NCBI GenBank assembly: GCA_903879985.1
Contig: CAIRNR010000007.1
Coordinates: 5,382-69,381, forward strand
Length of the DNA stretch: 64,000 bases
Reading direction: 5' to 3'
Source: an uncultured candidate division WWE3 bacterium
GTDB taxonomy: Bacteria > Patescibacteriota > WWE3 > UBA101185 > UBA10185
Shown here: in pieces, positions 1 to 64,000 of the stretch
Layout: the number at the start of each line of letters is the position of its first letter
How positions within the stretch are numbered: position 1 is the first letter of the stretch
Made by a program: the position numbers and the translations under genes
Notes under the pieces: generated by a model
Database searches by the model: none
What the model saw: only the letters and a program-made list of their open reading frames with translations
What the model was told of the DNA's origin: nothing

Positions 1-15
1 GGCCACAATAAAGGT

Positions 16-996
16 TTAACTAATAAAATTAAACAAATAACCTATCAGCATTACTCCAACTAAAGTAATCACCAAAAAAACAGCTAAAAGTTGCCAACGC
101 ATAACCTTTTTAAGAATCATCAATTCAGGAAAAGACACAGTAACTATTGCCGTCATAAAAGCCAAAGCCGTACCAAGTGGAACACCTTTTTGAACAAGAG
201 CTTCCATAATCGGAATTACGCTTACGGAATTCGCATAAAATGGCGCACCAAGCAATGTAGCAACAGGAACAGCCCACCATGTTCGCATGGATAAATACTT
301 TTCAACCAATGCTGCAGGAACAAAACCGTGAATTAATGCGCCTACTCCAACGCCTAAAATTACATAAGGAAAAACACTTTTTGTAATTGTCATGCCATCG
401 GACCAAAAATACTTTAATAACTCTACTTTGGATAATGCAACTCCCCCATTATCAAACTCAAGCTGTTGCTTAGACTTAAACTTTAATAACTCCGGTTTAA
501 CATACTTATCAAGGTGAAGTTTATGAATTAGCATCCCACCTAACATTGCTACTAAAATTCCTAACAAATTATAAATGATTGTTACTTTTAACCCAAACAT
601 TGCAGGAAATAAATAAAGTGAGGACTCATTTACCAGAGGTGAACTTATTAGAAATGCAAAAGTAACTCCTAAAGGTATACCGGCACCAACAAAACCAATA
701 AATAACGGTATTGAGGAGCACGAACAAAAAGGTGTTACCACACCAAGTAATGCAGCGAATAAATAATCTAGTCCAAACCAACGACGCTTTGCCAAAATGT
801 CCCTAACTTTTTCCATAGGAAAGTAATAGCGCGTTATAGCCATAACATAGTTGATTACGATTAAAAGTAAACCAATCTTAATGACATCATATATAAAAAA
901 GTTGAGAGTATCGCCAAGGTAAGAATTTTCAGTTAAATTAAACCACTTATATGTTACTAAGTCGGAAAAAAGTTGTAGAGGCTTAAAAATATCCAT
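16..996 (-). CDS. multi-TM permease with paired CxC motifs (COG0701/DUF318-like 'predicted permease')
   Basis: 326 aa, strongly hydrophobic throughout, with a 'CSCSS' motif. ATG at 996 was checked. It is the last gene of an arsR / thioredoxin-like / permease operon. Confidence 0.55.
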   Translation of the reverse strand: MDIFKPLQLFSDLVTYKWFNLTENSYLGDTLNFFIYDVIKIGLLLIVINYVMAITRYYFPMEKVRDILAKRRWFGLDYLFAALLGVVTPFCSCSSIPLFIGFVGAGIPLGVTFAFLISSPLVNESSLYLFPAMFGLKVTIIYNLLGILVAMLGGMLIHKLHLDKYVKPELLKFKSKQQLEFDNGGVALSKVELLKYFWSDGMTITKSVFPYVILGVGVGALIHGFVPAALVEKYLSMRTWWAVPVATLLGAPFYANSVSVIPIMEALVQKGVPLGTALAFMTAIVTVSFPELMILKKVMRWQLLAVFLVITLVGVMLIGYLFNFIS

Positions 997-999
997 GAA

Positions 1000-1296
1000 T
1001 TAACAACAACTTCCGCCACCGCAACTACAAGAAGATTTTTGTTCTGTAACTAAAGCACCAAATAAAATTGATTTCTTAATCTTTTCTATATCCTGGGAAC
1101 CACCGATCATGACAGGTTTTCCATTTACTGTTAAAACCGGACTGGTCATTATTCCCATTTCGATAATTTTTGTAACATCGGTTATATATTCCAACTCGAC
1201 ATCATCTTTAAGAGTCAGTTCTGTTATAGCCTGCTTTGTTAACTCAAATAATTTTTTACATGTAGGACAACCTGAACCTAAAACTTGAATATACAT
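1000..1296 (-). CDS. thioredoxin-fold redox-active disulfide protein (Thioredoxin_3-like)
   Basis: 98 aa with a 'GCPTCKK' CxxC motif near the N-terminus and a C-terminal Cys-rich tail 'SCSCGGGSCC'. It lies 3 nt upstream of the permease gene. Confidence 0.7.
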   Translation of the reverse strand: MYIQVLGSGCPTCKKLFELTKQAITELTLKDDVELEYITDVTKIIEMGIMTSPVLTVNGKPVMIGGSQDIEKIKKSILFGALVTEQKSSCSCGGGSCC

Positions 1297-1310
1297 AAAA
1301 CTCCTTAAAA

Positions 1311-1622
1311 TTAATACAACTCAAATAGCAAGTCAGTAACCTTTTTACCTTTAGCAGTCAACGAATAGTAAACGTATAACCCACGTTTTTCATCAGAAAC
1401 CATATCAATGTCTTTTAAATCTTTTAGGTGATGCGAAATTAAACTTTGAGATAGTTCCAGATGTTCCATAATTTCACAAACACAATGATCACCAGCACGC
1501 AATATACAAAGAATTTTTAGGCGGCTTTCTTCGCTCACAATTTTTAATAATGCTGTAATTGTAGCTACTTGTTGTGATTCTTTAGACGATTGTTCGCAGC
1601 AACTGCATGAACTCATGTTCAT
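1311..1622 (-). CDS. ArsR/SmtB family metalloregulator
   Basis: 103 aa. 'RLKILCILRAGDHCVCEIMEHLELSQSLISHHLKDLK' matches the ArsR HTH with the metal-binding CVC motif. Confidence 0.75.
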   Translation of the reverse strand: MNMSSCSCCEQSSKESQQVATITALLKIVSEESRLKILCILRAGDHCVCEIMEHLELSQSLISHHLKDLKDIDMVSDEKRGLYVYYSLTAKGKKVTDLLFELY

Positions 1623-1740
1623 ATAGTATGTCGTCGGTAGAAGGAAGTCAATGGGAAATGGTTGAATTTTTTTGGGGTCGGTAGTGGAGGCTAATCTAAA
1701 CCAATTGGTTGATGTTTTGGTGATGTTTCAAAAAATTGAC

Positions 1741-1792
1741 TTCGCAAAAGAAAAGGCACCCTTATTTTTGTAAGAGTGCCTTATTTGGATGC
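1741..1792 (-). terminator. rho-independent terminator candidate downstream of the GC-rich gene
   Basis: An AAGGCAC...GTGCCTT hairpin, followed on the minus strand by TTTTCTTTTGCG. Confidence 0.45.
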
Positions 1793-1801
1793 ATATCTGA
1801 A

Positions 1802-2830
1802 TTACATGTGAATCATGCTTTCCAGTTTTACGCCAGATATTACCTTTCCGTTATTGATATCCCGTGCCTCGTTGCCTTGTCTGGCCTGTAGCACATAGGT
1901 ATCAGCCCTGATAAGTTGTCCCTCACGCCCAGTATCTCCTTCCAAAATCACACATTCGATGTATTCCTTTTGAAGGTTTTTTTCAGGGTCAGCGAGAAGG
2001 ACCAGCAGAACGTTATCCGCTCGTAAGAAAGCCGGTGTAGCCATTTTTAAGCCCCCCTCAACTTTCCACCAAACCTTCCGAGCCATGACGCCGATCTTTT
2101 CGGTACAGTCTTTGTTGCTAATCCAAACAACACCAACTGGATCGTGTTCACCAACATCGTCAAAGAAGACCGGTCCTTTGCCATAGGCATTGGCGATGAA
2201 GTTCAACAGCCCGTCGGGATCATCAGTAACGAAATCCCAATGTGCTGCAACATCATGCGGACCATCTGGGAACCATTGATGCTCACGATAAGTTCCATCT
2301 TCCATAGGGAAGTATGTACGATTGTGATCGCCCGGTACGTCTCTTATCATACCGTTTTCACGAGCTGCGCAGTTGACCCTATATGTTTCTTCATCGGGAA
2401 AACGCACGCCGACATGGTGAAGTTTGAGCGACTTTACCTCGCGATCATAAAGCGTCAGCAAAGCAAGCAGGCGATCGTGTTCTTGCGCCATTTTGCTTAC
2501 AGCAACGATCGTCCCGTTCAGTGCAACGCCGCCCATCCAATGAAGGCTCAGCTCATTGCTTTCGACTGGAGTCATCACGAGCTTTCCATCAAGACCAGCT
2601 CCTGCAAGGACCAGTTCGCCCATTTTACAGTAAGCTACATGCGGTGCGCGCGAAGTATTTCCTTCCGAAACGATACCCGCCCAGCCACCAAAAGCGACCA
2701 TATCACGGTCGGCTTCGACTGAGGCGACAACCACATAGGCGAAAATTCCCATTGCCTTGCACAGTTGTGCAGCAAATTCGTGGTTATCGTGGATACTCAT
2801 TACAGTATCAGCAGCATCTTCGTAATCCAT
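1802..2830 (-). CDS. hypothetical protein with atypical GC (likely start at internal Met 'MDYEDAAD', RBS AAAGGAGATGAAACA)
   Basis: The ORF is 1802..2950. An AAAGGAG Shine-Dalgarno sits in front of the ATG at 2830. The segment is clearly GC-richer than its neighbours. I recognise no family. Confidence 0.5.
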   Translation of the reverse strand: MDYEDAADTVMSIHDNHEFAAQLCKAMGIFAYVVVASVEADRDMVAFGGWAGIVSEGNTSRAPHVAYCKMGELVLAGAGLDGKLVMTPVESNELSLHWMGGVALNGTIVAVSKMAQEHDRLLALLTLYDREVKSLKLHHVGVRFPDEETYRVNCAARENGMIRDVPGDHNRTYFPMEDGTYREHQWFPDGPHDVAAHWDFVTDDPDGLLNFIANAYGKGPVFFDDVGEHDPVGVVWISNKDCTEKIGVMARKVWWKVEGGLKMATPAFLRADNVLLVLLADPEKNLQKEYIECVILEGDTGREGQLIRADTYVLQARQGNEARDINNGKVISGVKLESMIHM

Positions 2831-3033
2831 TGTTTCATCTCCTTTTTGATGATTGATTATTCCGCAAAATATTTGTTGCGGTTTTGGATAGCTAATATGC
2901 ACAATTATAAGTGAAAATAGCTTTTTGGTCAAACTATAGGATAACTGCACACAACAGTGTAGCTTCTAGGTAAAACTCTTCGGATCGATTATTCGTTTGG
3001 GTATACTGAAAAAGTTTCGATGTAACAATCTAA

Positions 3034-3150
3034 ATTACTTGGGGTGGCTTCCTAACAAAGTTTAGAACTGCAATTGAGGAAAACATTAACTACATTCCCA
3101 AATATCCAGAGTTTGAAGATGTAGCCATTTTGAACAAGAGATTTATATAA
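3034..3150 (+). pseudogene. copy 1 of orphaned 3' fragment of the serine-recombinase gene (…ITWGGFLTKFRTAIEENINYIPKYPEFEDVAILNKRFI*), begins at att core TTGGGGTGGC
   Basis: About 105 bp, roughly 90% identical to 4888..5004. The substitutions are synonymous or conservative in the + frame. There is no start codon. The core matches the antisense 3' end of tRNA-His. Confidence 0.7.
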
Positions 3151-3279
3151 CATTGTTCTTGTAACGCTGAAAACCACTGCAGTAACAGGCTTTTACTTAT
3201 AAATAATTTTTGATACAATGACGAAGTCAAATAACTTGAGCTGGAATGCTCTAAACCTAGTAGATAAAGGAGAAATACA

Positions 3280-3420
3280 ATGTCCAAAAATGGTCCTGAC
3301 GATGATGAAGATGAGGACACCCCAGATCCCGAAGACAACGACGCTGATGGTATCGGTGATGACGGTCAAGACGACTCGGGCGACGATGACAGTGACGACA
3401 GCGATACCGACGATCAATAA
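3280..3420 (+). CDS. 46-aa extremely acidic (poly-Asp/Glu) mini-protein
   Basis: A perfect AAAGGAG RBS sits 8 nt upstream of the ATG. The product is MSKNGPDDDEDEDTPDPEDNDADGIGDDGQDDSGDDDSDDSDTDDQ*. It is followed directly by a strong terminator. It is absent from the ORF track because it is shorter than 60 aa. Confidence 0.55.
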   Translation: MSKNGPDDDEDEDTPDPEDNDADGIGDDGQDDSGDDDSDDSDTDDQ

Positions 3421-3444
3421 TCGCTGAACTCGCAAAGCACTAAG

Positions 3445-3490
3445 TAGCTAGACACCAACCTAAAAGTTATGTCTAGCTATTCTTTTATTT
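3445..3490. terminator. bidirectional rho-independent terminator
   Basis: A perfect 10-bp stem TAGCTAGACA/TGTCTAGCTA with a 15-nt loop, then TTCTTTTATTT. It sits between the stop of the acidic gene (+) and the stop of the M16 gene (-). Confidence 0.65.
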
Positions 3491-3500
3491 GGCGTAGGTT

Positions 3501-4793
3501 TTATAGGTTGATTTTAATGCTTTGTACGAAAGCGTCATCTACAGAACCTGCTAAAGATAAATACCAATTGTTAGCTGTAAGGTATTTTTCAGTTACTCTT
3601 TTTATGTCCTCAATTGTTACTGATTCTACTTCTTTAAGGTAATCCTCAATTGTCCATGTATCATTTGGGTAATATAAATCTCTATAGTCATGCACATCTA
3701 CCCATGCTTCAGAGGTCTGCATCTTAGTTTTAGTTGATTTTGTTAGTCTGTTTTTAACTAATTGCAGTTCATCTGCTGTTGAACCTTCACTAGCCATTCT
3801 TTTTATTTCAATGCAAATTATATCTAATACTTCTTGCAATTTGCTCTTTGCAACCGATGTAGTTATGTTAAACGCACCGCCATCAACAAAAGAACCATTA
3901 TTTGAATTTATAGAATAAATAAGACCACGTTCGTAACGTAATTTCTTTATCAAAACACCTGTTCTTCCCCCCGCTAAAATACTTGCTAATAGACTTAGAG
4001 TTCTAGTGTCACTATTAGCCATATTCGGAGTTCTAAAACTTAAGCGGGTCTCTATACTTTTATTATCAAAAAAAGCGTATTCAATAACCTTATCCCTAAA
4101 AACGGGTAAGTCATTTTCAAAGATAGGTCTTTCGCCTTGAGGTAAAGATAGGTGCTTTTCCAATAGAGGTAGTAAGGTATCTTTACTTAAATCACCTGCA
4201 ACAATTATTGTAGCCAACGAGCTTTTAATAAACTTATGATAAAAACCTAGCATATCCTCTTTAGTTATACTTCCAATTGATTCTGCCGTGCCCAGATTGG
4301 ATTTTCCTACAACCGTTTTCTGATAAACAAGTGGTCTGGATATTTCCACTAACATTTTACTTGGATTTGATTTTTTAGATTCTAGCTCACGCAAAATTGC
4401 CCCACGCTCTTTTTCAATAGTTTTTTCATCAAATAGTGCATTTAATAGCACATCTGATACCAGTCTAATAGCCGACTCCGTGTCATGTGGGTCACCAAGA
4501 GAAACATTTATATCTAGCTTATCTGAACTTGTTGAAGCACCTATAGAACCTCCTAAGTCCTCAATAAAACCTGCCATTATATCTTTTGTAGGATAGGTTT
4601 TAGTACCTGCTAAGAGCATATGTTCCATAAAATGTGCTAAACCCTCTTTGCCTTCTGGGTCAAATCTTGAACCTGCAATAAAAGTAATAAGTAGGTGTAC
4701 AGGCATTTTAGTTCTATTAAATAGCACTACATGCGTTCCAGACGATAAATTAAAGGTTTCTCTTTTTACATTGAAGTCTTCTAGGGTAAACAT
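3501..4793 (-). CDS. M16 family zinc metallopeptidase (pitrilysin/insulinase-like), active-site HxxEH present
   Basis: 430 aa. 'HFMEHM' is the inverted zinc-binding motif, and the downstream E-rich region is typical of M16. ATG was checked at 4793. Confidence 0.8.
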   Translation of the reverse strand: MFTLEDFNVKRETFNLSSGTHVVLFNRTKMPVHLLITFIAGSRFDPEGKEGLAHFMEHMLLAGTKTYPTKDIMAGFIEDLGGSIGASTSSDKLDINVSLGDPHDTESAIRLVSDVLLNALFDEKTIEKERGAILRELESKKSNPSKMLVEISRPLVYQKTVVGKSNLGTAESIGSITKEDMLGFYHKFIKSSLATIIVAGDLSKDTLLPLLEKHLSLPQGERPIFENDLPVFRDKVIEYAFFDNKSIETRLSFRTPNMANSDTRTLSLLASILAGGRTGVLIKKLRYERGLIYSINSNNGSFVDGGAFNITTSVAKSKLQEVLDIICIEIKRMASEGSTADELQLVKNRLTKSTKTKMQTSEAWVDVHDYRDLYYPNDTWTIEDYLKEVESVTIEDIKRVTEKYLTANNWYLSLAGSVDDAFVQSIKINL

Positions 4794-4887
4794 ATTGCTA
4801 TGATAACACTATTTAGTATGCTTATCCTTTATGTTAGTTCTAACCTTGATTTGGGGTAATTAGTTTTATGTTGATGTGACAATTTAG

Positions 4888-5004
4888 ATATTTTGGGGTG
4901 GCTTCTTAACAAAGTTTAGAACTGCTATTGAGGAAAACATTAACTACATTCCCAAATATCCAGAGTTTGAAGATGTAAGCATTTTGAGCAAACGCTTTAT
5001 TTAG
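4888..5004 (+). pseudogene. copy 2 of orphaned 3' fragment of the serine-recombinase gene (…IFWGGFLTKFRTAIEENINYIPKYPEFEDVSILSKRFI*), begins at att core TTTGGGGTGGC
   Basis: The 11-bp core is identical to 17392..17402 inside the tRNA-His 3' end. The reading frame continues the serine recombinase ORF exactly (…SIWGG|FLTKF…). Confidence 0.7.
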
Positions 5005-5185
5005 TCTTTTCCGCTCCTATCTTCTTATTAAGCTCTTTTCGCTGTTCTGGTGTCATAGCTATAAATCTATCTATCATAAAATTAGCCAACTTATACATAT
5101 GCTCAACAGTTTTTACGATTTGTTCATCAGACATGCCTTTTGCAGTATCTCCAAGTATTGATTTAGCCTTTTCTAGCGTTACCAT
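4997..5185 (-). CDS. small hypothetical protein (62 aa; alternative start at Met18)
   Basis: The ORF is open, but there is no clear RBS. It overlaps the next small gene by 23 nt. Confidence 0.3.
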   Translation of the reverse strand: MVTLEKAKSILGDTAKGMSDEQIVKTVEHMYKLANFMIDRFIAMTPEQRKELNKKIGAEKTK

Positions 5186-5340
5186 CTGTTTCTTTCTTTT
5201 GAATTGGTTTGGTAATAACCTTCATAAAGTTAAAAAGTCTGTTTGCTTTATCAAAGGCTTCTGCGTCACTAAGCTCAACTCCAACCTCTTTTTTATAAAT
5301 CTGCTTAAATTCATCTATCGCTTCTTTTGGTAGTGTCATA
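5163..5340 (-). CDS. small (~59 aa) protein, paralogue of 14027..14218 (shared '…F(K)xxYxKxxGVEL(S/T)xxExxxKANxLxNF…')
   Basis: The start is placed at the internal Met 'MTLPKEAIDEF'. It aligns with the 63-aa product at the other end of the element. Confidence 0.45.
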
Positions 5341-5418
5341 CATAAAATAATACCCTCATAATGGCACTTCTGGTATATAATCCTGCTTAGGTATAGCAAA
5401 ATTAGGATAAATATAAAG

Positions 5419-6834
5419 ATGATAACTAAGACAGACTTTTTAGCTTATATAGACGCACCACGCCACTTTTGGGCTTTAAAAAACAATAAGTATGACCTAA
5501 CCCTATCCGATTTTGATAAACACCTGATAGAACAAGGCTACATAGTAGAAACTAAGGCGAGGGAATACGCTCAAAGATATCTGTTACCCAATTATTCAAC
5601 TGATGAAACTGACTTAGTTTTTCAAAGAGCTTGTGAAGACGGTGAATTTCAAGCTAGGTCTGATATTTTGATTAGAAACTCAACTACTAATAAATGGGAT
5701 ATTTACGAAGTAAAAAGTGTAACCAAACCTGAACCAGAGCATTATTATGACGCATGTTTCCAAACAATCATCTTTGAAGAGAACTTGGATATTGCAAATG
5801 TTTTTATCCTGCATGTGAACAATGACTATATACGAGAAGGTGATTTTGACTTGGGTTTGTTTATAAAAACAGAAGATGTAACTCAAAAAGTGAAAGAGTT
5901 AAAGGAAGACACCTTGAATAAAATGAAGGATTGCCTGTTTTTAGTTAGTACAGATAACTATAAACTCGCTACAGAGTGCTTCAAACCTAAGGAATGCCAC
6001 TGCAAAGAGCTTTGCTTTCCTAACCTACCAGCAGATTCAATCTACAATCTATCAAGAATTACAGAAAAGAAGATTTTAGAACTACGAGATAACGACATTT
6101 TGAATATAACCGATATACCTGATGACTTTAGTCTAACTTCAAACCAAAGGGTACAGGTGGCGGTAGCCAAAAGAAACGAAATACTTATAAATAAACAAGC
6201 CATTAAAAATGATTTAGAAGCACTCACCTACCCTCTATATTTTCTTGACTATGAAACCTACCCCTCTGCAATTCCAATGTATGACGGGTATAAACCTTAT
6301 CAACATATGGTGTTTCAATACTCACTACATATTTTAAAAAACCCAGACGATAAAGAGCTACAACACTACGAGTATGTTGTAACAACGCAAAATGAACCGT
6401 GCAAAGAGCTTCTAACACACATGAAACAGCATATTGGGGAAACAGGCAGTGTAATTGTTTGGTATAAACCATTTGAATGTTCCAGAAACAAAGAGATGGC
6501 AGAACTATGCCCAGACTTTGCTGATTTTATGGAATCGGTTAACGACAGGGTATACGACCTAATGGACATATTTAAAAATAACTATTATGTAGACCCAAAG
6601 TTTAAGGGCAGTAACTCAATTAAAGATGTTTTGCCTGTTTTAGTTCCAGAACTCAACTACAAAGCCTTAGATATTCAAAGTGGCACAATGGCAATGACTG
6701 GTTGGTACGAGATAGTTTATGAGAATAAAGACCAAGTAGAAAAAGATAAAATACTAAAAAATCTTTTAACTTATTGTGAGCAAGATACTTTAGCGATGGT
6801 AAAAATTTTGGAGTTTCTGACCAAGTTGGCATAG
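5419..6834 (+). CDS. two-domain nuclease: N-terminal Cas4/RecB-like PD-(D/E)xK domain + C-terminal DEDDy-type 3'-5' exonuclease-like domain (DUF2779-like architecture)
   Basis: The N-terminal part has 'DILIRN…WDIYEVKSV' (D…EVK) followed by a Cys cluster 'CFKPKECHCKELC'. The C-terminal part has 'LDYET', 'DLMD' and 'YCEQD', which match the ExoI/II/III motifs. Confidence 0.55.
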   Translation: MITKTDFLAYIDAPRHFWALKNNKYDLTLSDFDKHLIEQGYIVETKAREYAQRYLLPNYSTDETDLVFQRACEDGEFQARSDILIRNSTTNKWDIYEVKSVTKPEPEHYYDACFQTIIFEENLDIANVFILHVNNDYIREGDFDLGLFIKTEDVTQKVKELKEDTLNKMKDCLFLVSTDNYKLATECFKPKECHCKELCFPNLPADSIYNLSRITEKKILELRDNDILNITDIPDDFSLTSNQRVQVAVAKRNEILINKQAIKNDLEALTYPLYFLDYETYPSAIPMYDGYKPYQHMVFQYSLHILKNPDDKELQHYEYVVTTQNEPCKELLTHMKQHIGETGSVIVWYKPFECSRNKEMAELCPDFADFMESVNDRVYDLMDIFKNNYYVDPKFKGSNSIKDVLPVLVPELNYKALDIQSGTMAMTGWYEIVYENKDQVEKDKILKNLLTYCEQDTLAMVKILEFLTKLA

Positions 6835-6902
6835 TTACCAATACTAAGGCTTTTCTAAAAACTATTAGACTTGTAGAATGTTAATGGAGTTATTATATAA
6901 AT

Positions 6903-9257
6903 ATGAACACTATAAAGATTAAGCAATATCTTGATAAACAACAAATAAAGGTTGTAGAACTATACGATTTTGAAAACAAGAAGGTAAGGTATTCAGAAAA
7001 AATCAAGGGTTGGAAAATTGATAAATTCAGAGGTGATGAGGAAATAGTACGAGCTTACATTTTAGCTAAGCTAGTTAACGAACTAGGCTACAAACCAGAA
7101 AACATTGAGCTTGAGAAAGAATACGATATTGGCAGACCTAAAGTAAATAAACCCCGAATTGATATTATTGTTAGAGACGATAACGGAAACGCTTTTCTGT
7201 ATATAGAGCTAAAAAGCCCCCTAGATTACGAAAAAGACAAAGACGAGGTAATAGAAAAACAACTATTTAACCTAGCGTCACAAGAACAAGGTCAAGGCAG
7301 AAAAGTAAAATACTTAACACTATATTCAGTAGAAATTGTTAATGACGAAATAAAAGATAAAACAATCCTTATTGATTATGAAAAATTTAACTCCTTTGAC
7401 CAATGGAAAGAGATACGAAATTATGCAGATGAACTACCAATACGCTACGGAAAAGCCCAGAAAGAACCTTATGTAAAGGGCGGAAAGAAAGATTTAGATA
7501 GCAATTTTTCTCATACACAGCTAGATGCTTTGCGAAAAAATTTACATAATGTACTTTGGGGTGGTGGTGGAACAGACGACAATGATGTATTTTCCTCACT
7601 GGTTAATATAATTCTTGCAAAAATCCAAGATGAGAGTGAGAAAAAAGTTAGTGAAGTTTATGATTTCCAAATCAGGTCATATCAAGACGGCGACAGCTTT
7701 GAGAGCAATGACCAACTATTTGACAGAATAAATGCACTATATAGGAGAGCCTTACACGATAGACTTAATGTTGATGGAGCTAAAATAGCCAAGTCTTACA
7801 TAATTGACGAAAATAAATTTTCTCTTAACAAATTAAAGTACACAGTTTCAGAGCTTGAGAGATTATCATTTGTTGAAGGAAAAAATCAACTTACTGGAAA
7901 AGACATTTTAGGAGACTTTTTTGAGGGCATAATTAGAGAAGGATTCAAACAAAGCAAAGGACAGTTTTTTACGCACATCAATGTAGTTAAGTTTATTCTT
8001 TGGGGGTTACAACTGGATAAATTAGCTACAGAAAAGGTAAATAAGGAGCAAGAATTACCTTATATTATAGACCCAAGTGCAGGTAGTGGGACTTTCCTTA
8101 TTGAGTACATGAAGTACATTACTCAAAATATAAAATACCGATTTAAGAACAAGCTAGATACTTCATATAATATCCAGAAAAAACTTCAATCATGGTTTTA
8201 CCCTGATAATTTTGAGAACAAATGGGCAGAGCAATACATATACGGTAGTGATATTAACTTTAATCTAGGTACAGCTACAAAAGTTAACATGATACTACAT
8301 GGCGATGGTTCAGCTAATGTATTTGTGAAAGACGGATTATTGCCTTTTAACTTCTATAAGAATTTATTAGCGGATAGCACACCAGATAATACCTACTATG
8401 ATAAAGATGTAAACGGTAAATTTGATGTAATAATAACCAATCCGCCATTTAGTGTTGACTTAGATAACGATACAAAGAAAAGTGTAAAAAAAGACTTTAT
8501 ATTTGGGGATAAGAAAAATTCAGAAAACCTATTTATTGAAAGATACTACCAACTACTTAAACCTAACGGTAGGTTTGGAATAGTATTACCCGAAAGTGTA
8601 TTTGATACTACGGAAAATAAGTATATCCGCTTATTTATATACAAATACTTCAAAATTAAGGCAATAGTCTCACTACCTCAATCCACATTTGAGCCTTTTA
8701 CTAGTACAAAAACCAGTCTATTGTTTGCTCAAAAGAAAACTAAAGCAGAGATACAAGAATGGGATAGCCTTTGGACAAAGTATTCAAATGAGTGGAATAC
8801 TCTGAAAACTAGGGCTAATAATCTAGTGGACACATACACAAGTGAGAAGGATAGAAATAAACTAACTTCTATTAGAGACCTTAACGAAGGCGAAGAAAAA
8901 GAGATTCTTAATAAAATACTCAAAAACTACATAGAAAAAGAAGATGCTAACCTTACACCTAAAGCACTTGTTGAAAAGTATGAAGGTGAATTAAAAGAGC
9001 TTTGTAAATACGATGCTGACACAAAAGAAGCCTATGGCTTTGTAAATACTTGGTGGGTATTTGGAGAGGTTTCAAAAGAACTAAATTATAAAATTCTTAT
9101 GACAGAGATAGCTAATGTCGGTTACAAGAGAAGTAAAAGAGGCGAAAAGCCTATGCCAAACGAGTTGTTTAGAGAAGATGATAAAGGACAGGTTTTAGTA
9201 GATGACGGGATACTAGAAACAGCTTTAGACTATCTTAGAAATTTAGAGTGGGAATAG
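6903..9257 (+). CDS. BcgI-like type IIB restriction-modification A subunit: N-terminal PD-ExK endonuclease domain fused to gamma-class N6-adenine DNA methyltransferase
   Basis: 784 aa. The N-terminus has 'IDIIVRD…FLYIELKSP' (D…ELK). Methyltransferase motif I 'DPSAGSGTFL' precedes motif IV 'IITNPPFS'. A specificity-subunit gene follows. Confidence 0.75.
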   Translation: MNTIKIKQYLDKQQIKVVELYDFENKKVRYSEKIKGWKIDKFRGDEEIVRAYILAKLVNELGYKPENIELEKEYDIGRPKVNKPRIDIIVRDDNGNAFLYIELKSPLDYEKDKDEVIEKQLFNLASQEQGQGRKVKYLTLYSVEIVNDEIKDKTILIDYEKFNSFDQWKEIRNYADELPIRYGKAQKEPYVKGGKKDLDSNFSHTQLDALRKNLHNVLWGGGGTDDNDVFSSLVNIILAKIQDESEKKVSEVYDFQIRSYQDGDSFESNDQLFDRINALYRRALHDRLNVDGAKIAKSYIIDENKFSLNKLKYTVSELERLSFVEGKNQLTGKDILGDFFEGIIREGFKQSKGQFFTHINVVKFILWGLQLDKLATEKVNKEQELPYIIDPSAGSGTFLIEYMKYITQNIKYRFKNKLDTSYNIQKKLQSWFYPDNFENKWAEQYIYGSDINFNLGTATKVNMILHGDGSANVFVKDGLLPFNFYKNLLADSTPDNTYYDKDVNGKFDVIITNPPFSVDLDNDTKKSVKKDFIFGDKKNSENLFIERYYQLLKPNGRFGIVLPESVFDTTENKYIRLFIYKYFKIKAIVSLPQSTFEPFTSTKTSLLFAQKKTKAEIQEWDSLWTKYSNEWNTLKTRANNLVDTYTSEKDRNKLTSIRDLNEGEEKEILNKILKNYIEKEDANLTPKALVEKYEGELKELCKYDADTKEAYGFVNTWWVFGEVSKELNYKILMTEIANVGYKRSKRGEKPMPNELFREDDKGQVLVDDGILETALDYLRNLEWE

Positions 9258-9258
9258 T

Positions 9259-10653
9259 ATGGCACTGAAACAGTTTACAACTGATTTTAAAAGCATCGGT
9301 AACCAAGAGTTTCTAAGACCAAATGTCGGCTATAGATACTTTTTTGATATTAAAAAATCAATGGTATTTAAAAACCCGATAACTACCCAATTGAAATACA
9401 TATTAAAACCATTACTTTCAAATAAAATTCCAAAGGGTGAATTGGATAGTAGAGAAATTCTAGTTGATTTGGCAAACATTGAAAGAAGATACAACTCACT
9501 AGTAAACCTAGAGGAAGTTAATCAGATTGGCTCGGACAAAAATATACTAAACTTCGGCGATATAGTAATACCTAAGATTCAACCACAAATGGGTAACATT
9601 TTTCTTAATACCGACCATACTAGGTATGTAGCTTCAACGGAGTTGCTTGAATACACGGTATGCCAAGACCATAACCCAGTATTTGTTTACTACTTAATAA
9701 CTTCCAAACAATTTCTAGCTGACCTTGAGAGGCTTGAGGGTGGAAAAACACACAGGAGAGTAAATCCCACAGACCTTTTAAAAATAAGAATACCTACCCT
9801 TAGTAAAAGACACCAAGACCAAGTAGTTACCGAAATTGAGCCAATAGCCATAAAAATTCAGGCACTTAAAACGGATATTAAACCACAACAAGAAATTATA
9901 GATAAAGTTTTTGTACGGGAATTTAAATTTAATAAAGCAAATTTTGACCAACTATCAAAAATTAAAATGTATGAAACTACTTTTTCAGAGTTCGCAAATA
10001 ACATAGATGTTCGCTATAGCGTCAAATTCCATAGAAATGCTGGTGCATTTGTCTTAGCGGAATTAAAGAAAGTAACTAACAAAAAGATTAAACACTTCAT
10101 TGCAGAACCAATTGTATTGGGTACTAGTGTATCCCCTTCGGATTACGACGAAAACGGCGATTATTACTACATATCAATGGCAAATATAAAGAACTGGAAA
10201 TTTGAAAACGATGACGCAAAACTTGTTTCAAATGAGTATTCAAAGAAAAACCAGAATAAAACAATAGCTTTAAACGATATTTTAATTGCCCGTTCTGGTG
10301 AGGGAACAATTGGGAAAGTTGCTTTAATAGAAGATGAGGAACTACTGGGCATTTTTGCGGACTTTACAATGAGAATTAAGTTAAAAGACTATAACCCAAC
10401 ATTTGCCTACTACTATTTTAGAACAACTTACTTTCAATACCTGATTGAAATTAACAAGAAAGGTTTAGGCAATAACACAAACATCTTCCCAAGCCAAATT
10501 CAAGAACTCCCCATGATGGATATTCCATTAGCTAGACAAGAAAAAATAGTTCAAGAGATTAAAAAAGAGCTAGAAGAACAAAATGTTATTAGAAGTTCTA
10601 TAGAGCAAGAAAGAGCAAAGATTGATGAAATTATTGAGAAGGCAATACAATGA
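9259..10653 (+). CDS. restriction-modification specificity (S/B) subunit with two target-recognition domains
   Basis: 464 aa. There are HsdS-type conserved spacers 'IRIPTLSKRHQDQVVTEIE' and 'IPLARQEKIVQEIKKELEEQ'. The start overlaps the stop of the upstream gene. Confidence 0.75.
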   Translation: MALKQFTTDFKSIGNQEFLRPNVGYRYFFDIKKSMVFKNPITTQLKYILKPLLSNKIPKGELDSREILVDLANIERRYNSLVNLEEVNQIGSDKNILNFGDIVIPKIQPQMGNIFLNTDHTRYVASTELLEYTVCQDHNPVFVYYLITSKQFLADLERLEGGKTHRRVNPTDLLKIRIPTLSKRHQDQVVTEIEPIAIKIQALKTDIKPQQEIIDKVFVREFKFNKANFDQLSKIKMYETTFSEFANNIDVRYSVKFHRNAGAFVLAELKKVTNKKIKHFIAEPIVLGTSVSPSDYDENGDYYYISMANIKNWKFENDDAKLVSNEYSKKNQNKTIALNDILIARSGEGTIGKVALIEDEELLGIFADFTMRIKLKDYNPTFAYYYFRTTYFQYLIEINKKGLGNNTNIFPSQIQELPMMDIPLARQEKIVQEIKKELEEQNVIRSSIEQERAKIDEIIEKAIQ

Positions 10654-11378
10654 ACAAATTTAAAACATCAGCTATAACCATACTCACCGAAACAGGTAAA
10701 CCCCTACACTATAAGGAAATAACCCGTCTAGCACTTGATAAAGGAATTTTAGTTACTGATGGTGCAACTCCTGACGCTTCAATGAACGCCCAAATAGTAA
10801 TGGATATAAAACAAAACGGTAAACTCTCAAATTTTATTAAGACAGAGCCTTCCACCTATGGTTTAAACCCAAATATACAAAAAGCTGTTAATGAGCCAGA
10901 GGAAGACATAGCGCAAGAGGAAAAACAAGCCGTAGATAGCGGTTATATCGGAAAAGCAGGAGAATACATAGTGTGCAGTGAACTGCTTTTTAGAGGATTT
11001 AATGCCAGTATTATGAGTGTTGATACAGGTGTTGATATTGTAGCTACCAAAGAAAGCCGACTGTATGGCGTACAAGTAAAGACTGCAAGACTTAATAAGT
11101 TCAATACTTATGTTTTTGATGTTCGCAAGGTTTCATTTGAGAGACACAGTAGTGGTAGTACATTTTATATTTTTGTTCTATATAGCGAGAAGAAAACTAA
11201 TTTTCTGATTCTCCCCTATTTTGAAATTGAAAAGAAAGTACATGACAAAGTTATACTAGAAGTTGGTCACGGACTACGCTACAGAATAAACATTAAACTG
11301 CGTAATGACAGCGTATATCTTGGAACTTTAGACAATGAGATGAACTACTTTTTGAATAATTGGGCGGTGCTAAAGTAA
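10650..11378 (+). CDS. Mrr-like restriction endonuclease (HARE-HTH/Mrr_N winged helix + Mrr-type PD-(D/E)xK catalytic domain)
   Basis: The N-terminal 'GKPLHYKEITRLALDKGILVTDGATPDASMNAQIV' fits HARE-HTH. The C-terminal 'GEYIVCSELL…VDTGVDIVATK…YGVQVKT' fits the Mrr_cat D-x-G-x-D…QxK pattern. There is an ATGA overlap with the S subunit. Confidence 0.55.
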   Translation: MNKFKTSAITILTETGKPLHYKEITRLALDKGILVTDGATPDASMNAQIVMDIKQNGKLSNFIKTEPSTYGLNPNIQKAVNEPEEDIAQEEKQAVDSGYIGKAGEYIVCSELLFRGFNASIMSVDTGVDIVATKESRLYGVQVKTARLNKFNTYVFDVRKVSFERHSSGSTFYIFVLYSEKKTNFLILPYFEIEKKVHDKVILEVGHGLRYRINIKLRNDSVYLGTLDNEMNYFLNNWAVLK

Positions 11379-11496
11379 ACAACTTATTTAGGTAAAAACT
11401 ATCCCCGTATGACAACAAATAAATAGATTGACTTATAAAATTGCGGTATAATAGCCGTATTCCTGCCTATGTTAGTTAACGAATATAAATATAAAA

Positions 11497-12681
11497 ATGA
11501 CAAAAAGACAATTTACAATATCGCACTTTGTGCAGAATATAAACATAGACTTGCTAGAGGCTTATTTTAATCAAGCTAATTTACCTTTCCCAAACAATTT
11601 AAAAACTACAGACAAAGACAAAAAACCAAATGCTCAAGATATTGAAACGCTTATAAACTCACTTGAGACTAAAGCTCAAGAAAAAATAAACAACGATTTC
11701 ATAGATATTAACGAGCTGTCCTATGACGGCGGTATTCTTTCAATTATTGATGTTGGAAATGTTTACAACATCAATTTAACCGAAGAACTAAGTAGCCTTG
11801 AAGATAACACGAACCAAGCACTTTACTGCTTTCTAAACCATAAAGGGGTATTTGAAAACGCCTCAAAAATAGCTTACTTTGAAAGACTTTCATCAAAAAC
11901 TGTTAGAAACGATATGGTTAAAAAGACAGCACAAGAAGTCTCAAATGAAGAAGTTAAAAATGCCTTAGAAACCGAACTTAAAACATATTTTAAACAAAAA
12001 GACGGTAGAGGCGAAAATTGTAAAATTGATGTTACAATCTACAAAAATAGAGTGTTTTATCGTGCGTATCCTCAAAACTATTCCCAGTTTTTATTTGATT
12101 ACGATGAAGAAGGTAAATACAGACGAAGTGTAGTTAAACCTGTCTTTGAGGTTATTTTTATCTATTATCCAGACGATGGTAGATTAGAACTTAGTGTTAA
12201 CTTTAGAAATAAACGCAGACGAGAGCTAATTGAAATTTTTAGCCGAATTGTTCTAAAAGATGACCGCACGATTAAAGACGAACTGCAAACTTACGATTTT
12301 GACAGGATAGTTTCTCCTGATTTTACTATGCCCACTAAACTTGAAGATAAAGTATCTTGGGCTTACCTAAAGCAATTAAGACTAAGCTACAGATATACTA
12401 CTGCAAGAAAAATTACACTTGAAGTTGATGACAAAAATACCGATGGAGCTAAAGCAATTCACGAAATGATTAAAGAGTATGGGCTTAATACCGAACAATT
12501 GTTTGTAACTCAAGCAACTTTCAAGATTAAGTTTGAAGGAGCAGGTAATAAGGGTAGCGTCACAGCTATGATTACATATCCCGACAAGTGTAACCTATCG
12601 GACATTGCAACACACCAATTGGCTAAAGATTATATAAAATACTGGAAATTGGAGTTATCAGATAATGAAGGAAATAACTAA
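11497..12681 (+). CDS. hypothetical protein (394 aa), no recognisable motifs
   Basis: A long ORF with a perfect TATAAT at 11447..11452 upstream. It overlaps the next gene by 17 nt. Confidence 0.5.
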   Translation: MTKRQFTISHFVQNINIDLLEAYFNQANLPFPNNLKTTDKDKKPNAQDIETLINSLETKAQEKINNDFIDINELSYDGGILSIIDVGNVYNINLTEELSSLEDNTNQALYCFLNHKGVFENASKIAYFERLSSKTVRNDMVKKTAQEVSNEEVKNALETELKTYFKQKDGRGENCKIDVTIYKNRVFYRAYPQNYSQFLFDYDEEGKYRRSVVKPVFEVIFIYYPDDGRLELSVNFRNKRRRELIEIFSRIVLKDDRTIKDELQTYDFDRIVSPDFTMPTKLEDKVSWAYLKQLRLSYRYTTARKITLEVDDKNTDGAKAIHEMIKEYGLNTEQLFVTQATFKIKFEGAGNKGSVTAMITYPDKCNLSDIATHQLAKDYIKYWKLELSDNEGNN

Positions 12682-13600
12682 TTTCGCCAATTATTTAGCG
12701 GTAAACCAAGATACTAGCTTTTCAGAAAGTATTTTGAAAGTAAATCTACCAACAATTTTCCAAACACTAGTAGATAGAGGCATTTTAGCCCCTACAACAC
12801 CCGTAGATAGCGTGAGGTGCAAAGAATGTGACTTAGACCACCTAGAACAAGTAATTGAAGTAAACCACCGATACTTTACAAAATGCGAATACAGCGAAGA
12901 CGCCTCGTTATCAGAAGTTCAACTAGACGAACTAAATGGCTATCGCTTTAGTTTGAGTGCTTTACTGGCTTGGATAGCAGAAACCTTAGTAACGCAAACC
13001 GACATTAAACAATTGAATGATGCTACTTGGGGTATAGGCAAAAAGGCTACACAGAACATTTATTTTATTAAATCAATTGACCAGAAAGAAGCTCAAAACG
13101 AAGTAAAGAAAATTAACACCGAAAATAACATATTTCTATGGTTGGGAGTAAATTCACCTGTTGGGTATTCAACAACCGAACTAGTATCAATACAGGAAGT
13201 AATTAAAATTAGTAGTAAAGGCTTGGAAGTTCAAGCTATTAAAGTTAAATCTAAAAAAGCTAAACCAAACCAGAAAGATATTGTCTTAGATAAAGATATT
13301 GTAATAACAAACAATTTCTATCTTCTACTTAACCTTGAAAACGGTGCTTTTAATTATAAGGTAAAAACATTACCACAAACATATAGAATAGTTAGATACC
13401 TGTATGACCAAAGAAAATATGGTAAAGCGTATACCTCTAAAGAGCTAAGCGAAGCTCTACAATTGGATAATCCAAAGGTTATTCCAACCAGAATAAAAGA
13501 ACTAAACAACAAATGTGAGGAACATAAAGTCAAAAGTATTGTACTCACATACCCAAATAATACATGGGCATTAAACCCAGATTTAACTTGTTTTAATTAA
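12665..13600 (+). CDS. hypothetical protein (311 aa), possible C-terminal winged-helix
   Basis: GGAG sits 10 nt upstream of the ATG. The gene is translationally coupled to 11497..12681. 'YRIVRYLYDQRKYGKAYTSKELSEAL' looks wHTH-like. Confidence 0.5.
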   Translation: MKEITNFANYLAVNQDTSFSESILKVNLPTIFQTLVDRGILAPTTPVDSVRCKECDLDHLEQVIEVNHRYFTKCEYSEDASLSEVQLDELNGYRFSLSALLAWIAETLVTQTDIKQLNDATWGIGKKATQNIYFIKSIDQKEAQNEVKKINTENNIFLWLGVNSPVGYSTTELVSIQEVIKISSKGLEVQAIKVKSKKAKPNQKDIVLDKDIVITNNFYLLLNLENGAFNYKVKTLPQTYRIVRYLYDQRKYGKAYTSKELSEALQLDNPKVIPTRIKELNNKCEEHKVKSIVLTYPNNTWALNPDLTCFN

Positions 13601-13674
13601 GGTCACTAAAGTAGTCACAAAATCATAATGTGACTTAACATTTCCATAAATAAGAAAAATATAGATGTAGTAAT

Positions 13675-13706
13675 AGAGCCATATAGTAAGGCTCTTTTTT
13701 GTTTTT
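13675..13706 (+). terminator. rho-independent terminator after the 311-aa gene
   Basis: An AGAGCC…GGCTCT hairpin followed by TTTTTTGTTTTT. Confidence 0.6.
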
Positions 13707-13773
13707 ACCTAAAAACTTGACAGAGCATTTTTGTGACCAATATCACTAACGCATAGAAAGTTCAAAGATAAAC

Positions 13774-14037
13774 ATGAAAGAAAATAAAGATTTATTTACA
13801 ACATATAACCTAAACTTTTCGGCAGTTCTTATAGCTAGTGGCATTAAGTTACAAGGAGTTAATAACGGGCTTGGGTCTAAGTCTCTCTTTTGTTTTGAAA
13901 ATTCTCTAAAAATACAGGATATAAACGACAAGTATTGGAGAAAAGAATTAAAGATTGAACCTCAATTACTCTTTGATAGCTTGAAATTCCTTAAAAACAG
14001 ATTGTATAGCGGTTTGGAGAATAACGATGGTTTCTAG
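13774..14037 (+). CDS. small hypothetical protein (87 aa)
   Basis: The ORF is preceded by a TTGACA -35-like hexamer at ~13717. It overlaps the next gene by 11 nt. Confidence 0.4.
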   Translation: MKENKDLFTTYNLNFSAVLIASGIKLQGVNNGLGSKSLFCFENSLKIQDINDKYWRKELKIEPQLLFDSLKFLKNRLYSGLENNDGF

Positions 14038-14218
14038 AGAAGGCTTAGTGAAATTTAAAGAACTTTACGCCAAGCGTTATGGAGTTGAACTTACTGAAAA
14101 GGAAGTCTCCGAAAAAGCTAACCAATTACTTAATTTCTATCGGGCAGTTTTTAGAGAACCAACAAATATAAAAATAAATATAACCTATGAGCAAAAAATA
14201 CGAAGTAAGAAAAATTAA
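14027..14218 (+). CDS. small protein (63 aa), paralogue of 5163..5340
   Basis: Shares the conserved 'YxKRYGVELTEKEVSEKANQLLNF' block with the protein at the other end of the element. Confidence 0.45.
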   Translation: MVSREGLVKFKELYAKRYGVELTEKEVSEKANQLLNFYRAVFREPTNIKINITYEQKIRSKKN

Positions 14219-14603
14219 AACAAAAAGGTCTTACACCTTTAAAGAAATAGCAGATTTGTTTGATGTCCATGTACGCACTATTCAAGCATGGCATGTAGAC
14301 GGATTAGTAACTCTTGAAGGTAGTAACAATCCATATCTAGTTATGGGTATTGATGTACAAAACTATATTAAACAGCAAAAACAAAAGCACAAAGTAGCTC
14401 TTAAAGAAAATGAGTTTTACTGCATAAGCTGTAGAAAAGCTGTTACCCCAACAGAAGTTTTTTCAAATTCAAATGGTATCAAAATGGGTGGTAATAAACA
14501 GTCGGTTATATTGAGCGGTGTTTGCCCAACTTGTAACCGAAAAGTGAACCGATTTACAACAAACGAACAGTCTATTTTAGAGGGGAAAAGCAATACTATA
14601 TAG
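14187..14603 (+). CDS. HTH + C-terminal zinc-ribbon protein (excisionase/recombination-directionality-factor or regulator candidate)
   Basis: 'YTFKEIADLFDVHVRTIQAWHVDGL' is MerR/Xis-like HTH. It also carries CxxC…CxxC ('CISCRK…CPTCNRK'). It lies immediately upstream of the two recombinase genes. Confidence 0.45.
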   Translation: MSKKYEVRKIKTKRSYTFKEIADLFDVHVRTIQAWHVDGLVTLEGSNNPYLVMGIDVQNYIKQQKQKHKVALKENEFYCISCRKAVTPTEVFSNSNGIKMGGNKQSVILSGVCPTCNRKVNRFTTNEQSILEGKSNTI

Positions 14604-14659
14604 GCACTAGAATATCCCTTTGAAGACTGACATTAGTAATTAGTTATTTAGGAAACAAT

Positions 14660-15745
14660 ATGAACAAATATAAAACGAAAAATGAAAAGATAAAGAGAAG
14701 ATATTTTAAATGGTTAAAAGATGCCGAAGGTTTTGCACCTGCTACCATTGAAAGCATTGAAAAAGCCTTATGGGATTACGAAGCATTTAGCCAAGAAGAT
14801 GACTACGCAAATTTTAACGACAAGATGGCTCAAGGGTTTAAAAAATGGCTCTCGGAAAAAAAGCTACAAAGTGGTGAAACCATCAACCTTTCAACTCAAT
14901 ACGATAGGCTTAGACACCTTAAAAAGTTTTTTACTTGGTTATCTGGACAGGTTGGTTATAAATCAAAAGTTGACCCCTACGATGCAAATTATCTACGCCT
15001 TGATAAAAAATTGGCAAAAATTGCAACTGCACCTAAAGTTGAGGATTACCCAACACTTGAGTATGTTAAAAAGCTATGTGATTCAATTGAAATTAAAAGC
15101 GAAATTGACCAAAGGGATAGAGCTTTAATTGCATTCACATTGTTAAGCGGTATGCGAGATAAAGCTATAATCACACTTCCACTTGGTTGCTTTAATCCTG
15201 AAACTTATCAAGTAAAACAATATCCTTCCGAAGGTGTGCAAACCAAGTTCTCTAAAACTATTGATACGGTCTTGTTTCAATTTGATGAGAAGCTATTAAG
15301 CTATATTGTTGATTGGGTTAAACACTTAAAAGAAAATAAAGTATTTGGTATTACTGACCCCTTGTTTCCATCAACTAAAATTGAGCAAATGTCTAAGACT
15401 GAATACATATTTGAGGCTAAAGGTGTTGAACCTATATTTTGGCGTTCAACAAGCACAATGTGCAAGATATTTGAGGAAAGAGCTAAGTTTGCTGAACTTA
15501 AATACTATTCACCTCATAAGTTCCGCCATTCTGCTACTAGATTGGCTACGGACAGTTGCAAAAGTGCCGAGCAAATTAAAGCTGTAAGTCAAAACTTGGG
15601 TCATGAGCATGTGAGTACAACGCTTTTAACCTACGGAAGACTTACACCTTATAGAGTGCGTGATGTTGTGACCGAGCTAAATTTCAAGAAAACAGAACGA
15701 GACGAAAAGATTGAGGAAATTAAAAAACTAATGTCACAGATATAA
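14660..15745 (+). CDS. tyrosine-type site-specific recombinase/integrase
   Basis: 361 aa. The C-terminal catalytic signature is 'FRHSATRL…LGHEHVSTTLLTYGRL' (R…HxxR…H…Y). The N-terminal part is a SAM-like core-binding region. Confidence 0.85.
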   Translation: MNKYKTKNEKIKRRYFKWLKDAEGFAPATIESIEKALWDYEAFSQEDDYANFNDKMAQGFKKWLSEKKLQSGETINLSTQYDRLRHLKKFFTWLSGQVGYKSKVDPYDANYLRLDKKLAKIATAPKVEDYPTLEYVKKLCDSIEIKSEIDQRDRALIAFTLLSGMRDKAIITLPLGCFNPETYQVKQYPSEGVQTKFSKTIDTVLFQFDEKLLSYIVDWVKHLKENKVFGITDPLFPSTKIEQMSKTEYIFEAKGVEPIFWRSTSTMCKIFEERAKFAELKYYSPHKFRHSATRLATDSCKSAEQIKAVSQNLGHEHVSTTLLTYGRLTPYRVRDVVTELNFKKTERDEKIEEIKKLMSQI

Positions 15746-15791
15746 TATAATTAACTTGATACTATAAACTTATAATTGTAAGGTTATTGTA

Positions 15792-17471
<1,680 letters not shown>

Positions 17472-17571
17472 ATAATAACCCTGCCATTATATCAGCAATG
17501 CGGATACGTCGCTAGGACGACTAAACAGCAATGCTGATGCGTCGCTAAGCCATGTAGCCACCAACGGCAAC

Positions 17572-19005
17572 CTAATTCGTCTTCGTCAAATGCCAGTTCG
17601 CAAAATCCAAGAATCGGTCGGAGTACGTATGCGTATACTTCTCCCCTATTCCATTAAAATACTTGCTGACGTAGTAATGAGTAAACGGATGGTACAGGAA
17701 TATAGCCGGAACCTGCTCTGTTAGCGTCTTTTGGAACTCGTTGTAGTGAACTACTCGTTTTTCGTTGTCTAACTCGTCACGGCCAGCCTCAAGAGCACGA
17801 TCGGCACGTACTTGGTCAAACCCAGTAATATTTAGTCCGGGTGGATTTTTTTGCGCAGAATGCCACAAAACGTAGCGATCAGGATCTCGGCCAACCTCTT
17901 GTCCGTAAAGCAAAACTTCAAAATCACGTGGATTTACAACCTGATCAACAATATCTTCAGGTTTAACAACTTTGATATTTACATGAATACCCAGACTGGA
18001 TTCCCATAATGCCTGAACTTCCTTAGCTAATTGTTTATGCGCGTCGATGTCTGGAACCGTAATGGTTAAGTTAATATCTCCAAGGTTTTCCTTAAACTTA
18101 TCGTCGTATTTATCAACTTCAACCGCACGGTCCGTAAATAAACTCCTACTGATTGGTCCTTGCGCACTAATACCGTAAGGAACAATAAGCTGGTCTATTG
18201 GCAAAACCTTTTCTAGCTTTTGGCGAACTAACACATCCTTCAACTTATCATTACGTAAGTTAAAAAATAAGGCGTAGTAAATACCTTGAATTGGGAATTT
18301 ATGGTCATAAAAATTATCGACAATGTGCTCGGTTGGTGATAAAAATGCTTGTATTTCTCCTAACCGTGCCGCTGTAGCAAGTTCATCATCGTTTGAATAA
18401 TACCTAAATACTATTTTTTTAATTTCATATTTACTACTTGTTGTAACTAAAGTTATCTGTTTTAACAATTTACCGGTACGTTGAATACGTGCAATTCTAA
18501 AATCGCCATTAGAAATAGGAGAAAGTGGGTTATTTTTCTCAACTGCTTGCGTAGGCATAATCCCGATAGTCAACAAACTTAAAAACGGCGAATATTTATT
18601 TGGAAGCGTAAATCTAACCGTTAAATCATCGACCTTATCAGTTGCAACACCGGTTAAATCGTCTACGTTAAATGAAGTATAAATAAGGTCATCAGCTGTA
18701 ATTTTTTTACCACTTGTCCAATATTGATTATCTTTTATCTTAATTGTATAGACCAAACCATCATCAGAAACCGACCATGTTTCTGCTAAATCAGGGATTA
18801 TTGCGCCATATATATCGTACTTAAACAACCCTCTATAAATTAAATTGGAAATAGTCTTTTCGTTTTGGTTTCGTGCTTGATTTGGCAAAAATGATGCAGG
18901 CTGTATATCTACACCTTCAATGTAAGTTGGTGTAGGTGCAAAGGCTAAGATAGTTGTGTATATAGACAGGATTATTGACGTTATAAAAGCTAATATGGTC
19001 GACAT
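17572..19005 (-). CDS. ABC-transporter substrate-binding protein, family 5 (Opp/Dpp-like), lone
   Basis: 'LFKYDIYGAIIPDLAETWSVSDDGLVYTIKIKDNQYWTSGKKITADDLIYTSF' matches the SBP_bac_5 signature region. It has an N-terminal hydrophobic anchor. Confidence 0.7.
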   Translation of the reverse strand: MSTILAFITSIILSIYTTILAFAPTPTYIEGVDIQPASFLPNQARNQNEKTISNLIYRGLFKYDIYGAIIPDLAETWSVSDDGLVYTIKIKDNQYWTSGKKITADDLIYTSFNVDDLTGVATDKVDDLTVRFTLPNKYSPFLSLLTIGIMPTQAVEKNNPLSPISNGDFRIARIQRTGKLLKQITLVTTSSKYEIKKIVFRYYSNDDELATAARLGEIQAFLSPTEHIVDNFYDHKFPIQGIYYALFFNLRNDKLKDVLVRQKLEKVLPIDQLIVPYGISAQGPISRSLFTDRAVEVDKYDDKFKENLGDINLTITVPDIDAHKQLAKEVQALWESSLGIHVNIKVVKPEDIVDQVVNPRDFEVLLYGQEVGRDPDRYVLWHSAQKNPPGLNITGFDQVRADRALEAGRDELDNEKRVVHYNEFQKTLTEQVPAIFLYHPFTHYYVSKYFNGIGEKYTHTYSDRFLDFANWHLTKTN

Positions 19006-19146
19006 CTAAGTTTCATTTTATCAAAATTGTCCAAGTATTGCTAAAATAGGGGTTAAACTGGTAATATAGCAATGTTTGTAGCTTTAAAGTAAGCTTTTCA
19101 AACACACCGCGTCACTGTACTCGCCTAATGGCTCGTTTCGTTCCGC

Positions 19147-19221
19147 GGCCCCATCGTCTAACGGTTAGGACATCAGGTTTTCATCCTGGTAATCGGAGTC
19201 CGACTCTCCGTGGGGTCACCA
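19147..19221 (+). tRNA. tRNA-Glu (TTC)
   Basis: Acceptor GGCCCCA/TGGGGTC, anticodon stem TCAGG/CCTGG with loop TTTTCAT, and an encoded ACCA. Confidence 0.8.
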
Positions 19222-19343
19222 TGGACAAGTTCTTCACTGTAAGTGGAGGTTTTTGTCCATGTGATTTTGCTAGGTAGTGGACTAGCCTTAGCGAGTCCTA
19301 CAATTACGTAGCAAAGCGAAGTAATTGCTTTGATATACTCAAA

Positions 19344-19362
19344 ACTCTCCGTGGGGTCACCA
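19344..19362 (+). repeat. 19-bp direct repeat of the tRNA-Glu 3' end (ACTCTCCGTGGGGTCACCA), 122 bp downstream of the tRNA
   Basis: Exact duplicate of 19203..19221. The intervening 122 bp holds a 9-bp perfect inverted repeat CATGGACAA/TTGTCCATG. Confidence 0.7.
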
Positions 19363-19372
19363 ATAATAAGGT

Positions 19373-19939
19373 TTAATAAATAGGACTACTCACAGCATAA
19401 CAATTAACAGGATCGTTAGCAGGATTCACCTCACAAAACATACCAGGATTACCCAAAGCAGGGCCAACATTTCCACACCAATTCGGATCACTATTACTAA
19501 GCGGATTTTCCATTTGCGTTGCCAAAACATATTTACTACCATCTAATGGCGCGTAATACGTATAAGGACCAGCCGTTGTAGGATCATTTCCATCGCAGAG
19601 ACTTGTAGCACTTGGATATAAAGGATCAACAGGAACCTTGTCCATGTAACCATTTAATGCCTGAGACGTTAGATCGGATCCTGTTATACACATAAAGCCT
19701 GGGTTTTGTGAGGATGCACAATCCTGGCGACCCGACGGATATTGTTGATGATCTGCAAAATAAGATTCAAGCGCAGTCTGAATTTTGGATAAATCTGCCT
19801 TTCGTTGGCTATCCCGAGCTTTTGAGCGAATACCATTAACATTTATTAACGTCAGCAAAACACCACTTAGAATAGCTAAAACAGTAATAACTACCAAAAG
19901 TTCAATTAAGGTAAAACCTGAAGATTTTTTATTTACCAT
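19373..19939 (-). CDS. type IV pilin-like protein (prepilin N-terminal methylation/cleavage motif)
   Basis: The N-terminus 'KKSSGFTLIELLVVITVLAILSGVLL' is a class III signal peptide. The C-terminal half is Cys-containing and variable. Confidence 0.7.
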   Translation of the reverse strand: MVNKKSSGFTLIELLVVITVLAILSGVLLTLINVNGIRSKARDSQRKADLSKIQTALESYFADHQQYPSGRQDCASSQNPGFMCITGSDLTSQALNGYMDKVPVDPLYPSATSLCDGNDPTTAGPYTYYAPLDGSKYVLATQMENPLSNSDPNWCGNVGPALGNPGMFCEVNPANDPVNCYAVSSPIY

Positions 19940-19968
19940 GTATTAATCATATACATGTACAAGAGTTT

Positions 19969-20781
19969 TTAAAAGGTCAAGAATTTACTATTTTCCACAA
20001 GAGCACCACTCTCAGGATCAGCCAACTTAATTTGATCCAGCATATCTACAAAGACACCTTCGCTTATGCAAATTTCACGGGTAGCTTCAAGATTAATATC
20101 AAAAAGCCAAGACAACATATTTACATACGCGTCTGTTCTATTTTTTAAATGCGCATGCGTAACAACTTTTCCATCTAAAAATCTTTCTAATACTTCCGTA
20201 GACACAAGTCCCGGTCCCATATCAAAAAATGAAAACATGTTTTGCGCATATTCCAAAATTGCTAGTTTATCAGCATCTCTGGTAAATTTTGCGTAAATAC
20301 TATTGTAAGGATAAAACAACTTGTTGTGCCATTTAACAGCCTCAATTATTTCAGCTTTTTCAGGCCATTGCGCTGCCACCAAATGTGCACCTAAATCTCC
20401 ATGGTCAACTTTTGAATCAGTATCCGATAATGTTCCTGTAAGAGCTTGAGGAAATCTCCCAATGTCATGCAAAAATGCACAAACGTACGCAGTTGCTTCA
20501 TTTGGAATTTCATTTTGAGATTTTTGTAATATATTTTGTGCTGCCTGAACAACTTCATGAGTATGTAATATTTTATAAAGACACATGGTTTTCTCTTTGT
20601 TAACAGCTTTGGAATAACTATCAAGTATTATCTGGGTTGCCCAGTCTATTATTTCTGTTGGAATCTCATTGGTTATTTTGCGAGAGCCTTTAAAAAGTTC
20701 ATCAATCCAAGTAGACACTTCTCCAACAGTTTTATCCTTAGAAAGAATAAATTTTAAGTCTTCAGGGGATCTGGTTTTCAC
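19969..20781 (-). CDS. HD-domain phosphohydrolase family protein
   Basis: Shows the '…LHTHEVVQAA…' and '…AFLHDIGR…' H/HD motifs. Confidence 0.55.
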   Translation of the reverse strand: MKTRSPEDLKFILSKDKTVGEVSTWIDELFKGSRKITNEIPTEIIDWATQIILDSYSKAVNKEKTMCLYKILHTHEVVQAAQNILQKSQNEIPNEATAYVCAFLHDIGRFPQALTGTLSDTDSKVDHGDLGAHLVAAQWPEKAEIIEAVKWHNKLFYPYNSIYAKFTRDADKLAILEYAQNMFSFFDMGPGLVSTEVLERFLDGKVVTHAHLKNRTDAYVNMLSWLFDINLEATREICISEGVFVDMLDQIKLADPESGALVENSKFLTF

Positions 20782-20865
20782 TGGGTTATTTTATCGCGGA
20801 TGTATATAAAAAGAAACGGGACCTGTGTAAAAATATACGACAGATCCCGTTGGCCTAAGCGAAAC

Positions 20866-21267
20866 TTACTTTAAATACAAGCTCGCAAAGGCTAGTTGAA
20901 TGCGCCCGGCTGAGTTAAGTTGTTCTTCCATATATGTGAAACCCAACTTTTCGGCCAGTTTTAAAATATCGGTCTCCGCAGGAAAAGGTGCCTTTCTGAA
21001 ACCATACTTTATGTGGTTTACCCACGTATAACCGCGTCTACCATCAGTAATGTTGCAGTAGTTGGGTAAAATCATGCATTCCAACACTGCGTTTGGGTAT
21101 TCCCCAGTGACTTGCCGAATTACAAAATATACGTACACCACATCGGTACAACACTTTCTACGGTAATCTGCATATTCAATGCCTACCAACGATTTGCCAA
21201 GTACTTCGACAATCATTTGCATCCACTCCAACGATCCCGACTGAACATCCTTAAAATCCTTTGTCAT
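20866..21267 (-). CDS. hypothetical protein (133 aa)
   Basis: The ORF is open, but there is no confident family assignment. Confidence 0.35.
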   Translation of the reverse strand: MTKDFKDVQSGSLEWMQMIVEVLGKSLVGIEYADYRRKCCTDVVYVYFVIRQVTGEYPNAVLECMILPNYCNITDGRRGYTWVNHIKYGFRKAPFPAETDILKLAEKLGFTYMEEQLNSAGRIQLAFASLYLK

Positions 21268-21390
21268 TTCCGCTCCTTTTCTAGATTCCGAACATTTTAC
21301 CCTAATTATTATAAAATCTGCAAACTATGTTAGTCATAGCAAAATTATGATATTTCAACATGAAATAAAATATGTATAATCAAGATCAAT

Positions 21391-22974
21391 ATGATGAAAA
21401 AAGTTTTAAGAATTTTACCTTTTGTTTTTATATATTTTCTTGCATTATTTTTTAGATTTACAAAACTAGGCTACTCAGAATTTCAGGGTGATGAAACTTC
21501 AGCACAAAATTATTTATTTGGAAACCAAGATTTTATCAAGTTTTTATTTACACGCCAGGTCGGTCCGTCACAATATATTATTTCCTACATTTCAAATTAT
21601 TTATTACACTTTGTAAATTTGTCTCCTGAATTATTTATTCGAATACCTTTTGCTTTTGCAGGTATTACTGCTGTTATAGCCTTATACTATGTGGTTAATA
21701 AATTCTTTGACCGCACAACAGCATTAATTGCAACTACACTGGCAGGTACGTCTGGATTATTAATTGCTTTATCCAGAATTGTGCAATATCAATCGTTTGT
21801 AATTTTACTTTCAATCGTTTGTGTCGGAGTCTACTTAGTATATTTAGAACGAGATCACAATATTTTATACAGCACAATATGCGGAATATTATGCGGTGTT
21901 GCGTTGCTTTTTCATTACGACGCCTTGGCATTTATTATTCCAATTATTATTCACGCCATTTTAAACAAAGATTATAAAGGAATAGTTGTAATTTTGGGTT
22001 TTACCGGCATTATTTCAAGCCTATTTTATGTTCCCTTTGTTTTATACCCAGGTTTTAGTAGCACATTTGACTATTTAATCGGAACCAGGATGAACTCATC
22101 GCCAACTCAAGATTCTATATGGTCCTCGCTAAAAATATTAGAAATGTATCATTCAAAGGAATTGTTAATGCTAGTAGGAATTGCCCTAGTTATTGCGCTA
22201 TTGAAAAGAATTAAAAATTCTACTACAACGTTTACAATATTACTTTCACTCACAGTTGATTTAATTTTGATAAGAGTTGGTATTGGAACAAGAATTCCTT
22301 GGGTGGTTTACGGATCAGTTATATGCGCAATCGCAACATTGTATATGTATTGCTTTAAAAAAACAGAAAAGGATTTACAAGATAACGCGCTTAAATTGAT
22401 AACTATTTGGTTTGGTATATCTTTTATTTTTTACGGAATGTTATTTTCAATGCCACTTACGCACATATATACTTTCTTTATCCCTCTATTTATATTGATT
22501 GGCTTTTATTTAAAAATCGCATTTGTGCGAGCAGCGACATTTCAGAAAATTGGCATAATAGGGTTAGCACTTTTTGGATTAGTCTCAGCGGTTTCGTTTA
22601 ATTATCAAGCCTTCATAGATACAACAAGAGAATATCCATGGGAGCAAAAAAAATATGTTTTTGGCTTAATGCCTAGCTATATCGCCGACGGACAAAATAT
22701 AGATGATATTTTTGGTTTTCCATACAACCGTGGGTGGAAAGGAATCGCAGGAGCTATTACCGCCATTAAGAAATTTGCCACCGTAACCACTTATGGTTCA
22801 AATGAAAAATACAGACTTACAAAATATTACATTAGAGATTTAAGTTACGTAGATAAAGATCCCGATATCTATGTTTACATTTATAAGACGCAAAACTTAG
22901 TACAAGCAGCGTCAACACATCCTGCCGAAATACCACTTGTCACAACCGGAGACTATGAAATATATCTTAAATAA
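21391..22974 (+). CDS. large multi-TM glycosyltransferase-like protein (GT39/ArnT/PMT-like)
   Basis: 527 aa with more than 10 predicted TM segments. The N-terminal region is typical of dolichyl/undecaprenyl-phosphate sugar transferases. Confidence 0.5.
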   Translation: MMKKVLRILPFVFIYFLALFFRFTKLGYSEFQGDETSAQNYLFGNQDFIKFLFTRQVGPSQYIISYISNYLLHFVNLSPELFIRIPFAFAGITAVIALYYVVNKFFDRTTALIATTLAGTSGLLIALSRIVQYQSFVILLSIVCVGVYLVYLERDHNILYSTICGILCGVALLFHYDALAFIIPIIIHAILNKDYKGIVVILGFTGIISSLFYVPFVLYPGFSSTFDYLIGTRMNSSPTQDSIWSSLKILEMYHSKELLMLVGIALVIALLKRIKNSTTTFTILLSLTVDLILIRVGIGTRIPWVVYGSVICAIATLYMYCFKKTEKDLQDNALKLITIWFGISFIFYGMLFSMPLTHIYTFFIPLFILIGFYLKIAFVRAATFQKIGIIGLALFGLVSAVSFNYQAFIDTTREYPWEQKKYVFGLMPSYIADGQNIDDIFGFPYNRGWKGIAGAITAIKKFATVTTYGSNEKYRLTKYYIRDLSYVDKDPDIYVYIYKTQNLVQAASTHPAEIPLVTTGDYEIYLK

Positions 22975-25030
22975 CAAGTTTCGCTAAACGCTTATACTGC
23001 CAAGCAAATAAAGATACGAAGAAAAACAATATACCTACACCGTAATAAAAGTAATATGGCGTAAATATAAACTCAACTTTGTGGTCACCTGCGGCCAAAT
23101 CAAAGTTCATAAATACGCCGCGGGTATCGAGAGCGGTTTGCTTGCCATCTACGTATAATCTCCATTCAGGATCGGATTTTAAATAGGTAACAATAGTTTG
23201 TTGAACATTATTTTTCACATTCATTACAATGTGCCCCTCGCTTTTTACAACATAAGAACTGGAAGGATCAATGTTTGATAACAAGTCAGTGTTTGGATTT
23301 TCGTTAATTGTAAGTGTTCTGTCAGCTTCGGTTTTGGGTTGAAACACTGCGACCACACCAAGAGCTTGAAATTTAACTACATCATCATATGTTTGCGTAC
23401 TTTTACTAACAACGTGTTTATAACTTGTTAGATCAACTTGATTCAACAAACGCATGTAATTATTTTTTGTAAAGTTACTATAACCAAACGGAGACCACGA
23501 TTTTACAAAAAGATATTCCATGCCTACCAATCCCGAACGCGTAATAATTCTTTGGTTTGTATATTCCGTAGGTATTTGTACAACTTTTTCGCGATCACGA
23601 ATATCCATGATTCGGTAGTTCAACACGTCTTGGGCGAACAAAAATAAATCAGCAAATACAATAAACACAACAAGCGCCGAAATATACATTAAATATTTAG
23701 GTTTAAACTTTTTAACTAAAACAACGCCAACACATAATAGAACCGTAACGCCAATCAAAATTAACCAACGATTAAAATCATCTGTAGCTCGCAAGTGGGT
23801 AATATTTGCGCGCATATAATTTGCCATCGAGCCTATTTCATTCACTTCAAGACTCATATTTATTTTTATTAAAAAGAATATATAAGCTACGGGTGCTAAG
23901 GTTAAAGCCAGATTAATTAAATAATCTTTCTTTTGTAGCTTCTCAAAGGGATTCGAAATAAAACATGCGGCCATAATTCCAAAAGCAAAGGAACCCAAAA
24001 ACACTGTCCTTTCCCAATACCTAAACAAATCTATCAAAATTAATTTATTTACCAACAAGAAAGGCTCGTTATTTAAAAACGAAAGTAAAACCACTAGCCA
24101 AACCAGGCTATAACAAAAATAATAAAGCTTGTTTCGTTTTAGGAATATAAAAGCAAAAGCGCCGATAATTAGCACTGAAATTCCCATGTAATTATAAATT
24201 TCTGTGTACGTAAAACGCTGACCTACTAAATAACCATCATAAGATGCCCAACGTTTAAATAAATATGGATAGGCAAATGTTCCTGCCGCATTGGGCATAA
24301 GCGAGCCTTGTAAGTAGGAAACCCCGCCATCGCGATATCCGTCTTTAAACAAAAAGTAATTTGGAATTAACAAAGGTACCGTAAGAATTAAACTTAAAAA
24401 GCCTGTGATTCCGAAATACAAAAAGAATCGTTTTACACCAATATCCTTAATATGGACCAACGCATAAAGCACCAAACCAAAAATAATTATTAACGGAAAC
24501 TGGATATGTCCCCAGTAAACAGCATCGGCAAGAGCTAGTGCCTGAAACACAATATATTTAAGTTGTTTTTTCTCTATAAAAATATCCAAAAGTAAAAAGT
24601 GTAACGGCGCTAAATACGTAATAAGTATTACGCTCAAGTGAACTTGATGATTCAGCATGAAAAAACAAAAGTAGTAAGCCAAATTGGCGACTGCAAAACC
24701 TAGTATGTTAACGTTTTTACGCTTTAGTAGGAGATAAATAGAAATAGAGCCTATTAGATAACAAAGTATGTGAATGATCTTATACGAAAGCATTGGTCCA
24801 AAAACCAATATTCCAGCAATATTAAAAACGTTTAAGTAAGAGTTTTCCATGTCGGCATATATCGGAGTACCTGAAAATATTCGTTCTGACCAAAAAGGAA
24901 AGCGATGCTGGGTTAAAATGATTTCACGTAAATACGCACGGACCGGATAATATTCGGTAACCATGTCACTTCCCCAAAAACCAAAATTAGGGGAAAAAAC
25001 CTTGTAAAAGAAGACTACGTACATTAACAA
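22967..25030 (-). CDS. YfhO-family membrane glycosyltransferase-like protein
   Basis: 687 aa. The N-terminal 'YYPVRAYLREIILTQHRFPFWSERIFSGTPIYAD' resembles the YfhO N-terminal signature. It has many TM segments and a C-terminal soluble domain. Confidence 0.55.
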   Translation of the reverse strand: MLMYVVFFYKVFSPNFGFWGSDMVTEYYPVRAYLREIILTQHRFPFWSERIFSGTPIYADMENSYLNVFNIAGILVFGPMLSYKIIHILCYLIGSISIYLLLKRKNVNILGFAVANLAYYFCFFMLNHQVHLSVILITYLAPLHFLLLDIFIEKKQLKYIVFQALALADAVYWGHIQFPLIIIFGLVLYALVHIKDIGVKRFFLYFGITGFLSLILTVPLLIPNYFLFKDGYRDGGVSYLQGSLMPNAAGTFAYPYLFKRWASYDGYLVGQRFTYTEIYNYMGISVLIIGAFAFIFLKRNKLYYFCYSLVWLVVLLSFLNNEPFLLVNKLILIDLFRYWERTVFLGSFAFGIMAACFISNPFEKLQKKDYLINLALTLAPVAYIFFLIKINMSLEVNEIGSMANYMRANITHLRATDDFNRWLILIGVTVLLCVGVVLVKKFKPKYLMYISALVVFIVFADLFLFAQDVLNYRIMDIRDREKVVQIPTEYTNQRIITRSGLVGMEYLFVKSWSPFGYSNFTKNNYMRLLNQVDLTSYKHVVSKSTQTYDDVVKFQALGVVAVFQPKTEADRTLTINENPNTDLLSNIDPSSSYVVKSEGHIVMNVKNNVQQTIVTYLKSDPEWRLYVDGKQTALDTRGVFMNFDLAAGDHKVEFIFTPYYFYYGVGILFFFVSLFAWQYKRLAKLVI

Positions 25031-25195
25031 GGAAATTAAAATTGCAATTATTATAGGTTTTGTCTTTAGTAGTTTTAGTATTGAATTATTATATCAGTTT
25101 AATTTTTGCAACGTTTCCAGACCTGTAGTTAGTATTTTGCGTATGTGCGCTATAATGGCGGTATCCAAATTCGGAAATAGAAAGAGAGGAAAAGA

Positions 25196-25639
25196 ATGAA
25201 CGCGATACTTATAATAAGTGGTAAACGTGGCAGCTACGATTACACGATGTGGCTTGAAGATGCTATACAAAAATATGTGTTGCAAAAAGAGCTAGAACAC
25301 ATCAAGGTAAGAACCGTTGCTTTAAACGAAGTGGTGGCCATATCTCAAAGGGAACTTTCCCACTTTACAATGGCCATCGTTGATATGGGAAAAACTCCAG
25401 AAAAGGACATTGAGCTGGAAACCATCAGCATGCTACGGTTCCTTAAAGAATCCGGAATTTACTGCATCGTTGTACATCGGTTTGACGTAACTCCCAGTTT
25501 TGTGAGGGAGATTCTGCGCGCCCGCGGAATTAATCCACGGCATGCCCACGATATTTTGGATGGCCGACATTCAATTGAATCCGTGGTAAAAGATGTAATG
25601 TTGCAATTAAGTTACGCGGTAGTACAAAAATCAAAATAA
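25196..25639 (+). CDS. hypothetical protein (147 aa)
   Basis: GAGAGGAAAAG RBS. I recognise no family. Confidence 0.4.
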   Translation: MNAILIISGKRGSYDYTMWLEDAIQKYVLQKELEHIKVRTVALNEVVAISQRELSHFTMAIVDMGKTPEKDIELETISMLRFLKESGIYCIVVHRFDVTPSFVREILRARGINPRHAHDILDGRHSIESVVKDVMLQLSYAVVQKSK

Positions 25640-25751
25640 TAGACGAGTAAATATAATGAAAACAAAACCCTTCTCGACAAAAGCGCGAAGGGTTTCTTTT
25701 TACGCATTTATATTACTAGCAACTTTAATCAATGCCTTGTAAAATCAACAT

Positions 25752-27698
25752 ATGGTCACAATTTTAGATTTTTATTTATCTACACTATTGTTCGCGATTC
25801 CGGGCTTTTTATTTATTCACAAACTATTTCCCAAGAACGCAGGTAAAAACTATGCATTTAGTAGAATATTTGGACTTCTTATAATTTCCTACCTTTCATG
25901 GATATTTGCGTACGTTCTTAGAATTAAAATCACGACTGTTTCAATACTTGCCCTTGTTTTTGTAACAACATTATTAGGACTTTACCTAAATAAAAGTATT
26001 CTGAAAACTTTATTAAAAAAATATTACAAACCGGTGTTACTATACGAGCTTTTGTTTATTATATTTTTCTCCGCAATGCTTTTGTACAGATCGGCGACAC
26101 CCAACATTGAAGATATTGAAAAATTTATGGACTTTGGAATTTATAACGGGCTGTATCGAGCCGAAACTGTTCCGCCAAAAGACGTGTGGATGAGTGGAAA
26201 GATAATTAACTATTACTATTTCGGACAATATTCACTTGTAACCATAAATAAAATTAATCATATTGATACCGCTGTTTCATATAATCTAAATGTAGCGTTA
26301 ATTTTTGCCAGTGCAGGCGTCATGCTTTTTGCCATTTGTTTTGTAATAACAAACAATTTTTTTGCGTCGTTATTTGGTGCGCTCTTATTAATAGTAGCCG
26401 GCAACATAGACATTATGTTCCACGACCTTTCAGGAACAACTACTGGTTATTTTTATGCTGATGCACGAAGCTTAATTAAATACACAATAAACGAATTTCC
26501 GGCTTACAGCTTTTTAATTAGTGACCTTCACGCACATATTATTGATTTACTTTACGTAGTATTAATGCTTGGTCTTACAGTTAACTACTTTTTTACCGCC
26601 ACCGAAGAAACAAATATATTTCAGCTCGGCGTATTGGCACTTAGCTTGGGAGCTCTTGGTGTAACAAATACTTGGGATCTAATCATTTACGCCCCACTAG
26701 TGTTTTTGATAACGCTATGGAAACACAGGCTAAAAGTGCCGGAGATATTTGCAGTAGCACCAATTTCAATTCTTCTTTTTTTGCCTTATTACATTGATTT
26801 TAATTCGGCCACTTCAGGCGTAGGAATTGTGACACAAAGAGATGAAATTTTACCAATAATGAAAATGTTCGGATATTTCTTTATGGCAAGTCTTTTGTAC
26901 GTTACCTTTTTTGTAAAAAACAAATTTGTAAAGCCAGAACATAAGCTTGTTGGATTATTTTTTATGTACGCACTTTTTTTAGTTTGCGTGCCGGAAGTCG
27001 TTTTTTTAAAAGATATATATTTTAAATTAAATCCACCCTACTCTCGTGCCAACACTGTCTTTAAAGTGTGGTATCAGGCTTGGGTTTTGTTTTGCATTGC
27101 TACAGCTTGTGCGTATTTTTACCTGATAAAAAGATTTTGGCCAAAAATTAAAAAGATTAAGACCTTCCCAATATTTTTACCATTTATCATGGATGTAGCA
27201 TTACTAACTTTTTTTGTGTTTAAATATCCTATAAATAGCGTTCGATATATAACCGGGGATACATACGAAAACAAAGGACTAAACGGTGAGGACTACCTTA
27301 AATCTTATTCACTTGGCGATTACATACTTATAAAATATCTGAATCAAAACATTACTGGGCAACCGATTATTTTAGAAGCAGCAGGATCTTCATATACCCA
27401 TGATTCTGTTATATCTTCATATACAGGACTTCCTACTGTAATAGGTTGGTCCGATCATGAACTTGGGTGGCGCGCCGATTGGCCGTATATTGCAAACCGC
27501 CTTGGTGATATCGAAATAATGTATAAAAGCTCTGACATCGAAAAGGTTTCAGAATTAGTTAAACAATATGGTATTCAATATGTAGTCATCTCAGGAACAG
27601 AGCGCGCAAAATACGGTGCAAACGCCGGAGAAACTTTAAAGGAACTATATTCTACAATATACGAAAGCGACGGCGTGACTTTGCTAAAAACAAACTAA
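25752..27698 (+). CDS. large multi-TM membrane protein with C-terminal extracytoplasmic domain (glycosyltransferase-like, DUF2298-like)
   Basis: 648 aa. An N-terminal block of ~12 TM segments is followed by a soluble tail. Confidence 0.45.
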   Translation: MVTILDFYLSTLLFAIPGFLFIHKLFPKNAGKNYAFSRIFGLLIISYLSWIFAYVLRIKITTVSILALVFVTTLLGLYLNKSILKTLLKKYYKPVLLYELLFIIFFSAMLLYRSATPNIEDIEKFMDFGIYNGLYRAETVPPKDVWMSGKIINYYYFGQYSLVTINKINHIDTAVSYNLNVALIFASAGVMLFAICFVITNNFFASLFGALLLIVAGNIDIMFHDLSGTTTGYFYADARSLIKYTINEFPAYSFLISDLHAHIIDLLYVVLMLGLTVNYFFTATEETNIFQLGVLALSLGALGVTNTWDLIIYAPLVFLITLWKHRLKVPEIFAVAPISILLFLPYYIDFNSATSGVGIVTQRDEILPIMKMFGYFFMASLLYVTFFVKNKFVKPEHKLVGLFFMYALFLVCVPEVVFLKDIYFKLNPPYSRANTVFKVWYQAWVLFCIATACAYFYLIKRFWPKIKKIKTFPIFLPFIMDVALLTFFVFKYPINSVRYITGDTYENKGLNGEDYLKSYSLGDYILIKYLNQNITGQPIILEAAGSSYTHDSVISSYTGLPTVIGWSDHELGWRADWPYIANRLGDIEIMYKSSDIEKVSELVKQYGIQYVVISGTERAKYGANAGETLKELYSTIYESDGVTLLKTN

Positions 27699-27700
27699 CT

Positions 27701-28243
27701 ATGGAACCAAATAAAATTATTCGATCGAAAAGAAGAACACTAGCAATAGAAATAAGTCCTCGCGCTGAACTTATTGTCCGCGCGCCCAACAGACTTCCTG
27801 AAAACCAAATCGTTAAATTTATAGAGCAAAGGTCGGCGTGGATTGAAAAACACATTCAAGAAGCAATTAAAAATGTTAATCGCGCTAAACCTGAGGAATT
27901 AAATCAAGATATATTAGTTTTAAAAAGACAAACAAGACAAGTTGTAAAAATTAAAGTGGAACAGTTTTCCAAAATAATGGGACTGAAATATCAAGATATT
28001 AAAATAAGCAAAGCCAAGTCAAAATGGGGATCTTGCTCGCCCACAAATAATCTTTCGTTTAGTCGGGTTCTTGCTGCTCTTCCGGAAACAGTTTTAGACT
28101 ACGTGGTCATACACGAACTTGCGCATATTAAACATAAAAATCACATGCAACAATTTTGGAACCTCGTTCAAGAATACTGTCCAGACTACAAAAATCAAAG
28201 AAGGTGGCTTAGAGAACACGCGTACTTGTTGGAACTGGCATAA
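27701..28243 (+). CDS. YgjP-like/DUF45 (WLM-like) zinc-dependent hydrolase
   Basis: 'DYVVIHELAHIKHKNH…FW' is the HExxH(x)H signature of the DUF45 family. Confidence 0.65.
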   Translation: MEPNKIIRSKRRTLAIEISPRAELIVRAPNRLPENQIVKFIEQRSAWIEKHIQEAIKNVNRAKPEELNQDILVLKRQTRQVVKIKVEQFSKIMGLKYQDIKISKAKSKWGSCSPTNNLSFSRVLAALPETVLDYVVIHELAHIKHKNHMQQFWNLVQEYCPDYKNQRRWLREHAYLLELA

Positions 28244-28259
28244 GGTATAATACAAAGCT

Positions 28260-28712
28260 ATGACCGAACAAAACACACCAGAAACACAAACCGAGCAGAA
28301 ATTTACATGCATACACTGCGGCATAACCATTGAAGTAACACCTTTTATGGGAACAAATAACCGTAACCATTGCCCAACTTGTTTATGGTCAAAACACGTT
28401 GATGAAACAACAGGTGATCGAAAATCAACTTGTGGCGGCGCTATGGAACCAATTGGATTAACTTTCAAAAACGCTACAGGTGGTGCAACTGGTGAACTAA
28501 TGTTAATTCACGAATGCATGGAATGCGGGAAATTTAATATAAATAGAATAGCTGCCGATGACGATATAGATGCTATTAAAAAAGTGTTTGAAAATTCACT
28601 ACTTCCCGACATACGCTCAATAAGTAATAAACTTAAGCAGCAAAACATTCACTTAGCGACATATAAAGATTCCGAAGAAGTTCACACCCAACTTTTTGGT
28701 AAGAACAGTTGA
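28260..28712 (+). CDS. RNHCP-domain zinc-ribbon protein
   Basis: 'NNRNHCPTCLWSKHVDE' matches RNHCP, and there are extra CxxC pairs ('CIHCG', 'CMECG'). Confidence 0.6.
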   Translation: MTEQNTPETQTEQKFTCIHCGITIEVTPFMGTNNRNHCPTCLWSKHVDETTGDRKSTCGGAMEPIGLTFKNATGGATGELMLIHECMECGKFNINRIAADDDIDAIKKVFENSLLPDIRSISNKLKQQNIHLATYKDSEEVHTQLFGKNS

Positions 28713-28743
28713 TTATATTTTGGTCCACCTTTATCATATAAAA

Positions 28744-29376
28744 ATGTATATCGTCCTTGAAGGAATAATTGGAACTGGTAAAACTACGCAATCAAAAAAA
28801 CTTGCTGAATACCTGAAACAAAAATTTCCTGAAAAAGAGATTGTAACTACACGTGAGCCGGGCGGAACTGAAATTGCGGAAGTGATTCGTAAAGTTGTTC
28901 AAGGCACAGAATTCGAAGAAGAAATGGAATGTGTTTGCGAAGCATATTTGTATGCAGCTTCGCGTGCACAATCGTTACGAAAGATTGTTAAACCAGTAAT
29001 AGATAGAGGTGGCATAGTCGTTTCAGACAGAAGTTTTATTACCAGTTTAACAAACCAAGCATTTGGGCGTGATCTGGGTTTACAAAAAGTTTTGGATATA
29101 AACTTACCGGCCGTTGCCGAGATAATGCCGGATTTAGTATTATTCATGGACTTGGATATTAAAAAAGGTATGCTCCGAGCCTTTGACCAAAAAGGCGATA
29201 AATTCGAGTCTTTAGGTGAAGATTTCTACCAAAAAGTCTATAACGGTCACAATGAAGTAACCAAATTACCGATTTTTAAAGATAAATGGCTAAGTATCGA
29301 CGCGGATGGTACTATTGACGAGGTCTTTGAACGAGTTAAACTGGCTGTTGAGTCTTTTTTATTAAATCGTGTATAA
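28744..29376 (+). CDS. tmk: thymidylate kinase
   Basis: 'MYIVLEGIIGTGKTTQ' is the P-loop, 'TREPGGT' follows, and there is an LID region. The start is placed at the internal Met of ORF 28696..29376. Confidence 0.85.
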   Translation: MYIVLEGIIGTGKTTQSKKLAEYLKQKFPEKEIVTTREPGGTEIAEVIRKVVQGTEFEEEMECVCEAYLYAASRAQSLRKIVKPVIDRGGIVVSDRSFITSLTNQAFGRDLGLQKVLDINLPAVAEIMPDLVLFMDLDIKKGMLRAFDQKGDKFESLGEDFYQKVYNGHNEVTKLPIFKDKWLSIDADGTIDEVFERVKLAVESFLLNRV

Positions 29377-29398
29377 TGCTAAGGTTTTGTACTGGTGC

Positions 29399-29473
29399 GG
29401 GGGCGTAGCTCAGTGGTAGAGCATCTGCCTTTTAAGCAGAGTGTCGTGGGTCCGATCCCCACCGCCCTCACCA
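29399..29473 (+). tRNA. tRNA-Lys (TTT)
   Basis: Acceptor GGGGGCG/CGCCCTC, D-arm GCTC/GAGC, anticodon loop CTTTTAA, T-arm GTGGG/CCCAC, and an encoded CCA. Confidence 0.85.
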
Positions 29474-29618
29474 TAATTTCATTGTTCTACCAGACGCACT
29501 CTCTTATAGATATATACATCAAAAATACCAAACTAAATAAAAGATAACTTACAAATCAAAGCGGTGATATAATTTTATTGAACATAAAACGAATCTAGCT
29601 TAGGAAAGGAGAACTACT

Positions 29619-29771
29619 ATGTCCCCGTATCACGGTCCTGGAGAAGGTGACGAGGAAGAGTCCGCCGGTGAACAAGAAGAAGCCGCACAAACTGAGGAAG
29701 AACAGCTTTGGTCTCAGCGTGAGGAAGAACTTGAAGCACAGGGCGGATATACCGGCGACGAAGAAACTTAA
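29619..29771 (+). CDS. 50-aa acidic (Glu-rich) mini-protein, paralogue-like of 3280..3420
   Basis: GGAAAGGAG RBS. The product is MSPYHGPGEGDEEESAGEQEEAAQTEEEQLWSQREEELEAQGGYTGDEET*. The opening 'MS..GP' plus acidic run is the same as in the other copy. It lies 145 nt downstream of tRNA-Lys. Confidence 0.45.
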   Translation: MSPYHGPGEGDEEESAGEQEEAAQTEEEQLWSQREEELEAQGGYTGDEET

Positions 29772-29869
29772 ACAATGAGTTTACCTACCGGCATTAGCGT
29801 CATCCGTGGAGTGAGCAGATTTCAAGTTTTATAAACCTACGAGTCTGCCCACTCCAAAATTTTACACAT

Positions 29870-30316
29870 ATGATGTACATAAAATATTTAGACCAAGCAA
29901 AAATAGTTGGAAAATTCCAAACAATTGAGCAAATAGTAGCGGTAAAACCTCGTGTTGTTGAGGCAGTTGGATATCTTATAAAAGAGGATGATTCAGGATT
30001 TTTCATCGCCGCCACAATAAACGGACCTCAATATAACAATGTGTTATTTATTCCAAAAGAAGCAGTAGTAGAAGTTGTTAAAGAAACTGCTCAAAATTCA
30101 AACAACAATATGTTTGTTGAAATGGAATACATTGAAACACAGGGTATGGATAAAATATCAAAGGATAAGTTAGAAACAATGCCTAAGCCTCCTATTGTTA
30201 AGATTTGCGGATTTTTAGCTGTGGAAACCGAAGATACAATGTATATTGCTCAAGAAAAAAATACAGACGGTGCTTTTAGGACGATAACTCTTATTCCTAA
30301 AAAATATATTAAATAA
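29870..30316 (+). CDS. hypothetical protein (148 aa)
   Basis: The ORF is open, with no family assignment. Confidence 0.4.
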   Translation: MMYIKYLDQAKIVGKFQTIEQIVAVKPRVVEAVGYLIKEDDSGFFIAATINGPQYNNVLFIPKEAVVEVVKETAQNSNNNMFVEMEYIETQGMDKISKDKLETMPKPPIVKICGFLAVETEDTMYIAQEKNTDGAFRTITLIPKKYIK

Positions 30317-30325
30317 CAATATTCA

Positions 30326-31504
30326 CTAACGATAACCCTGCAAAACCCTTACTAAATTCTCATAAACAGCGGCATTTAGTAAATTGCCAGGAATCATATT
30401 CCAACTATAAATATAGACCAGTGGTATTACAACTAACATCAATAGCTTTGACCTGCGCGTCTGAAACAAATTACTTAAGGGTATCACTATAGTAAACGGC
30501 GCAATAGCCAGTAAACAGCGACTCAAATCAGTATGAATAACGAAAAGCATTAATAAAAAATATACTAAGGAATACTTAAAAAGCACTCCTCTATTACGGA
30601 TCTGATACAGACCAAATCCGTATAGTAAGTACATTAACAGATAAAACTCAGCAGAATGTGTATTTGCACTTTTTGAATACGCTACAAAAATTTCAAAAGG
30701 ATAGCTACCAAATAACCTTGAGTTATAAGACATGTACGCAAAAAAATCCCCGAATACGTGTTGATAATAGAAAAATGTAAGGAATAGCGGAATACCCCCA
30801 GCATAAATAATCCAAAGATTCCTATCACAAACTAATTTTTCTAGAAAGCTGTAAATCTGCACTATATATCCTTTGATATTTTTGGTAGCCGTGTGTTTTC
30901 GATTTTTGTAATGCTCAAAGAATAATTCAGTTAAATATATAGGTATCAATAAAATTCCGAATATTCTAGTAATACTGGCCAACCCAGCAAATAAAGAGGC
31001 CAAGGCATATTTCTTTTTATAAAAACATAATAATGATGTGATTAATAAGGCCAAGAAAATTCCTTCGGTAGCACCAAGATTGCGATATATTAAAATTCTA
31101 GGAGGCAAAAACAAAAGAAGGATTGCCGCCCAAAACGGTTGCTCCACAAGCTTAAGTTCTTTTACGAACAGATAAAAGATAACTGACAAATATATTGAAG
31201 AAATTATAGATACAAGCAACATCCCAATTTCATATCCTGAAAAAAAAGACATAAACCTTATTAACAGTGGATAAAAGGGTAGATGGCAAGAAAAGTAGGA
31301 AGGAGGGATTCCATAAAAGCTTAAGGGATTATTTTCGGGAATAGAATACAAGGTTTTCGCTACATACATGTAATTTGGGCCATCCCAATATCTTGTTAGA
31401 ACACTGATATTGTTACGAAATGGAAAATATAGTGCTAATGCTGCGATCAAAGTAATGAGTATTAGTATATAAATTTCGTTGAGATTTTTAGCTTTGCTGT
31501 TCAC
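30326..31504 (-). CDS. multi-TM membrane protein, glycosyltransferase-like (DUF2029/GT87-like)
   Basis: 392 aa and hydrophobic throughout. Confidence 0.4.
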   Translation of the reverse strand: MNSKAKNLNEIYILILITLIAALALYFPFRNNISVLTRYWDGPNYMYVAKTLYSIPENNPLSFYGIPPSYFSCHLPFYPLLIRFMSFFSGYEIGMLLVSIISSIYLSVIFYLFVKELKLVEQPFWAAILLLFLPPRILIYRNLGATEGIFLALLITSLLCFYKKKYALASLFAGLASITRIFGILLIPIYLTELFFEHYKNRKHTATKNIKGYIVQIYSFLEKLVCDRNLWIIYAGGIPLFLTFFYYQHVFGDFFAYMSYNSRLFGSYPFEIFVAYSKSANTHSAEFYLLMYLLYGFGLYQIRNRGVLFKYSLVYFLLMLFVIHTDLSRCLLAIAPFTIVIPLSNLFQTRRSKLLMLVVIPLVYIYSWNMIPGNLLNAAVYENLVRVLQGYR

Positions 31505-31590
31505 GTTCTTTATTATCTCATTTCTTTATGAAATAAAAAAAGACCACCTACTTTTTACAAAATAGATGGTCTAAAACAAAAACATTGGCG

Positions 31591-32139
31591 TCAGCAGAGT
31601 TCCGTAATTTTCCGACGAAATTCCACAAACGTGATTTCACCCTTATTGAGCCGTGCGAAATCGGGCATATACGAAGGCAAAAGCTCCGGTGGGTCAGCGA
31701 TAATCCCAGAAATCTTGAGAACAAGATCATTTTGATTGCCAACTTTGCAGGTTTTCAGAGCTTTAGACAAGACACGGCGCCGGTACATCATTCCGTTAGC
31801 GATTTTGATTAACGCACTAGGCAATATTTGATCGTCCACGCAACGCACTCCAGGTCTCTGGGGCTTTGTATCAACAACCGGCATGTACCAATAGATTATT
31901 GGGGGCAAGATGCCTTTGTGTGCGTCAATCGGTTTGCTCAATGTGTCACCGTAGGCGTAACAAACCATAAGCGAAATTTCCCGGCGGCGCATTACTTGAA
32001 GCGCTTCCTCAAAGGTATCTGCTGCAACGCTGAAACAGCCTGCATCCTCAAGCGCATCTCTGAAAGCGCTCATGTAATGCCGTGATTGAAAATCACCTAC
32101 ATACAGAATCACCACGGGTGTATGTCCCTTTTTAGCCAT
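31591..32139 (-). CDS. hypothetical protein (182 aa) in GC-rich island
   Basis: The segment has elevated GC. The N-terminal 'PVVILYVGDFQSR' has a Rossmann-like look, but I can assign no family. Confidence 0.45.
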   Translation of the reverse strand: MAKKGHTPVVILYVGDFQSRHYMSAFRDALEDAGCFSVAADTFEEALQVMRRREISLMVCYAYGDTLSKPIDAHKGILPPIIYWYMPVVDTKPQRPGVRCVDDQILPSALIKIANGMMYRRRVLSKALKTCKVGNQNDLVLKISGIIADPPELLPSYMPDFARLNKGEITFVEFRRKITELC

Positions 32140-32176
32140 TACTCACTCCTTTTAGTCTTATGAATGTGAATCAGTT

Positions 32177-32458
32177 TTAGTGTAGCCCTGGAACATCGTT
32201 TAAGATGGTTGCTTTAACTGCATAGTAACCGACATGCTTAAAGCCTTTTATGGTCTTATAATCACTATGCTGTGCCGGCGTTGAAATTTTCCAACATCCT
32301 TCCAGCGAATGTTCCGCGCCATACTTGAACAACGCAACTAAAATCTCCCCTGGTTTAACACGGTTGACTAAATCCTCAAACGTAGTTTCAACTAACGGGA
32401 TACCTTGCTGCGTAGCTACACCATAGGCTTCGTTTCTGCCTAAGTCACCAGAATACAT
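32177..32458 (-). CDS. hypothetical protein (93 aa) in GC-rich island
   Basis: The ORF is open and co-directional with 31591..32139. Confidence 0.4.
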   Translation of the reverse strand: MYSGDLGRNEAYGVATQQGIPLVETTFEDLVNRVKPGEILVALFKYGAEHSLEGCWKISTPAQHSDYKTIKGFKHVGYYAVKATILNDVPGLH

Positions 32459-32587
32459 TGTACCCTCCTAATCTATTGTAGTTTATTGAATCTAGGCGAT
32501 TTTAAACTCTTTTGATTTTAATTACAATTACCGCTTTTTGTGTGTTTTTGGTATACTACAGGGTACAAAATACTAAAAGAAGGAGGC

Positions 32588-32857
32588 ATGATGGGTCTGT
32601 TTGATTCACTGGATATGACGTTAACATGGGATTTCCTGGGAGTGAAGGAAATACCAGCAGGAAAAGCATTGATTATTAGCTACAAAAGAACCCTAGGATT
32701 TGATAGAGGTTCTGTCTATGAGGCTAGGATTACAAGCCAGAAAGAACTTGAGTTAAAAATTGAACACATCGGAGAATTCGAAGACACTCTGGATGCGTTA
32801 ATAACTTCAAAGGGCCTCAAGTACCAGGTTTTGGAAATGAGCTGGAAAGATATCTAA
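32588..32857 (+). CDS. hypothetical protein (~89 aa)
   Basis: AGGAGG RBS at 32581..32586, with ATGATG following. Confidence 0.4.
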   Translation: MMGLFDSLDMTLTWDFLGVKEIPAGKALIISYKRTLGFDRGSVYEARITSQKELELKIEHIGEFEDTLDALITSKGLKYQVLEMSWKDI

Positions 32858-32874
32858 GAAATAGGGAGAGAAAA

Positions 32875-33285
32875 ATGAAAAGTAAGTTTGTTCTAGGTTT
32901 AGTAATCGCTGGGCTGATCCTGCTATTAGGAATTATTATAGCAACAACCCTGGCACAGCTAGACGTGGCCAATAATGTAACCGACACTAAGGCCCAAATA
33001 AACGGCATTGCCTATGCAGCCGTCCTGGCGTCGTTCTTGCTGATTCCGTTGATGATTCTGCAATTCGCAAGAAAGCCAAAGATGCAAGCGTATGGGATCA
33101 TTGCATGCTGGGGAATCGTCTTTGGAACTTTCGGTTACCAGTTTCTTGGTATCACAGGCGTGTATTATCAGCTATTGGTTCCAGAAATCGGAAAATTAAT
33201 TATCTTTACAGGCATAGCCCTCTGTTTCGGAAGCTGCTTGTACGGATTAATTGGACATCATTTTCACCGGCTGAACTTCGCCTGA
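32875..33285 (+). CDS. small integral membrane protein (4 TM)
   Basis: GGGAGAGAAAA RBS, and hydrophobic. Confidence 0.45.
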   Translation: MKSKFVLGLVIAGLILLLGIIIATTLAQLDVANNVTDTKAQINGIAYAAVLASFLLIPLMILQFARKPKMQAYGIIACWGIVFGTFGYQFLGITGVYYQLLVPEIGKLIIFTGIALCFGSCLYGLIGHHFHRLNFA

Positions 33286-33410
33286 AAATCGATTCCGCAA
33301 CACAAAGCTCTAGTTAATAAAAAACTGGAGCTTTTTCTTTTCCCCTAATTTTTTCTTGCAAAACTACCCTGCTAGCTTATAATACCAACCTGTAGAAGGA
33401 GACGTAACCA

Positions 33411-33809
33411 ATGGAAAGTTTCAGATTTGATGAAAGATTGTGTATTAACTGTGATAGTCCATTACCAGCAGGAGCCGTATTGTTTTGCAAAGTGTGCAAA
33501 CCATCGAGTTATCCGGTAAGACAACGTGATCCGCATGAGCAAGATATTGTGGGTAACCTTAAACACTGCGACATTGCATATATTACGCCCGACACCGTGT
33601 TCCGCCATAAAAACAACAGACTGTATATATTGGACAGCTGCCGCTTTTATTTGGAACCGCATGATGATGCCAAAGTTCGGATTAAACGCCACGGCGGGCT
33701 AGTTTTGATTGATCGCTGTAGCCTTGGAAACTATAACTATCCCTGGCGCAATGGTGAAATGGATGACTGGAATCATATGATTTTGGTTGATTTAGTACAA
33801 TCGTTTTAA
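33411..33809 (+). CDS. hypothetical protein with N-terminal CxxC…CxxC zinc ribbon
   Basis: AGGAG RBS. The zinc-ribbon residues are 'CINCDSP…CKVCKP'. Confidence 0.45.
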   Translation: MESFRFDERLCINCDSPLPAGAVLFCKVCKPSSYPVRQRDPHEQDIVGNLKHCDIAYITPDTVFRHKNNRLYILDSCRFYLEPHDDAKVRIKRHGGLVLIDRCSLGNYNYPWRNGEMDDWNHMILVDLVQSF

Positions 33810-34106
33810 GACCTCTTATTTGTATCCTAAAGATACTTTAGGAGGTTATTTTTTTGATAAAACCACGATTCCGCACAATACCCTATAGTTTGACTAATTA
33901 GGCAGAATAACCTATAATACAAGGTGTTTCCAAGAAAGCACATTTAAAAAAGAATGTGGTAAGGCTGCGGGTAATTAGTGATTTAGACCACTAAATTGCT
34001 GATTGTCCGCAGTCTTTTGTCCTCATGACTCAAGATCCTAAGGGAGCGTTCCACACGCTTGCGGTGATGTTTTCACAACATGAGTAAGGTGACACAGGAG
34101 GTCACA

Positions 34107-34838
34107 ATGGAAAACAAAGTTATTGAAAAAGGCAACAAAAATGAAGAAGGTATCCAGAACACTGAGATACGGGCCGCTGTGATAGCGAATCGAAAAATGA
34201 TTGAAAAGAAGCTTCGCATTTTTTCGATCATCATGGTTGTATTGGTTGTGCTTGTAATTATTATCATTACACTTGCCAGCGCGTTGAACTCGATAAAATC
34301 AATCACCAACACTAACGGTATGATTGATCGAGCTATTGCTGCAAACAATAACAAGGCCACAATCATGAACTCCCTCGAAGTCGTTAACCTGATCATGGAT
34401 AAACGGGAAAAACGGATGCTGTTCCACATTGAGCAGACCACAGATAAATTCAATATCGAAATGCTGGGATCAAACTTAAAACATTTTAAATATGGCGCCA
34501 CGAACTGTGCAAAAGTTGGCGACTTTACCAGCATGAATGAAACTTCCCAGGAAAACGAATACGTAACCGAAGGCAAAGGCATCTGGATCTCGATTCAACT
34601 TTGCGGAGAAGGATATACTATGGTGGCTAATTCCCAAAACCTGGATCCAACCATAGCACTGCTTTGGATGCCCGAAGAAGCAATGATCGGGGTAACATCC
34701 TTCCGGGATTTTGAATACGCAGTCCGGAAGTACGCAATCGTTTATCATATCAACCAGGAAAGATTATCAATTTTGCTGGATATGGATGTAAACGCGCTAC
34801 CTCCAAATCAATTACTGCCCAAACCCCCAGCCCAATAA
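34107..34838 (+). CDS. membrane-anchored hypothetical protein (single TM + extracytoplasmic domain)
   Basis: AGGAGG RBS before 'MENKVIEKG'. It has one TM helix, 'IMVVLVVLVIIIITLASAL'. Confidence 0.45.
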   Translation: MENKVIEKGNKNEEGIQNTEIRAAVIANRKMIEKKLRIFSIIMVVLVVLVIIIITLASALNSIKSITNTNGMIDRAIAANNNKATIMNSLEVVNLIMDKREKRMLFHIEQTTDKFNIEMLGSNLKHFKYGATNCAKVGDFTSMNETSQENEYVTEGKGIWISIQLCGEGYTMVANSQNLDPTIALLWMPEEAMIGVTSFRDFEYAVRKYAIVYHINQERLSILLDMDVNALPPNQLLPKPPAQ

Positions 34839-34953
34839 TAACCTGCTGGGGCCATTTTAAAAAAATGTACGAACAAACCCCTTTTGAATAAAAACAAGAG
34901 GGGTTATTTTTTGCGCCAATCAGCGAAAAACACAAAAAACGCGATATTTCTTG

Positions 34954-35775
34954 CTAACCAAATCTCTTTACAGACAAACTAACATCCATAAACTCCTCAA
35001 TCCTCTCCAAAGCTTTAGTTCGTCCTGCAACCGTTCCAAAGTGTCCCCCATTTTCAATAACAGGCACAGCATCGTCTCCCATATCCTTTTTAAACTCCTC
35101 TACTCTGGCGTAATCCACATAAATATCTGAATTTCCAAACACGAATAACGTTGGATAGCGTTCATCCAGTTTTGTCTTTTCCTCGATTATTTTTAAAATC
35201 ACCAATGCTGATTTGTTATCAAACTGCAATAAAGCCTCTAAATCACCTGCGGAAACATTAATCCCAATTCTTTCGCTTAATATTTTTAAAATATCACTGG
35301 CACAAGCTTTTTTATAAATATCGGCAGGTAGCGCATCGCAAACACGTAACCCGATCTTTCCGGTTTCTGTGGCAACGCTATTACAAAAGTTAATTGGTGA
35401 TGACCATAAAGCTGTGGGTACAATTTTTCCTGAATCTGCAAACAACGAAGCGGCTTCCAAAGCTATTAATCCACCAAATGAAAATCCAATAAAACCAAAG
35501 TTATCCAAACCTAGCGCATCAACCAAATCCTTAACATATTGCCCGTACCCAGTAACATTTGTAATTCCATACATTGGAAGATATCCGTGGCCCGGTAAAT
35601 CCAGCAAAATAAAACGATAATCCTCAGGAACTGAATCTAGTAAGTCATTTATAGCGTCTTTGTTACTTGTGGCACCATGTAAAAACACAATAACTTTTTT
35701 ACTGTCACGTCGCCCAATATCGTAATACTGGTATTTTTTGCCTTTTATAACTTTATCTATTTGCTGCAAGATCAT
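34954..35775 (-). CDS. alpha/beta-hydrolase fold protein
   Basis: The 'VIVFLHGATSN' oxyanion region and the 'GFSFGG' nucleophile elbow are present. The track ORF starts at a TTG at 35850. The ATG at 35775 is given as the conservative start. Confidence 0.65.
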   Translation of the reverse strand: MILQQIDKVIKGKKYQYYDIGRRDSKKVIVFLHGATSNKDAINDLLDSVPEDYRFILLDLPGHGYLPMYGITNVTGYGQYVKDLVDALGLDNFGFIGFSFGGLIALEAASLFADSGKIVPTALWSSPINFCNSVATETGKIGLRVCDALPADIYKKACASDILKILSERIGINVSAGDLEALLQFDNKSALVILKIIEEKTKLDERYPTLFVFGNSDIYVDYARVEEFKKDMGDDAVPVIENGGHFGTVAGRTKALERIEEFMDVSLSVKRFG

Positions 35776-35846
35776 AACTAAAGTATAGCGTAGAAAAAAT
35801 AAGGATTCTGTTTTTTGGGCAAAATCCTTATATCTCCCACCTATAC

Positions 35847-36059
35847 TCAAACCTGTCGAAATTCATAGATGTGACTCCATGCTTCATTTGATATAACAAC
35901 AAGCTTACCGGCATATCTTCCTGTATTAATGCCAAAAGCGTTATTGCTAAACTGTTCAAGCACTGTGCCTTCTTCTAATATCAACGTCACACCACAATGA
36001 TCTACCCATAACCAATCGCGTACCTTGAAAACAATCCTTATGTCAACTTGTGTAGGCAT
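35847..36059 (-). CDS. small hypothetical protein (70 aa)
   Basis: The ORF is open and overlaps the hydrolase gene by 4 nt. Confidence 0.3.
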   Translation of the reverse strand: MPTQVDIRIVFKVRDWLWVDHCGVTLILEEGTVLEQFSNNAFGINTGRYAGKLVVISNEAWSHIYEFRQV

Positions 36060-36143
36060 AAATCATCTCCTTTTTATATTGTTACTATATTATGGATACG
36101 CAGAAATATATACGTCAAGAGTAATTGTCAGTATAATGAATTC

Positions 36144-37232
36144 ATGGATACGCCCACATCCTCAAGTGCTCAGTCTATAGCGGAACAAATCTTATATAAC
36201 GTTTCCGAAGGTATCTTTGCCGTTGATACCAATTACAACATCACTATTTTCAACTCTATTCTCGAAAAAATGCTTGGTCTAAGTAAAGAAAGCGTTATAG
36301 GAAAACCTTTTGATAAGATTATTTCCGTAGAATCAAAAACCAAAGAACCAATAGACCTTAAACAATATTTCTTTAAAACACAAGCTTTGTTTGATGTAAT
36401 TTTAAAAGGTCCCACTCAAAACTACTACGTTAATATTAAGTTCTCAGGTCTAAAGACTGAAACAAATACTGCCGAATGTTTAATAACAATGTCGGACACA
36501 ACAAAAGAAATCTCACTTGATAAAGCAAAAGACGACTTTCTGGCATTGGCCTCTCACGAACTTTTCACACCGCTTACAATTATTAAAAGTTATTTGTGGA
36601 TGTTAAATACTAATCAAGACGGAATCTTAAATGAAAAACAAGCCGAGTATGCTAACAAGGCATATCACAGTACTGAAACTTTAATTTCAATGGTTTCAGA
36701 CATGCTCAATGTTTCGCGACTTGAACAGGGAAGATTAACTTTTAATTGTAAAGCCGGAAAAATAGTTGCTACCGTTCAAGAAGCATTAAAAGGTTTTGAT
36801 ATTAAAGCTAAAGAAAAAAACATTAACTTAAAGTTTGATATCTCACAAATTCACACTGAGTTGGACGCATTTTACGATGAGGAAAAACTTAGAGGTTGTA
36901 TCGTAAATTATTTAGCCAATGCTATTAAGTTTACAAAAGAAGGTGGAGTAACTATAAAAATAGAAACGGATACCGATTTTGTAAAAATCTCTGTAACAGA
37001 TACTGGGGTTGGGGTTTCTGATAAGGATAGGTCAAAACTTTTTTCTAAATTTGGTAAAGGCGAAACATCTTACAACAAAATTGTAGAGTCTGGCGGAAAC
37101 GGATTAGGACTTTATATAGTTAAAATCTACGTTGAAGCAATGGGCGGACAAGTTGGTTATAATTCTGACGGTGATTTTAAGGGAAGTACGTTTTGGTTAA
37201 CTGTACCAAAGCACACAGTTCTGCACGATTAA
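36144..37232 (+). CDS. sensor histidine kinase (PAS-like N-terminus + HisKA + HATPase_c), orphan
   Basis: The H-box 'LASHELFTPLT', N-box 'NYLANAIKFT', G1 'DTGVGV' and G2 'GGNGLGL' are all present. There is no adjacent response regulator. Confidence 0.8.
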   Translation: MDTPTSSSAQSIAEQILYNVSEGIFAVDTNYNITIFNSILEKMLGLSKESVIGKPFDKIISVESKTKEPIDLKQYFFKTQALFDVILKGPTQNYYVNIKFSGLKTETNTAECLITMSDTTKEISLDKAKDDFLALASHELFTPLTIIKSYLWMLNTNQDGILNEKQAEYANKAYHSTETLISMVSDMLNVSRLEQGRLTFNCKAGKIVATVQEALKGFDIKAKEKNINLKFDISQIHTELDAFYDEEKLRGCIVNYLANAIKFTKEGGVTIKIETDTDFVKISVTDTGVGVSDKDRSKLFSKFGKGETSYNKIVESGGNGLGLYIVKIYVEAMGGQVGYNSDGDFKGSTFWLTVPKHTVLHD

Positions 37233-37239
37233 GTAAAAA

Positions 37240-37605
37240 TTACTTAACTTGTTTTAATTCTTTAATTCTCATTGCAGCTCTACCTACTTTATCTCTTAAG
37301 TAATAGAGTTTAGCTCTTCGAACTTTACCGTGTTTAAGAACTTCAATTTTATCGATATTAGGGGATTTTAAGACGAATATTCTTTCGACACCTACTGAGT
37401 CAGCAGCAATTCTTCGGACTGTGAAAGTCTTGGAAACGTCTGAACCGTGTCTGCAGATAACAATACCTTCAAATGGTTGAATACGTGTGTGGTCACCTTC
37501 AATAATTTTGTAGTGAACTTTAACAGTATCGCCGGCTCTAAAGTCGGGTAATGTTTTTTCTTCTTTAGTTGTTGTTGCGGTTGCGACCGCTTGAGTTTCT
37601 TCCAT
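37240..37605 (-). CDS. rplS: 50S ribosomal protein L19
   Basis: The '[26 protein letters not shown]…RRAKLYYLR' region is a conserved L19 sequence. Confidence 0.85.
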
Positions 37606-37635
37606 AAGCGGAGAAAGAATACCAAATTTATTTGA

Positions 37636-39750
37636 TTATTTCAATGTTTTGCTACTAACTGGCATTTTGACATTTACTTTAATATCTAAAATGTCGTTAT
37701 TTGCTGTTACTGCAACTAAATCACCTTCGACAATTTCGCCAGAAATAAGCTTACTTGAGATCGCGTTGTCTAATTCTTTCTGAACTAAGCGACGTAATGG
37801 CCTTGCGCCGTACTCTTCGTTGTACCCATGTGCGACCATGTAATCTATAGCTTTGTCGTCAACAGAAAGTGAAACACTTTGGTCAGCAAGCATTTTTTCG
37901 GTCTTTTGAACCAATTTTCGAGTGATCTGTTTGATATGATCCATGCTTAAACTGGTAAATATTACGATTTCGTCGATTCTGTTCAAAAATTCAGGCTTAA
38001 AAGAGTCTTTTAATATAGAAAATATTCTTCGATCTATATCTTTTAAAGCTTCTTCCTTAGATTTAGACTGATTACCTTGATCAAACCCTATTTCTTGGCG
38101 TCTCAAGAACTCTGAGCCAACGTTTGAGGTCATAATCATAATAGTGTTCTTAAAGTCCACCGTGCGTCCCTTACTGTCAGTTAGACGCCCATCTTCCATT
38201 ATTTGTAATAAAGCGTTAAAGGTATCTGGATGAGCTTTTTCAACTTCATCCAAAAGTACTATTGAAAATGGTTTACGACGAACTGTATCAGTGAGTTGAC
38301 CGCCTTGGTCGTAACCAATATATCCTGGAGGCGCGCCGATAAGTTTACTCACACTATGCTTTTCCATGTATTCACTCATATCAAGTCGCACAATCATATC
38401 TTCGTTACCATACAAAGCTTCAGCTAAAGCTTTGGCAAGTTCTGTTTTACCTACACCGGTTGGACCTAAGAACAAAAATGTTCCGATTGGTCTTTTTGGA
38501 TCTTTTAAACCTGCGCGAGCGCGGCGAATTGATTCGGACAAAACTTTTAATGCGGTGTCTTGACCAACAATTCGTTGTTTTAAAACCTCTTCCATCTTTA
38601 ATAATCTTTCACGTTCGACGACATTTAGTTTTTCAAGGGGAATTCCTGTAGCTCTTGCTACAACTTTTACAACGTCTTCTTCTTTAACATCAGGAACTTC
38701 TTCAAGTTTTGTTTTTGTCCAAATATCCATTAACTCAGCTTTAACTTTTTCAAGTTCAGCAATTCTATCTTTTGTAGTTACTTTGTCGCTTGCAGATAAA
38801 TCTTTTTGGCGTAATTTATTTTTTAAAGCATCAACTTCATCTTCAACTTGTTTTAAGTTTTCAGGTTCCCGAACTTGGGAAAGTCTAACTAATGCACAAG
38901 CTTCATCAATTAAGTCAATTGCCTTATCTGGTAAAAAACGATCACTTATATAGCGATCACTCATTTTCACGGCGGCTTTTATAGCTTCATCGGTTATTTT
39001 TACATGATGGTGACCTTCGTATCTTTCGCGTAAACCCAAAAGTATAGCGACTGTATCTTCTGTGGTTGGTTCTTCGACCATAATTGTTTGGAATCTTCTT
39101 TCAAGAGCGGCGTCTTTTTCAATATATTTTCTGTATTCATCTATTGTGGTTGCACCTACCATTTGGAATTCACCACGTGAAAGTGCGGGTTTTAAAATGT
39201 TTGCAGCATCTAAAGAACCTTCGGCACCACCGGCTCCGATAACAGTATGAAGCTCGTCGACAAACAAAATTATTTGCCCGTTTGCGTTCATAACCTCGGT
39301 GATAATATCTTTTAAACGACCTTCAAACATTCCACGATGAGATGTTCCGGCAATTACCGATGCCAAATCCAACATGAAAACTCTTTTGCCGCGCAATGGT
39401 TCTGGTACTTGGTTATTAATTATTTTTTGGGCTAAACCTTCAACAATAGCTGTTTTACCAACACCTGGATCTCCTATTAAAACAGGATTATTCTTTGTTC
39501 TTCGGGATAAAATATGGATAACACGTTCAATTTCGTTTTTACGACCAATAACAGGATCGAGCTTTCCTTCTCGAGCCATCTGGGTAAGATCACGACCGAA
39601 TTTATCAAGTTTAGAAGCGGAGTTAGAAGTTTCTTTCATGACTTCTTCGTAACAAACTTCGCACAAGGCCATGTACACTTGCTTTCCTTCGATGATCTGG
39701 TTTATAGGTATTTTAGCAGGACGTTGTCCACATCTGTGACATAAAACCAT
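37636..39750 (-). CDS. Clp/Hsp100 AAA+ ATPase (ClpC/ClpE-like) with N-terminal zinc finger
   Basis: There are two Walker A sites, 'GDPGVGKT' and 'GPTGVGKT'. The N-terminal 'CHRCGQRP…CEVCY' is a zinc-binding motif as in ClpE/ClpX. Confidence 0.8.
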
Positions 39751-39883
39751 AAAAGTATATTAGCACTCTAAGTTTCCGAGTGCAAGAGTTTGAAATTGTT
39801 TTAGTAGCGTGTTTTGTGAAAATAATATTGTTTTTAGAAAAAAAATGGACGGTAAGTTTTTTTTACCGCCCTTATAAAATGCA

Positions 39884-40366
39884 TCACAGTTTAATTCTTG
39901 ATACCTTATACGTTCCGTCATTGCTAAGGTAGTACTCATAACTGTATGCTGCCGTTTGTGTATCATCTATAGATGAAGTTTCCAGAGCCAGATATCCCAA
40001 ATCGTTGAATTCAAAATATTCAGCACACTTTTGGCCGCTACGATTATCGTAGATTATTTTAGTCAGTCTGCCCTCCTGATTCCAATAGTACCAGCAAATT
40101 GTCCGCTGCTCTTTTTTAGAAAAACTTTGGGCGCGTACCGGACAGGAACCCGTGGTCGATAAAACACCCAAACCTGAAAGCCAGCAATCAATTTTGATTC
40201 GCCACAATTTGCGTTTTGGGTAGTAAACGCTGGCAGAAGGGGTTTCGGGAAACCACATTTTTAAATGGTGAATGTATTCTTGAACAATATATCCCAGTAG
40301 CAACACTAACAAAAAGGCTACCAGGAACCAAAAGGTCCATCCATGCAAAAAATCCGTAAAAGCCAT
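39884..40366 (-). CDS. hypothetical membrane protein (160 aa)
   Basis: An N-terminal TM helix and W/Y-rich. Confidence 0.4.
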   Translation of the reverse strand: MAFTDFLHGWTFWFLVAFLLVLLLGYIVQEYIHHLKMWFPETPSASVYYPKRKLWRIKIDCWLSGLGVLSTTGSCPVRAQSFSKKEQRTICWYYWNQEGRLTKIIYDNRSGQKCAEYFEFNDLGYLALETSSIDDTQTAAYSYEYYLSNDGTYKVSRIKL

Positions 40367-40440
40367 AATATCCTCTCCTTAGTATAGGTTATGTTTCCTG
40401 GAATATACTACAGAATTGAAATAAATGGAAACAAAAAATC

Positions 40441-42313
40441 TTAGTGCTCCCAAACATCTCCAACACAAGGATCGGACTTTACAACAACCTTATGAATAAA
40501 TAACTGTGCAGCTCGAACCATTTCGTCCGACTGAACTTGTGCCCAATAATCAGCTTGATCTTCTCGTACTTCCGAAACTATTTCATCGTGAACAGTAAGA
40601 ATCAATCTGGCATCAACACCTTCTTTTTTCATACGTTCCTGCAAATAAACTAATGCGTACTTAACTGCGTCTGCATTTGTTCCCTGAATTGGGTGGTTTT
40701 TTGCTTCGCGCTCTATAGAAGAAACTTTTTTTCGGTAATCAGGATCATCTTTTTCTACTTTGTGATACCAGCGTTTGCGTCCTGCAGGAGTTTCACTATA
40801 ACCAAGCTGAACTGCGCGCTTTGCAATTCGGTCCAAAAAGGTTTTAACACTTGGATAAGATGCAAAATACTTACTGATATATTCTTCACCTTGTTCTTTA
40901 GTAATAGGCGTTCCTGTTTCGGCAGCGATTCGTCCAGACAAACCCATGGCACCCATTCCATACATCAAACCAAAACCAATTGGTTTGGCAATTTGACGAA
41001 GCTGTGGATATTTCTTTTTAAAATCATCACTGTAAGGAACGTTAAACATTAATGATGCCGTGTATGAGTGAATATCTAATCCTTGGTTTAAAGCGTTTAT
41101 CATTTTTTCGTCTCCACTAAGTTCTGCTAAAATTCTCATTTCAAAACTTGAGTAGTCTGCTGTTACTAATTTATAACCGGGCTGTGGATTAAAACAAGTT
41201 CTAAATGGAGCTTCTGCTGAATTACGCGGAATTTGTTGAAGGTTTGGATTGTTACAAGAAAACCTTCCCGTTGCAGCACCAAGCTGATTATATTCTGGGT
41301 GGAATCTTCCGGTTACAGGATTCATCTTAGCTAATAAACTTTCTCCAAACGCAGACATTAACTTTGCATAACCACGATATTCTCTAAGAATTTTTACAAC
41401 AGGATGACTTACACCTTGTAAAATACCATCACCCGTTGAAGGAACATTTAACTTTAATCTATTATTTAAAAGGTCCATTAACTGAACGTTACTGTTCATA
41501 TTAATAATGTCAGCTTGGTTACCAAACAGATCGATCATATTTGTTTTGTAGTACGGCTTTATAGACTCCTGAAAATCTTTAGCAAGTTGACTTCGCTTAA
41601 CTTCCAAGTTCTTCATTATTTCTCGCCATCTCGCAACATCAATATAAATTCCATTAAGTTCCATTTCTGCAACAACACGTGTGGTCGCAAACTCAAGCTT
41701 GGCAATATTCAAAAAGTTTATGCTTTGATAACTGCTGCAACTGAGCTTCAAATATTGGAAACATTATTAACGTATCAATAGCACCGTACTTTAATTGATC
41801 GTCTGTAAGTCTGGAATTTTTTGACATTGTAATAAAAGTTTCTCGTATTTCCTTACTCATATTGTAATTCGCATACTTCATCGCCAAATCTTTAAGTTTG
41901 TAATATCCGGCACCAAGTCCTGCGTTTAAAATAGATTCGGTCAACATCGTGTCATATAAATTAGCCATTTCTATTCCAGTGGTCATTTTAATTTGCTTAT
42001 AATCAAACTTTCCGTTATGCAAAATTTTAATTATTTGTGGATTTTCCAATAAAGATTTGAAACGTGGGATTTCGCGTAAATTAAGTAGGCGTGCATCAAA
42101 GATCCAAGTTTTATGATCGTTACCAATTTGAATAGTAAGTAACATTGTTTGAAATGGATCAAGTGAATTACTTTCAACGTCAACGCCTAAAGCTTTTTCT
42201 TTTTCCAAATCATCAATAGCTTTGTTTGCTTCTTCAACCGTTGTTATATAAACGTATTCAGGATTTTGTGGGTCAAACTTTAGTTCCTTAACAATTTCTT
42301 TGGTTGGGTCCAT
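40441..42313 (-). pseudogene. polA: DNA polymerase I, Klenow-like (3'-5' exonuclease + family-A polymerase, no 5'-nuclease domain), interrupted by a frameshift in an A5/T5 homopolymer at 41711..41715
   Basis: The exonuclease ORF 41693..42313 and the polymerase ORF 40441..41751 overlap by 59 nt in different frames. Removing one T from the T5 run gives a continuous '…LSKHKLLNIAKLEFATTRVVAEMELNGI…'. The polymerase motifs 'RQIAKPIGFGLMYG' and 'LTVHDEIV' are present. Confidence 0.6.
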
Positions 42314-42435
42314 GGCTGTATGATATCAGGTTTAGATTAGAGTTACGTGCAACGTTGGTTGGGATTTTGCTTTTACTAGCAATTGTGTTATTTTTGCAGG
42401 AATAGACTAGTCATAACCAAAAAGGAGTGTGAAAA

Positions 42436-42741
42436 ATGTCAGAACTTGGTTACTTACCAAAACGTGGTATTAAAACTTGGATAGTTGCTGTTTTATGGCC
42501 GGTGCTTTTGTTTTTGACGGGAATACTCAGCGGTTGGGGAATGACGTTATCTGCAGCAATTTGCAGGCCAATGGAACATGTGGTTACAAAGGGAATTTTT
42601 GTGGTCGTCACAATTCTCGCCGGGGTATTGAGCTTTGAGTACGCGCAAAGATTGTCCAGCAATAGATTTGTGCAAATCATATACGCTCTACTCTGTCTGT
42701 TCGCGTTTTTTGTGGCATGCTTTGTGCTTAAGTTAAATTGA
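42436..42741 (+). CDS. small membrane protein (101 aa)
   Basis: Three hydrophobic helices. Confidence 0.4.
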   Translation: MSELGYLPKRGIKTWIVAVLWPVLLFLTGILSGWGMTLSAAICRPMEHVVTKGIFVVVTILAGVLSFEYAQRLSSNRFVQIIYALLCLFAFFVACFVLKLN

Positions 42742-42877
42742 AATGAATGTTTTTTTGTAACGCCCTGCGTAATTATATTTCGTGGGGCGCTTTTTTGTGG
42801 TGGTTCTAGGGCCTATAGCGTTTGACTTTAATACAGCTAGTTGTTAAAGTGGTCAAAATAGAAAAAAAGGAGCGATT

Positions 42878-43450
42878 ATGACAGATCGAATAGCAACAGG
42901 TACTGTTAAAGTATCTAAATATGGAACCTTCAACCGAGGTGGCTATGGTCAGGAATATTTTAGCGAGCGGCTGCTCGGACATCAAAGTCCCAACTATTAT
43001 GTAAACACATTCGTTGGTGACTTTGTTGATATTGTTGATGCAAAAGGCAAATTGGTTATAACGATGTGCCTCTCTGATTTCAATCGTGTAGACAACATTT
43101 CCGGCCAGCATGAAGTTATGAGCGGCGGATGGCTGGTAGACTCTTTAAGGTCACAAGCCAAGTACATCAAATCGGGAATTACATCTCTCGACTTTGAAAT
43201 AAGGCAGCGCAAGACTCTCATAGCCAGAATACTTGCCGCAGAAAAAGGGCACAGGGGAAGTTTTATCGATAATTCGCCATTTTACAAAGTCGACGCAAAA
43301 AAATATCCGCGTGGCCGCATGCTTATGCTATTAGTGTTAAACGGCATGAAAGATTTTCGGGTAATTGATTCCAAAGGATATATTGTACCTGCCGAGAAAA
43401 AATATCCATTGGCAGGAGATGCTCCAATTAGGGATCATGATTTCTGGTAA
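42878..43450 (+). CDS. hypothetical protein (190 aa), moderately GC-rich
   Basis: AAAGGAG RBS, and no family assigned. Confidence 0.45.
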   Translation: MTDRIATGTVKVSKYGTFNRGGYGQEYFSERLLGHQSPNYYVNTFVGDFVDIVDAKGKLVITMCLSDFNRVDNISGQHEVMSGGWLVDSLRSQAKYIKSGITSLDFEIRQRKTLIARILAAEKGHRGSFIDNSPFYKVDAKKYPRGRMLMLLVLNGMKDFRVIDSKGYIVPAEKKYPLAGDAPIRDHDFW

Positions 43451-43484
43451 AAATATTGCACGCAATAGGCGCCTAACAATTAAA

Positions 43485-44834
43485 TTAAAGTTGTTGGGCG
43501 CTCTTCTTTTCCAAAGCTGCAACAATTAAACCACGAGTAACATCCGGAGCAGCCTTACCTTGAGTTTCACGCATAACTTGGCCAACTAAAAATTGAACAG
43601 CATTTTGTTTTCCGGCCTTAAAATCTTCAACCGCTTTTGGATTTGCAGAAATTGCTTTTTCTACTGCCGCACTAATTGCAGCTGAATCATTAATAACCTC
43701 AGAACTTTTCTTTAACATTTCATCAACTTGATCCACAGTCATTTCTAAAGTTTCTTTTTTATTTAATAAAGTGTTTGCTACTTTACGACCTTCGTTTCCC
43801 TTTTTAACAATTGCTTCAAACTTTTCAGCGAGGTCTTTACCACCGAGATCAACAAGTGCGTGAGCAACTTCTTTTGTTAAACCAAAATCTCTTACTAAGC
43901 GATCCTTCATTTGCTGAGGTAATTCTGGTAACAAAGATTTGAGTTCATTAATATAAACTTCATCAAAAAACATAGGTGGGATATCAGGTTCTGGAAAATA
44001 TCTGTAATCGTTTGCTTCTTCCTTACTACGTTGTAAAACAGTTTTTCCAGTTGCTTCGTTATAACCTCGGTTTTCTTGCTTTGGTGTTTCGCCTTTTTCT
44101 AATAATTCTCGTTGACGAACAACCTCAGCCAAAACTGCTTTTTCCATAAATCTAAATGAATTAATGTTTTTTACTTCGACTTTATATTTTGGCAATTCGT
44201 TTCGAGCTTCCATGTCGGCGGTTCGCAAAGAAATATTTGCCTCAAGTCTCATTTGGCCTTTTTCCATATCGGCATTACTAATTCCTAACGATCGTGCAAT
44301 ATTTTGAAGTTGTTTGCAGTAATCAACGGCGTCATCAAGAGTTTTAAAAGTAGGAGCTGTAACAATTTCAGCAAGTGGAATACTGGATTTATTGTAGTCA
44401 ACCAAAGTTTTACCGCCTTCGTGAAGTGATTTAGCAACATCTTCTTCAAGGTGTAGTCGTTCAATATCAGCAACGTTTCCAGATAACAAGTCTAAATGAC
44501 CGTTTTCACAGAATGGTTGTTTGTATTGGCTTATTTGATAACCTTTTGGCAAGTCAGGATAAAAGTAATGTTTTCTGTCAAAGCGAGAGTTTTGGTTTAA
44601 TGTACAGTTTAAAGCTAATCCAAATAATTGAGCTTTTCTTATGGCTTCAAAGTTTGGAACCGGAAGAGCGCCTGGTAAACCTAGGCAAACCGGACACACA
44701 TGAGTATTAGGTTCAGCTTGCCATATATCAGCGGAACAACCACAAAACATTTTTTGTTCTGTCATTAGCTGTACATGAACTTCTAAACCTAAAACTAATT
44801 TGTAACTACCTAATAATTCGAGCTCTTTGGTCAT
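43485..44834 (-). CDS. gatB: Asp/Glu-tRNA(Asn/Gln) amidotransferase subunit B
   Basis: 'LVLGLEVHVQL…KMFCGCS' is the GatB N-terminal signature, and there is a C-terminal YqeY-like tail. Confidence 0.85.
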   Translation of the reverse strand: MTKELELLGSYKLVLGLEVHVQLMTEQKMFCGCSADIWQAEPNTHVCPVCLGLPGALPVPNFEAIRKAQLFGLALNCTLNQNSRFDRKHYFYPDLPKGYQISQYKQPFCENGHLDLLSGNVADIERLHLEEDVAKSLHEGGKTLVDYNKSSIPLAEIVTAPTFKTLDDAVDYCKQLQNIARSLGISNADMEKGQMRLEANISLRTADMEARNELPKYKVEVKNINSFRFMEKAVLAEVVRQRELLEKGETPKQENRGYNEATGKTVLQRSKEEANDYRYFPEPDIPPMFFDEVYINELKSLLPELPQQMKDRLVRDFGLTKEVAHALVDLGGKDLAEKFEAIVKKGNEGRKVANTLLNKKETLEMTVDQVDEMLKKSSEVINDSAAISAAVEKAISANPKAVEDFKAGKQNAVQFLVGQVMRETQGKAAPDVTRGLIVAALEKKSAQQL

Positions 44835-44836
44835 AG

Positions 44837-45538
44837 TTATACTTTAAAATGTAAATTTCTAAACACTACCTGGTCAAATACTATATCATCAAAACCAAGA
44901 ATAAACTCAACAATTTTTGATACTTGCTCAGGCTTCATAGCGTACGTCATATCACGAGAAGCGCCACTATTTGCAAAAAGTCCTGTATCTATTAAACCGG
45001 GATAAATACCAACAACGCCAACATTATACTTCTCCAAATCTTTTCCTAAAGCTTTTGTAAACCCTGTGATGGCCCACTTTGAAGCACTATAAATACTGCG
45101 ATCTTCTTTTGTTTCGATACCATCAATTGATCCAATATTTATTATCTTTCCGGATCTTTGCTTTTTCATAACTCTAACAACAGCTTTTGTCATGTTTATT
45201 GTTCCAACAGAATTCACCAACATGACGCGTGCAATATCAGAATAATCATTATCGTCCAAGTCGCCACCAACCCAGACTCCAGCGTCATTAATTAAAACAT
45301 CAATGTGACCAAACTTTTCTTCTACTTCTTTAACTACTTTTTGAACTGAAGCAACGTCCGTAATATCACATAAATATGAGTGGCACTTTAACTCTTCAGT
45401 GGTGTGTTCCAACGAAACTTTTTCATTAGACAAAACAACAACAGTATTAGCAATATCTTCTTTGAGTTTTCTGGCTAACTCTTTACCTAAACCTTGCGAG
45501 CCACCAGTTATTAAAATAATTCTTTTTTCAGCTGACAT
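44837..45538 (-). CDS. short-chain dehydrogenase/reductase (SDR)
   Basis: 'ILITGGSQGLGKELA' (TGxxxGxG) and 'YSASKWA' (YxxxK). Confidence 0.75.
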   Translation of the reverse strand: MSAEKRIILITGGSQGLGKELARKLKEDIANTVVVLSNEKVSLEHTTEELKCHSYLCDITDVASVQKVVKEVEEKFGHIDVLINDAGVWVGGDLDDNDYSDIARVMLVNSVGTINMTKAVVRVMKKQRSGKIINIGSIDGIETKEDRSIYSASKWAITGFTKALGKDLEKYNVGVVGIYPGLIDTGLFANSGASRDMTYAMKPEQVSKIVEFILGFDDIVFDQVVFRNLHFKV

Positions 45539-45547
45539 ATTTAAAAG

Positions 45548-45940
45548 TTAAACGCGTAAACCAAGAGTTTGTAATGCCCTTTGTAAATTATTTATTGCCT
45601 CTGTTACCATAAAATGTGGGGGTTCAAATCCTGCTTCGTGACTTATATTGTTTCTTAACTTGTGCGCTTCCCAAATTTTTTGGTAAGTAATAGGATCAAA
45701 TTTATCTCTGGAGTTTTTTAATCTTTCGCCCATGGTTTCTCCAACTGCAATATCCCGTAATGCGGTATCCATACATCTATCCGCAGTAATTAAAGCTTGT
45801 TTTAAATCAGAAGGACCTCTTTTTAAGAGTAACGCACGCACAGTATCCCAGTCGTAACTGATTTTCTTTTCTGTTTCTTGGCTAACAGAACCTCTTGAAG
45901 CGGCGCCTGCAGATGAAAATAAAAAATCAAAAAATCCCAT
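45548..45940 (-). CDS. hypothetical protein (130 aa)
   Basis: Open ORF inside the gatCA…gatB operon. Confidence 0.4.
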   Translation of the reverse strand: MGFFDFLFSSAGAASRGSVSQETEKKISYDWDTVRALLLKRGPSDLKQALITADRCMDTALRDIAVGETMGERLKNSRDKFDPITYQKIWEAHKLRNNISHEAGFEPPHFMVTEAINNLQRALQTLGLRV

Positions 45941-45941
45941 A

Positions 45942-46127
45942 TTAGTATTTCTTCATACGAATCAAAATAAATATGAATAATATGAATAAATATGATGCTA
46001 AATTAAAGGTTAGCAAAGTTCCAATAGGCAACGAAAAAAGTGCTTTGCCCGTTAGCTTCATTAGTACGTAACTATCTACGCCTAACATTATAAAAAAAAG
46101 TAAAACGCCTATTCCTAATGTTTGCAT
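45942..46127 (-). CDS. small membrane protein (61 aa)
   Basis: Two TM helices. Confidence 0.3.
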   Translation of the reverse strand: MQTLGIGVLLFFIMLGVDSYVLMKLTGKALFSLPIGTLLTFNLASYLFILFIFILIRMKKY

Positions 46128-47569
46128 TATTTTAGTCCTTCCAAATTTGGTTTATTTAAATGGTAGTCAGTTGCCTTCTGGAATGCATATGCAACCGCAC
46201 CTAATTTATTTTCGTCAAAGTGTTTACCAATAAGTTGCACACCAACAGGCATGTTATCGCTTAATCCACAAGGAATACTAATACCTGGTAAACCGGCAAT
46301 AGCGCTTGGTTCAGCCAAAACATCCATTAACTCACCAAACATAGGAGATTTTTCAGGATCACCTAAATTTAATGCAACACAGGGCATGGTTGGACCAATA
46401 ATCATATCTACTTCATTAAACGCTTTATTAAAGTCGTCCACAATAAGCGTTCGAACTTTTTGAGCTTTTGAATAATAGGCATCGTAATAACCTGCACTTA
46501 AAGTATAAGTTCCAAGCATAATTCTTTTTTTGGATTCAAAACCAAAGTTTGTACGATCGTTTCCATAACGAATTCCGTCGAGTCTGGCCAAATTAGAAGA
46601 AACTTCGGATCTTTGTAGAATTGTGTAAACGCCAATAGAATATTTTGGACTTAGTAAATCCATTTCAACTATTTGAGCACCAAGCTCTTTAAACTTTTCT
46701 ATAGCTTGTTCAACTTTTTCGCGAACACCTGGCTCAAGTTCTATTTCAAAGTAAGATTTTGGTTTACCAATTTTTATTTTACTTAAATCAATGTTATTTA
46801 AATTTGCAAAATAATCTTCAACCTCGGTTGGTGACGAAGTTGCATCCAACGGATCTTTACCTGCAATTATTTTTAAAACGTACGAGGCATCTTCAATTGT
46901 TTTTGCGATGGGTCCTGGCGAGTCTGTTGATGAAGCCATTGCTACAACACCATATCTACTGACACGACCATAAGTTGGTTTAAAACCCGAAGCACCACAC
47001 CAAGCAGCGGGGCCACGAATACTTCCCGCAGTTTCGCTTCCTGTTGAAAAAATACACATGTCCGACATAACGGCGGAAGCAGAACCACCTGAGGAACCGC
47101 CCGGAACTTTGTTTTTATTCCAAGGATTTATTGTTTTAAAAAAGTCTGAGGTTTCAGTAGATGAACCATGGGCAAAGGCGTCCATATTTGTTTTACCTAA
47201 CATAACAGCACCTGCATCTTTTAGTTTTTGAGTAACTGTAGATTCATACGGAGGTATGTAACCTTTTAACATGTTAGAACTTGCAGTTGTTTGAACACCT
47301 TTTGTAGAATAGTTATCTTTACAAGCGTAAGGAATTCCAAGAAGTGGTTTTTCTTCGAAAATTTCCGGACCGTGGGAGTTTATTAATAAATCAGCTTCTT
47401 CGGCTTCTGCTAATGCGCGATCTTTTACTAAGGTTACAAAAGCTTTTACAACGTCATCATATTTTTCGATTTGCTCAAAACAAGCTTGGGTTAAAGCAAC
47501 ACTCGTAAACGTCTTTTGTTTAAGTCCTTCGAGAGCTTCAATAATTGTAAGTTCGTTAAGTTGTTTCAT
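46127..47569 (-). CDS. gatA: Glu-tRNA(Gln) amidotransferase subunit A (amidase family)
   Basis: Amidase signature 'GGSSGGSASAV' and the catalytic Ser-cisSer-Lys region. Confidence 0.85.
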   Translation of the reverse strand: MKQLNELTIIEALEGLKQKTFTSVALTQACFEQIEKYDDVVKAFVTLVKDRALAEAEEADLLINSHGPEIFEEKPLLGIPYACKDNYSTKGVQTTASSNMLKGYIPPYESTVTQKLKDAGAVMLGKTNMDAFAHGSSTETSDFFKTINPWNKNKVPGGSSGGSASAVMSDMCIFSTGSETAGSIRGPAAWCGASGFKPTYGRVSRYGVVAMASSTDSPGPIAKTIEDASYVLKIIAGKDPLDATSSPTEVEDYFANLNNIDLSKIKIGKPKSYFEIELEPGVREKVEQAIEKFKELGAQIVEMDLLSPKYSIGVYTILQRSEVSSNLARLDGIRYGNDRTNFGFESKKRIMLGTYTLSAGYYDAYYSKAQKVRTLIVDDFNKAFNEVDMIIGPTMPCVALNLGDPEKSPMFGELMDVLAEPSAIAGLPGISIPCGLSDNMPVGVQLIGKHFDENKLGAVAYAFQKATDYHLNKPNLEGLK

Positions 47570-47575
47570 ATAGCT

Positions 47576-47866
47576 TTACTCGCGGTCAAAAACGCCTTTG
47601 GTGGAAATAAGACCGTTTGTAACTTCTTTGGCATTTTGCAAAACTTCTTCTTTAGTTAGAGTTGCTCGATTTTCCAAACCTTGTTGAAAAACATTAACAA
47701 GGCCAGTTACTTGATAGGTTTCAGCAACATCCTTAGTATCTAATTCTTCAAGGATTTTAATGTAGTCGATTGTTTGGCTAAAAAGCGAGGCAAAGAGTTC
47801 CTCTTGACCTGAAATGTCGAGTTTGGCTAAAGTCGCTATTTTTACAACGTCATCTTTTGAAATCAT
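47576..47866 (-). CDS. gatC: Glu-tRNA(Gln) amidotransferase subunit C
   Basis: 96 aa. 'ISKDDVVKIATLAKLDIS' matches the GatC N-terminus. It sits immediately upstream of gatA. Confidence 0.7.
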   Translation of the reverse strand: MISKDDVVKIATLAKLDISGQEELFASLFSQTIDYIKILEELDTKDVAETYQVTGLVNVFQQGLENRATLTKEEVLQNAKEVTNGLISTKGVFDRE

Positions 47867-48011
47867 ACTAAGACATTTTAGCAGTATTCAATTGGTTTAT
47901 AAAGGTTTTGGCTCCGGAATTGAATCCTGACAATAACCTGTAGGAAGTTGACTTTTGCCACTAACAACATAAAATGACCCTACCAAAAATATAGTGCTAA
48001 GGAGAGAACAA

Positions 48012-48674
48012 ATGGATGTACCGTGCGAGAAGCATATTACCCAGGCGGTAGTTGCTGCAGTCTATTGGCGAGAGAATAAAGGCAAATTGAACACAGCTTT
48101 GGAAATACTTAAGGGAACTCTAAATTGCATTCCAAGCTCCAGAAACATACCCATGGCAAAGACATTGGTTTACGGCCAAATGGCAATTACTCTGGAAAAG
48201 ATGGCTAAGTACGAGGATATGAAAAAAATCTGTGAGCAGATGATTAAAGAGCTGGATTATCGACACGCAGCTTTCTATCACAGAATGTTATCCGAGTATT
48301 ACCTTCACACCGGAGACGTCAAATTTGCGCTCATTCAGGCACACGAAGCGTATCGTTTGGCCAAGAAGTATAACCTGCCAGACAGAGTGTGGTACTCCCA
48401 TCAGGTTGTTACTACATTGTCGGTGCAACCTGGGATATCAAAACACGCAATGGAGCAAACGGTAGAAAAGGAGCGACGTGATTTGCTGTATAGCCTTAGC
48501 CTAAACCCAACAGAAACTGAGCGTGATGTTTGGGCATTAAGCGCGTATTTCAGTGCACTCCGTTATAACCGGAAACTGCTAAAGAAATACAAAACATCGT
48601 GGGTAATAAAACAACTATTTACGGAGCGATTTTGGATTAGAGTGTTTCGGATGGTAACAAAAAGGCACAGTTAA
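48012..48674 (+). CDS. hypothetical protein (~220 aa), helical/TPR-like
   Basis: AGGAGAG RBS, and no family assigned. Confidence 0.4.
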   Translation: MDVPCEKHITQAVVAAVYWRENKGKLNTALEILKGTLNCIPSSRNIPMAKTLVYGQMAITLEKMAKYEDMKKICEQMIKELDYRHAAFYHRMLSEYYLHTGDVKFALIQAHEAYRLAKKYNLPDRVWYSHQVVTTLSVQPGISKHAMEQTVEKERRDLLYSLSLNPTETERDVWALSAYFSALRYNRKLLKKYKTSWVIKQLFTERFWIRVFRMVTKRHS

Positions 48675-48676
48675 AG

Positions 48677-49582
48677 CTACATCGTCTCTAATCGACGTAT
48701 GCGTTCTTCAATCGGGGGGTGAGTGGAAAATAAATCAGCCATAAACCCTCCGATATTATTTTTTAGGGGATTTGTAATATATAAATGAGCCGTTGCGCCA
48801 TTTGCTTCCGCTATCACGCTATTAGCACCAGCTAACTTTTTCAAAGCATTTGCCAAACCCGCAGGATACCTTGTAATAAGTGCCGCAGTTGAATCGGCCA
48901 AATACTCACGGTGACGACTTATTGCCAGCTTTATTAAAGTAGCAATAATCGGACTTAAAATTACAAAAAAGATCCCAATTAACAATAAAAATCCCCCACC
49001 CTCAGAATCATTACCTCGGCGGCGACGTCCACCACCATAAAACATTCCTCTGGTAAACCAATCTGCTAACAAAGTAATAGTTCCAACCAATACACTGACA
49101 ATAGACATTAAACGTATATCGTAATTTCCAATATGTGACATTTCATGCGCTACAACACCTTCGAGTTCGCGCTTTTCCATGTTCGAAACAATTCCGGATG
49201 TAAAGCAAATTGCCGCATGATTTGGATCACGACCAGTGGCAAATGCGTTCATAGCAGAATCATAAATAATATATACCCTAGGTTTTGGAATACCCGAGGC
49301 AATAGACATATTTTCTACTAAATTATGTAGGTCTGGAGCTTGTGCAGGTGTAACTTCGTGTGCACCAGATATGGCCAACACTATTTTGTCGGAATTGTAA
49401 TAAGAAACCCAACTGGATATTCCGGAAACTATTAAAGCCAAGCCAGTAAAACCAAAACCATTGTCACCGAAAAAATAGTAGCCAATAAACCAACCAACAA
49501 AACTTACAACGGCTACAAAAGCAACCATAATAACAACGGTATCACGCTTATTAGAATCGATATTCTGATAGATATTTGGCAT
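48677..49582 (-). CDS. htpX: M48 family zinc protease HtpX
   Basis: 'HEMSHI' is the HExxH motif. It has N-terminal TM helices and a Gly/Arg-rich C-terminal tail. Confidence 0.8.
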   Translation of the reverse strand: MPNIYQNIDSNKRDTVVIMVAFVAVVSFVGWFIGYYFFGDNGFGFTGLALIVSGISSWVSYYNSDKIVLAISGAHEVTPAQAPDLHNLVENMSIASGIPKPRVYIIYDSAMNAFATGRDPNHAAICFTSGIVSNMEKRELEGVVAHEMSHIGNYDIRLMSIVSVLVGTITLLADWFTRGMFYGGGRRRRGNDSEGGGFLLLIGIFFVILSPIIATLIKLAISRHREYLADSTAALITRYPAGLANALKKLAGANSVIAEANGATAHLYITNPLKNNIGGFMADLFSTHPPIEERIRRLETM

Positions 49583-49602
49583 CAGTTAACTCGTTAAACT
49601 CT

Positions 49603-50148
49603 TTAGAACTGAACTTTAACGGCCTCTCGTTCGGCAGGTTGAGCTTCAAAAAAAGCTTCTTCTTTGTAACCAAACATTGATGCTAAAAGGTTGCTTGGGA
49701 ACATAACAAGCTTCTCGTTATATTCTCTAACAACAGAGTTATAAAATTGTCTTGAATAGGACACTTTATCTTCGGTATCAGAAAGTTCTTTTTGCAAGTT
49801 TATAAAGCCGTCTTGAGCTTTAAGTTCAGGATAAGCTTCGGCAACAGCAAACAAAGATTTTAATGCACCGGACAGTTGGTTGTTAGCCTGATCAGCTTGT
49901 GTTGGTGTTGTAGCAGACATCAATGACGCACGAGCTTGTGTAACGTTTTCGAATACTTCTTTTTCGTGCGTGGCATAACCTTTTACGGTTTCAACAAGGT
50001 TTGGGATTAAATCTATACGGCGTTTAAGTTGAACGTCTATTTGACTCCAAGCTTCTTTAATTTTTACCTTTAAAGAGGCCAAAGAATTATATACAGACCA
50101 GACGAAGAGTAAGGCGATTGCTATTAGCGCTAAAAGTATAATCATCAT
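49603..50148 (-). CDS. lemA: LemA family protein
   Basis: An N-terminal TM helix plus the conserved 'YNSLASLKVKIKEAWSQIDVQLKRRIDLIPNLVE' block. Confidence 0.75.
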   Translation of the reverse strand: MMIILLALIAIALLFVWSVYNSLASLKVKIKEAWSQIDVQLKRRIDLIPNLVETVKGYATHEKEVFENVTQARASLMSATTPTQADQANNQLSGALKSLFAVAEAYPELKAQDGFINLQKELSDTEDKVSYSRQFYNSVVREYNEKLVMFPSNLLASMFGYKEEAFFEAQPAEREAVKVQF

Positions 50149-50230
50149 TTATTTTCCTCCAAATTTATAGATACTGAATGTATTTTACTCTCGTGTCTGA
50201 GATTTTGCACAAGTGGGTTATAAAGAAGTT

Positions 50231-51988
50231 CTAAAGATTTCTAACGTTTAACGCCTTAACAAAATCCTCAAAATGAAGCGTATTAATAACATTCTGCTTT
50301 TCGGCCCAACCTCGACGGGCATCATCTATTCCACACTTTGTAAAATAAAGCTGATCTATAGCGTGGGCATCACTACTTAAAATCATTTTTACATCCCAGC
50401 TTATTGCTTCCTTAATAAGGTCGTCGGTTAAATCAAGGCGGTCGGGTTGCGAATCTATTTCCAAAATTTTTCCGTTATCACGTGCGGCTTCAAAAATTTT
50501 ATTCCAGTTTGGATCTACGGGATCACGTTTGTTTATAAGTCTACCCGAAGGGTGTGCCAAAATATTTATGTAAGGATTTTCAAGCGCACATATCAAACGT
50601 TTTGTCACAGTATCGCGATCTTGGTCAAAAGATGTGTGAATTCCGGCAATAGCGTAATCCAATAGTTTTAAAAGTTCGTCGGGCAAACCTAACGTAGCAT
50701 CAGCTAATATATTTACCTCATAACCAAACAAAACTTTAATCTTATTTTGTTTTTTGTTTATAGCATCAATCATTTGACGTTTTTTATGTACTACTGCTGC
50801 CACCTCGTCAAAACCACGACTCATAACACTTGGCGCGTGATCGGAAATTCCAATATATTCGTAACCCATATGAATTGCTGCTTCCACCATTTCTTCAAGA
50901 GTAGCCAATCCATCGGAATCGGTTGTGTGAGTATGAACATCCCCTCGAATATCTTTAAGTTCTATTAACTTTGGTAACTTGTTGACTTTTGCGGCCTCTA
51001 TCTCACCGTGACCACTACGAAGCTCGGGCGGAATTAAAGGTAAACCCAAATGGTTATAAAACTTTTCCTCAGTATCAAACTGCAATAGCTCGTCGTTTTG
51101 CTTAATGCCGTACTCAGACAAAGACATCTTTTTTTCTAAAGAATAACTGCGTAACAAAATGTTGTGCTGTTTTGATCCAGTTGAATATTGCAACATTGCG
51201 CCGTAAGCCTCGGGTTCGGTAACACGAACGTCAACTTGCATTCCGTTTGTTAAAACAACACTCGTTTTTTTGTCACCAACAACTAAGGTTTCAGCAATTT
51301 CCGGAAATTTTGCGAAGTGTTCAAAAATTTTAGCTGGTTCGCGTGTGGAAATAATAAAATCCAAATCACCTACCGTTGGGCTACGACGACGAAAAGAACC
51401 TGTGGACTCGATTTGCAGAACACAATCAAGCTCTTTCATGTATTCATATACACGGAAAACAATTTCTTCGGCTCTAACTAATAAAGTTCGTTCTTTTTCG
51501 TTCTTGGTCATTTTTAACTGATCAACCGATTCCAAAATATCTTTTTCTGATTTTTCACCAAACCCTTCGATTTTTTGAACTTCACCCTTTAAAGCGTGCT
51601 CTTTTAATTTTTCTATAGCTGTTTCTCGAGAATTTAACTTAAACGCCATCGCCAACTTAAATGCTTTTCGAGCACCAATACCACGAATGCCTATTAGCGA
51701 AAACATTCCTTGAGGTAAATCTTTTTGAGCTTCTTCAAATTCCACAACTTTTCCGGTTGTAAACAATTCGTTTAAATGGCCTTGTAACGCAGGTCCAACC
51801 CCTGGAATATCTCCAAGCTTTTTGTTTTCCCACATATCGTAAATGGAAACTGTTAAGTTGTCTAAGATTGAAATGGCATTTTGATAAGCCCGTACGCGGA
51901 AAACGTTGTAATTCTTAACGTCCATAACGGCGAGCATCTCTTTTAATAGCAATATGACTTCTTTATTGGACAAACGATAGTTCGTCAT
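50231..51988 (-). CDS. DNA polymerase X family protein with C-terminal PHP phosphoesterase domain
   Basis: The Pol-beta-like HhH and palm regions are followed by the PHP motif 'HTHTTDSDG'. Confidence 0.8.
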   Translation of the reverse strand: MTNYRLSNKEVILLLKEMLAVMDVKNYNVFRVRAYQNAISILDNLTVSIYDMWENKKLGDIPGVGPALQGHLNELFTTGKVVEFEEAQKDLPQGMFSLIGIRGIGARKAFKLAMAFKLNSRETAIEKLKEHALKGEVQKIEGFGEKSEKDILESVDQLKMTKNEKERTLLVRAEEIVFRVYEYMKELDCVLQIESTGSFRRRSPTVGDLDFIISTREPAKIFEHFAKFPEIAETLVVGDKKTSVVLTNGMQVDVRVTEPEAYGAMLQYSTGSKQHNILLRSYSLEKKMSLSEYGIKQNDELLQFDTEEKFYNHLGLPLIPPELRSGHGEIEAAKVNKLPKLIELKDIRGDVHTHTTDSDGLATLEEMVEAAIHMGYEYIGISDHAPSVMSRGFDEVAAVVHKKRQMIDAINKKQNKIKVLFGYEVNILADATLGLPDELLKLLDYAIAGIHTSFDQDRDTVTKRLICALENPYINILAHPSGRLINKRDPVDPNWNKIFEAARDNGKILEIDSQPDRLDLTDDLIKEAISWDVKMILSSDAHAIDQLYFTKCGIDDARRGWAEKQNVINTLHFEDFVKALNVRNL

Positions 51989-51991
51989 TGC

Positions 51992-52711
51992 TTATATTTT
52001 AGCATCCAGCAAGGCTTTGATGTAATCGTATTCCTTTTTAATGTCCTCTTTGGTTGTCGTACTTACACTTTCTATTATTATTGGAATATTTGTCGGGAAT
52101 TTAAACGACATTATGTTTGAATCAGGCTTACTTAGTATAAGATGATGATTACCTTGTGCCTGCGTTACAAAACTGAGATGAAAGTGAGCCAGACGTGCTC
52201 CAAAGTGCTCTAAGAAGTCGGCGCTAAGCTGCATTGTTGGATCAACAGTATGAGCATGGCCTAAATCTAAAACCAATTTTGCAGATGGGCAAATTTCGAA
52301 AACTTTAGCCATTTGATCAACGTTGTTATAACCCTTTTGTCTAACATCCATATTTTCAAAGGCCGCCAACGAACCTAGGGAACTTTCAACAAGTTTAAGG
52401 TTTGTAGTCTCGTTTGGGTGTAAAACAATTGCTTTTGCCTTTAACAGCTTAGCTAATTCTTTAAGTTCGGCCACTTGTTCTGTAACATTGCCAACTTCAT
52501 AAAGTTGTTTTGGAGCATGAATGGAAACGTACTTAAAAGTTTGAATAACCTTGAGAAGCGCTGAACTTGGATACCAACTTAACATGTCTACCGTGGGCAG
52601 ATTAATTTCAAGCGCATCCGTAGAAATACCACTATAGAAGCGGATACGTTCTTCGTATTGTTGCATCAACTTCCATAAGCAACCCGTAGAAAACCCCAAA
52701 GGATAGGACAT
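51992..52711 (-). CDS. TIM-barrel sugar-phosphate isomerase/endonuclease IV-like protein
   Basis: 239 aa with weak resemblance to the xylose-isomerase-like fold. It is co-directional with PolX. Confidence 0.35.
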   Translation of the reverse strand: MSYPLGFSTGCLWKLMQQYEERIRFYSGISTDALEINLPTVDMLSWYPSSALLKVIQTFKYVSIHAPKQLYEVGNVTEQVAELKELAKLLKAKAIVLHPNETTNLKLVESSLGSLAAFENMDVRQKGYNNVDQMAKVFEICPSAKLVLDLGHAHTVDPTMQLSADFLEHFGARLAHFHLSFVTQAQGNHHLILSKPDSNIMSFKFPTNIPIIIESVSTTTKEDIKKEYDYIKALLDAKI

Positions 52712-52841
52712 TTCTTCACGATAACACAGTTACGCCAAAACCTGAACTATTATTGACCTGTCAAGGTTTTGTTGATAACATAAGGCCAATTGCGAGGTTC
52801 GCGAGTTGAGGAATTGCGCAAAAAAGTGAGTTTTGGTTCAT

Positions 52842-52918
52842 GGGGTCGTAGCTCAGCTGGTTAGAGCGCCGCACTGTCACTGCGGAGGTCGCGGGTCCGA
52901 GTCCCGTCGATCCCGCCA
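52842..52918 (+). tRNA. tRNA-Asp (GTC)
   Basis: Acceptor GGGGTCG/CGATCCC, anticodon loop CTGTCAC, discriminator G, and an encoded CCA. It is followed by an 11-bp-stem hairpin at 52914..52945. Confidence 0.85.
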
Positions 52919-53090
52919 GAAATTATGCACAGCAAATTTCTGGCGTGTGTTTAGATGTCCAAAAATTATTGCCTACTGGCAAACTTTTGGCGTGAATTTA
53001 AGTCAGATCGTTTTTGAGGCCAAGTTTTTTAACTTGTTTTCGTTCTGCCTAATAAAACCAAGTTATACACAAATAAGGAGGTGTATTTAG

Positions 53091-53603
53091 TTGGCAGACA
53101 ATAAAAGTCACGTAAAGCAAACCCCATCGAAAGACGGAATAGCTCTTGTAGTAGGAGCCCTTTTTATACTCTCTCTAGTTTTCGCAGCATACAATTACTT
53201 TAATAGAAATAACGATAAAACGGTAACGGTTGTAGACGATAATCAAAATGTTGTTACAAAAACAAAACCCACAGGAACTGTAGGAGATAAAGCAGCAGTA
53301 GATACCAAAACAGCTCAAGCTAAACAACAGGCAACAACAGCCGAAAAACAAAACGCAACAGTAACAACAACCACACCAGCATCAACAGGAGCTTGGGTAG
53401 CAAATAACTACAAACCAGGTGATATTAAAGGTGGATCTTATACCGTAGTTAAAGGCGACACACTTTGGGAAATCGCAGAAGCAGCTTATGGCGACGGAAG
53501 AATGTGGACCAAAATCCGAGATGCAAACTTGGATCAAATCCAAACGTTACCAAATGGTACCAAAGCTTTAATTAAACCGGGTCAAAAGTTAGTTCTACCT
53601 TAG
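53091..53603 (+). CDS. LysM-domain protein (N-terminal TM + Thr/Ala-rich linker + C-terminal LysM)
   Basis: 'YTVVKGDTLWEIAEAAYGDGRMWTKIRDAN' is a LysM motif. Confidence 0.7.
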   Translation: MADNKSHVKQTPSKDGIALVVGALFILSLVFAAYNYFNRNNDKTVTVVDDNQNVVTKTKPTGTVGDKAAVDTKTAQAKQQATTAEKQNATVTTTTPASTGAWVANNYKPGDIKGGSYTVVKGDTLWEIAEAAYGDGRMWTKIRDANLDQIQTLPNGTKALIKPGQKLVLP

Positions 53604-53759
53604 GACTATTGATTGAGAAAACTGAGCACTGCGGCCGCGGTGCGTAACAGACAAAAATAATTTTTAATATGTGATAGGTGTTCCCACTGACGATGCACAA
53701 GGTGGGAACATTTGTTGCTATAATAAAAACGCACGTGGCGCATAGTATATACGAGCTTT

Positions 53760-53834
53760 GCGGATGTAGTTCAGTGGTAGAATGCCTCCTTCCCAAGGAG
53801 GAGATCGCGGGTTCGAGTCCCGTCATCCGCTCCA
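53760..53834 (+). tRNA. tRNA-Gly (CCC)
   Basis: Acceptor GCGGATG/CATCCGC, anticodon loop TTCCCAA, T-arm GCGGGTTCGAGTCCCGT, and an encoded CCA. Confidence 0.85.
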
Positions 53835-53979
53835 AATACTGGTTGGTACCTTTAGGTAACAAACAGGATTTTGAAACTGTAAGGGACGAGAAAGCCGGAG
53901 GAAGCGTAAGCGCCCGAGGCGGGGTCGAATGCTTTTGTGTGTTGTGAGTGAAACGAACTACAAACAAAAGACATGTGAC

Positions 53980-54002
53980 CGAGTCCCGTCATCCGCTCCA
54001 AA
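53980..54002 (+). repeat. 23-bp direct repeat of the tRNA-Gly 3' end (CGAGTCCCGTCATCCGCTCCAAA), 143 bp downstream
   Basis: Exact duplicate of 53814..53836. Confidence 0.7.
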
Positions 54003-54004
54003 CT

Positions 54005-54559
54005 ATGAAACAGCAGATAACACTAAAATACACAGAAAAACCTACCGAAACAGATTTTGCCAAGTATAACGAATTTGCCGCAAAAAACTGGGGCAAAAGT
54101 AATGACTCAGCGGAAGATGCTGCAAAAAATTTCTTTGATAAAAACAAATCTGTTGTTACTGCCTATATAAACTACGAACTTGTAGGATTATGTTTCATCC
54201 ATTTTAGAACAACTAATTTTAACGGTAAGAATATTTCTTTTGCGGGTATCGGCGGCGTTGTTACACATAAAGAATTTAGACATAAAGGCATAGCAACTAA
54301 GCTACTACAAGAAGCAATCCAAAAAATGCAGGATAAAGTTGTGGATATAGCATTATTAGCAACTGACATTCCGCGATTAGGGAAATTGTATTCAATCGTA
54401 GGATTTGTTCCGTTGAAAAATACTTATGTTTTTGATGATATTAATGACGTAAGAAAACCGGACCCAGGTGGAATGATTGCCCCGATTTGTTCTCCAGAAA
54501 TCTATAGCGAAATAGTTAATTCTCCAGAAGCGTTATTTGTTGGAAAAAGCGCTTTTTAA
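54005..54559 (+). CDS. GNAT family N-acetyltransferase
   Basis: 'FRHKGIATKLLQEAIQ' is the acetyl-CoA binding motif A. The start is placed at the ATG after the tRNA-Gly repeat. Confidence 0.6.
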   Translation: MKQQITLKYTEKPTETDFAKYNEFAAKNWGKSNDSAEDAAKNFFDKNKSVVTAYINYELVGLCFIHFRTTNFNGKNISFAGIGGVVTHKEFRHKGIATKLLQEAIQKMQDKVVDIALLATDIPRLGKLYSIVGFVPLKNTYVFDDINDVRKPDPGGMIAPICSPEIYSEIVNSPEALFVGKSAF

Positions 54560-54603
54560 TCTTTTCCATACGCGGGTGTTGCTCCATGACGCGTTAAGAG
54601 AAA

Positions 54604-54936
54604 TTACTTTTTAATAACAAAGCCATCATACATAACAATCAGAGTTGTACCCAATAATCCCCAGTAAATAGGCATATACACGGGAATACCATAAAATTGT
54701 GGATTAGTGTAAAACCATGCGTGTGCAAAATTAACTAATAAAATTTCTGCAAGCGCTCCTCCAAAAAATAATACACCAAACCACAATGCTTCTTTCTTAA
54801 TTGGATAGAAATAATGCTTAGTTAACGAAATAACCAACAACAAAATCGAAAGCATAACTGTAAATCCATGCAAAAAAAGTATACTCAATGTTGCAAAAAT
54901 TATAACAATCAGAGAAGCAAAAAATTTAATATTCAT
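54604..54936 (-). CDS. small membrane protein (110 aa)
   Basis: Four TM helices. Confidence 0.4.
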   Translation of the reverse strand: MNIKFFASLIVIIFATLSILFLHGFTVMLSILLLVISLTKHYFYPIKKEALWFGVLFFGGALAEILLVNFAHAWFYTNPQFYGIPVYMPIYWGLLGTTLIVMYDGFVIKK

Positions 54937-54993
54937 AGTGTTTATGATAGCTTAACTATAAAGCAAAACCAAAACAGTTTCAAAAAAATCCGA

Positions 54994-55302
54994 TCAACGA
55001 AAAAAATACGGACGCCACCTCATATATAAAGAGATAACATCCGTAGGGTAAAAAAGCATTATCCTGTCAGCTGACCCTTGTAGCCGTCGCTCGCAAAAAT
55101 ATCCAAGAATACAGCGGCGATCAGTATCCTCGGGTTTTACTGTAAACTTTTTACCCGGAAGTGCGTTCAACAGATCTTCCAAAAATTGAATGTCTGCTGG
55201 GGACCTCGCGGGCCACGAAAAGCTTATGGGTATACTTTTACCTACTGGTAAATCAATAAGCCGGCTATCTCGCATAAGATAGTCAAAACCGGCATGATTC
55301 AT
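54994..55302 (-). CDS. hypothetical protein (102 aa), GC-rich
   Basis: The ORF is open, with no family assignment. Confidence 0.3.
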   Translation of the reverse strand: MNHAGFDYLMRDSRLIDLPVGKSIPISFSWPARSPADIQFLEDLLNALPGKKFTVKPEDTDRRCILGYFCERRLQGSADRIMLFYPTDVISLYMRWRPYFFR

Positions 55303-55460
55303 AGCACAAATCTCCTTTTTTACTAAACTTATAGCATTTTACAGGCAAGCTTCTTAAAACACAAATCCAAGACTGAGAATCCTAAATGGTATAATGCATC
55401 ATTATATAAATTAAGACTAAAGGTAGCGAAGAAAAACTACCGGCATCTGGAAAGTTAAAC

Positions 55461-56933
55461 ATGACAGAAAATAAAGGATTAAATGCGCTTAAACCGCATG
55501 AAGTATTTAAGGGCGACGTAAAGATAATTAAAAAGAGTAAACCCGGACCAGTAGTATTTATTGTAACCAACGGTATTGGTGCCGCCGAAGCTGTAAAAAA
55601 AGACTCCGACTTTAAAGTTGGCGACGTAGTTTACATTGAAGGCGAAGTTAACGAACACAAGGGACGAATCCAAATCGAACTTGATGTAATCCAAAATTCC
55701 AACGTAAATTTTGACGAAATAATGATTAATAGAAGTAGACCTACTAGAACTGAGTTTAGTATTCCTTCTGATCGCTACGAAAAAATGAAAGACGTTATGA
55801 TCGGCATTGCCGCCAGAATACGCTTAGCAATACTCGAAGGTCAGCCGATCATGATTAGACATCACAACGATTCCGATGGTATTTCCTCAGGACTTAGTTT
55901 AGAACACGCATGTTTAGGATTAATGCAAGAACTTGGTATCGATTCAAGATATTTACTATTTAGAAGTCCTTCGAAAGCTCCATATTATTCCGCCGGAGAC
56001 GTACTGCGAGATATGGTTTTATCTAAAAGATTTATAGAAGAAGAATCAAACGTGACACCATTAATAATAGTTGCCGATAACGGTTCAACTCCTGAAGATG
56101 CTTTTGGTTTAAACATATTAAAAACTCTTGGATACGAAGCCATGGTTATAGACCATCACAACCCAGTTGTACTTAACAACGGCATCACATCGGTTGATGG
56201 TTACTTATCACATCATTTAAATCCCTACAAATTAGGTTTAGACAGCAAAACATCCGCAGGACAACTTTGCTACGAAATTGGTAGATTTGTTTACGAAAAG
56301 TTTGATGAACCAATTATTCCTGCAGTAGCCGGAATCTCTGACCGATGTGACATACCAGAAACAGACAGATACATAGAAAAAACAGGGATGTCCCGAGAAG
56401 AATTAGGCAAAATAGGTACAGCTATCGACTACATTTCATACCAACTAAAGCATGACGCTGGAAAAGGTGTATATGAACAACTTTACCTTAACAATGATTT
56501 TGTTCAGTTAATAAACGCAGAGGTATCAAAGGGTTTTGAATCTCAGCTTCAAAGTACTCTCCCCTACTTAAGAACACAGGAAATTAACGGAATAGTATTT
56601 TCAACAATTGACGTTGAAAAATACACGATGAGATTTACCTATCCAGCTCCAGGATCTGTAATAAGTAGAGTTCACGAAATAACAGCGGCAGAATTTCCAA
56701 ATTCTCCAGTTTTAACATTGGGATATATGTCGGATATGATAATTATTCGTGCCAACAAACCTGTGTTACCAGTTGGAACAATACTTGAGAAGCTAAAAGA
56801 AAAGTTTCCAAACGCTAACGTAGATGGTGGTGGCCACGAAATGGCCGGCACAATACGCTTTGTTACAGCTCATAGAGACAACTTGCTTGAAGAAATTAAA
56901 TCTATGGTAAAAGCTTTGACTGTGACGGAATAG
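55461..56933 (+). CDS. DHH-family phosphoesterase with N-terminal OB-fold (RecJ/GAN-like)
   Basis: Motif I 'HHNDSDGISS' and motif III 'VIDHHNP' are present. A predicted OB-fold region (~aa 20-90) precedes the DHH core. Confidence 0.65.
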   Translation: MTENKGLNALKPHEVFKGDVKIIKKSKPGPVVFIVTNGIGAAEAVKKDSDFKVGDVVYIEGEVNEHKGRIQIELDVIQNSNVNFDEIMINRSRPTRTEFSIPSDRYEKMKDVMIGIAARIRLAILEGQPIMIRHHNDSDGISSGLSLEHACLGLMQELGIDSRYLLFRSPSKAPYYSAGDVLRDMVLSKRFIEEESNVTPLIIVADNGSTPEDAFGLNILKTLGYEAMVIDHHNPVVLNNGITSVDGYLSHHLNPYKLGLDSKTSAGQLCYEIGRFVYEKFDEPIIPAVAGISDRCDIPETDRYIEKTGMSREELGKIGTAIDYISYQLKHDAGKGVYEQLYLNNDFVQLINAEVSKGFESQLQSTLPYLRTQEINGIVFSTIDVEKYTMRFTYPAPGSVISRVHEITAAEFPNSPVLTLGYMSDMIIIRANKPVLPVGTILEKLKEKFPNANVDGGGHEMAGTIRFVTAHRDNLLEEIKSMVKALTVTE

Positions 56934-56953
56934 CCACATATACTTTTAATGTT

Positions 56954-57664
56954 ATGAAAACTGCCCGAGTAAAAACAAAGAATCAAAAAGGAAGTGTTGT
57001 ATTAGTGCTGCTCACCGGGGTTTTAGCGATAGTACTTCTGATTGTAGTTTTTATCAAAATATATCCAATTATTACGCACAAACCGAACGTCCTTACACCA
57101 TCAGTAGTAACAAACGTTATGCCACAGCCAACAGAAAACGTTAACAATGCTAACGCCACACCACAATGGAAATTATTTACCAATACCAAATATAACTACA
57201 TTATCTCTTATCTTGATACCTATAGCGTAGATAAATCAGACGGAAAACCGGGCGATCCTACAACGTCACCTGAAATTCATTTTTCAAGCAACGACACAGG
57301 TTTTGGATTTTCAATAAAAGTTTGGGCAAATCCAGATAACATAACACCAAAAGCATATTTTATTAATGAAATGGCTCAAGAACAAAAGGACCAGGCCGAT
57401 TGCATAAAACAAAATACCGGTAAGGCCTGTATGCCGGTAACTTTAAAAGACCTGGCAAAAACACAATCAGAAACTACGTTAAAAGGATTAAGCGCATATA
57501 AATTTTCGATGTTTAAATTTGACCACTCGGATGAATGTTATATAGTAACAAAAAACCAAAACTTTTATCAGTTATGTTTTGATAACAGCGACCCCAATGA
57601 CCCAGATATCGAAAAGCACGTAAAAATATACAACGAAATGCTTCAATCTTTTAACTTTCTTTAA
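56954..57664 (+). CDS. secreted/membrane-anchored hypothetical protein (236 aa)
   Basis: An N-terminal TM/signal sequence, with no family assigned. Confidence 0.4.
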   Translation: MKTARVKTKNQKGSVVLVLLTGVLAIVLLIVVFIKIYPIITHKPNVLTPSVVTNVMPQPTENVNNANATPQWKLFTNTKYNYIISYLDTYSVDKSDGKPGDPTTSPEIHFSSNDTGFGFSIKVWANPDNITPKAYFINEMAQEQKDQADCIKQNTGKACMPVTLKDLAKTQSETTLKGLSAYKFSMFKFDHSDECYIVTKNQNFYQLCFDNSDPNDPDIEKHVKIYNEMLQSFNFL

Positions 57665-58191
57665 TAAAGTCCCGGATTCTTAAAAGGAATCAGAGCCAAC
57701 ACCACCGCAGGCTCGTAATAAGTCGTACGTGTTATAACATCACCAGTTAAAATACCCACAGAGCCATTTGATTGTTTAGAATTTTCCCGCTTAAATAACA
57801 TATCGTCGGCAACTCCAAGTTCATATCCTGATTTAATTAGTCTAATTATTTCTTTAGGCAGAAAAAATGAACCAGTACGACCTTTACCAACTAAGCCACT
57901 TTTCGACTTAATAACAATCCAAGCGAAAGCTTCCATTTCGCCATTTTTCTCTTCTAAACCACCTTCAAGACCAACCCAAAAATCAGCATCGGGAACAAAT
58001 TTGTGGGCATTTTCTACCCTCGTATAAGCGCCTCTAAGTGTTTCTTCCTCGGACATAGGTTGTGCAGGCACACCCGACTCAACGTTAACTCCTTCTATTT
58101 GAAAAAGTTCTTCCGGAAACATTTTTAAAAAACCTTGCTGTGTTGTATTTATTTTTACGGGATTTTTAGAAGCAACTATAATTCTTTTCAT
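57661..58191 (-). CDS. inosine/xanthosine triphosphatase (YjjX/NTPase_I-T family)
   Basis: Aligns by eye along its whole length with E. coli YjjX: 'VESGVPAQP', 'EETLRGA', 'ADFWVGLEGG'. Confidence 0.7.
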   Translation of the reverse strand: MKRIIVASKNPVKINTTQQGFLKMFPEELFQIEGVNVESGVPAQPMSEEETLRGAYTRVENAHKFVPDADFWVGLEGGLEEKNGEMEAFAWIVIKSKSGLVGKGRTGSFFLPKEIIRLIKSGYELGVADDMLFKRENSKQSNGSVGILTGDVITRTTYYEPAVVLALIPFKNPGLY

Positions 58192-59114
58192 AATACTTTA
58201 GAATTATGCTCAAGCTCAGCAATACGCTTTTTGAGCTCAACCATCTTAATTTCTCTATCTACAAAAACCTTATTGAATCTTAGCAAGTCCTCGTTTTTTT
58301 CTTCAGTTTCTTTTTTCGCCTTTTCTAATGCCGAGTTAAAAGTCGCCTGCTCATCAATTTTCTTACGTAGCTTTAGTAACATAGCGTTAAATGAAGTAGA
58401 AAGACTACCGGTTTCATCATTCATATGCAAAAGATAATCTTTAACGTTAACACTTAGGTCATCATCATCTGCAATTTTTTTCGCAGTATCGGCCAAGGTT
58501 ATGATTGGAGATATAAGTTTATTTGAAAAGACAAAAGCACATCCTACAGCTACCGCTGAAATTAAGAATGAAATTAAGCCAAATGCATATAACAAATTAG
58601 TTTTGGTTTTTTGTATATCCTTTGTAACCGATGCGAGTGTCTTGGTTTCAGTAAGTATTAACACATCAATACTTTGTTGCACATATTCGAACTTTGTAGT
58701 CTCGGCCTGATAAATTTCGGATATTCCAGTTATATCGCCACTTTGGGCTAGCTTATTTTTTGCCAATTCGATTTCCTGAATAATTGTGGACAATGAATTC
58801 TTTGCACTTCTGTATGCAACTATTGATTCCTCAGTTGTATCAGTTTGAGTGTCTAATTTTTTTTCTATACTCTGAATATCATTTATTCTTTGGTAATAAT
58901 TCGAATAATCATTCGACTTAAAACCATTATATGCGTCCTGAACCATTCCGCTTGCAGCGTCACTTAAAGCCTGCTCCTGAACTATATTGTTACTGATTTG
59001 TTCGTATTTGCTTGTTAATGTGTAATCAAAAACTCCAACCAATAATAACAACGTCAACATGATAAAAATGATTGCAATATAGGATACCAGTAGCTTTGTT
59101 TTTATAGAGTTCAT
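58188..59114 (-). CDS. membrane-anchored coiled-coil signalling protein with HAMP domain
   Basis: An N-terminal TM helix, a second TM at ~aa 170, then HAMP-like 'ISPIITLADTAKKIADDDDLSVNV…SFNAM'. Confidence 0.5.
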   Translation of the reverse strand: MNSIKTKLLVSYIAIIFIMLTLLLLVGVFDYTLTSKYEQISNNIVQEQALSDAASGMVQDAYNGFKSNDYSNYYQRINDIQSIEKKLDTQTDTTEESIVAYRSAKNSLSTIIQEIELAKNKLAQSGDITGISEIYQAETTKFEYVQQSIDVLILTETKTLASVTKDIQKTKTNLLYAFGLISFLISAVAVGCAFVFSNKLISPIITLADTAKKIADDDDLSVNVKDYLLHMNDETGSLSTSFNAMLLKLRKKIDEQATFNSALEKAKKETEEKNEDLLRFNKVFVDREIKMVELKKRIAELEHNSKVL

Positions 59115-59119
59115 AAATA

Positions 59120-60241
59120 CTATTTTCCGTAAACTTCGGCGTGGGTATGGTAATTATCCTTGATGACTGTTGCGTCTATGTTATCTTTTGTTACTCCAAT
59201 AGGATCAAGTAACAAAGAAGGCACGTCGCTTAAACCATTATTTATTTGGGCGTTCGTTGATACAGGTGTACCAGCTACCAATTTGATTGCCGAAGCCACA
59301 GCAGCATCAGCTAAATTATTAACCGACTTATATACAGTAGACGTTTGTGTCCCTTGAATTATTCTTTGGATAGCGGCCAATTCTGCATCTTGCCCGGAAA
59401 CAGGAACCACACCAGCTAAAGAATGTTCTTGCAATGCTTTAATCGATCCAAATGCAGTTGAATCGTTCGCGCAAATAACACCATCCACCGCGCCGTTTGT
59501 ACTATCCAAATATGTCTTTAAGTTTTGATAAGCGTTTTCCGGTTTCCAATCAGGCGTTGATTTATCAAACACCACCTCGATTTGGCCTTTATCTAAATAA
59601 GGATGCAGTACCTCGAAACTTCCCTTTTTGAGCAATACAGAATTGTTATCGGTATCAGCACCACCGATGTAAGCAATTTTTAATTTTTTTCCTTGATTTA
59701 GTTTTGGGCTCAACGCATCCATAACGGATTGGGCTTCCAACTTACCAACTTTCTCATTATCAAAGGAAACATAAAGGTCTATAGGTGAGTCCGTAATTAA
59801 GCGATCGTACGAGATAACTTTAATACCTGCTTTATGCGCCTCAGCAACTACAGCTGTTAGAGAAGCTGCATCGTATGGAGCAATAACCAAAACATCTACC
59901 TTTTGAATAATCAAGCTTTCTATTTGTGAGATTTGTTTAGCCGAATCGTTATTTGCTGACTCTACATCAACACTTACGCCTAGTTCTTTAGCTTTTGTCA
60001 AAAATTCAGCCTTATCTTTTTGCCAACGTTCTTCTTGAAGAGTTCCCATGGAAAAACCAATTAAAACCTTGCTATTTGTGGTAGTTCGAGGAATCTTTAC
60101 AGTATTTTTGAGTGAAGGAGTTACATATAATAGAACGCCTCCAACAACTAGTAAGCTGACTAGGACTCCTAACAGTATAAATACAAGGGAAAAACCTGAA
60201 TTATTCTTGACTGACATATAGTTTGGGGTAGTTTTGGGCAT
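59120..60241 (-). CDS. periplasmic sugar-binding protein (ABC-type, RbsB/XylF family)
   Basis: 'GTLQEERWQKDKAEF…VLVIAP…AGIKVISYDRLI' is Peripla_BP_1-like. The track ORF begins at a TTG. The ATG at 60241 is given as the start. Confidence 0.65.
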   Translation of the reverse strand: MPKTTPNYMSVKNNSGFSLVFILLGVLVSLLVVGGVLLYVTPSLKNTVKIPRTTTNSKVLIGFSMGTLQEERWQKDKAEFLTKAKELGVSVDVESANNDSAKQISQIESLIIQKVDVLVIAPYDAASLTAVVAEAHKAGIKVISYDRLITDSPIDLYVSFDNEKVGKLEAQSVMDALSPKLNQGKKLKIAYIGGADTDNNSVLLKKGSFEVLHPYLDKGQIEVVFDKSTPDWKPENAYQNLKTYLDSTNGAVDGVICANDSTAFGSIKALQEHSLAGVVPVSGQDAELAAIQRIIQGTQTSTVYKSVNNLADAAVASAIKLVAGTPVSTNAQINNGLSDVPSLLLDPIGVTKDNIDATVIKDNYHTHAEVYGK

Positions 60242-60374
60242 ATATAAATAGTAGCACAATTTATATTTTCAAGTCCCAAATCATGTGCCAACAACACGCT
60301 ATAAGTTGTATTGCACGTGGTCATGAGCTATAATCTCGAGATCTTACAATAACAATAAGGTAAAAGGAGCGAAA

Positions 60375-60908
60375 ATGTCAGACGACAGAATTTTGGTAAA
60401 ACCGTTATCCAGCTTTTTATTATGGTTGAATAAGCTATTAAAACCGCTAATGATCCTGGTTGGTGGAAATAGTAAGGAATCTCCACAAGAGACACATCCC
60501 TACAGTTCGATGCCCTGGTTACGTACTTCTGTTGCACGAAATCTTTGTGTCAAAAGTACATCGGCGGAGCTGCCTCCTGCTATGTTCAGCAACAAAAACC
60601 CATGTACTCACATGCCGATTTTGAACAAAATATTTAATGCTCAAGTTGCTTGGACCCATTATATGGTGCTAAGTGTCGAGGGACGCATGAGTACCGATGT
60701 ATGGTTTGTTGGTTGGCTATCGCCGGATAACTGCCAAGTTAGCCGCTTACCCTTGGCCGACAACGAAATGGTAAGAGTGCTCATGGCCAACCAAGGAAAA
60801 CCTGTGTATTTTTTTGGAGTTAACAGGTACGGCGATCAAATACCATTGTCATTGGTAGATACCGGTGAATTAGGCGACGGGAAATTCTCAACAATTCGAC
60901 TATTTTAG
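60375..60908 (+). CDS. hypothetical protein (177 aa)
   Basis: AAAGGAG RBS, and somewhat GC-rich. Confidence 0.45.
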   Translation: MSDDRILVKPLSSFLLWLNKLLKPLMILVGGNSKESPQETHPYSSMPWLRTSVARNLCVKSTSAELPPAMFSNKNPCTHMPILNKIFNAQVAWTHYMVLSVEGRMSTDVWFVGWLSPDNCQVSRLPLADNEMVRVLMANQGKPVYFFGVNRYGDQIPLSLVDTGELGDGKFSTIRLF

Positions 60909-60923
60909 GAGAGGAGGAAATAA

Positions 60924-61181
60924 ATGGATGCCGAATACGTGGTAAATAAACTAGGCAGTAACAAGGATATTGCCACAGGAAAGTTTCAATTCGAGAATGC
61001 CTCACAATTAAAGTCCAAAATTTTAGGGCTAAAAATACAAAAGGGCTACGCTGCCATGGTAACCGTGCCAGACGAAATTCCTCGGAAACTTATTCCAATT
61101 GTAAAAGAGCTTAAGCTCTTATTGGGAAGCCAATATAGCGTAGCGCAAAATGGTTACGTTATTGCCATTGAAAAACGTTAA
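60924..61181 (+). CDS. hypothetical protein (85 aa)
   Basis: GGAGAGGAGG RBS. Confidence 0.45.
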   Translation: MDAEYVVNKLGSNKDIATGKFQFENASQLKSKILGLKIQKGYAAMVTVPDEIPRKLIPIVKELKLLLGSQYSVAQNGYVIAIEKR

Positions 61182-61197
61182 AATTTTCTACAAAAAA

Positions 61198-61243
61198 AGC
61201 CTCGAATTTTTGCTCACGCGAATCCGAGGCTTCATTTTTTTCT
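61198..61243 (+). terminator. rho-independent terminator
   Basis: An AGCCTCG…CGAGGCT hairpin followed by TTCATTTTTTT. Confidence 0.6.
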
Positions 61244-61350
61244 ACACAGCAATCGCATAAAATTAATCAATTATTTATTTATAAGTAGCTAAATTAGTAC
61301 AAACTTTAATTGCTTCATTTAACCCGAATTACTCCTATGATTTAATGTAA

Positions 61351-64000
61351 ATGAAGTTTGCCCGATTCCTAAAAACGATATTATTTTCTGTTCTATTTGT
61401 AGTTGTATTTGTTGCACTGACTCCAAAAACTTTTGCTGATAATGTATGCTCTCCGAATTTTCTAGTATTTAAATGTCAAAAAACTGTAAGTAGCGATTGG
61501 GATTCTTGTTTAAATCAGTGTAGAGACACGTGTGGAGTAGGAAACGACGAATGCATAGCTGCCTGTCCTGCAACTTGTGCTTCGACCGGAATAGTTAATA
61601 GGGACAATGGAGATAAGGACGCAATTTGTAACACCGGATATGTACAACATCCGGATACATGTTATACAGCATGTAAAAATCTTGGCTATACCAGCGATTC
61701 TGAATGTAACAAATTATGTACAGATAATTTAAACGCGGATCAGTCAAACCAAAATGCATACCAACAAGAAGTTATAAATGATTATTTTGGATGCATCGCT
61801 AATCCAGACAGTACACCCCAAACATGTGCTGCAAACACTTCCCTAACGTGCGGTCCAAATGCTACATGTCTACAATCTTGTACAGACCAAGGCAACAACG
61901 CAAGAAGATGCTACGGAATGTGCACGGCAAATAATTTTGATACCTGCACGAGTGTATGTAATTTGTATCACGACGCAGATTTCACTAGTTGCGATGAAAT
62001 GTGTAATCCGTTTTTAAATTCTAAACCCGAAATTACATTAATGGAAAATAACAGACACATATATGTAGCCGATAATCCAATTATCAATATAACAGGAAAT
62101 ACTACAGACTTTGTGAATATACAAGATGTTCAGTGGAGAATGCAAATAGACGGCGCTGAGGAAAATGATAATTGGCAATCATGCACACCAGTAGACGGTA
62201 ACTTTGATTCAAGAGACGAAGATTTTAGCTGTAGCATTACTAACTTAGTCGACTGGAGTTTGCAAACTGTAGAAATAAGAGCAACCAACATTGCGGAGTT
62301 ATCAACAGCACCGGCAGATTACGGACTTGCAAGAATCCAAGCAACATTTTTAGGAAAACTACTTTCGTGGTGGAATTTTGATAATACTTGGGATATCGGT
62401 GACACAATCGGAAACTTCCCTACAGCAAACCCCACCGACCATTTAACTGCATCTGTTGGCGCGGACGGAATACCGGCGGATTATTTTGATGGAACAGTAA
62501 AATACAACGTCCCGGATCCTGATGGTTTAGCAACTTTTGACGGTGAAGATAAACAATTCACAATAAAAGTAAGGTTAAAACCAAGCAGCTCGGGTTTGGG
62601 CTCAGAACAATACGTTATCGCAAAAGGCGGTGAAGCACCAAACTTAGATCCTCCTGCATGGAGAATAGTTATTGATAGTAATATGCGAGCTTACGGTGAA
62701 GTTTTTTGGGGAACACATTTAGGAAATGACTATTCAGAACGTGTAGGGGGACAAGCCGAAACTACACTTACTCCAGATGAATGGAACGAAATAACTTTAG
62801 TATGGAATTGGACCTCAGAAGATATTGGAATAAAAGTTAACACCAATGGCACAGTTCATAAACACTATTGGACAGCAGACACCATTGCACCATCTACTCA
62901 ACCGATAACAATAGCTGGAAGACCAGACAACGATAATGAAATGTTTATTGGAAGCATTGATACCGTTCGCATATTTACCGAAGCGGAAATTGGAACAAAC
63001 GCACCAATAATTATTTTAAACGATGGCAGCCATACAACTCATAAAACTGTTTTTACAATTACCGGTTCAGCCGACGCATCACAAATTGATTGGGGTCCCG
63101 TCGTTAGTGGTGTTCAATATTCTATTAATGATGGCGCCAACTGGTCAAACTGCGACCCAACCGACGGCACATACGACTCCGCAATAGAAGGTTTCACTTG
63201 TAGAGTTTCCGGAATTACTGGAGGAAATGATTATCATATTAAATTTAGATCCATCGATACTTCTGATCCACAAAATATTACTAAACCAGCCGACTATAAA
63301 AACTACGACCTAACTTTATTGTCCGGGGATAACTCACCTATTATAACTTTAGATAGTGGCGAACATGTAACCACAAACAATTCTTTTATTATCAGCGGAT
63401 CAGCCGACGCATCACAGATTGAAGACGGACCGGTAGTTAGCGGCGTTCAATTTTCATTAAACGCCGGTGGAGATTGGACCAATTGCTCCGCAACTGACGG
63501 TACTTACAACACCGCGATTGAAGCATTTTCATGTAACTTAACTGGCTTAGCGTCTGGTACAACTTATCATGTAAAACTCAGATCAATAGACACTTCTGAT
63601 CCACAAAATATAACCGAAGCACAGTATTACCATAACTATGACCTAACAACAGTAACCGAGGGTATAAACCTAGAAAAAACTGCGGCAGTAGCAACAAGCG
63701 ATACAGTAACCATAAACGGTACAGCTGTAAATTCTAATAATATCGGTGATGTACAGTGGTACCAAAACGATCAAGATGGCTGGACAAGCTGTATGCCAGA
63801 TGAACAACAAGCCCCAAGTCAGTTAGTAAATTTTTCATGCGTAGTCACAGGTATAAATAGTTCAAGTTACTTTGTAGTTTACATAAGAGACATTGATGGT
63901 AACGGAAATCCAATTGCGGAATCAGACTACGGAAAAGTTCGAATTCAAGCAGATTTTTCAAATAAATTAGTAGCCTGGTGGAATTTAACTGGCGGCTCAA
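61351..64000 (+). CDS. large secreted Cys-rich surface protein with repeated Ig-like modules and LamG/ConA-like lectin domains (5' partial; runs off window)
   Basis: Signal peptide 'MKFARFLKTILFSVLFVVVFVALTPKTFA'. The frame is open to the window end. Four ~45-aa 'W…C…DG.YD…E.F.C' repeats and two '(S/A)WWNFDN/WWNLTG' LamG-like starts are visible. Confidence 0.65.
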   Translation, partial: MKFARFLKTILFSVLFVVVFVALTPKTFADNVCSPNFLVFKCQKTVSSDWDSCLNQCRDTCGVGNDECIAACPATCASTGIVNRDNGDKDAICNTGYVQHPDTCYTACKNLGYTSDSECNKLCTDNLNADQSNQNAYQQEVINDYFGCIANPDSTPQTCAANTSLTCGPNATCLQSCTDQGNNARRCYGMCTANNFDTCTSVCNLYHDADFTSCDEMCNPFLNSKPEITLMENNRHIYVADNPIINITGNTTDFVNIQDVQWRMQIDGAEENDNWQSCTPVDGNFDSRDEDFSCSITNLVDWSLQTVEIRATNIAELSTAPADYGLARIQATFLGKLLSWWNFDNTWDIGDTIGNFPTANPTDHLTASVGADGIPADYFDGTVKYNVPDPDGLATFDGEDKQFTIKVRLKPSSSGLGSEQYVIAKGGEAPNLDPPAWRIVIDSNMRAYGEVFWGTHLGNDYSERVGGQAETTLTPDEWNEITLVWNWTSEDIGIKVNTNGTVHKHYWTADTIAPSTQPITIAGRPDNDNEMFIGSIDTVRIFTEAEIGTNAPIIILNDGSHTTHKTVFTITGSADASQIDWGPVVSGVQYSINDGANWSNCDPTDGTYDSAIEGFTCRVSGITGGNDYHIKFRSIDTSDPQNITKPADYKNYDLTLLSGDNSPIITLDSGEHVTTNNSFIISGSADASQIEDGPVVSGVQFSLNAGGDWTNCSATDGTYNTAIEAFSCNLTGLASGTTYHVKLRSIDTSDPQNITEAQYYHNYDLTTVTEGINLEKTAAVATSDTVTINGTAVNSNNIGDVQWYQNDQDGWTSCMPDEQQAPSQLVNFSCVVTGINSSSYFVVYIRDIDGNGNPIAESDYGKVRIQADFSNKLVAWWNLTGGS

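Follow-up and report, generated by a model that had tools for sequence, protein, structure and literature searches.

Displaced serine recombinase gene tails and a probable stack of integrative elements at a tRNA-His gene of a WWE3 bacterium

The sequence analysed here, referred to as the window, is a 64-kb stretch of DNA from an uncultured WWE3 bacterium. In its left-hand part, integrative elements have probably accumulated one after another at the tRNA-His 3′ end, an older one, A, having decayed to a remnant and a newer one, B, having integrated on the tRNA-proximal side. According to this explanation, integration would place the last 36 codons of the recombinase gene (the tail) at the far end of the element and leave the body of the gene reading into the tRNA gene. 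Element A would have integrated first, carrying an acidic mini-gene and an M16 peptidase gene, and would then have lost nearly everything else by deletion, leaving tail copy 1, the two genes and approximately 50 nt of recombinase gene by the tRNA core. Integration of the 12.5-kb element B at the tRNA-proximal junction would have created tail copy 2 and pushed the remnant outward, and the stump to the left of copy 1 hints at a layer older than A. We infer that the events took place in the order A, decay, B.

Patescibacteria have tiny genomes, and gene exchange among them is poorly understood. At this locus an empty site seen at the population level indicates that a restriction-modification island goes in and out at tRNA-His, and earlier arrivals appear to leave fixed, gene-bearing remnants, here a peptidase common to related species. 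Displaced tails and stumps would constitute a readable stratigraphy of past integrations, which could be used to map island growth across the phylum. The recombinase family also poses a testable question, namely whether loss of the tail controls the direction of recombination.

The features of the locus are as follows.

3018..3039, plus strand: left arm of junction 1, a short stretch resembling a recombinase-gene stump (the copy 2 left arm is matched at 15 of 22 positions)
3040..3048, plus strand: core 1, a copy of the tRNA-His 3′ end, TGGGGTGGC (exact 9-mer)
3040..3150, plus strand: orphan recombinase tail, copy 1 (36 codons and a stop; open frame WGGFLTKFRTAIEENINYIPKYPEFEDVAILNKRFI, then stop); putative relic attL of an older element
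3192..3219, plus strand: promoter-like site preceding the acidic gene (TTTACT-16-TACAAT, extended by TG)
3280..3420, plus strand: gene for a poly-acidic 46-aa protein (24 D+E, 1 K+R)
3443..3490, plus strand: hairpin with U-tract, predicted terminator where the acidic and M16 genes converge (stem of 12 bp; −18.2 kcal/mol, z −3.4)
3501..4793, minus strand: M16 (pitrilysin-family) zinc peptidase, 430 aa (Pfam Peptidase_M16, 8.9e-24; Peptidase_M16_C, 1.5e-29)
4842..4893, plus strand: left arm of junction 2, candidate stump of an older element's recombinase gene (collinear with 17342..17393, z 4.15)
4894..4902, plus strand: core 2 (exact 9-mer); the boundary of element B lies inside it, as judged from contig L001
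4894..5004, plus strand: recombinase tail, copy 2, attL of the resident 12.5-kb element B; completes the recombinase ORF in frame
4903..17393, plus strand: resident integrative element B, 12.5 kb (restriction-modification cargo and a conserved recombination module)
14660..15745, plus strand: tyrosine recombinase of element B (Pfam Phage_integrase, 8.4e-11; PHROG integrase families)
15792..17459, plus strand: large serine recombinase gene, cut at the core and running antisense into tRNA-His (product ends in SIWGGQRGSNPSPPLPQSGALTR, then stop)
17394..17470, minus strand: tRNA-His (GTG), the target gene (ARAGORN; Rfam RF00005, 62.6 bits)
Last 9 nt of tRNA-His, minus strand: core 3, attR of element B (exact 9-mer at 17394)

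Repeated tails, tRNA-derived cores and recombinase-gene stumps

The initial annotation had described a segment of ~105 bp as being present twice in direct orientation. A repeat search bore this out, with a 131-nt pair (3019-3149 and 4873-5003) at 89% identity and a spacing of 1854, which was the sole direct-repeat family reported. There are 16 mismatches between the copies, and an identical tract of 51 nt at 3073..3123. Each copy had been said to start with the tRNA-His core. The core itself is indeed present, the sequence TTTGGGGTGGC at the tRNA being matched at 11 of 11 positions in copy 2 and at 10 of 11 in copy 1, but the repeat starts ~20 nt to the left of it, because recombinase-gene stumps are situated at both junctions. 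The whole 64-kb window contains just three exact copies of the 9-nt core, at 3040, 4894 and 17394 (the last of these being the 3′ end of tRNA-His), and none on the opposite strand. No further copies of the tail or core were found within 5 kb to the left of the window.

After the core, each copy continues with the last 36 codons of the serine recombinase gene, in frame: when the recombinase ORF (15792..17393) is joined to copy 1 or to copy 2, the reading frame stays open for 570 aa and ends in WGGFLTKFRTAIEENINYIPKYPEFEDV[A/S]IL[N/S]KRFI. The tails are 94% identical in amino acids and 90% in nucleotides. They differ at eight codons, six of the changes being synonymous (a stop-to-stop change included) and two conservative (A/S and N/S), which agrees with what had been noted from the sequence; the probability of such a split under neutrality is about 0.004. 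In addition, the tail shares the motif WG.[LV]...[FV]RT.[IL] with genuine recombinase C-termini, so that the homology of the plus-frame fragment to these termini, on which the earlier interpretation depended, was upheld. Taken together, this homology and the mostly synonymous differences support the proposal that both tails descend from functional recombinase genes.

The orphan tails are unexpectedly well preserved, which is a new feature of this locus. Relic tails from three species are ~75% identical, as compared with ~51% identity at the third-codon positions of M16, and copy 1 is 90% identical in nucleotides to copy 2, versus 68% and 55% to the equivalent relics in loci L008 and L009, respectively. 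Copy 1 is thus closer to copy 2 than an ancient relic should be, which counts against the stack unless a further process is invoked. Gene conversion, acting between the two direct repeats, may have kept copy 1 like copy 2.

To the left of core 2, the stretch 4842..4893 resembles the last ~52 nt of the recombinase gene with an alignment score that was reached by only 2 of 2000 shuffles, and the CTTGATTTGG within it recurs unchanged in the recombinase 3′ region of L031. This stump contains indels and an in-frame stop and is, therefore, non-functional. Because the ~50 nt to the left of the copy 2 core appear to be an older recombinase stump, the comparison supports the view that the 1.85-kb segment made up of tail, acidic mini-gene, M16 gene and stump is the residue of an earlier element.

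The left arm of junction 1 is shorter. Its match to the left arm of copy 2, listed above, was obtained without gaps and anchored at the core (binomial P about 5e-4 at p=0.32), and the two left arms share insertions relative to functional recombinase 3′ ends. Compared by itself with the recombinase gene, the junction 1 arm showed no significant similarity, a point against the stack; it is presumably a stump from a still older element. It should be noted that homology of the left flanks is visible only with core-anchored or global collinear alignment, and that local alignment with stringent scoring gave nothing significant for them. The closest relative element (L039/L040, with a recombinase 83% identical) also adjoins a stump: the left arm of its attL has AAAATTCTATT before the core, reading as a stop followed by NSIWGG, and the end of this arm is identical to the last 11 nt of the window recombinase.

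Two other readings of the left arms were considered and rejected. The first is that they represent the 3′ end of a host membrane-protein gene, a 275-aa MFS-like ORF being seen to enter the flank in L008. In L008 the flank, GATTTGG---ATAGGAA, corresponds to GATTTGGTTGATAGCAA in the 3′ region of the L031 recombinase gene, and the ORF therefore merely runs into a stump. The second is that the likeness is due solely to a recombinase recognition half-site; collinearity over ~50 nt exceeds a plausible footprint, and the arms vary among genomes.

Element B, its empty site and the integrity of the assembly

Metagenome contig L001 joins window positions 3119..4902 straight to 17392..18151 at 100% identity. 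In this contig the cassette is kept and the M16 gene adjoins an intact tRNA-His, while element B is precisely absent and tail copy 2 is missing with it. Since L001 thus presents an exact empty site, element B is a discrete unit. The initial annotation had suggested looking for excision of the mini-cassette alone or together with the big element (4903..17391). Approximately 50 contigs from many samples, anchored on M16, on the left-hand host HTH gene or on the right-hand host SBP gene, yielded no cassette-free arrangement and no junction of the left flank (flank1) through the core to the tRNA. Similarly, no composite attP or attP-type join was detected in protein searches, DNA searches and three collection scans, which covered assembled contigs, from which rare events could escape.

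These results bear on the view that the cassette is still active as a non-autonomous satellite or cis-mobilizable unit, excising alone or with B by means of B's recombinase, copy 1 being a working attL that completes the recombinase ORF when both leave as one circle. Such activity would account for several properties of junction 1: the exact core is retained, only two of the first 30 nt after it differ from copy 2, the tail ORF is open with mostly synonymous changes, the tails have diverged less than M16 third-codon positions in three species, and the recombinase body plus copy 1 encodes a full 570-aa protein. Cis-mobilization of CIME-ICE tandems has, moreover, been documented elsewhere (PMC5704250). 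Nevertheless, neither the expected junction nor a cassette-free arrangement was seen in the ~50 contigs, the attP-type join was lacking in the protein and DNA searches, the tRNA-side arm of the cassette is a decayed stump with indels, and M16 and the acidic gene have diverged alongside the SBP gene. This explanation is accordingly held to have little chance of being correct.

It had also been recognized that the duplication would lose its meaning if it proved to be an artefact of assembly. In that case strain variants of a single attL would have been joined in tandem. The data are metagenomic, and short contigs do break inside the repeat. At least four independent assemblies, nevertheless, span both copies with the same gene order: contig L011, from an independent ENA assembly, does so at 99.99% identity, and the gene order is repeated in three further ENA/NCBI contigs. 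The Logan contigs break within the identical tract, as a true repeat would give. The copies are, furthermore, 11% divergent, unique DNA differs on their flanks, and the layout is also found in related species. An artefact can be given almost no weight.

The cargo of element B comprises a DUF2779 protein, an N6 methyltransferase (type IIG/I-like), a type I specificity-like protein and a HARE-HTH/PD-(D/E)XK protein. Its recombination module, 394-311-DUF5659-63-138-YR-LSR, is found also in L031 and L032/L039. No relaxase, coupling protein or type IV secretion domains were detected in the ten element B proteins scanned against Pfam or PHROGs. The serine recombinase has the Resolvase (PF00239, 6.4e-21), Recombinase (PF07508, 1.3e-08) and Zn_ribbon_recom (PF13408, 9e-11) domains, and with the resolvase catalytic, Recombinase and zinc-ribbon domains all present it is a large serine recombinase; the N-terminal YARKSTESEDRQ is taken by us to be the catalytic-serine motif. 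The product, 555 aa in the integrated state, matches P0001 at 100%, on 12 contigs.

As element B encodes two recombinases, tandem accretion might have involved a reaction at tRNA-His performed by the tyrosine recombinase (14660..15745), the serine gene merely overlapping the site. The tyrosine gene lies immediately upstream of the serine gene in the window, L031 and L032/L039, and in L031 an HTH_17 protein (weak Pfam match), of a family that is presumably excisionase-like, adjoins. Tyrosine integrases typically use tRNA 3′ ends and identity blocks of 10-12 nt, and for these enzymes accretion of elements in tandem at att sites is routine (PMC4383910; PMC5704250). Set against this, the junction falls at conserved W/M-G-G codons of the serine recombinase ORF across 120 homologues, a coupling that would be expected if the site were the serine enzyme's own. 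The tyrosine recombinase is regarded as an unlikely agent, and we infer that the serine recombinase performs the reaction.

The cassette and its counterparts in related species

Positions 3151-4841, between the copies, contain the acidic gene and the M16 gene only, without a recombinase domain, and no further recombinase fragments were found in the window besides the element B gene. Both products had been correctly described in the initial annotation. The 46-aa protein has the Asp/Glu composition and the predicted terminator listed above, and its ATG is preceded, at a distance of 8 nt, by the ribosome-binding site AGGAG; the M16 peptidase has an intact HxxEH (HFMEH, at residue 54) together with both M16 Pfam domains. 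The acidic protein had no match in PHROG; a homologue of 37 aa occupies the equivalent position in L009, where the TTTGATAYAATGAC motif of the promoter-like site is also conserved. The M16 gene is single copy in the window. Its relatives at 61-76% identity are found in Patescibacteria, those at 61-68% being situated in ordinary chromosomal contexts with no recombinase nearby.

The order tail, acidic gene (where present), M16, tRNA-His, SBP gene is also observed in L008 and L009, and the DNA beyond the tail differs in each of these genomes and in the window. Three species thus have a core and tail beyond M16, and the spacing from the tail to the acidic-gene promoter is conserved between the window and L009. 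In four related genomes M16 lies near tRNA-His and the SBP gene; one of these, L004, is without a tail. The divergence of the cassette body in related species is approximately that of host genes, and the two cassette genes have kept pace in their divergence with the host SBP gene, which indicates vertical inheritance. It is apparent that the cassette is old and common to related species. The marine relative L016 has two orphan tails and a tRNA-His, with no recombinase in the 8-kb locus.

The host-gene-like character of M16, as reflected in its chromosomal relatives, its host-like divergence and the constant presence of the cassette, counts against a stack of elements. It might be argued instead that the genes for M16 and the acidic protein are native to the host and always lay beside tRNA-His, copy 1 having been placed distally by rearrangement or duplication of the attL junction, or else through insertion at a second tRNA-His copy, since lost, with a later deletion. 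The chromosomal M16 orthologues of relatives and the association with tRNA-His and the SBP gene in four genomes, the tail-less L004 included, would be explained in this way, and the left arms of both junctions share indels, as copies of one decayed junction would. It is more difficult to accommodate the recombinase-gene stump between M16 and the tRNA core, or the core and tail beyond M16 in three species with promoter spacing conserved between the window and L009. More ad hoc steps are required, and L031 demonstrates that elements of this family can carry housekeeping-like cargo. A native origin is, therefore, considered improbable.

Of the two origins put forward in the initial annotation, tandem integration, in which the older element would have been pared down to a cassette lacking a recombinase, is favoured by the L001 empty site, the collinear stump and the tail homology. 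A satellite that uses the recombinase of the big element is not, in view of the missing cassette-free junction in ~50 contigs and the divergence of the cassette in step with host genes; satellite-like mobility is unsupported.

The recombinase family and comparable systems

Among the 120 nearest homologues of the serine recombinase, at least 40 run antisense into a tRNA gene and 38 end within three residues of the core, from which it follows that splitting on integration is the norm for the family; the split state applies to at least 78 of the 120. The named homologues are from Patescibacteria. A search of 5.8 billion proteins for the intact 570-aa form expected of the excised attP gave no match covering the tail, scans of genome, metagenome and viral contigs with degenerate tail patterns returned orphan tails and chance matches only, and no relatives of the recombinase were found in viral contigs. 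No description was found in the searchable literature of a family in which a serine recombinase ORF spans its own attP at tRNA 3′ ends. The family thus appears to be undescribed, and a serine recombinase gene that spans its own attP is a new feature of the locus.

Canonical large serine recombinases recombine attP with attB only, unless a directionality factor is present. Integration beside a recombinase stump would formally be a non-canonical reaction between attP and an attR-like site, which counts against the stack. In a more elaborate scheme, for which the prospects seem slight, the arrival of new elements next to what is left of older recombinase genes would mean that attP and attB are interchangeable in their left arms. 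The full-length enzyme would be produced only from the excised circle, displacement of the tail acting as a built-in directionality switch. Tails beside tRNA-His would then be kept open by selection or repeated conversion, and would re-complete the recombinase when a remnant and its neighbour excise together. If this were true, decayed remnants would be reusable, cis-mobilizable cargo modules.

The locus matches a known route from tandem accretion to decay, as represented by CIMEs, pseudo-SCC elements and tycheposon arrays. In the CIME-ICE/IME accretion of streptococci (ICESt1/ICESt3), integration is followed by decay to a CIME and by arrival of a new element at the att site by the target gene (PMC5704250), a sequence with which the present layout agrees at each step. 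As in these systems, a recombinase-less decayed element with att-type ends adjoins a complete element, the order being, from the target gene outward, new element, hybrid att site, remnant and outer att site (PMC5704250). The cassette is without a recombinase, has putative att sites at both ends (the cores at 3040 and 4894, with an intact tail arm and a stump arm, respectively) and bears signs of decay in the collinearity of 4842..4893 with the recombinase 3′ end and the mostly synonymous tail differences; element B lies between junction 2 and tRNA-His, with the empty site in L001. In contrast, CIME-ICE systems employ tyrosine integrases and conjugative elements, whereas the junctions described here carry pieces of a large serine recombinase gene, conjugation genes were not found in the ten element B proteins scanned, so that B does not correspond to an ICE/IME partner, and cis-mobilization was not observed. 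Nor does the cassette, with the acidic mini-protein and M16 only, resemble phage satellites (PICI/P4-like), which have an integrase of their own, regulatory functions and genes for hijacking capsids or packaging.

Staphylococcal SCC composites are elements with large serine recombinases arranged in tandem at one site (PMC6243372; 10.1101/336396). Recombinase-less units between repeated integration-site sequences (pseudo-SCC), as well as restriction-modification and housekeeping-type cargo, are shared with them (PMC6243372; 10.1101/336396), the cassette here being such a unit in tandem with one that bears a recombinase. The SCC target is the 3′ end of rlmH (orfX) and the recombinases are CcrAB/CcrC, whereas here the target is tRNA-His and the recombinase has a three-domain large serine architecture. 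To our knowledge, ccr genes are not split by integration.

Tycheposons of Prochlorococcus target tRNA genes, with only a partial tRNA copy between neighbours; new arrivals displace their predecessors inward, and decayed elements whose integrases are in fragments persist in the arrays (10.1101/2020.12.28.424599). The targeting of tRNA, the displacement of older elements and the degenerate remnants are features in common. Tyrosine recombinases are present in 910 of 937 tycheposons (10.1101/2020.12.28.424599), in contrast to the serine recombinase of this locus; the tycheposon repeat is a partial tRNA of ~40 nt, rather than a 9-nt core with a recombinase coding fragment, and the host phyla differ.

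Finally, archaeal SSV-type 'suicidal' integrases have an att site within the integrase ORF, the split pieces of which flank the element as relics; these enzymes are tyrosine recombinases of archaeal viruses and plasmids and are disrupted by the split (PMC7253208). The enzyme considered here has serine recombinase domains and homologues in Patescibacteria, and only its last 36 residues are displaced. As in the SSV type, its attP lies inside the ORF, and the frame is open across the core into either tail.

The direct repeat and the split recombinase gene

The first 20 kb of the window contain a single long direct repeat, 3019-3149 (copy 1) and 4873-5003 (copy 2), whose 131-nt copies lie 1854 nt apart, are 89% identical and share an identical tract of 51 nt. 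The 9-mer TGGGGTGGC occurs three times window-wide, at 3040, 4894 and 17394 (cores 1, 2 and 3), and not at all on the opposite strand. Core 3 is the 3′ end of tRNA-His(GTG). Each copy holds a tRNA-His core, as the initial annotation had stated, but does not begin there; the repeat already starts approximately 20 nt before the core, on its left. The features at the right-hand end are as follows.

14660-15745: tyrosine recombinase of element B (the resident 12.5-kb island, core 2 to core 3), directly upstream of the serine recombinase
15792..17459: large serine recombinase ORF, with Resolvase, Recombinase and Zn_ribbon_recom domains
17394..17470, minus strand: tRNA-His(GTG)

The serine recombinase ORF crosses core 3 and goes on antisense in tRNA-His, to end in ...SIWGGQRGSNPSPPLPQSGALTR*. 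When the body of the recombinase is joined to the sequence following core 1 or core 2, an open protein of 570 aa is obtained, ending in WGGFLTKFRTAIEENINYIPKYPEFEDV[A/S]IL[N/S]KRFI*. None of the 120 nearest homologues of this reconstituted protein (P0001-P0120) aligns beyond the W-G-G codons. The split state, i.e. a stop at the W/M-G-G core or antisense reading into a tRNA, was observed in at least 78 of the 120: at least 40 read into the tRNA (with tails such as ...RRDSNPRPPLPQSGALTN) and 38 end within 3 residues of the core. About 12 retain a different tail. The native tails of the homologues and the orphan fragments in the window have in common the motif WG.[LV]...[FV]RT.[IL], which bears out their proposed homology to recombinase C-termini. 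The orphan tail is thus a genuine recombinase C-terminus, and splitting on integration is the norm for the family. Tails 1 and 2 differ at 8 codons, 6 synonymous (counting stop-to-stop) and 2 conservative, in keeping with the mostly synonymous divergence first described; the synonymous excess has a P of about 0.004 under neutrality.

The serine recombinase is a member of a large Patescibacteria family in which the attP, at tRNA 3′ ends, lies within the recombinase ORF itself. No description was found in the literature searched for serine recombinases containing their own attachment site. The closest precedent found is that of the archaeal SSV-type tyrosine integrases, which have the attachment site within the integrase gene (PMC7253208).

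Element B and assembly support

In contig L001, from another BUCK21-1 series sample, window positions 3119..4902 are fused to 17392..18151 at 100% identity. The 12.5 kb between cores 2 and 3 are missing to the base in this population, tRNA-His is intact, and the M16 peptidase gene is situated approximately 100 nt from it. The mobile island B has its live left end in copy 2.

The cargo of element B comprises a DUF2779 protein, an N6 methyltransferase (type IIG/I kind), a type I specificity-like protein and a HARE-HTH/PD-(D/E)XK protein. A seven-gene module, the last two genes of which encode the tyrosine and serine recombinases, is also present, with other cargo, in contigs L032/L039 and L031, where the elements are likewise located at tRNA-His or a tRNA-type core.

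Cargo of element B and of related elements
Window, 5419-11378: type I/IIG-like restriction-modification set, between tail and conserved module
L032/L039, 68-8347: Mrr, N6_N4 methyltransferase, ResIII
L031, 136-5590: housekeeping-like (cation-efflux protein, M23 peptidase, DsbA/DsbB, BacA)

The pair of tyrosine and serine recombinases is kept in L031 and L032/L039. Towards either end of B lies one small ORF, 5163-5339 (minus) and 14027-14218 (plus); the two are weak paralogues (~37-38% identity by cross-hits in L039) and may be accessory or directionality factors.

At least 17 contigs, drawn from several studies, carry the exact M16 protein, and the gene order of the window was seen in three long ENA/NCBI contigs. 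An independent assembly (L011) runs across both copies and is 99.99% identical to window 1..7018. Short Logan contigs terminate within the 51-nt identical tract, the usual behaviour of de Bruijn assembly at true repeats. The duplication is not an assembly artefact, the concern raised when it was first reported.

The segment between the copies and its relatives

The two genes between the copies are as initially annotated, including the ribosome-binding site, terminator and intact HxxEH.

Acidic protein: 46 aa, 24 acidic residues; consensus ribosome-binding site and strong hairpin terminator
M16 peptidase: 430 aa, HFMEH
Non-coding DNA: approximately 100 nt

The 52 nt directly left of core 2 (4842..4893) are collinear with the final ~52 nt of the recombinase gene (z-score 4.15; 2 of 2000 shuffles), AAC..CTTGATTTGG..GGTAAT...TTGATGTGACAATT aligning with AACCGCTTGAATTGGTTGGTAAT...TTGAGTGAAAATT; CTTGATTTGG is identical to the recombinase gene of L031. 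Since it contains indels and an in-frame stop, this stretch is a dead stump. Junction 2 accordingly reads as an older recombinase-gene stump, a core and the tail of B, just the hybrid site expected between stacked elements. Anchored at the core, the left arms of the two copies agree at 15 of 22 positions (P about 5e-4) and have the same insertions relative to functional recombinase genes; the left arm of copy 1, compared alone with the recombinase gene, was too short for a link. The closest relative element repeats this pattern: its attL left arm has ...GTTAAAATTCTATT ahead of the core (read as *NSIWGG), and the last 11 nt of that arm are the window recombinase's own last 11 nt.

The best reading of the 1.85-kb segment is that of a relic of an older element A, of which a tail, two cargo genes and a recombinase stump would remain, element B having presumably inserted on the tRNA side. 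The stump, the homology of the tails to recombinase C-termini and the empty site in L001 support the tandem integration proposed initially, in which the older element has shrunk to a cassette without a recombinase. Integration beside a stump is formally attP × attR-like recombination, which textbook serine integrases avoid. Possibly the recombinase family tolerates stump-type left arms, the arrays are built by intermolecular attL × attR exchange, or the reaction at tRNA-His is the work of the neighbouring tyrosine recombinase.

Similar arrangements were found in related genomes. The order in L008 (M16 76% identical) is SBP gene, tRNA-His, M16 and a core (CTGGGGTGGC) with the tail WGGFLTSFRTAIEENIAYIPKCPRFENKRKLIIS*; in L009 (70%) it is SBP gene, tRNA-His, M16, a 37-aa acidic gene and a more decayed tail. 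The genes past the tail differ in each of the three genomes, and the window and L009 have a conserved promoter motif in the interval from the tail to the acidic gene. M16 lies two genes from tRNA-His, without a tail, in L004 (67%), and elsewhere in more distant relatives. Contig L016, from a marine Patescibacteria MAG (JAHJEV01), has tRNA-His and two orphan tails in direct orientation within 1.6 kb (6136-7730), about 0.47 and 1.5 kb from the tRNA core, with small ORFs between the tails; all three left arms carry CTAT[A/G]GG[A/T]T, and no recombinase was found in the 8-kb locus. Orphan-tail stacks beside tRNA-His are therefore recurrent, and the cassette remnant is older than the divergence of at least three species.

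Architectures of this type, in which elements accrete in tandem and leave decayed remnants, are known. The locus follows the same three-step route as CIMEs, i.e. integration, decay with att sites kept, and the arrival of a further element at the att site next to the target gene (PMC5704250). It also parallels the pseudo-SCC units of staphylococcal composite islands, there driven by serine recombinases (PMC6243372; 10.1101/336396), and tycheposon arrays at tRNAs (10.1101/2020.12.28.424599). The setting is new: the hosts are Patescibacteria, the serine recombinase targets a tRNA and is split when its element integrates, and tails and stumps serve as layer markers.

Shortly upstream of the M16 start codon, 4803-4814 (GATAACACTATT) is orthologous to the tRNA-proximal flank AATAACACTATC of L008, which adjoins the core there and reads N-T-I-W-G-G. 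This may be a still older recombinase stump, in which case one further element was gained and lost between M16 and the tRNA in the window lineage. To the left of junction 1 (16-2830) lie an ArsR-like HTH gene, a thioredoxin-like gene, an ArsP permease cluster and a GC-rich (0.45-0.49) ORF, which may have been cargo in a yet earlier layer; the 5 kb beyond the left window edge contain no additional tail or core. A C/G homopolymer run at 2045-2052 differs by one base from four other assemblies of the region, so that a single fused ORF (1802..2830/2950, minus) is read in the window where those assemblies call separate genes of 260 and 80 aa. The difference could reflect a sequencing error or a phase-variable tract.

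Cassette mobility and preservation of the tails

The alternative initially offered was that the cassette is a satellite using the recombinase of B. Cassette mobility was searched for in about 50 contigs anchored on M16, the left-hand HTH gene or the right-hand SBP gene. These contigs were arranged like the window, broke off at the repeat or lacked B; a join of flank 1, core and tRNA was found in none of them, although assemblies can miss rare events. Protein and pattern searches did not find an attP-type join. As neither a cassette-free nor an attP-type join was seen, the satellite reading is not supported.

Neutral sites are near saturation between the window and L009 (M16 third-codon positions about 51% identical), yet the frames of the relic tails are still open over 34-37 codons. 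The identity of copy 1 is 90% to copy 2, but only 68% to the L008 relic (9 synonymous and 5 non-synonymous codon differences) and 55% to the L009 relic. Either the tails, therefore, are more recent than the DNA that they flank, or they have been maintained better. The favoured explanation is gene conversion between the direct repeats at any time when a B-like element is present, which would account for the same indels in both left arms, the 51-nt identical tract, and the ending of the similarity exactly at the end of homology, the tail stop codon. That tail 1 has instead been kept functional, completing the recombinase upon joint excision of cassette and B, is improbable.

A 33-nt tandem pair (17493-17558, 73% identical) is situated between tRNA-His and the SBP gene.

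Follow-up and report, generated by a model that had tools for sequence, protein, structure and literature searches.

The window, by which we mean the whole stretch of 64,000 nucleotides analysed here, carries at 3280..3420 what is almost certainly a genuine protein gene. It encodes a hyper-acidic microprotein of 46 aa from a hitherto undescribed family that has so far been found on metagenomic contigs only. The family keeps a near-invariant core with a metal-binding-type motif under purifying selection, its members are predicted to be disordered, and the gene adjoins an M16 peptidase gene in every lineage in which its context could be read. We tentatively favour a role for the microprotein as a disordered, cation-binding protein whose core docks on a partner, most likely the M16B peptidase, as a substrate or a regulator.

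The microprotein gene and its family

The features of the window to which we refer are listed below.

3019..3149, + strand: 131-nt direct repeat, copy 1, carrying TTGGGGTGGC and resembling an attL junction
3192..3219, + strand: promoter-like site (-35 TTTACT, 16-nt spacer, extended -10 TG-a-TACAAT)
3266..3272, + strand: Shine-Dalgarno sequence AAAGGAG, 7 nt from the microprotein ATG
3280..3420, + strand: hyper-acidic microprotein gene, 46 aa, ATG start
3443..3491, + strand: intrinsic-terminator hairpin and T-tract, common to the microprotein gene and the convergent M16 gene
3501..4793, - strand: M16B (pitrilysin/insulinase-family) zinc peptidase, 430 aa, both Pfam M16 domains
4873..5003, + strand: 131-nt direct repeat, copy 2, covering the left junction of the island (4892-4902)
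4903..17391, no strand: strain-variable integrative island, 12.5 kb, missing from the contig L001
17394..17470, - strand: tRNA-His, the integration site
29399..29473, strand not given: tRNA-Lys, near the second acidic ORF
29619..29771, + strand: second acidic microprotein, 50 aa, Glu-rich, net charge -17

An earlier note on this DNA had singled out the 46-aa ORF, and its translation, MSKNGPDDDEDEDTPDPEDNDADGIGDDGQDDSGDDDSDDSDTDDQ, is exactly as quoted there. The share of acidic residues, given in that note as about 70%, is lower: the peptide contains 21 Asp and 3 Glu, that is 24 of 46 residues (52%), and has a net charge of -23. The description of the gene as unannotated holds for the track of ORFs of at least 60 aa, and fails for public assemblies, in which gene callers have already called the exact 46-aa protein in 32 blocks. 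The alternative-frame and antisense ORFs reported over the same span do exist. Among the small ORFs of the window, just two (3280..3420 and 29619..29771) consist of at least 33% Asp plus Glu, and in about 1 Mb of control DNA the only such ORFs were homologues of these two.

The expression signals described in the earlier note were found as well. The Shine-Dalgarno sequence AAAGGAG precedes the ATG with a spacer of 7 nt; the same AAAGGAG stands before the ATG of the orthologous locus L086, and GAAAGGAG is found at this place in L091. The promoter-like site lies further upstream, and its -10 block, TTTGATAYAATGAC, is also kept in L086. Downstream, the terminator hairpin spans 3443-3481 and contains the expected perfect stem core of 10 bp, extendable to 12 bp, with the arms TAGCTAGACA (3445-3454) and TGTCTAGCTA (3470-3479) and then TTCTTTTATTT. 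Its fold energy is -18.2 kcal/mol (z = -4.6 relative to shuffles); the length of its loop, 15 nt, is the reason why a simple terminator scanner overlooks it. L086 has the same hairpin with one compensatory change of C:G to G:C. The gene thus appears to be transcribed independently of its neighbours. A search of Rfam found nothing at 2900-5100 and matched tRNAs alone in the window.

Conservation in related genomes, proposed earlier as a check, was found: eight family members of about 37-46 aa were recovered, every one from metagenomic contigs, and the core is near-invariant. Those M16 homologues that are linked to readable contexts bear the names of Patescibacteria (CPR). The L086 ortholog is a 37-aa ORF, MSGNGPDPEDDDADGIGNDGQDDPGDDNSDDSPSESA, in the same convergent position as the gene in the window. 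An exhaustive phmmer search of 1.84 billion representative proteins added one further short member (P0123, 41 aa), and P0125-P0129 were recovered by a three-sequence profile search. Members of the family open with an N-terminus that varies and in most cases reads MSxx(x)GP; an acidic linker that differs in length comes next, then the core, and last a tail rich in Asp and Ser. The core extends over 17-18 residues and reads PDPEDNDADGIG(D/N)DG(Q/M)DD. In the window microprotein these parts are the N-terminal MSKNGP, the variable acidic linker, the core PDPEDNDADGIGDDGQDD and the Asp/Ser tail. The C-termini vary across the family (DDQ, ESA, SEK and SES).

Other searches returned no relatives. A word-indexed homolog search with the single 46-aa peptide gave zero matches, for which low complexity is the likely cause, and a metagenome contig scan with the two-peptide alignment gave 573 pattern matches, 0 of them confirmed by tblastn. 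The degenerate DNA pattern for DADGIG[DN]DGQDD also gave 0 matches; in hindsight it was too strict, because most family members have Met, not Gln. Low-complexity masks and word indexes make standard homology tools miss such families, and synteny together with codon-level analysis recovers them.

Comparison of the window and L086 genes codon by codon revealed 16 identical, 12 synonymous and 10 nonsynonymous codons, with nucleotide differences distributed 8/5/19 over the three codon positions and a 27-nt indel that is in frame. The ATG, RBS, stop, -10 box and terminator are all retained between the two. In the 26-codon core of three lineages, pS was 0.75-0.91, which is saturated, and pN was 0.06-0.14. 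Translation of the frame under purifying selection follows from saturated pS at low pN, and the values from three lineages exclude an open frame arisen by chance, a function as RNA only, the overlapping frames and recent copying by horizontal transfer. With frame, RBS and terminator conserved and dN far below dS, the view that this is a genuine small protein gene was upheld. Furthermore, the core is more strongly conserved than the adjoining housekeeping M16 peptidase, and the microprotein therefore probably has a specific role.

Predicted disorder and a metal-binding-type motif

The microprotein, a Gly- and Pro-rich chain of 37-46 aa, is predicted to be intrinsically disordered. AlphaFold2 run on a seven-sequence family alignment gave a pLDDT of 58, a pTM of 0.15 and zero secondary structure. 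The microprotein has no signal peptide. Profile search of PDB sequences gave zero matches, as did Pfam, NCBIfam and PADLOC even at E <= 10, and none of the Pfam Ca-binding repeat models scored on the microproteins.

The core contains the motif Dx[DN]xDG, which in the window microprotein occupies D19-G24 (D19-N-D21-A-D23-G24) and is followed by I-G-D/N-D. Seven of the eight members have DNDADG or DDDADG at this place, and P0126 has DNEPDA instead. Asp or Asn is conserved at +9 and +10; the Glu at +12, a canonical Ca2+ ligand, is absent. Dx[DN]xDG is a linear Ca2+-binding motif found in the EF-hand loop, Excalibur, the thrombospondin type-3 repeat and dockerin, and Rigden et al. (2011) stress that it is known from ordered structures (PMC3123361). 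The microprotein has this motif in common with such proteins and differs from them in having a single copy and no predicted fold, flanking helices, Cys pair or +12 Glu. Outside the family, the sole phmmer matches were to PF11617 repeats ("putative metal-binding motif"), which are based on DNDGDG or DNDCDG; the similarity consists of weak phmmer matches only (P0121, P0122). We rejected membership of the Cu-binding_MopE repeat family (PF11617), since no peptide had a Pfam match and the microprotein family has no Cys.

A second comparison is with Ca2+-binding disordered proteins such as DSS1, prothymosin-alpha and Starmaker, which are likewise dominated by Asp; among such proteins, those whose Asp motifs are Excalibur-like and of the condensed-charge type bind Ca2+ at ~100 uM (PMC8391695). 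One EF-loop-like stretch accompanied by condensed-charge runs, and a lone hydrophobic residue within the motif, are also seen in the microprotein. The known set is largely eukaryotic, whereas the microprotein is short, stands alone in CPR bacteria, has M16 as a recurrent genomic neighbour and shows no detectable homology to the set. Judged by its sequence, the microprotein appears to be of this acidic, disordered Ca2+-motif type. From the motif, the PF11617 similarity and these analogues, we infer that it may well bind cations: the core would form a Dx[DN]xDG-type loop holding Ca2+ or another hard divalent cation, and tails of condensed charge would flank this loop.

The M16 neighbour and the tRNA-His hotspot

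The convergent gene next to the microprotein gene encodes, as had been noted, an M16 peptidase with both Pfam M16 domains (3501..4793). Its HFMEH active-site motif is intact at residue 54, it is mildly acidic (net charge -7), and it is a weak match to TIGR02110 PqqF. Its nearest named homologues belong to MAGs of Patescibacteria, WWE3 and Saccharimonadales. Basic or hydrophobic sites are those that M16 enzymes characteristically cut in preference; both this preference and the acidity of M16 itself count against the microprotein as its partner. A scan of genome contigs with the M16 query was swamped by the generic LAHFMEHM active-site pattern; it retrieved just M16s of 21-32% identity from unrelated phyla and gave no information on synteny.

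Context could be read in the window, L086 and L091; in each of these three lineages the M16 gene adjoins the microprotein gene, in two relative orientations. The window and L086, whose M16 is 70% identical to that of the window, have the two genes in a convergent arrangement. In L091 the microprotein gene lies upstream of M16 and is co-directional with it, the M16 start being 162 nt downstream; the M16 of L091, an N-terminal fragment, shares 53% identity with the window M16, and its full-length relatives are about 41% identical. The neighbours of the pair include SBP_bac_5 and a subtilase in L086, and ArsR, thioredoxin, ArsP, one unknown ORF, DUF2779 and RM genes in the window. Across the deep split between the window and L086 on one side and L091 on the other, the microprotein is the sole M16 neighbour in common. 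In addition, the peptide P0128 and the M16 protein P0022 are each recorded from an ENA contig with a length of exactly 2869 nt, and may be a further case of adjacency.

Nine contigs with M16 orthologs have no adjacent microprotein gene (L085, L087, L088, L089, L090, L092, L093, L094 and L095); since the M16 protein of L092 recurs in L093, these count as eight distinct loci. These M16s can be close relatives of those with a microprotein, at 76% identity to the window in L085 and 80% to the L091 M16 in L092/L093. M16, a widespread single-copy gene in the group that usually occurs without the microprotein, therefore does not require the peptide, and the microprotein gene has often been lost or moved. 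The M16 link offered as a fallback in the earlier note is supported by the adjacency in the window, L086 and L091; the nine contigs speak against a strict pairing. In L085 the flanking element is kept with M16 only 17 nt away, at the place where the window has a peptide cassette of ~350 nt; the microprotein gene therefore behaves as an indel. We found no trend that tied the net charge or pI of M16 to the presence of the microprotein. The three adjacencies may go back to common ancestry, as one inversion of M16 interconverts the two layouts. They may also reflect mere co-residence at one tRNA-His hotspot, since an att-like element precedes the microprotein gene in both the window and L091.

The contig L001 is 100% identical to the window over the part it covers and joins position 4902 to 17392 through an 11-nt overlap. 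The segment 4903..17391 is therefore a strain-variable island at tRNA-His; L085, L086 and L087 have the ancestral order SBP_bac_5 - tRNA-His - M16. The island carries DUF2779, a fused HsdR_N/N6-methylase with a specificity subunit, a HARE-HTH/PD-(D/E)XK protein, a tyrosine integrase and a large serine recombinase. The microprotein gene lies outside it, with M16 in between, and the island-free L001 carries the gene without change, which weakens the case for an anti-restriction gene belonging to the island.

The peptide and M16 genes are bracketed by the two copies of the 131-nt repeat, which are 89% identical. Each copy contains TTGGGGTGGC, a 10-mer complementary to the 3' end of tRNA-His; it occurs only 3 times in the window as compared with 0.07 expected by chance. 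A related element, TGGGGTGGC-N13-TTAGAACTG, adjoins M16 in L085 and lies 170 nt upstream of the microprotein gene in L091. The earlier note had proposed to look for co-occurrence with att sites: the pair is outside the 12.5-kb island, and it sits between att-like repeats at the tRNA-His hotspot. Because of this position the pair may have a mobile-element ancestry, and may be the leftover of an old element at the hotspot. A consensus RNA structure for the 131-nt repeat was considered and dropped, being weak and with zero covariation. The window as a whole has about 36% GC, and its tRNA genes are scattered singly; the longest contig with these proteins measures 715 kb, and all this is in keeping with a chromosome of CPR/Patescibacteria. 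To judge by the sample names (BUCK21, ANAN16), the material may come from lake and aquifer metagenomes.

Possible roles, and a second acidic microprotein

Under the reading that we tentatively prefer, the invariant non-acidic residues of the core (P-D-P, A and G-I-G) would dock on a specific protein partner. The adjacent M16B peptidase is the likeliest candidate, as its enclosed chamber would take unfolded peptides of this size, and the microprotein would act either as its dedicated substrate or else as its regulator. The microprotein is a clear case of strong constraint in CPR bacteria, with a suggestive protease partner and a patchy distribution. Microproteins routinely fall out of the annotation of CPR/Patescibacteria genomes, which are small and have many genes that lack annotation. 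Should the M16 link prove functional, the single-gene M16B peptidases of CPR, which are widespread and uncharacterised, would have in the microprotein their first substrate or regulator, and the microprotein would be a bacterial instance of a stand-alone disordered Ca2+-motif protein.

It is possible, though we consider it unlikely, that the microprotein is instead a free-standing polyanion, serving as a cytoplasmic cation buffer, a counter-ion or a chaperone-like disordered factor, and that its M16 neighbourhood is synteny inherited from the hotspot. This would agree with the nine M16 ortholog contigs without a microprotein, with the promoter and terminator of its own that make the gene monocistronic, and with the second acidic microprotein, which has the same N-terminal motif and lies away from M16. 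In addition, the att-like TGGGGTGGC-N13-TTAGAACTG occurs at the window, L085 and L091 loci, so the context is perhaps historical. However, a free polyanion has no need for an invariant core of 17 residues with fixed Pro, Ala, Ile and Gly amid saturated synonymous sites, and the M16 adjacency has outlasted a change of orientation and the turnover of all other neighbours. Were the microprotein a generic polyanion after all, it would be a minor curiosity.

A more specific proposal, which we regard as doubtful, is that the peptide and M16 form a dedicated two-gene CPR module derived from a tRNA-His-targeting element whose att scars still bracket it. M16 would then process the peptide into a Ca2+-binding effector of 17 residues, or would be gated by it, and the MSx2-3GP N-terminus common to both acidic microproteins could serve as the recognition tag of the module. 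If true, CPR bacteria would have a peptide-protease system of their own that has so far gone unrecognised.

Pairs of a precursor peptide and M16 enzymes are known from PqqA with PqqF/G and from subtilosin with AlbE/F. Such pairs raise the possibility, in our judgement improbable, that the microprotein is a minimal RiPP-like or signalling precursor, from which M16 would trim the variable ends and free the conserved core as the active product. Here, too, a short unstructured peptide gene adjoins an M16B gene in three lineages, and the peptide, at 37-46 aa and with predicted disorder, is of a size for M16 chambers. Variable flanks about an invariant core match the layout of a precursor. M16 enzymes mature PQQ as well as class III lanthipeptides, the latter through the M16 pair PttP1/P2 (PMC10885120), and the window M16 has its weak match to PqqF. 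Nevertheless, the two genes are convergent in 2 of the 3 loci, there is one M16 gene rather than a heteromeric pair, and M16, widespread and single-copy, usually occurs without the peptide. No radical SAM, YcaO, LanKC or ATP-grasp enzyme and no exporter was found within ~10 kb in the window and related contigs, and for want of a nearby tailoring enzyme we rejected a graspetide or other RiPP. The microprotein also lacks a signal peptide, Cys, and any pattern of Lys or Thr for known cross-links.

Two further classes of small peptide were considered and rejected. An Asp-sensing leader peptide (attenuator) does not fit the window and L086 copies, which are convergent with M16 and have their own terminator; L091 alone is co-directional. 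Pup and UBact are short, acidic, disordered bacterial modifiers with a C-terminal GGQ or GGE. The variable C-termini of the microprotein have no equivalent of GGQ/GGE, and ligase, deamidase and proteasome genes are absent nearby.

The earlier note had drawn a parallel with Ocr and ArdA, and a DNA or polyanion mimic directed against restriction enzymes or other DNA-binding proteins, surviving as a relic of an integrative element, is very unlikely in the light of our results. The family does share with Ocr and ArdA small size and an extreme negative charge (net -13 to -23), and acidic disordered regions are able to imitate the charge of DNA (PMC10987829, PMC2755895). Its gene is also the first one inward of the attL-like tRNA-His junction in the window and in L091, at an integration site that the RM island occupies as well. 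However, Ocr has 116 aa per monomer and forms a dimer that mimics 24 bp (PMC3439906, PMC2806950), and ArdA is a rigid folded DNA mimic (PMC2731889); these are folded dimers of 116-166 aa carried by phages, plasmids or ICEs, whereas the microprotein appears to be chromosomal and has neither a predicted fold nor homology to them. The absence of Pfam, NCBIfam and PADLOC matches led us to reject Ocr/ArdA or any other catalogued anti-defence family. The microprotein was likewise not found in IMG/VR by protein pattern or DNA pattern, nor among phages and plasmids by tblastn, searches that are weakened by low-complexity filters. The active island does not include its gene, which the island-free contig has in identical form, and the contigs of those relatives that conserve the microprotein show no RM genes; this speaks against the proposed mobile-element anti-restriction function. 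Long-term purifying selection on a chromosomal gene and an invariant non-acidic motif point rather to a housekeeping-type partner.

Finally, that the stretch is not a protein gene, being a chance frame in a GAY-rich low-complexity stretch or one in which an RNA or an overlapping frame is functional, is scarcely credible: frames +1, -0 and -2 are likewise open and homology tools mostly fail on the microprotein, but the third-position bias (8/5/19) is found in the proposed frame alone, pS is saturated with low pN, ATG, RBS and stop are retained with indels in frame, Rfam has no match, and ~1 Mb of control DNA has no comparable ORF.

The second acidic ORF (29619..29771) and the tRNA-Lys near it (29399..29473) both exist as described in the earlier note. 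A second att copy for this tRNA-Lys, which would have placed the ORF in an islet, was sought and not found. The ORF is not adjacent to any M16, and the contigs available for it are all identical. Its assignment to the same family was not borne out: BLASTP of the two acidic peptides gave no alignment at E <= 100, the hhalign probability was 0.3%, and only the start MS-x(2,3)-GP (MSx3GP in the second peptide) is common to both. The second peptide may nonetheless belong, by its sequence, to the same class as the microprotein family. Among 1942 candidate starts in the window none but these two begins with MS-x(2,3)-GP, and 9 of 35,517 background starts do so. The second ORF has good expression signals of its own and is called in 38 assembly blocks.

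Integrative island at tRNA-His

A 12.5-kb integrative island (window 4903-17391) is placed at the 3' end of tRNA-His. Contig L001, which is otherwise 100% identical to the window, does not carry it, and an 11-nt core, TTTGGGGTGGC, is common to both of its ends. The cargo and the right end of the island comprise the following:

4903-17391, cargo: DUF2779
4903-17391, cargo: fused HsdR_N/N6-methylase (784 aa) and a type-I-like specificity subunit
4903-17391, cargo: HARE-HTH/PD-(D/E)XK
4903-17391, cargo: tyrosine integrase and large serine recombinase
15792-17459 (+), serine-recombinase ORF
17394-17470 (-), tRNA-His

The serine-recombinase ORF runs 66 nt beyond the island boundary and enters the tRNA-His gene; its last ~20 codons are thus drawn from chromosomal DNA when the island is integrated.

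A direct repeat around the peptide and M16 genes

We found that the genes for the first acidic peptide and the convergent M16 peptidase are flanked on both sides by copies of a 131-nt direct repeat, each of which starts with the core of the tRNA-His 3' end:

3019-3149 and 4873-5003, 131-nt direct repeat, two copies (89% identical)
L085:2128-2215 and L091:529-600, related bipartite element in other species

The conserved bipartite element of the repeat, TGGGGTGGC-N13-TTAGAACTG...CArrGTkTGAA, is also present in these two other species; the repeat matched nothing in Rfam and showed no convincing structure. Possibly it is an attL scar of a tRNA-His-targeting element family, in which case the peptide and M16 genes would be old cargo.

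The same peptidase was seen in another context on contig L088 of one relative, where a 63% identical M16 accompanies T4SS-like genes:

L088:136-6323, T4SS-like gene set (PrgI, TraC-like, DUF87/AAA_10/TraG P-loop) and M16

There, the M16 gene overlaps the end of the T4SS-like set by 8 nt and looks operonic with it.

To the left of the peptide gene lie:

1802-2950 (-), GC-rich ORF of 382 codons
16-1622 (-), small operon: ArsR-family regulator, thioredoxin-like protein, ArsP-type permease

The GC-rich ORF (47% vs 35% for the genome), which had no match in Pfam or PADLOC and for which other assemblies of the same species carry two separate gene calls, of 260 aa and 80 aa, may have been horizontally acquired. 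The small operon adjoins it on the left.

Other acidic microproteins

At a distance of 146 nt, tRNA-Lys is followed downstream by a second acidic microprotein gene, which has an extended -10 (TGATATAAT) as well as GGAAAGGAG:

29619-29771 (+), acidic microprotein of 50 aa (16 Glu)

A search for a second att copy of tRNA-Lys found none, and MSx3GP is the only feature that this microprotein has in common with the first peptide. Three members of the peptide family (P0127, P0128 and P0129, from contigs of 986, 2869 and 1117 nt, respectively) are all truncated at the same point, directly after ...GIGxDGMDD or GMGD, a pattern suggesting that assemblies are prone to break in the GAY-rich tail, which may be why the family is poorly represented in protein databases.

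What the first reader, a model, noticed from the sequence alone, without database searches (positions are those of the whole stretch)
5419..11378. Defence cargo: BcgI-like type IIB R-M (endonuclease-methyltransferase fusion + 2-TRD specificity subunit) flanked by a Cas4/DEDDy dual nuclease and an Mrr-like HARE-HTH endonuclease
The 784-aa protein has an N-terminal PD-ExK module (IDIIVRD…YIELK) fused to a gamma-class m6A methyltransferase (DPSAGSGTFL then NPPF). It is followed, with overlapping stop and start, by an HsdS-like protein with two TRDs and no HsdR anywhere. That is the BcgI (type IIB) arrangement rather than type I. Immediately downstream, translationally coupled by an ATGA overlap, is a 242-aa HARE-HTH + Mrr_cat-like protein. 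Upstream is a 471-aa protein joining a Cas4-like Fe-S PD-(D/E)xK nuclease to a DEDDy exonuclease-like domain. Three distinct nuclease systems are stacked on one small element.
Basis: partly seen in the sequence, partly recalled or inferred. Interest (0 to 1): 0.55.

Follow-up and report, generated by a model that had tools for sequence, protein, structure and literature searches.

The report
BsaXI-type restriction cassette on tRNA-His island
The region holds a swappable three-gene restriction-modification cassette (a close relative of the known Type IIB enzyme BsaXI, its specificity subunit, and an extra add-on nuclease) sitting in the cargo slot of a 12.5-kb mobile island in a small-genome (CPR) bacterium; it is a well-documented example of known kinds of system rather than a new kind.

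Summary
The four ORFs exist exactly as described. The 784-aa protein is a BsaXI-family Type IIB RM fusion: PDB 8w0p_A, E=1.6e-275. The BsaXI catalytic residues and the methyltransferase motifs are invariant across 25 homologues. It belongs to the published short "knob-only, no paddle" clade. The 464-aa protein is a two-TRD S subunit with new TRDs. No HsdR was found in the island or among the ten largest other ORFs, so Type I is refuted.

An empty site shows a 12,500-bp island (4903-17402) bounded by the 11-bp repeat TTTGGGGTGGC at the 3' end of tRNA-His. Sister islands share the backbone, including the DUF2779 Cas4-like/exonuclease gene, at 45-88% aa identity. They carry unrelated Type III-like R-M cargo in the same slot. 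So DUF2779 is backbone, not cargo.

The 242-aa protein is HARE-HTH plus an I-Ssp6803I/Hjc-like PD-(D/E)xK domain, not Mrr. Its family (58-89% identical, mostly CPR) is almost always the tightly coupled last gene of R-M operons of every type. Its role as a modification-discriminating nuclease is inferred, not shown.

Verdict: new member of known kinds, with moderate interest.

The parts
4892..4902 (.). attL: left copy of the 11-bp direct repeat TTTGGGGTGGC
   Evidence: Empty-site contig L136 joins window 4902 and 17392 through a single copy of this 11-mer at 100% flank identity.
4903..17402 (.). 12,500-bp integrative island, including one repeat copy, inserted at the 3' end of tRNA-His
   Evidence: Empty site L136. 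Sister islands L144 and L146 lie at the same tRNA-His; L146 also shows the adjacent SBP_bac_5 gene; L147 shares the backbone but ends before the site.
4997..5399 (-). Two small overlapping backbone ORFs (62 aa at 4997-5185; 78 aa at 5163-5399), function unknown
   Evidence: ORF list. Conserved in sister island L144 at 55-65% aa identity. No PHROG hit.
5419..6834 (+). DUF2779 protein (471 aa): N-terminal Cas4/RecB-like PD-(D/E)xK with a Cys cluster, plus a C-terminal DEDDy-type RNase H-like exonuclease. It is an island backbone gene.
   Evidence: Pfam DUF2779 5.5e-41. TIGR03491 and Cas4 hits are weak. Motifs. About 71% aa identity at the same position in sister islands with different cargo. Literature: PMC3985635, PMC13621843.
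6881..11412 (.). Cargo slot: nucleotide homology to sister islands stops at about 6880 and resumes at about 11413-11463
   Evidence: blastn of the island against L144, L146 and L147. Border sequences.
6903..9257 (+). Type IIB RM subunit (784 aa), BsaXI family, short knob-only clade
   Evidence: PDB 8w0p_A RM.BsaXI E=1.6e-275, residues 8-758 aligned to 10-773 of 916. Pfam. 25 homologues (complete ORFs) at about 63-78% identity across phyla were aligned.
7020..7277 (+). PD-(D/E)xK endonuclease core of RM (aa 40-125; E71, D87, E102, K104)
   Evidence: These residues align to BsaXI E73, D90, E105 and K107, which are essential for cleavage (PMC11997821). They are invariant in 25 homologues, and this is the most conserved segment at 89% mean identity.
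7893..8762 (+). Gamma-class N6-adenine methyltransferase domain of RM (aa 331-620; motif I DPSAGSGTF at 390, motif IV NPPF at 513)
   Evidence: N6_Mtase 2.8e-31. Motifs are invariant in homologues, except motif I residue 393 which is A or S.
8763..9107 (+). 'Knob' helical insertion of RM (about aa 621-735). No C-terminal paddle follows: only 26 residues remain after the BsaXI-aligned region.
   Evidence: The alignment to BsaXI runs through its knob, residues 626-742 (PMC11997821 sections 18 and 29).
9259..10653 (+). Specificity subunit S (464 aa): TRD1-CR1-TRD2-CR2
   Evidence: PADLOC Specificity_I 2.6e-26 in two stretches. S.BsaXI 8w0p_C E=2e-4, mainly in the conserved regions. Internal repeat. 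An S gene was detected downstream of RM in 27 of the 40 related loci, most of the rest having little or no downstream flank; TRDs are swapped between loci.
10650..11378 (+). HARE-HTH (aa 4-72), acidic linker, then PD-(D/E)xK nuclease (aa 98-242; E105, D125/D129, Q142-x-K144). Operon-terminal gene with an ATGA overlap with S.
   Evidence: Pfam. AF2 model with pLDDT 83. Best Foldseek hits are I-Ssp6803I, D212, the SPARDA nuclease and Hjc. Conserved residues from alignment A1. Family context.
11497..13600 (+). Backbone pair orf394 (11497-12681) and orf311 (12665-13600), function unknown
   Evidence: 68% and 45% aa identity in sister islands. PHROG 37634 1.2e-25 for orf394. AF2 pLDDT 83 but no significant PDB fold match.
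13774..14603 (+). Backbone small genes: DUF5659 (87 aa), orf63, and orf138 (HTH-like)
   Evidence: They show 69-89% aa identity in sister islands.
14660..15745 (+). Tyrosine recombinase (361 aa)
   Evidence: Phage_integrase 8.4e-11. 84% aa identity in sister islands.
15792..17459 (+). Large serine recombinase (555 aa); the ORF runs through attR into the antisense of tRNA-His
   Evidence: Resolvase, Recombinase and Zn_ribbon_recom hits. About 82% aa identity in sister islands. Coordinates compared with the tRNA.
17392..17402 (.). attR: right copy of TTTGGGGTGGC, lying within the 3' end of tRNA-His
17394..17470 (-). tRNA-His (GTG), the integration target
   Evidence: ARAGORN and Rfam. Intact and identical in the empty site.

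Best explanation
Window 6903-11378 is a three-gene restriction-modification cassette. It occupies the cargo slot of a 12.5-kb integrative island (4903-17402) inserted at the 3' end of tRNA-His in a CPR/Patescibacteria bacterium.

Genes 1 and 2 form a BsaXI-family Type IIB enzyme. By homology to the solved (RM)2S BsaXI complex, two RM subunits are expected to sit on one S subunit. The two TRDs of S would read an asymmetric bipartite site. The gamma-class NPPF methyltransferase domains would methylate one adenine per strand using SAM. On unmodified DNA the N-terminal PD-(D/E)xK domains (E71, D87, E102, K104) would cut on both sides of the site. The enzyme belongs to the already described short clade that has the knob but lacks BsaXI's C-terminal paddle. 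The TRDs differ from BsaXI's, so the recognition sequence is new and unknown.

Gene 3 is translationally coupled to S. It is a HARE-HTH plus minimal PD-(D/E)xK nuclease from a conserved family that rides as the last gene of R-M operons of all types. Its most likely role (inferred) is a separate modification-discriminating, Type IV-like or second-line endonuclease co-expressed with the R-M system. It is probably not a subunit of the IIB enzyme.

The upstream DUF2779 Cas4-like/DEDDy protein is not cargo. It belongs to the conserved island backbone, together with orf394, orf311, three small genes, a tyrosine recombinase and a large serine recombinase.

What is shown: gene content, homology, conserved catalytic residues, island borders, the empty site, and cargo replacement between sister islands. 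What is inferred: enzyme stoichiometry and cutting pattern (from BsaXI), and the roles of the HARE-HTH nuclease and DUF2779.
For: RM subunit:
- RM.BsaXI 8w0p_A matches at E=1.6e-275 over residues 8-758.
- BsaXI residues E73, D90, E105 and K107 are essential for cleavage (PMC11997821). They align to E71, D87, E102 and K104, which are invariant in 25 homologues. The nuclease core is the most conserved segment at 89% mean identity.
- NPPF and D, P, S of motif I are invariant; motif I residue 393 is A or S.
- The short (<800 aa) knob-only clade is described in PMC11997821.

S subunit:
- PADLOC 2.6e-26, internal repeat and weak similarity to S.BsaXI.
- RM and S are adjacent in nearly all 40 related loci, with TRD swapping between loci.

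Type I excluded:
- No HsdR was found in the island or among the ten largest other ORFs of the window.

Island:
- Empty site L136 has 100% identical flanks joined through one TTTGGGGTGGC.

Backbone versus cargo:
- Sister islands L144, L146 and L147 share DUF2779 (71%), orf394 (68%), orf311 (45%), the small genes (69-89%), the Tyr recombinase (84%) and the Ser recombinase (82%); L144 and L146 are shown at the same tRNA-His. They carry N6_N4_Mtase plus ResIII cargo instead.
- Nucleotide homology breaks at about 6880 and resumes at about 11413-11463.

HARE-HTH nuclease:
- Pfam hits, and Foldseek best hits I-Ssp6803I, Hjc and SPARDA nuclease.
- In 80 metagenomic loci the upstream gene is on the same strand in 70 of 71 cases, with a median gap of about 4 nt.
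- Upstream genes include HsdR, HsdM, S, MmeI-like, single-chain RMS, Type ISP, D12, N6_N4 and Dam methyltransferases, and AlwI.
- 39 of 42 loci with at least 4 kb of upstream flank have an R-M-associated gene upstream (HsdR, HsdM, S, a methyltransferase or DUF2130). No locus has one downstream.
- Members 80-87% identical to the window protein sit behind MmeI-like, Type ISP, Dam and S/M partners.
- Related BsaXI-like operons carry GmrSD, Mrr_cat or OLD genes in equivalent embedded positions.
- The literature predicts a modification-discriminating role for HARE-HTH-REase fusions located next to modification genes (PMC4738411, PMC10853773).
Against: - No biochemical or methylome data exist for this locus. 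The recognition site, double-sided cutting and methylation are all extrapolated from BsaXI.
- In BsaXI, paddle residues D816 and E823 are needed for cleavage, and this protein has no paddle. Cutting by the short clade has not been demonstrated.
- The role of the HARE-HTH nuclease rests on context and on published predictions only. The PDDEXK_5 score is exactly at the Pfam cut-off (26.1 bits).
- Its strict 3'-terminal, translationally coupled position could also mean real functional dependence on R-M systems rather than independence.
- DUF2779 homologues also occur in defence neighbourhoods on plasmids and near other HARE genes. A defence role for the backbone copy is therefore not excluded.
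Confidence: 0.8

Rival explanations
1. The pair is a degenerate Type I system, or a solitary HsdM-like methyltransferase with an unrelated N-terminal extension. It would methylate only and have no endonuclease function.
For: PADLOC and NCBIfam also give Type I MTase and MAD2/MAD5 hits. The protein lacks the paddle, whose residues D816 and E823 are needed for BsaXI cleavage.
Against: Full-length homology to RM.BsaXI, including the nuclease domain, at E=1.6e-275. The four catalytic residues are invariant, and the nuclease core is the most conserved segment across 25 homologues from many phyla. No HsdR is present. The MAD2 score of 174.9 is far below its cut-off of 720. The paddle residues are not conserved even among paddle-bearing homologues (PMC11997821).
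Confidence: 0.07
2. The 242-aa HARE-HTH nuclease is an integral third subunit of this paddle-less Type IIB enzyme. It would supply the second strand-cleaving activity or the function that the paddle provides in BsaXI.
For: ATGA translational coupling to S. The S-HARE order recurs after BsaXI-like S genes in L011 (remnant), L081 and L093. How BsaXI makes double-strand breaks is unresolved.
Against: A HARE homologue was detected in only one of the 40 short-clade RM loci found with the RM query, and that one is truncated. The same nuclease, at 80-87% identity, follows MmeI-like, Type ISP, Dam and Type I operons. Other BsaXI-like operons carry unrelated genes in this position.
Confidence: 0.07
3. 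The 242-aa gene is a selfish, free-standing homing-type endonuclease, or a component of small serine-recombinase elements. It would hitch-hike at the 3' end of operons and contribute nothing to defence.
For: The nuclease domain is closest in fold to the homing endonuclease I-Ssp6803I, and the Pfam family PDDEXK_5 is named intron-associated. Sequence conservation is unusually high (58-89%) across varied contexts. The closest relatives L053, L054, L055, L057 and L058 are directly followed by large serine recombinases.
Against: The upstream partners are overwhelmingly R-M genes (39 of 42 loci), not random operons. The polarity is strict, with no R-M gene ever downstream. No intron or conserved target-site context was seen. 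Published context analyses link HARE-HTH-REase fusions to modification systems (PMC4738411, PMC10853773).
Confidence: 0.15
4. All three nucleases (DUF2779, the IIB enzyme and the HARE-HTH nuclease) are independent defence systems accumulated as cargo.
For: DUF2779 homologues on plasmids sit beside Qat, AAA-ATPase and PLD genes. They also lie near other HARE genes in L065, L099, L107 and L117. A 2026 paper discusses an immunity link for a DUF2779 protein (PMC13621843).
Against: DUF2779 is retained at about 71% identity in the same position in sister islands whose cargo differs. It lies outside the segment where nucleotide homology breaks. No PADLOC model matches it beyond a weak Cas4 hit.
Confidence: 0.2

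Closest known systems
BsaXI (Type IIB R-M, Geobacillus stearothermophilus; PDB 8w0p/8w2p/8w2q; PMC11997821, PMC9159934)
   Same: RM gene precedes the S gene. The order is N-terminal PD-(D/E)xK domain, helical connector, gamma-class N6A methyltransferase, then knob. The RM proteins align over about 750 residues at E=1.6e-275. The catalytic E/D/E/K tetrad and the SAM and NPPF motifs are conserved. S has the TRD1-CR1-TRD2-CR2 layout and a similar length (464 vs 476 aa).
   Different: This protein lacks the C-terminal paddle (BsaXI residues about 775-916, including D816 and E823), being 784 aa against 916 aa. The S TRDs are unrelated, with only the conserved regions aligning (E=2e-4), so the specificity differs from AC(N5)CTCC. 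A third, coupled HARE-HTH nuclease gene follows S here. The papers read here describe BsaXI as a two-gene (RM, S) unit; genes downstream of S were not examined.
Short (<800 aa) knob-only BsaXI homologues (PMC11997821, Fig. 9)
   Same: Same length class and the same predicted domain set (R, H, M and knob, with no paddle). 40 relatives at 63-84% identity were found across CPR, Proteobacteria, Spirochaetes, Nitrospirae and an archaeon.
   Different: None of these has been characterised biochemically. This member has its own TRD pair and sits on a defined mobile island.
BcgI (the archetypal RM + S Type IIB enzyme)
   Same: Two-gene architecture: an endonuclease-methyltransferase fusion plus a separate two-TRD specificity subunit, with no translocase.
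   Different: According to PMC11997821, the BcgI-group methyltransferase domains resemble M.EcoKI, have a C-terminal helical tail and lack a knob. BsaXI and this protein form a different structural group. Direct sequence similarity to BcgI was not tested here.
HARE-HTH-REase fusions linked to modification systems (Aravind & Iyer 2012, as summarised in PMC4738411 and PMC10853773)
   Same: N-terminal HARE-HTH fused to a restriction-endonuclease-fold domain. The gene lies immediately downstream of DNA-modification genes, mostly N6A methyltransferases.
   Different: The family is known only from computational predictions. Here the partner systems usually already have their own nuclease (HsdR, IIG, IIB). 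The family is unusually conserved regardless of the partner's type and specificity, and it is concentrated in CPR bacteria.
I-Ssp6803I / archaeal Hjc / SPARDA DREN-type minimal PD-(D/E)xK nucleases
   Same: Best structural matches of the C-terminal domain: Foldseek E 2e-4 to 1e-3, with target-normalised TM-score up to about 0.6. The Pfam family is PDDEXK_5.
   Different: There is no intron context, no Argonaute partner and no evidence of junction resolution. This protein has an added HARE-HTH domain and an acidic linker.
Defence-cargo hotspots of integrative elements and 'immigration control' loci (R-M operons with embedded Type IV enzymes); this comparison is from general knowledge
   Same: A conserved mobile backbone with one slot where whole defence operons are exchanged. 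Type IV-like genes are co-located with R-M genes.
   Different: Here the platform is a 12.5-kb tRNA-His island of CPR bacteria. It carries both a tyrosine and a large serine recombinase and a backbone DUF2779 nuclease.

Membership tests
Type IIB R-M, RM + S class (BsaXI lineage) | Single polypeptide with an N-terminal PD-(D/E)xK endonuclease and a gamma-class N6-adenine methyltransferase | tested here: met
   HSDR_N_2 6e-9 plus N6_Mtase 2.8e-31. Alignment to RM.BsaXI at E=1.6e-275. E71, D87, E102, K104 and NPPF are invariant, and motif I is invariant except residue 393, A or S.
Type IIB R-M, RM + S class (BsaXI lineage) | Separate specificity subunit with two TRDs and two conserved helical regions, encoded next to RM | tested here: met
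   PADLOC Specificity_I 2.6e-26 in two stretches. Internal repeat at E=7e-5. S.BsaXI at E=2e-4 in the conserved regions. Conserved synteny.
Type IIB R-M, RM + S class (BsaXI lineage) | No ATP-dependent translocase (HsdR or Res) partner | tested here: met
   No helicase or ResIII hit in any of the ten island ORFs scanned with Pfam or in the ten largest other ORFs of the window.
Type IIB R-M, RM + S class (BsaXI lineage) | Cleavage on both sides of a bipartite site, with methylation of both strands | not testable with these tools
   Needs in vitro digestion mapping and SMRT or ONT methylome data.
BsaXI proper (long form) | C-terminal antiparallel two-helix 'paddle' with D816 and E823 | tested here: not met
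   The alignment ends at BsaXI residue 773 of 916, and only 26 residues remain in the window protein. This matches the paddle-less short clade of PMC11997821.
Type I R-M | HsdR translocase-nuclease subunit alongside HsdM and HsdS | tested here: not met
   HsdR was not found. The methyltransferase carries its own nuclease domain.
MADS (MAD2 / MAD5) | Equivalog-level match to MAD2 and MAD5, and the presence of the other mad genes | tested here: not met
   MAD2 scores 174.9 bits against a cut-off of 720. MAD5 scores 54 against 400. No other mad genes are present in the island.
Mrr-type Type IV endonuclease | Mrr_cat (PF04471) catalytic domain | tested here: not met
   No Mrr_cat hit. The hit is PDDEXK_5. 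The best fold matches are I-Ssp6803I, D212, Hjc and the SPARDA nuclease.
HARE-HTH-REase fusion proteins of modification systems | HARE-HTH domain fused to a restriction-endonuclease-fold domain | tested here: met
   HARE-HTH 6.6e-15 and PDDEXK_5 9.5e-6, the latter at the cut-off. E105, D125/D129 and Q142-x-K144 are conserved in alignment A1.
HARE-HTH-REase fusion proteins of modification systems | Genomic linkage to DNA-modification genes | tested here: met
   39 of 42 loci with at least 4 kb of upstream flank have R-M-associated genes upstream on the same strand, and 31 of 42 have a detectable methyltransferase.
HARE-HTH-REase fusion proteins of modification systems | Discrimination of modified from unmodified DNA | not testable with these tools
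   Only predicted in the literature (PMC4738411, PMC10853773, PMC11037411).
PD-(D/E)xK homing endonucleases (I-Ssp6803I type) | Encoded within, or associated with, a group I intron and a defined homing site | tested here: not met
   The gene is free-standing at the end of operons with varied upstream genes. The window-wide Rfam scan at gathering thresholds found only five tRNAs and no intron family.
DUF2779 (Cas4-like + 3'-5' exonuclease fusion) | PF11074 match plus an N-terminal PD-(D/E)xK (DUF83/Cas4-like) region | tested here: met
   DUF2779 5.5e-41. TIGR03491 1.6e-6 and Cas4 0.006 are both weak. D82, E97-x-K99, D277-x-E279 and Y452-x3-D456 are present.
DUF2779 (Cas4-like + 3'-5' exonuclease fusion) | Four-Cys Fe-S cluster as in canonical Cas4 | tested here: inconclusive
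   C72 plus C187, C193, C195 and C199 flank the nuclease core, but the spacing differs from C-x2-C-x5-C. Cluster binding cannot be tested here.

The most novel reading that the evidence does not exclude
The 242-aa HARE-HTH/PD-(D/E)xK protein may represent a specificity-independent auxiliary nuclease that CPR bacteria append as the translationally coupled last gene to R-M operons of any type (I, IIB, IIG, ISP, III-like, or solitary methyltransferases). Rather than being a stand-alone Type IV enzyme or a hitch-hiker, it would work with whatever R-M system precedes it. For example, it might read adenine-methylation status generically through HARE-HTH, or it might finish off DNA already nicked or cut by the primary enzyme. 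That would be a new, portable 'second-stage' module of restriction.
Probability: 0.25. Interest if true: 0.65.

Novelty: new member of a known kind. Interest (0 to 1): 0.4.

Why it matters
- It adds a precisely delimited natural example of a paddle-less BsaXI-type enzyme with a new TRD pair. This bears on the open question of how Type IIB enzymes make double-strand breaks without the paddle, and it offers possible new specificities for 2b-RAD-type tools.
- Island-positive and empty-site alleles are both present among related metagenome assemblies. Where both occur in one sample, the methylation motif could be read directly from long-read metagenomes.
- The island family shows that whole R-M operons are exchanged at one fixed slot of a small mobile backbone in CPR bacteria. 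These organisms rarely have CRISPR-Cas (PMC6509639).
- The survey of the HARE-HTH nuclease family gives a concrete and testable pattern for an uncharacterised but very widespread protein: it is always the last gene, it almost always sits behind R-M genes, and its sequence is independent of partner type.

Tried and rejected
- **Type I or MADS reading.** Rejected. No HsdR was found, and the MAD2 and MAD5 scores are far below their cut-offs.
- **Mrr_cat assignment for the 242-aa protein.** Rejected.
- **First att search.** A generic direct-repeat search of 4700-17600 listed nothing useful among the 20 families shown. The 11-bp repeat was found by eye and then proven with the empty-site contig.
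- **Long-form comparison.** L028, the only long RM in the loci set, has an 80-aa insertion in the knob region rather than a paddle. It could not be used to map the paddle deletion.
- **Cognate Type II REase idea for the HARE nuclease.** Rejected, because 80-87% identical copies follow methyltransferases and R-M systems of different families.
- **Inverted-cassette idea.** L144 and L146 cargos turned out to be different Type III-like systems, not one cassette in two orientations.
- **Searches that found little.** The plasmid and phage collections have no HARE homologue in plasmids and no DUF2779 homologue in phages. Only 5 viral contigs carry HARE-family relatives.
- **orf394 structure and fold search.** No significant match; the best was RdgC/CENP-N at E about 3e-3 with TM below 0.3.
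- **Aravind & Iyer 2012.** The full text is not held, so it is cited only through later summaries.
- **Promoter and terminator scan of the island.** Uninformative; the counts were at or below shuffle expectation.

Full report
**1. Observation**

The window has four co-directional ORFs at exactly the stated coordinates: 5419-6834 (471 aa), 6903-9257 (784 aa), 9259-10653 (464 aa) and 10650-11378 (242 aa). The quoted motifs are real. The S gene and the 242-aa gene overlap in ATGA. RM and S are separated by one base (TAG-T-ATG) and do not overlap.

**2. The RM-S pair**

Pfam finds HSDR_N_2, N6_Mtase and Eco57I in the 784-aa protein. A sequence search of the PDB gives RM.BsaXI (8w0p_A) at E=1.6e-275. 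Residues 8-758 align to 10-773 of the 916 BsaXI residues.

BsaXI is a characterised Type IIB enzyme that forms an (RM)2S heterotrimer (PMC11997821, PMC9159934). The four nuclease residues whose mutation abolishes BsaXI cleavage are E73, D90, E105 and K107. They align to E71, D87, E102 and K104 here. In an alignment with 25 homologues from the genome collection these four residues are invariant. NPPF is invariant too, and so is motif I apart from residue 393 (A or S). The nuclease core (aa 40-125) is the most conserved part of the protein at 89% mean identity. This argues that the nuclease is under purifying selection.

The protein ends 26 residues after the aligned region, so it lacks BsaXI's C-terminal paddle. 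The BsaXI structure paper already describes a clade of homologues shorter than 800 aa that have the knob but no paddle. This protein belongs to that clade.

The 464-aa protein has no Pfam hit. It matches PADLOC Type I specificity-subunit models at up to 2.6e-26 in two stretches. It has an internal repeat (residues 135-217 and 375-458, E=7e-5). It matches S.BsaXI weakly, mainly in the conserved helical regions. Its TRDs, and hence its recognition sequence, therefore differ from BsaXI's.

Across 40 related loci from many phyla the RM protein is 63-84% identical over the matched stretch. An S gene was detected downstream of RM in 27 of them, and most of the others have little or no downstream flank. 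Different loci share only one TRD with the window's S, which indicates TRD swapping.

No HsdR or other helicase was found in the island or among the ten largest other ORFs of the window. The NCBIfam MAD2 and MAD5 hits are far below their cut-offs. By sequence the lineage is BsaXI rather than BcgI.

**3. The element**

The 3' end of tRNA-His (17394-17470, minus strand) contains TTTGGGGTGGC at 17392-17402. The same 11-mer lies at 4892-4902.

Looking up contigs that encode the flanking M16 peptidase returned L136. In this contig, window 18151..17392 is joined directly to 4902..3119 at 100% identity through a single copy of the 11-mer, and the tRNA-His is intact. This is an empty site. The island is therefore 4903-17402, or 12,500 bp.

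The host is a CPR/Patescibacteria bacterium. The best named GatB relatives are WWE3 and Patescibacteria at 60-65% identity. The longest contig carrying these genes is 715 kb.

**4. Backbone versus cargo**

Homologues of orf394 led to sister islands L144, L146 and L147. In L144 and L146 the island lies against the same tRNA-His, and L146 also shows the adjacent SBP_bac_5 gene. L147 has the same backbone but ends before the site. They share the following genes:
- the two small left-end ORFs;
- DUF2779 (about 71% aa identity);
- orf394 (68%) and orf311 (45%);
- DUF5659, orf63 and orf138 (69-89%);
- the tyrosine recombinase (84%) and the large serine recombinase (about 82%).

Between DUF2779 and orf394 these islands carry Type III-like N6_N4_Mtase plus ResIII operons. 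The two operons are in either orientation and are unrelated to each other. A more distant relative, L145, carries GmrSD, two C5 methyltransferases and an HNH protein.

Nucleotide homology to the window stops at about 6880 and resumes at about 11413-11463. The slot therefore holds exactly RM, S and the 242-aa gene. DUF2779 lies outside the slot and is a backbone gene.

**5. The DUF2779 protein**

Pfam DUF2779 matches at 5.5e-41, with weak RecB-like and Cas4 hits. The sequence shows D82, E97-x-K99, a cluster of cysteines, D277-x-E279 and Y452-x3-D456.

The literature places DUF2779 in the 3'-5' exonuclease clade of RNase H-like proteins, fused to a Cas4-like domain (PMC3985635). It also describes a Mycoplasma member as a Cas4-exonuclease fusion (PMC13621843).

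The function of this protein is unknown. Plasmid homologues lie in defence-type neighbourhoods. Four of the 80 HARE loci have a DUF2779 gene nearby. Its conservation with the backbone argues for an element function, but a defence role is not excluded.

**6. The 242-aa protein**

*Domains and fold.* Pfam gives HARE-HTH (6.6e-15) and PDDEXK_5 (at the cut-off), with no Mrr_cat hit. An AlphaFold model built from 50 homologues has pLDDT 83 and shows two domains joined by a disordered acidic linker. Foldseek places the nuclease domain nearest to I-Ssp6803I, fusellovirus D212, SPARDA nuclease domains and archaeal Hjc. The conserved residues are E105, D125/D129 and Q142-x-K144.

*Family size.* The family has more than 1000 members at 58-89% identity with lengths of mostly 241-247 aa. 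The named members are mostly CPR. At the level of 50%-identity clusters there are 94 representatives at E<=1e-30 and 3846 at E<=1e-3. The latter include nuclease-only proteins and proteins with multiple HARE-HTH repeats.

*Genomic context.* In 80 metagenomic loci the upstream gene is on the same strand in 70 of 71 cases, with a median gap of about 4 nt. Pfam classification of the upstream genes gives:
- Type I HsdR (10 loci);
- HsdM, S, MmeI-like or single-chain RMS proteins (11);
- DUF2130 (9), which itself follows HsdR wherever the contig extends far enough upstream;
- D12, N6_N4 and Dam methyltransferases (8);
- Type ISP and AlwI (one each);
- Shedu, Schlafen-like, trypsin-like, DUF6602, a reverse transcriptase and others.

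Of 42 loci with at least 4 kb of upstream flank, 39 have an R-M-associated gene (HsdR, HsdM, S, a methyltransferase or DUF2130) upstream on the same strand, and 31 have a detectable methyltransferase. No locus has an R-M-associated gene downstream.

*What this rules out.* Members 80-87% identical to the window protein follow MmeI-like, Type ISP, Dam and S/M partners. The protein therefore cannot be the cognate sequence-specific REase of its neighbours. A HARE homologue was detected in only one of the 40 RM-anchored loci, and that copy is truncated (L011). Two further BsaXI-like S-HARE pairs exist, in L081 and L093. It is therefore not a general subunit of short BsaXI-type enzymes.

*Most likely role.* Other BsaXI-like operons carry GmrSD, Mrr_cat, OLD, Bro-N or trypsin-like genes embedded at equivalent places. 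Published comparative work already notes HARE-HTH-REase fusions immediately downstream of modification genes and predicts a modification-discriminating role (PMC4738411, PMC10853773, PMC11037411). The most likely role is a co-expressed, Type IV-like or second-line nuclease. This is inference, not demonstration.

**7. Verdict**

The flanking-gene framing is revised: one nuclease is island backbone, one is the Type IIB enzyme, and one is an operon-terminal add-on from a widespread family.

All components belong to kinds that have already been described. Two things go beyond the routine. First, the island is cleanly delimited and shows cargo replacement between sister islands. Second, the context pattern of the HARE-HTH nuclease family has been quantified.

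Noticed in passing
window 15792-17459 vs 17392-17470: The large serine recombinase ORF reads through attR and ends inside the antisense of tRNA-His. Its last 18 codons or so are encoded by host DNA and would change on excision. The same overlap occurs in sister islands L144 and L146.
   Followed up: partly
window 6856-6865 and 11393-11402: The 10-mer TAAAAACTAT occurs three times in the window (0.87 expected). Two of the copies sit at the two borders of the cargo slot. The left copy lies in conserved backbone and is also present in L146. The right copy is not seen in L144 or L146. This could be chance or a remnant of cassette recombination.
   Followed up: partly
L144 4239-8866; L146 4521-8905; L145 3138-8335: Sister islands with the same backbone carry different cargo in the same slot. 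L144 and L146 hold two unrelated Type III-like N6_N4_Mtase plus ResIII operons in opposite orientations. L145 holds GmrSD, two C5 methyltransferases and an HNH/MTaX1 protein, together with a 78-aa DUF2779 remnant.
   Followed up: partly
window 14660-15745 and 15792-17459; L025 15504-18314: A tyrosine recombinase directly followed by a large serine recombinase is conserved in the island family. A distant version of the pair (28% and 24% aa identity) also follows a BsaXI-like RM-S operon in L025. What the second recombinase does is unknown.
   Followed up: no
window 11497-13600: The backbone pair orf394 and orf311 has no Pfam, PADLOC or NCBIfam assignment. orf394 matches PHROG 37634 (unknown function, 1.2e-25). 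It gives a confident AF2 model (pLDDT 83) with no significant PDB fold match; the weak RdgC/CENP-N resemblances have TM below 0.3. Only 19 homologues were found.
   Followed up: partly
L010, L012, L015, L024, L025, L033, L037 (between RM and S): Short-clade BsaXI-like operons often have a gene inserted between RM and S. The inserts are Bro-N (2 loci), a trypsin-like peptidase, an OLD-family AAA_15+TOPRIM protein (2 loci), Mrr_cat and an IS200 transposase. Trypsin-like genes also recur directly upstream of HARE genes in Type I operons.
   Followed up: partly
L070, L084, L089, L092, L102, L103, L106, L111, L126: In 9 of 71 loci the gene immediately before the HARE nuclease is a DUF2130 protein. 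Wherever the contig extends far enough upstream (7 of the 9), that protein itself follows a Type I HsdR. This is a recurrent HsdR-DUF2130-HARE trio of unknown meaning.
   Followed up: no
L053-L058: Among the closest relatives of the window's HARE nuclease (80-87% identity), L053, L054, L055, L057 and L058 are directly followed by a large serine recombinase (split in L057 and L058). This suggests small 'R-M + HARE + recombinase' elements. Those recombinases, where compared (L053-L055), are only 22-25% identical to the window's.
   Followed up: partly
L146 1-2351: To the left of the sister island in L146 lie a second large serine recombinase (37% identical to the window's) and a Toprim_2 protein. 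Another element may be integrated in tandem there.
   Followed up: no
window 10872-10940 (aa 75-97 of the 242-aa protein): The linker between the HARE-HTH and nuclease domains is disordered (pLDDT below 50), variable in sequence and consistently rich in Glu and Asp across the family. From general knowledge, this resembles the HARE-HTH plus acidic tail layout of the RNA polymerase delta subunit.
   Followed up: no
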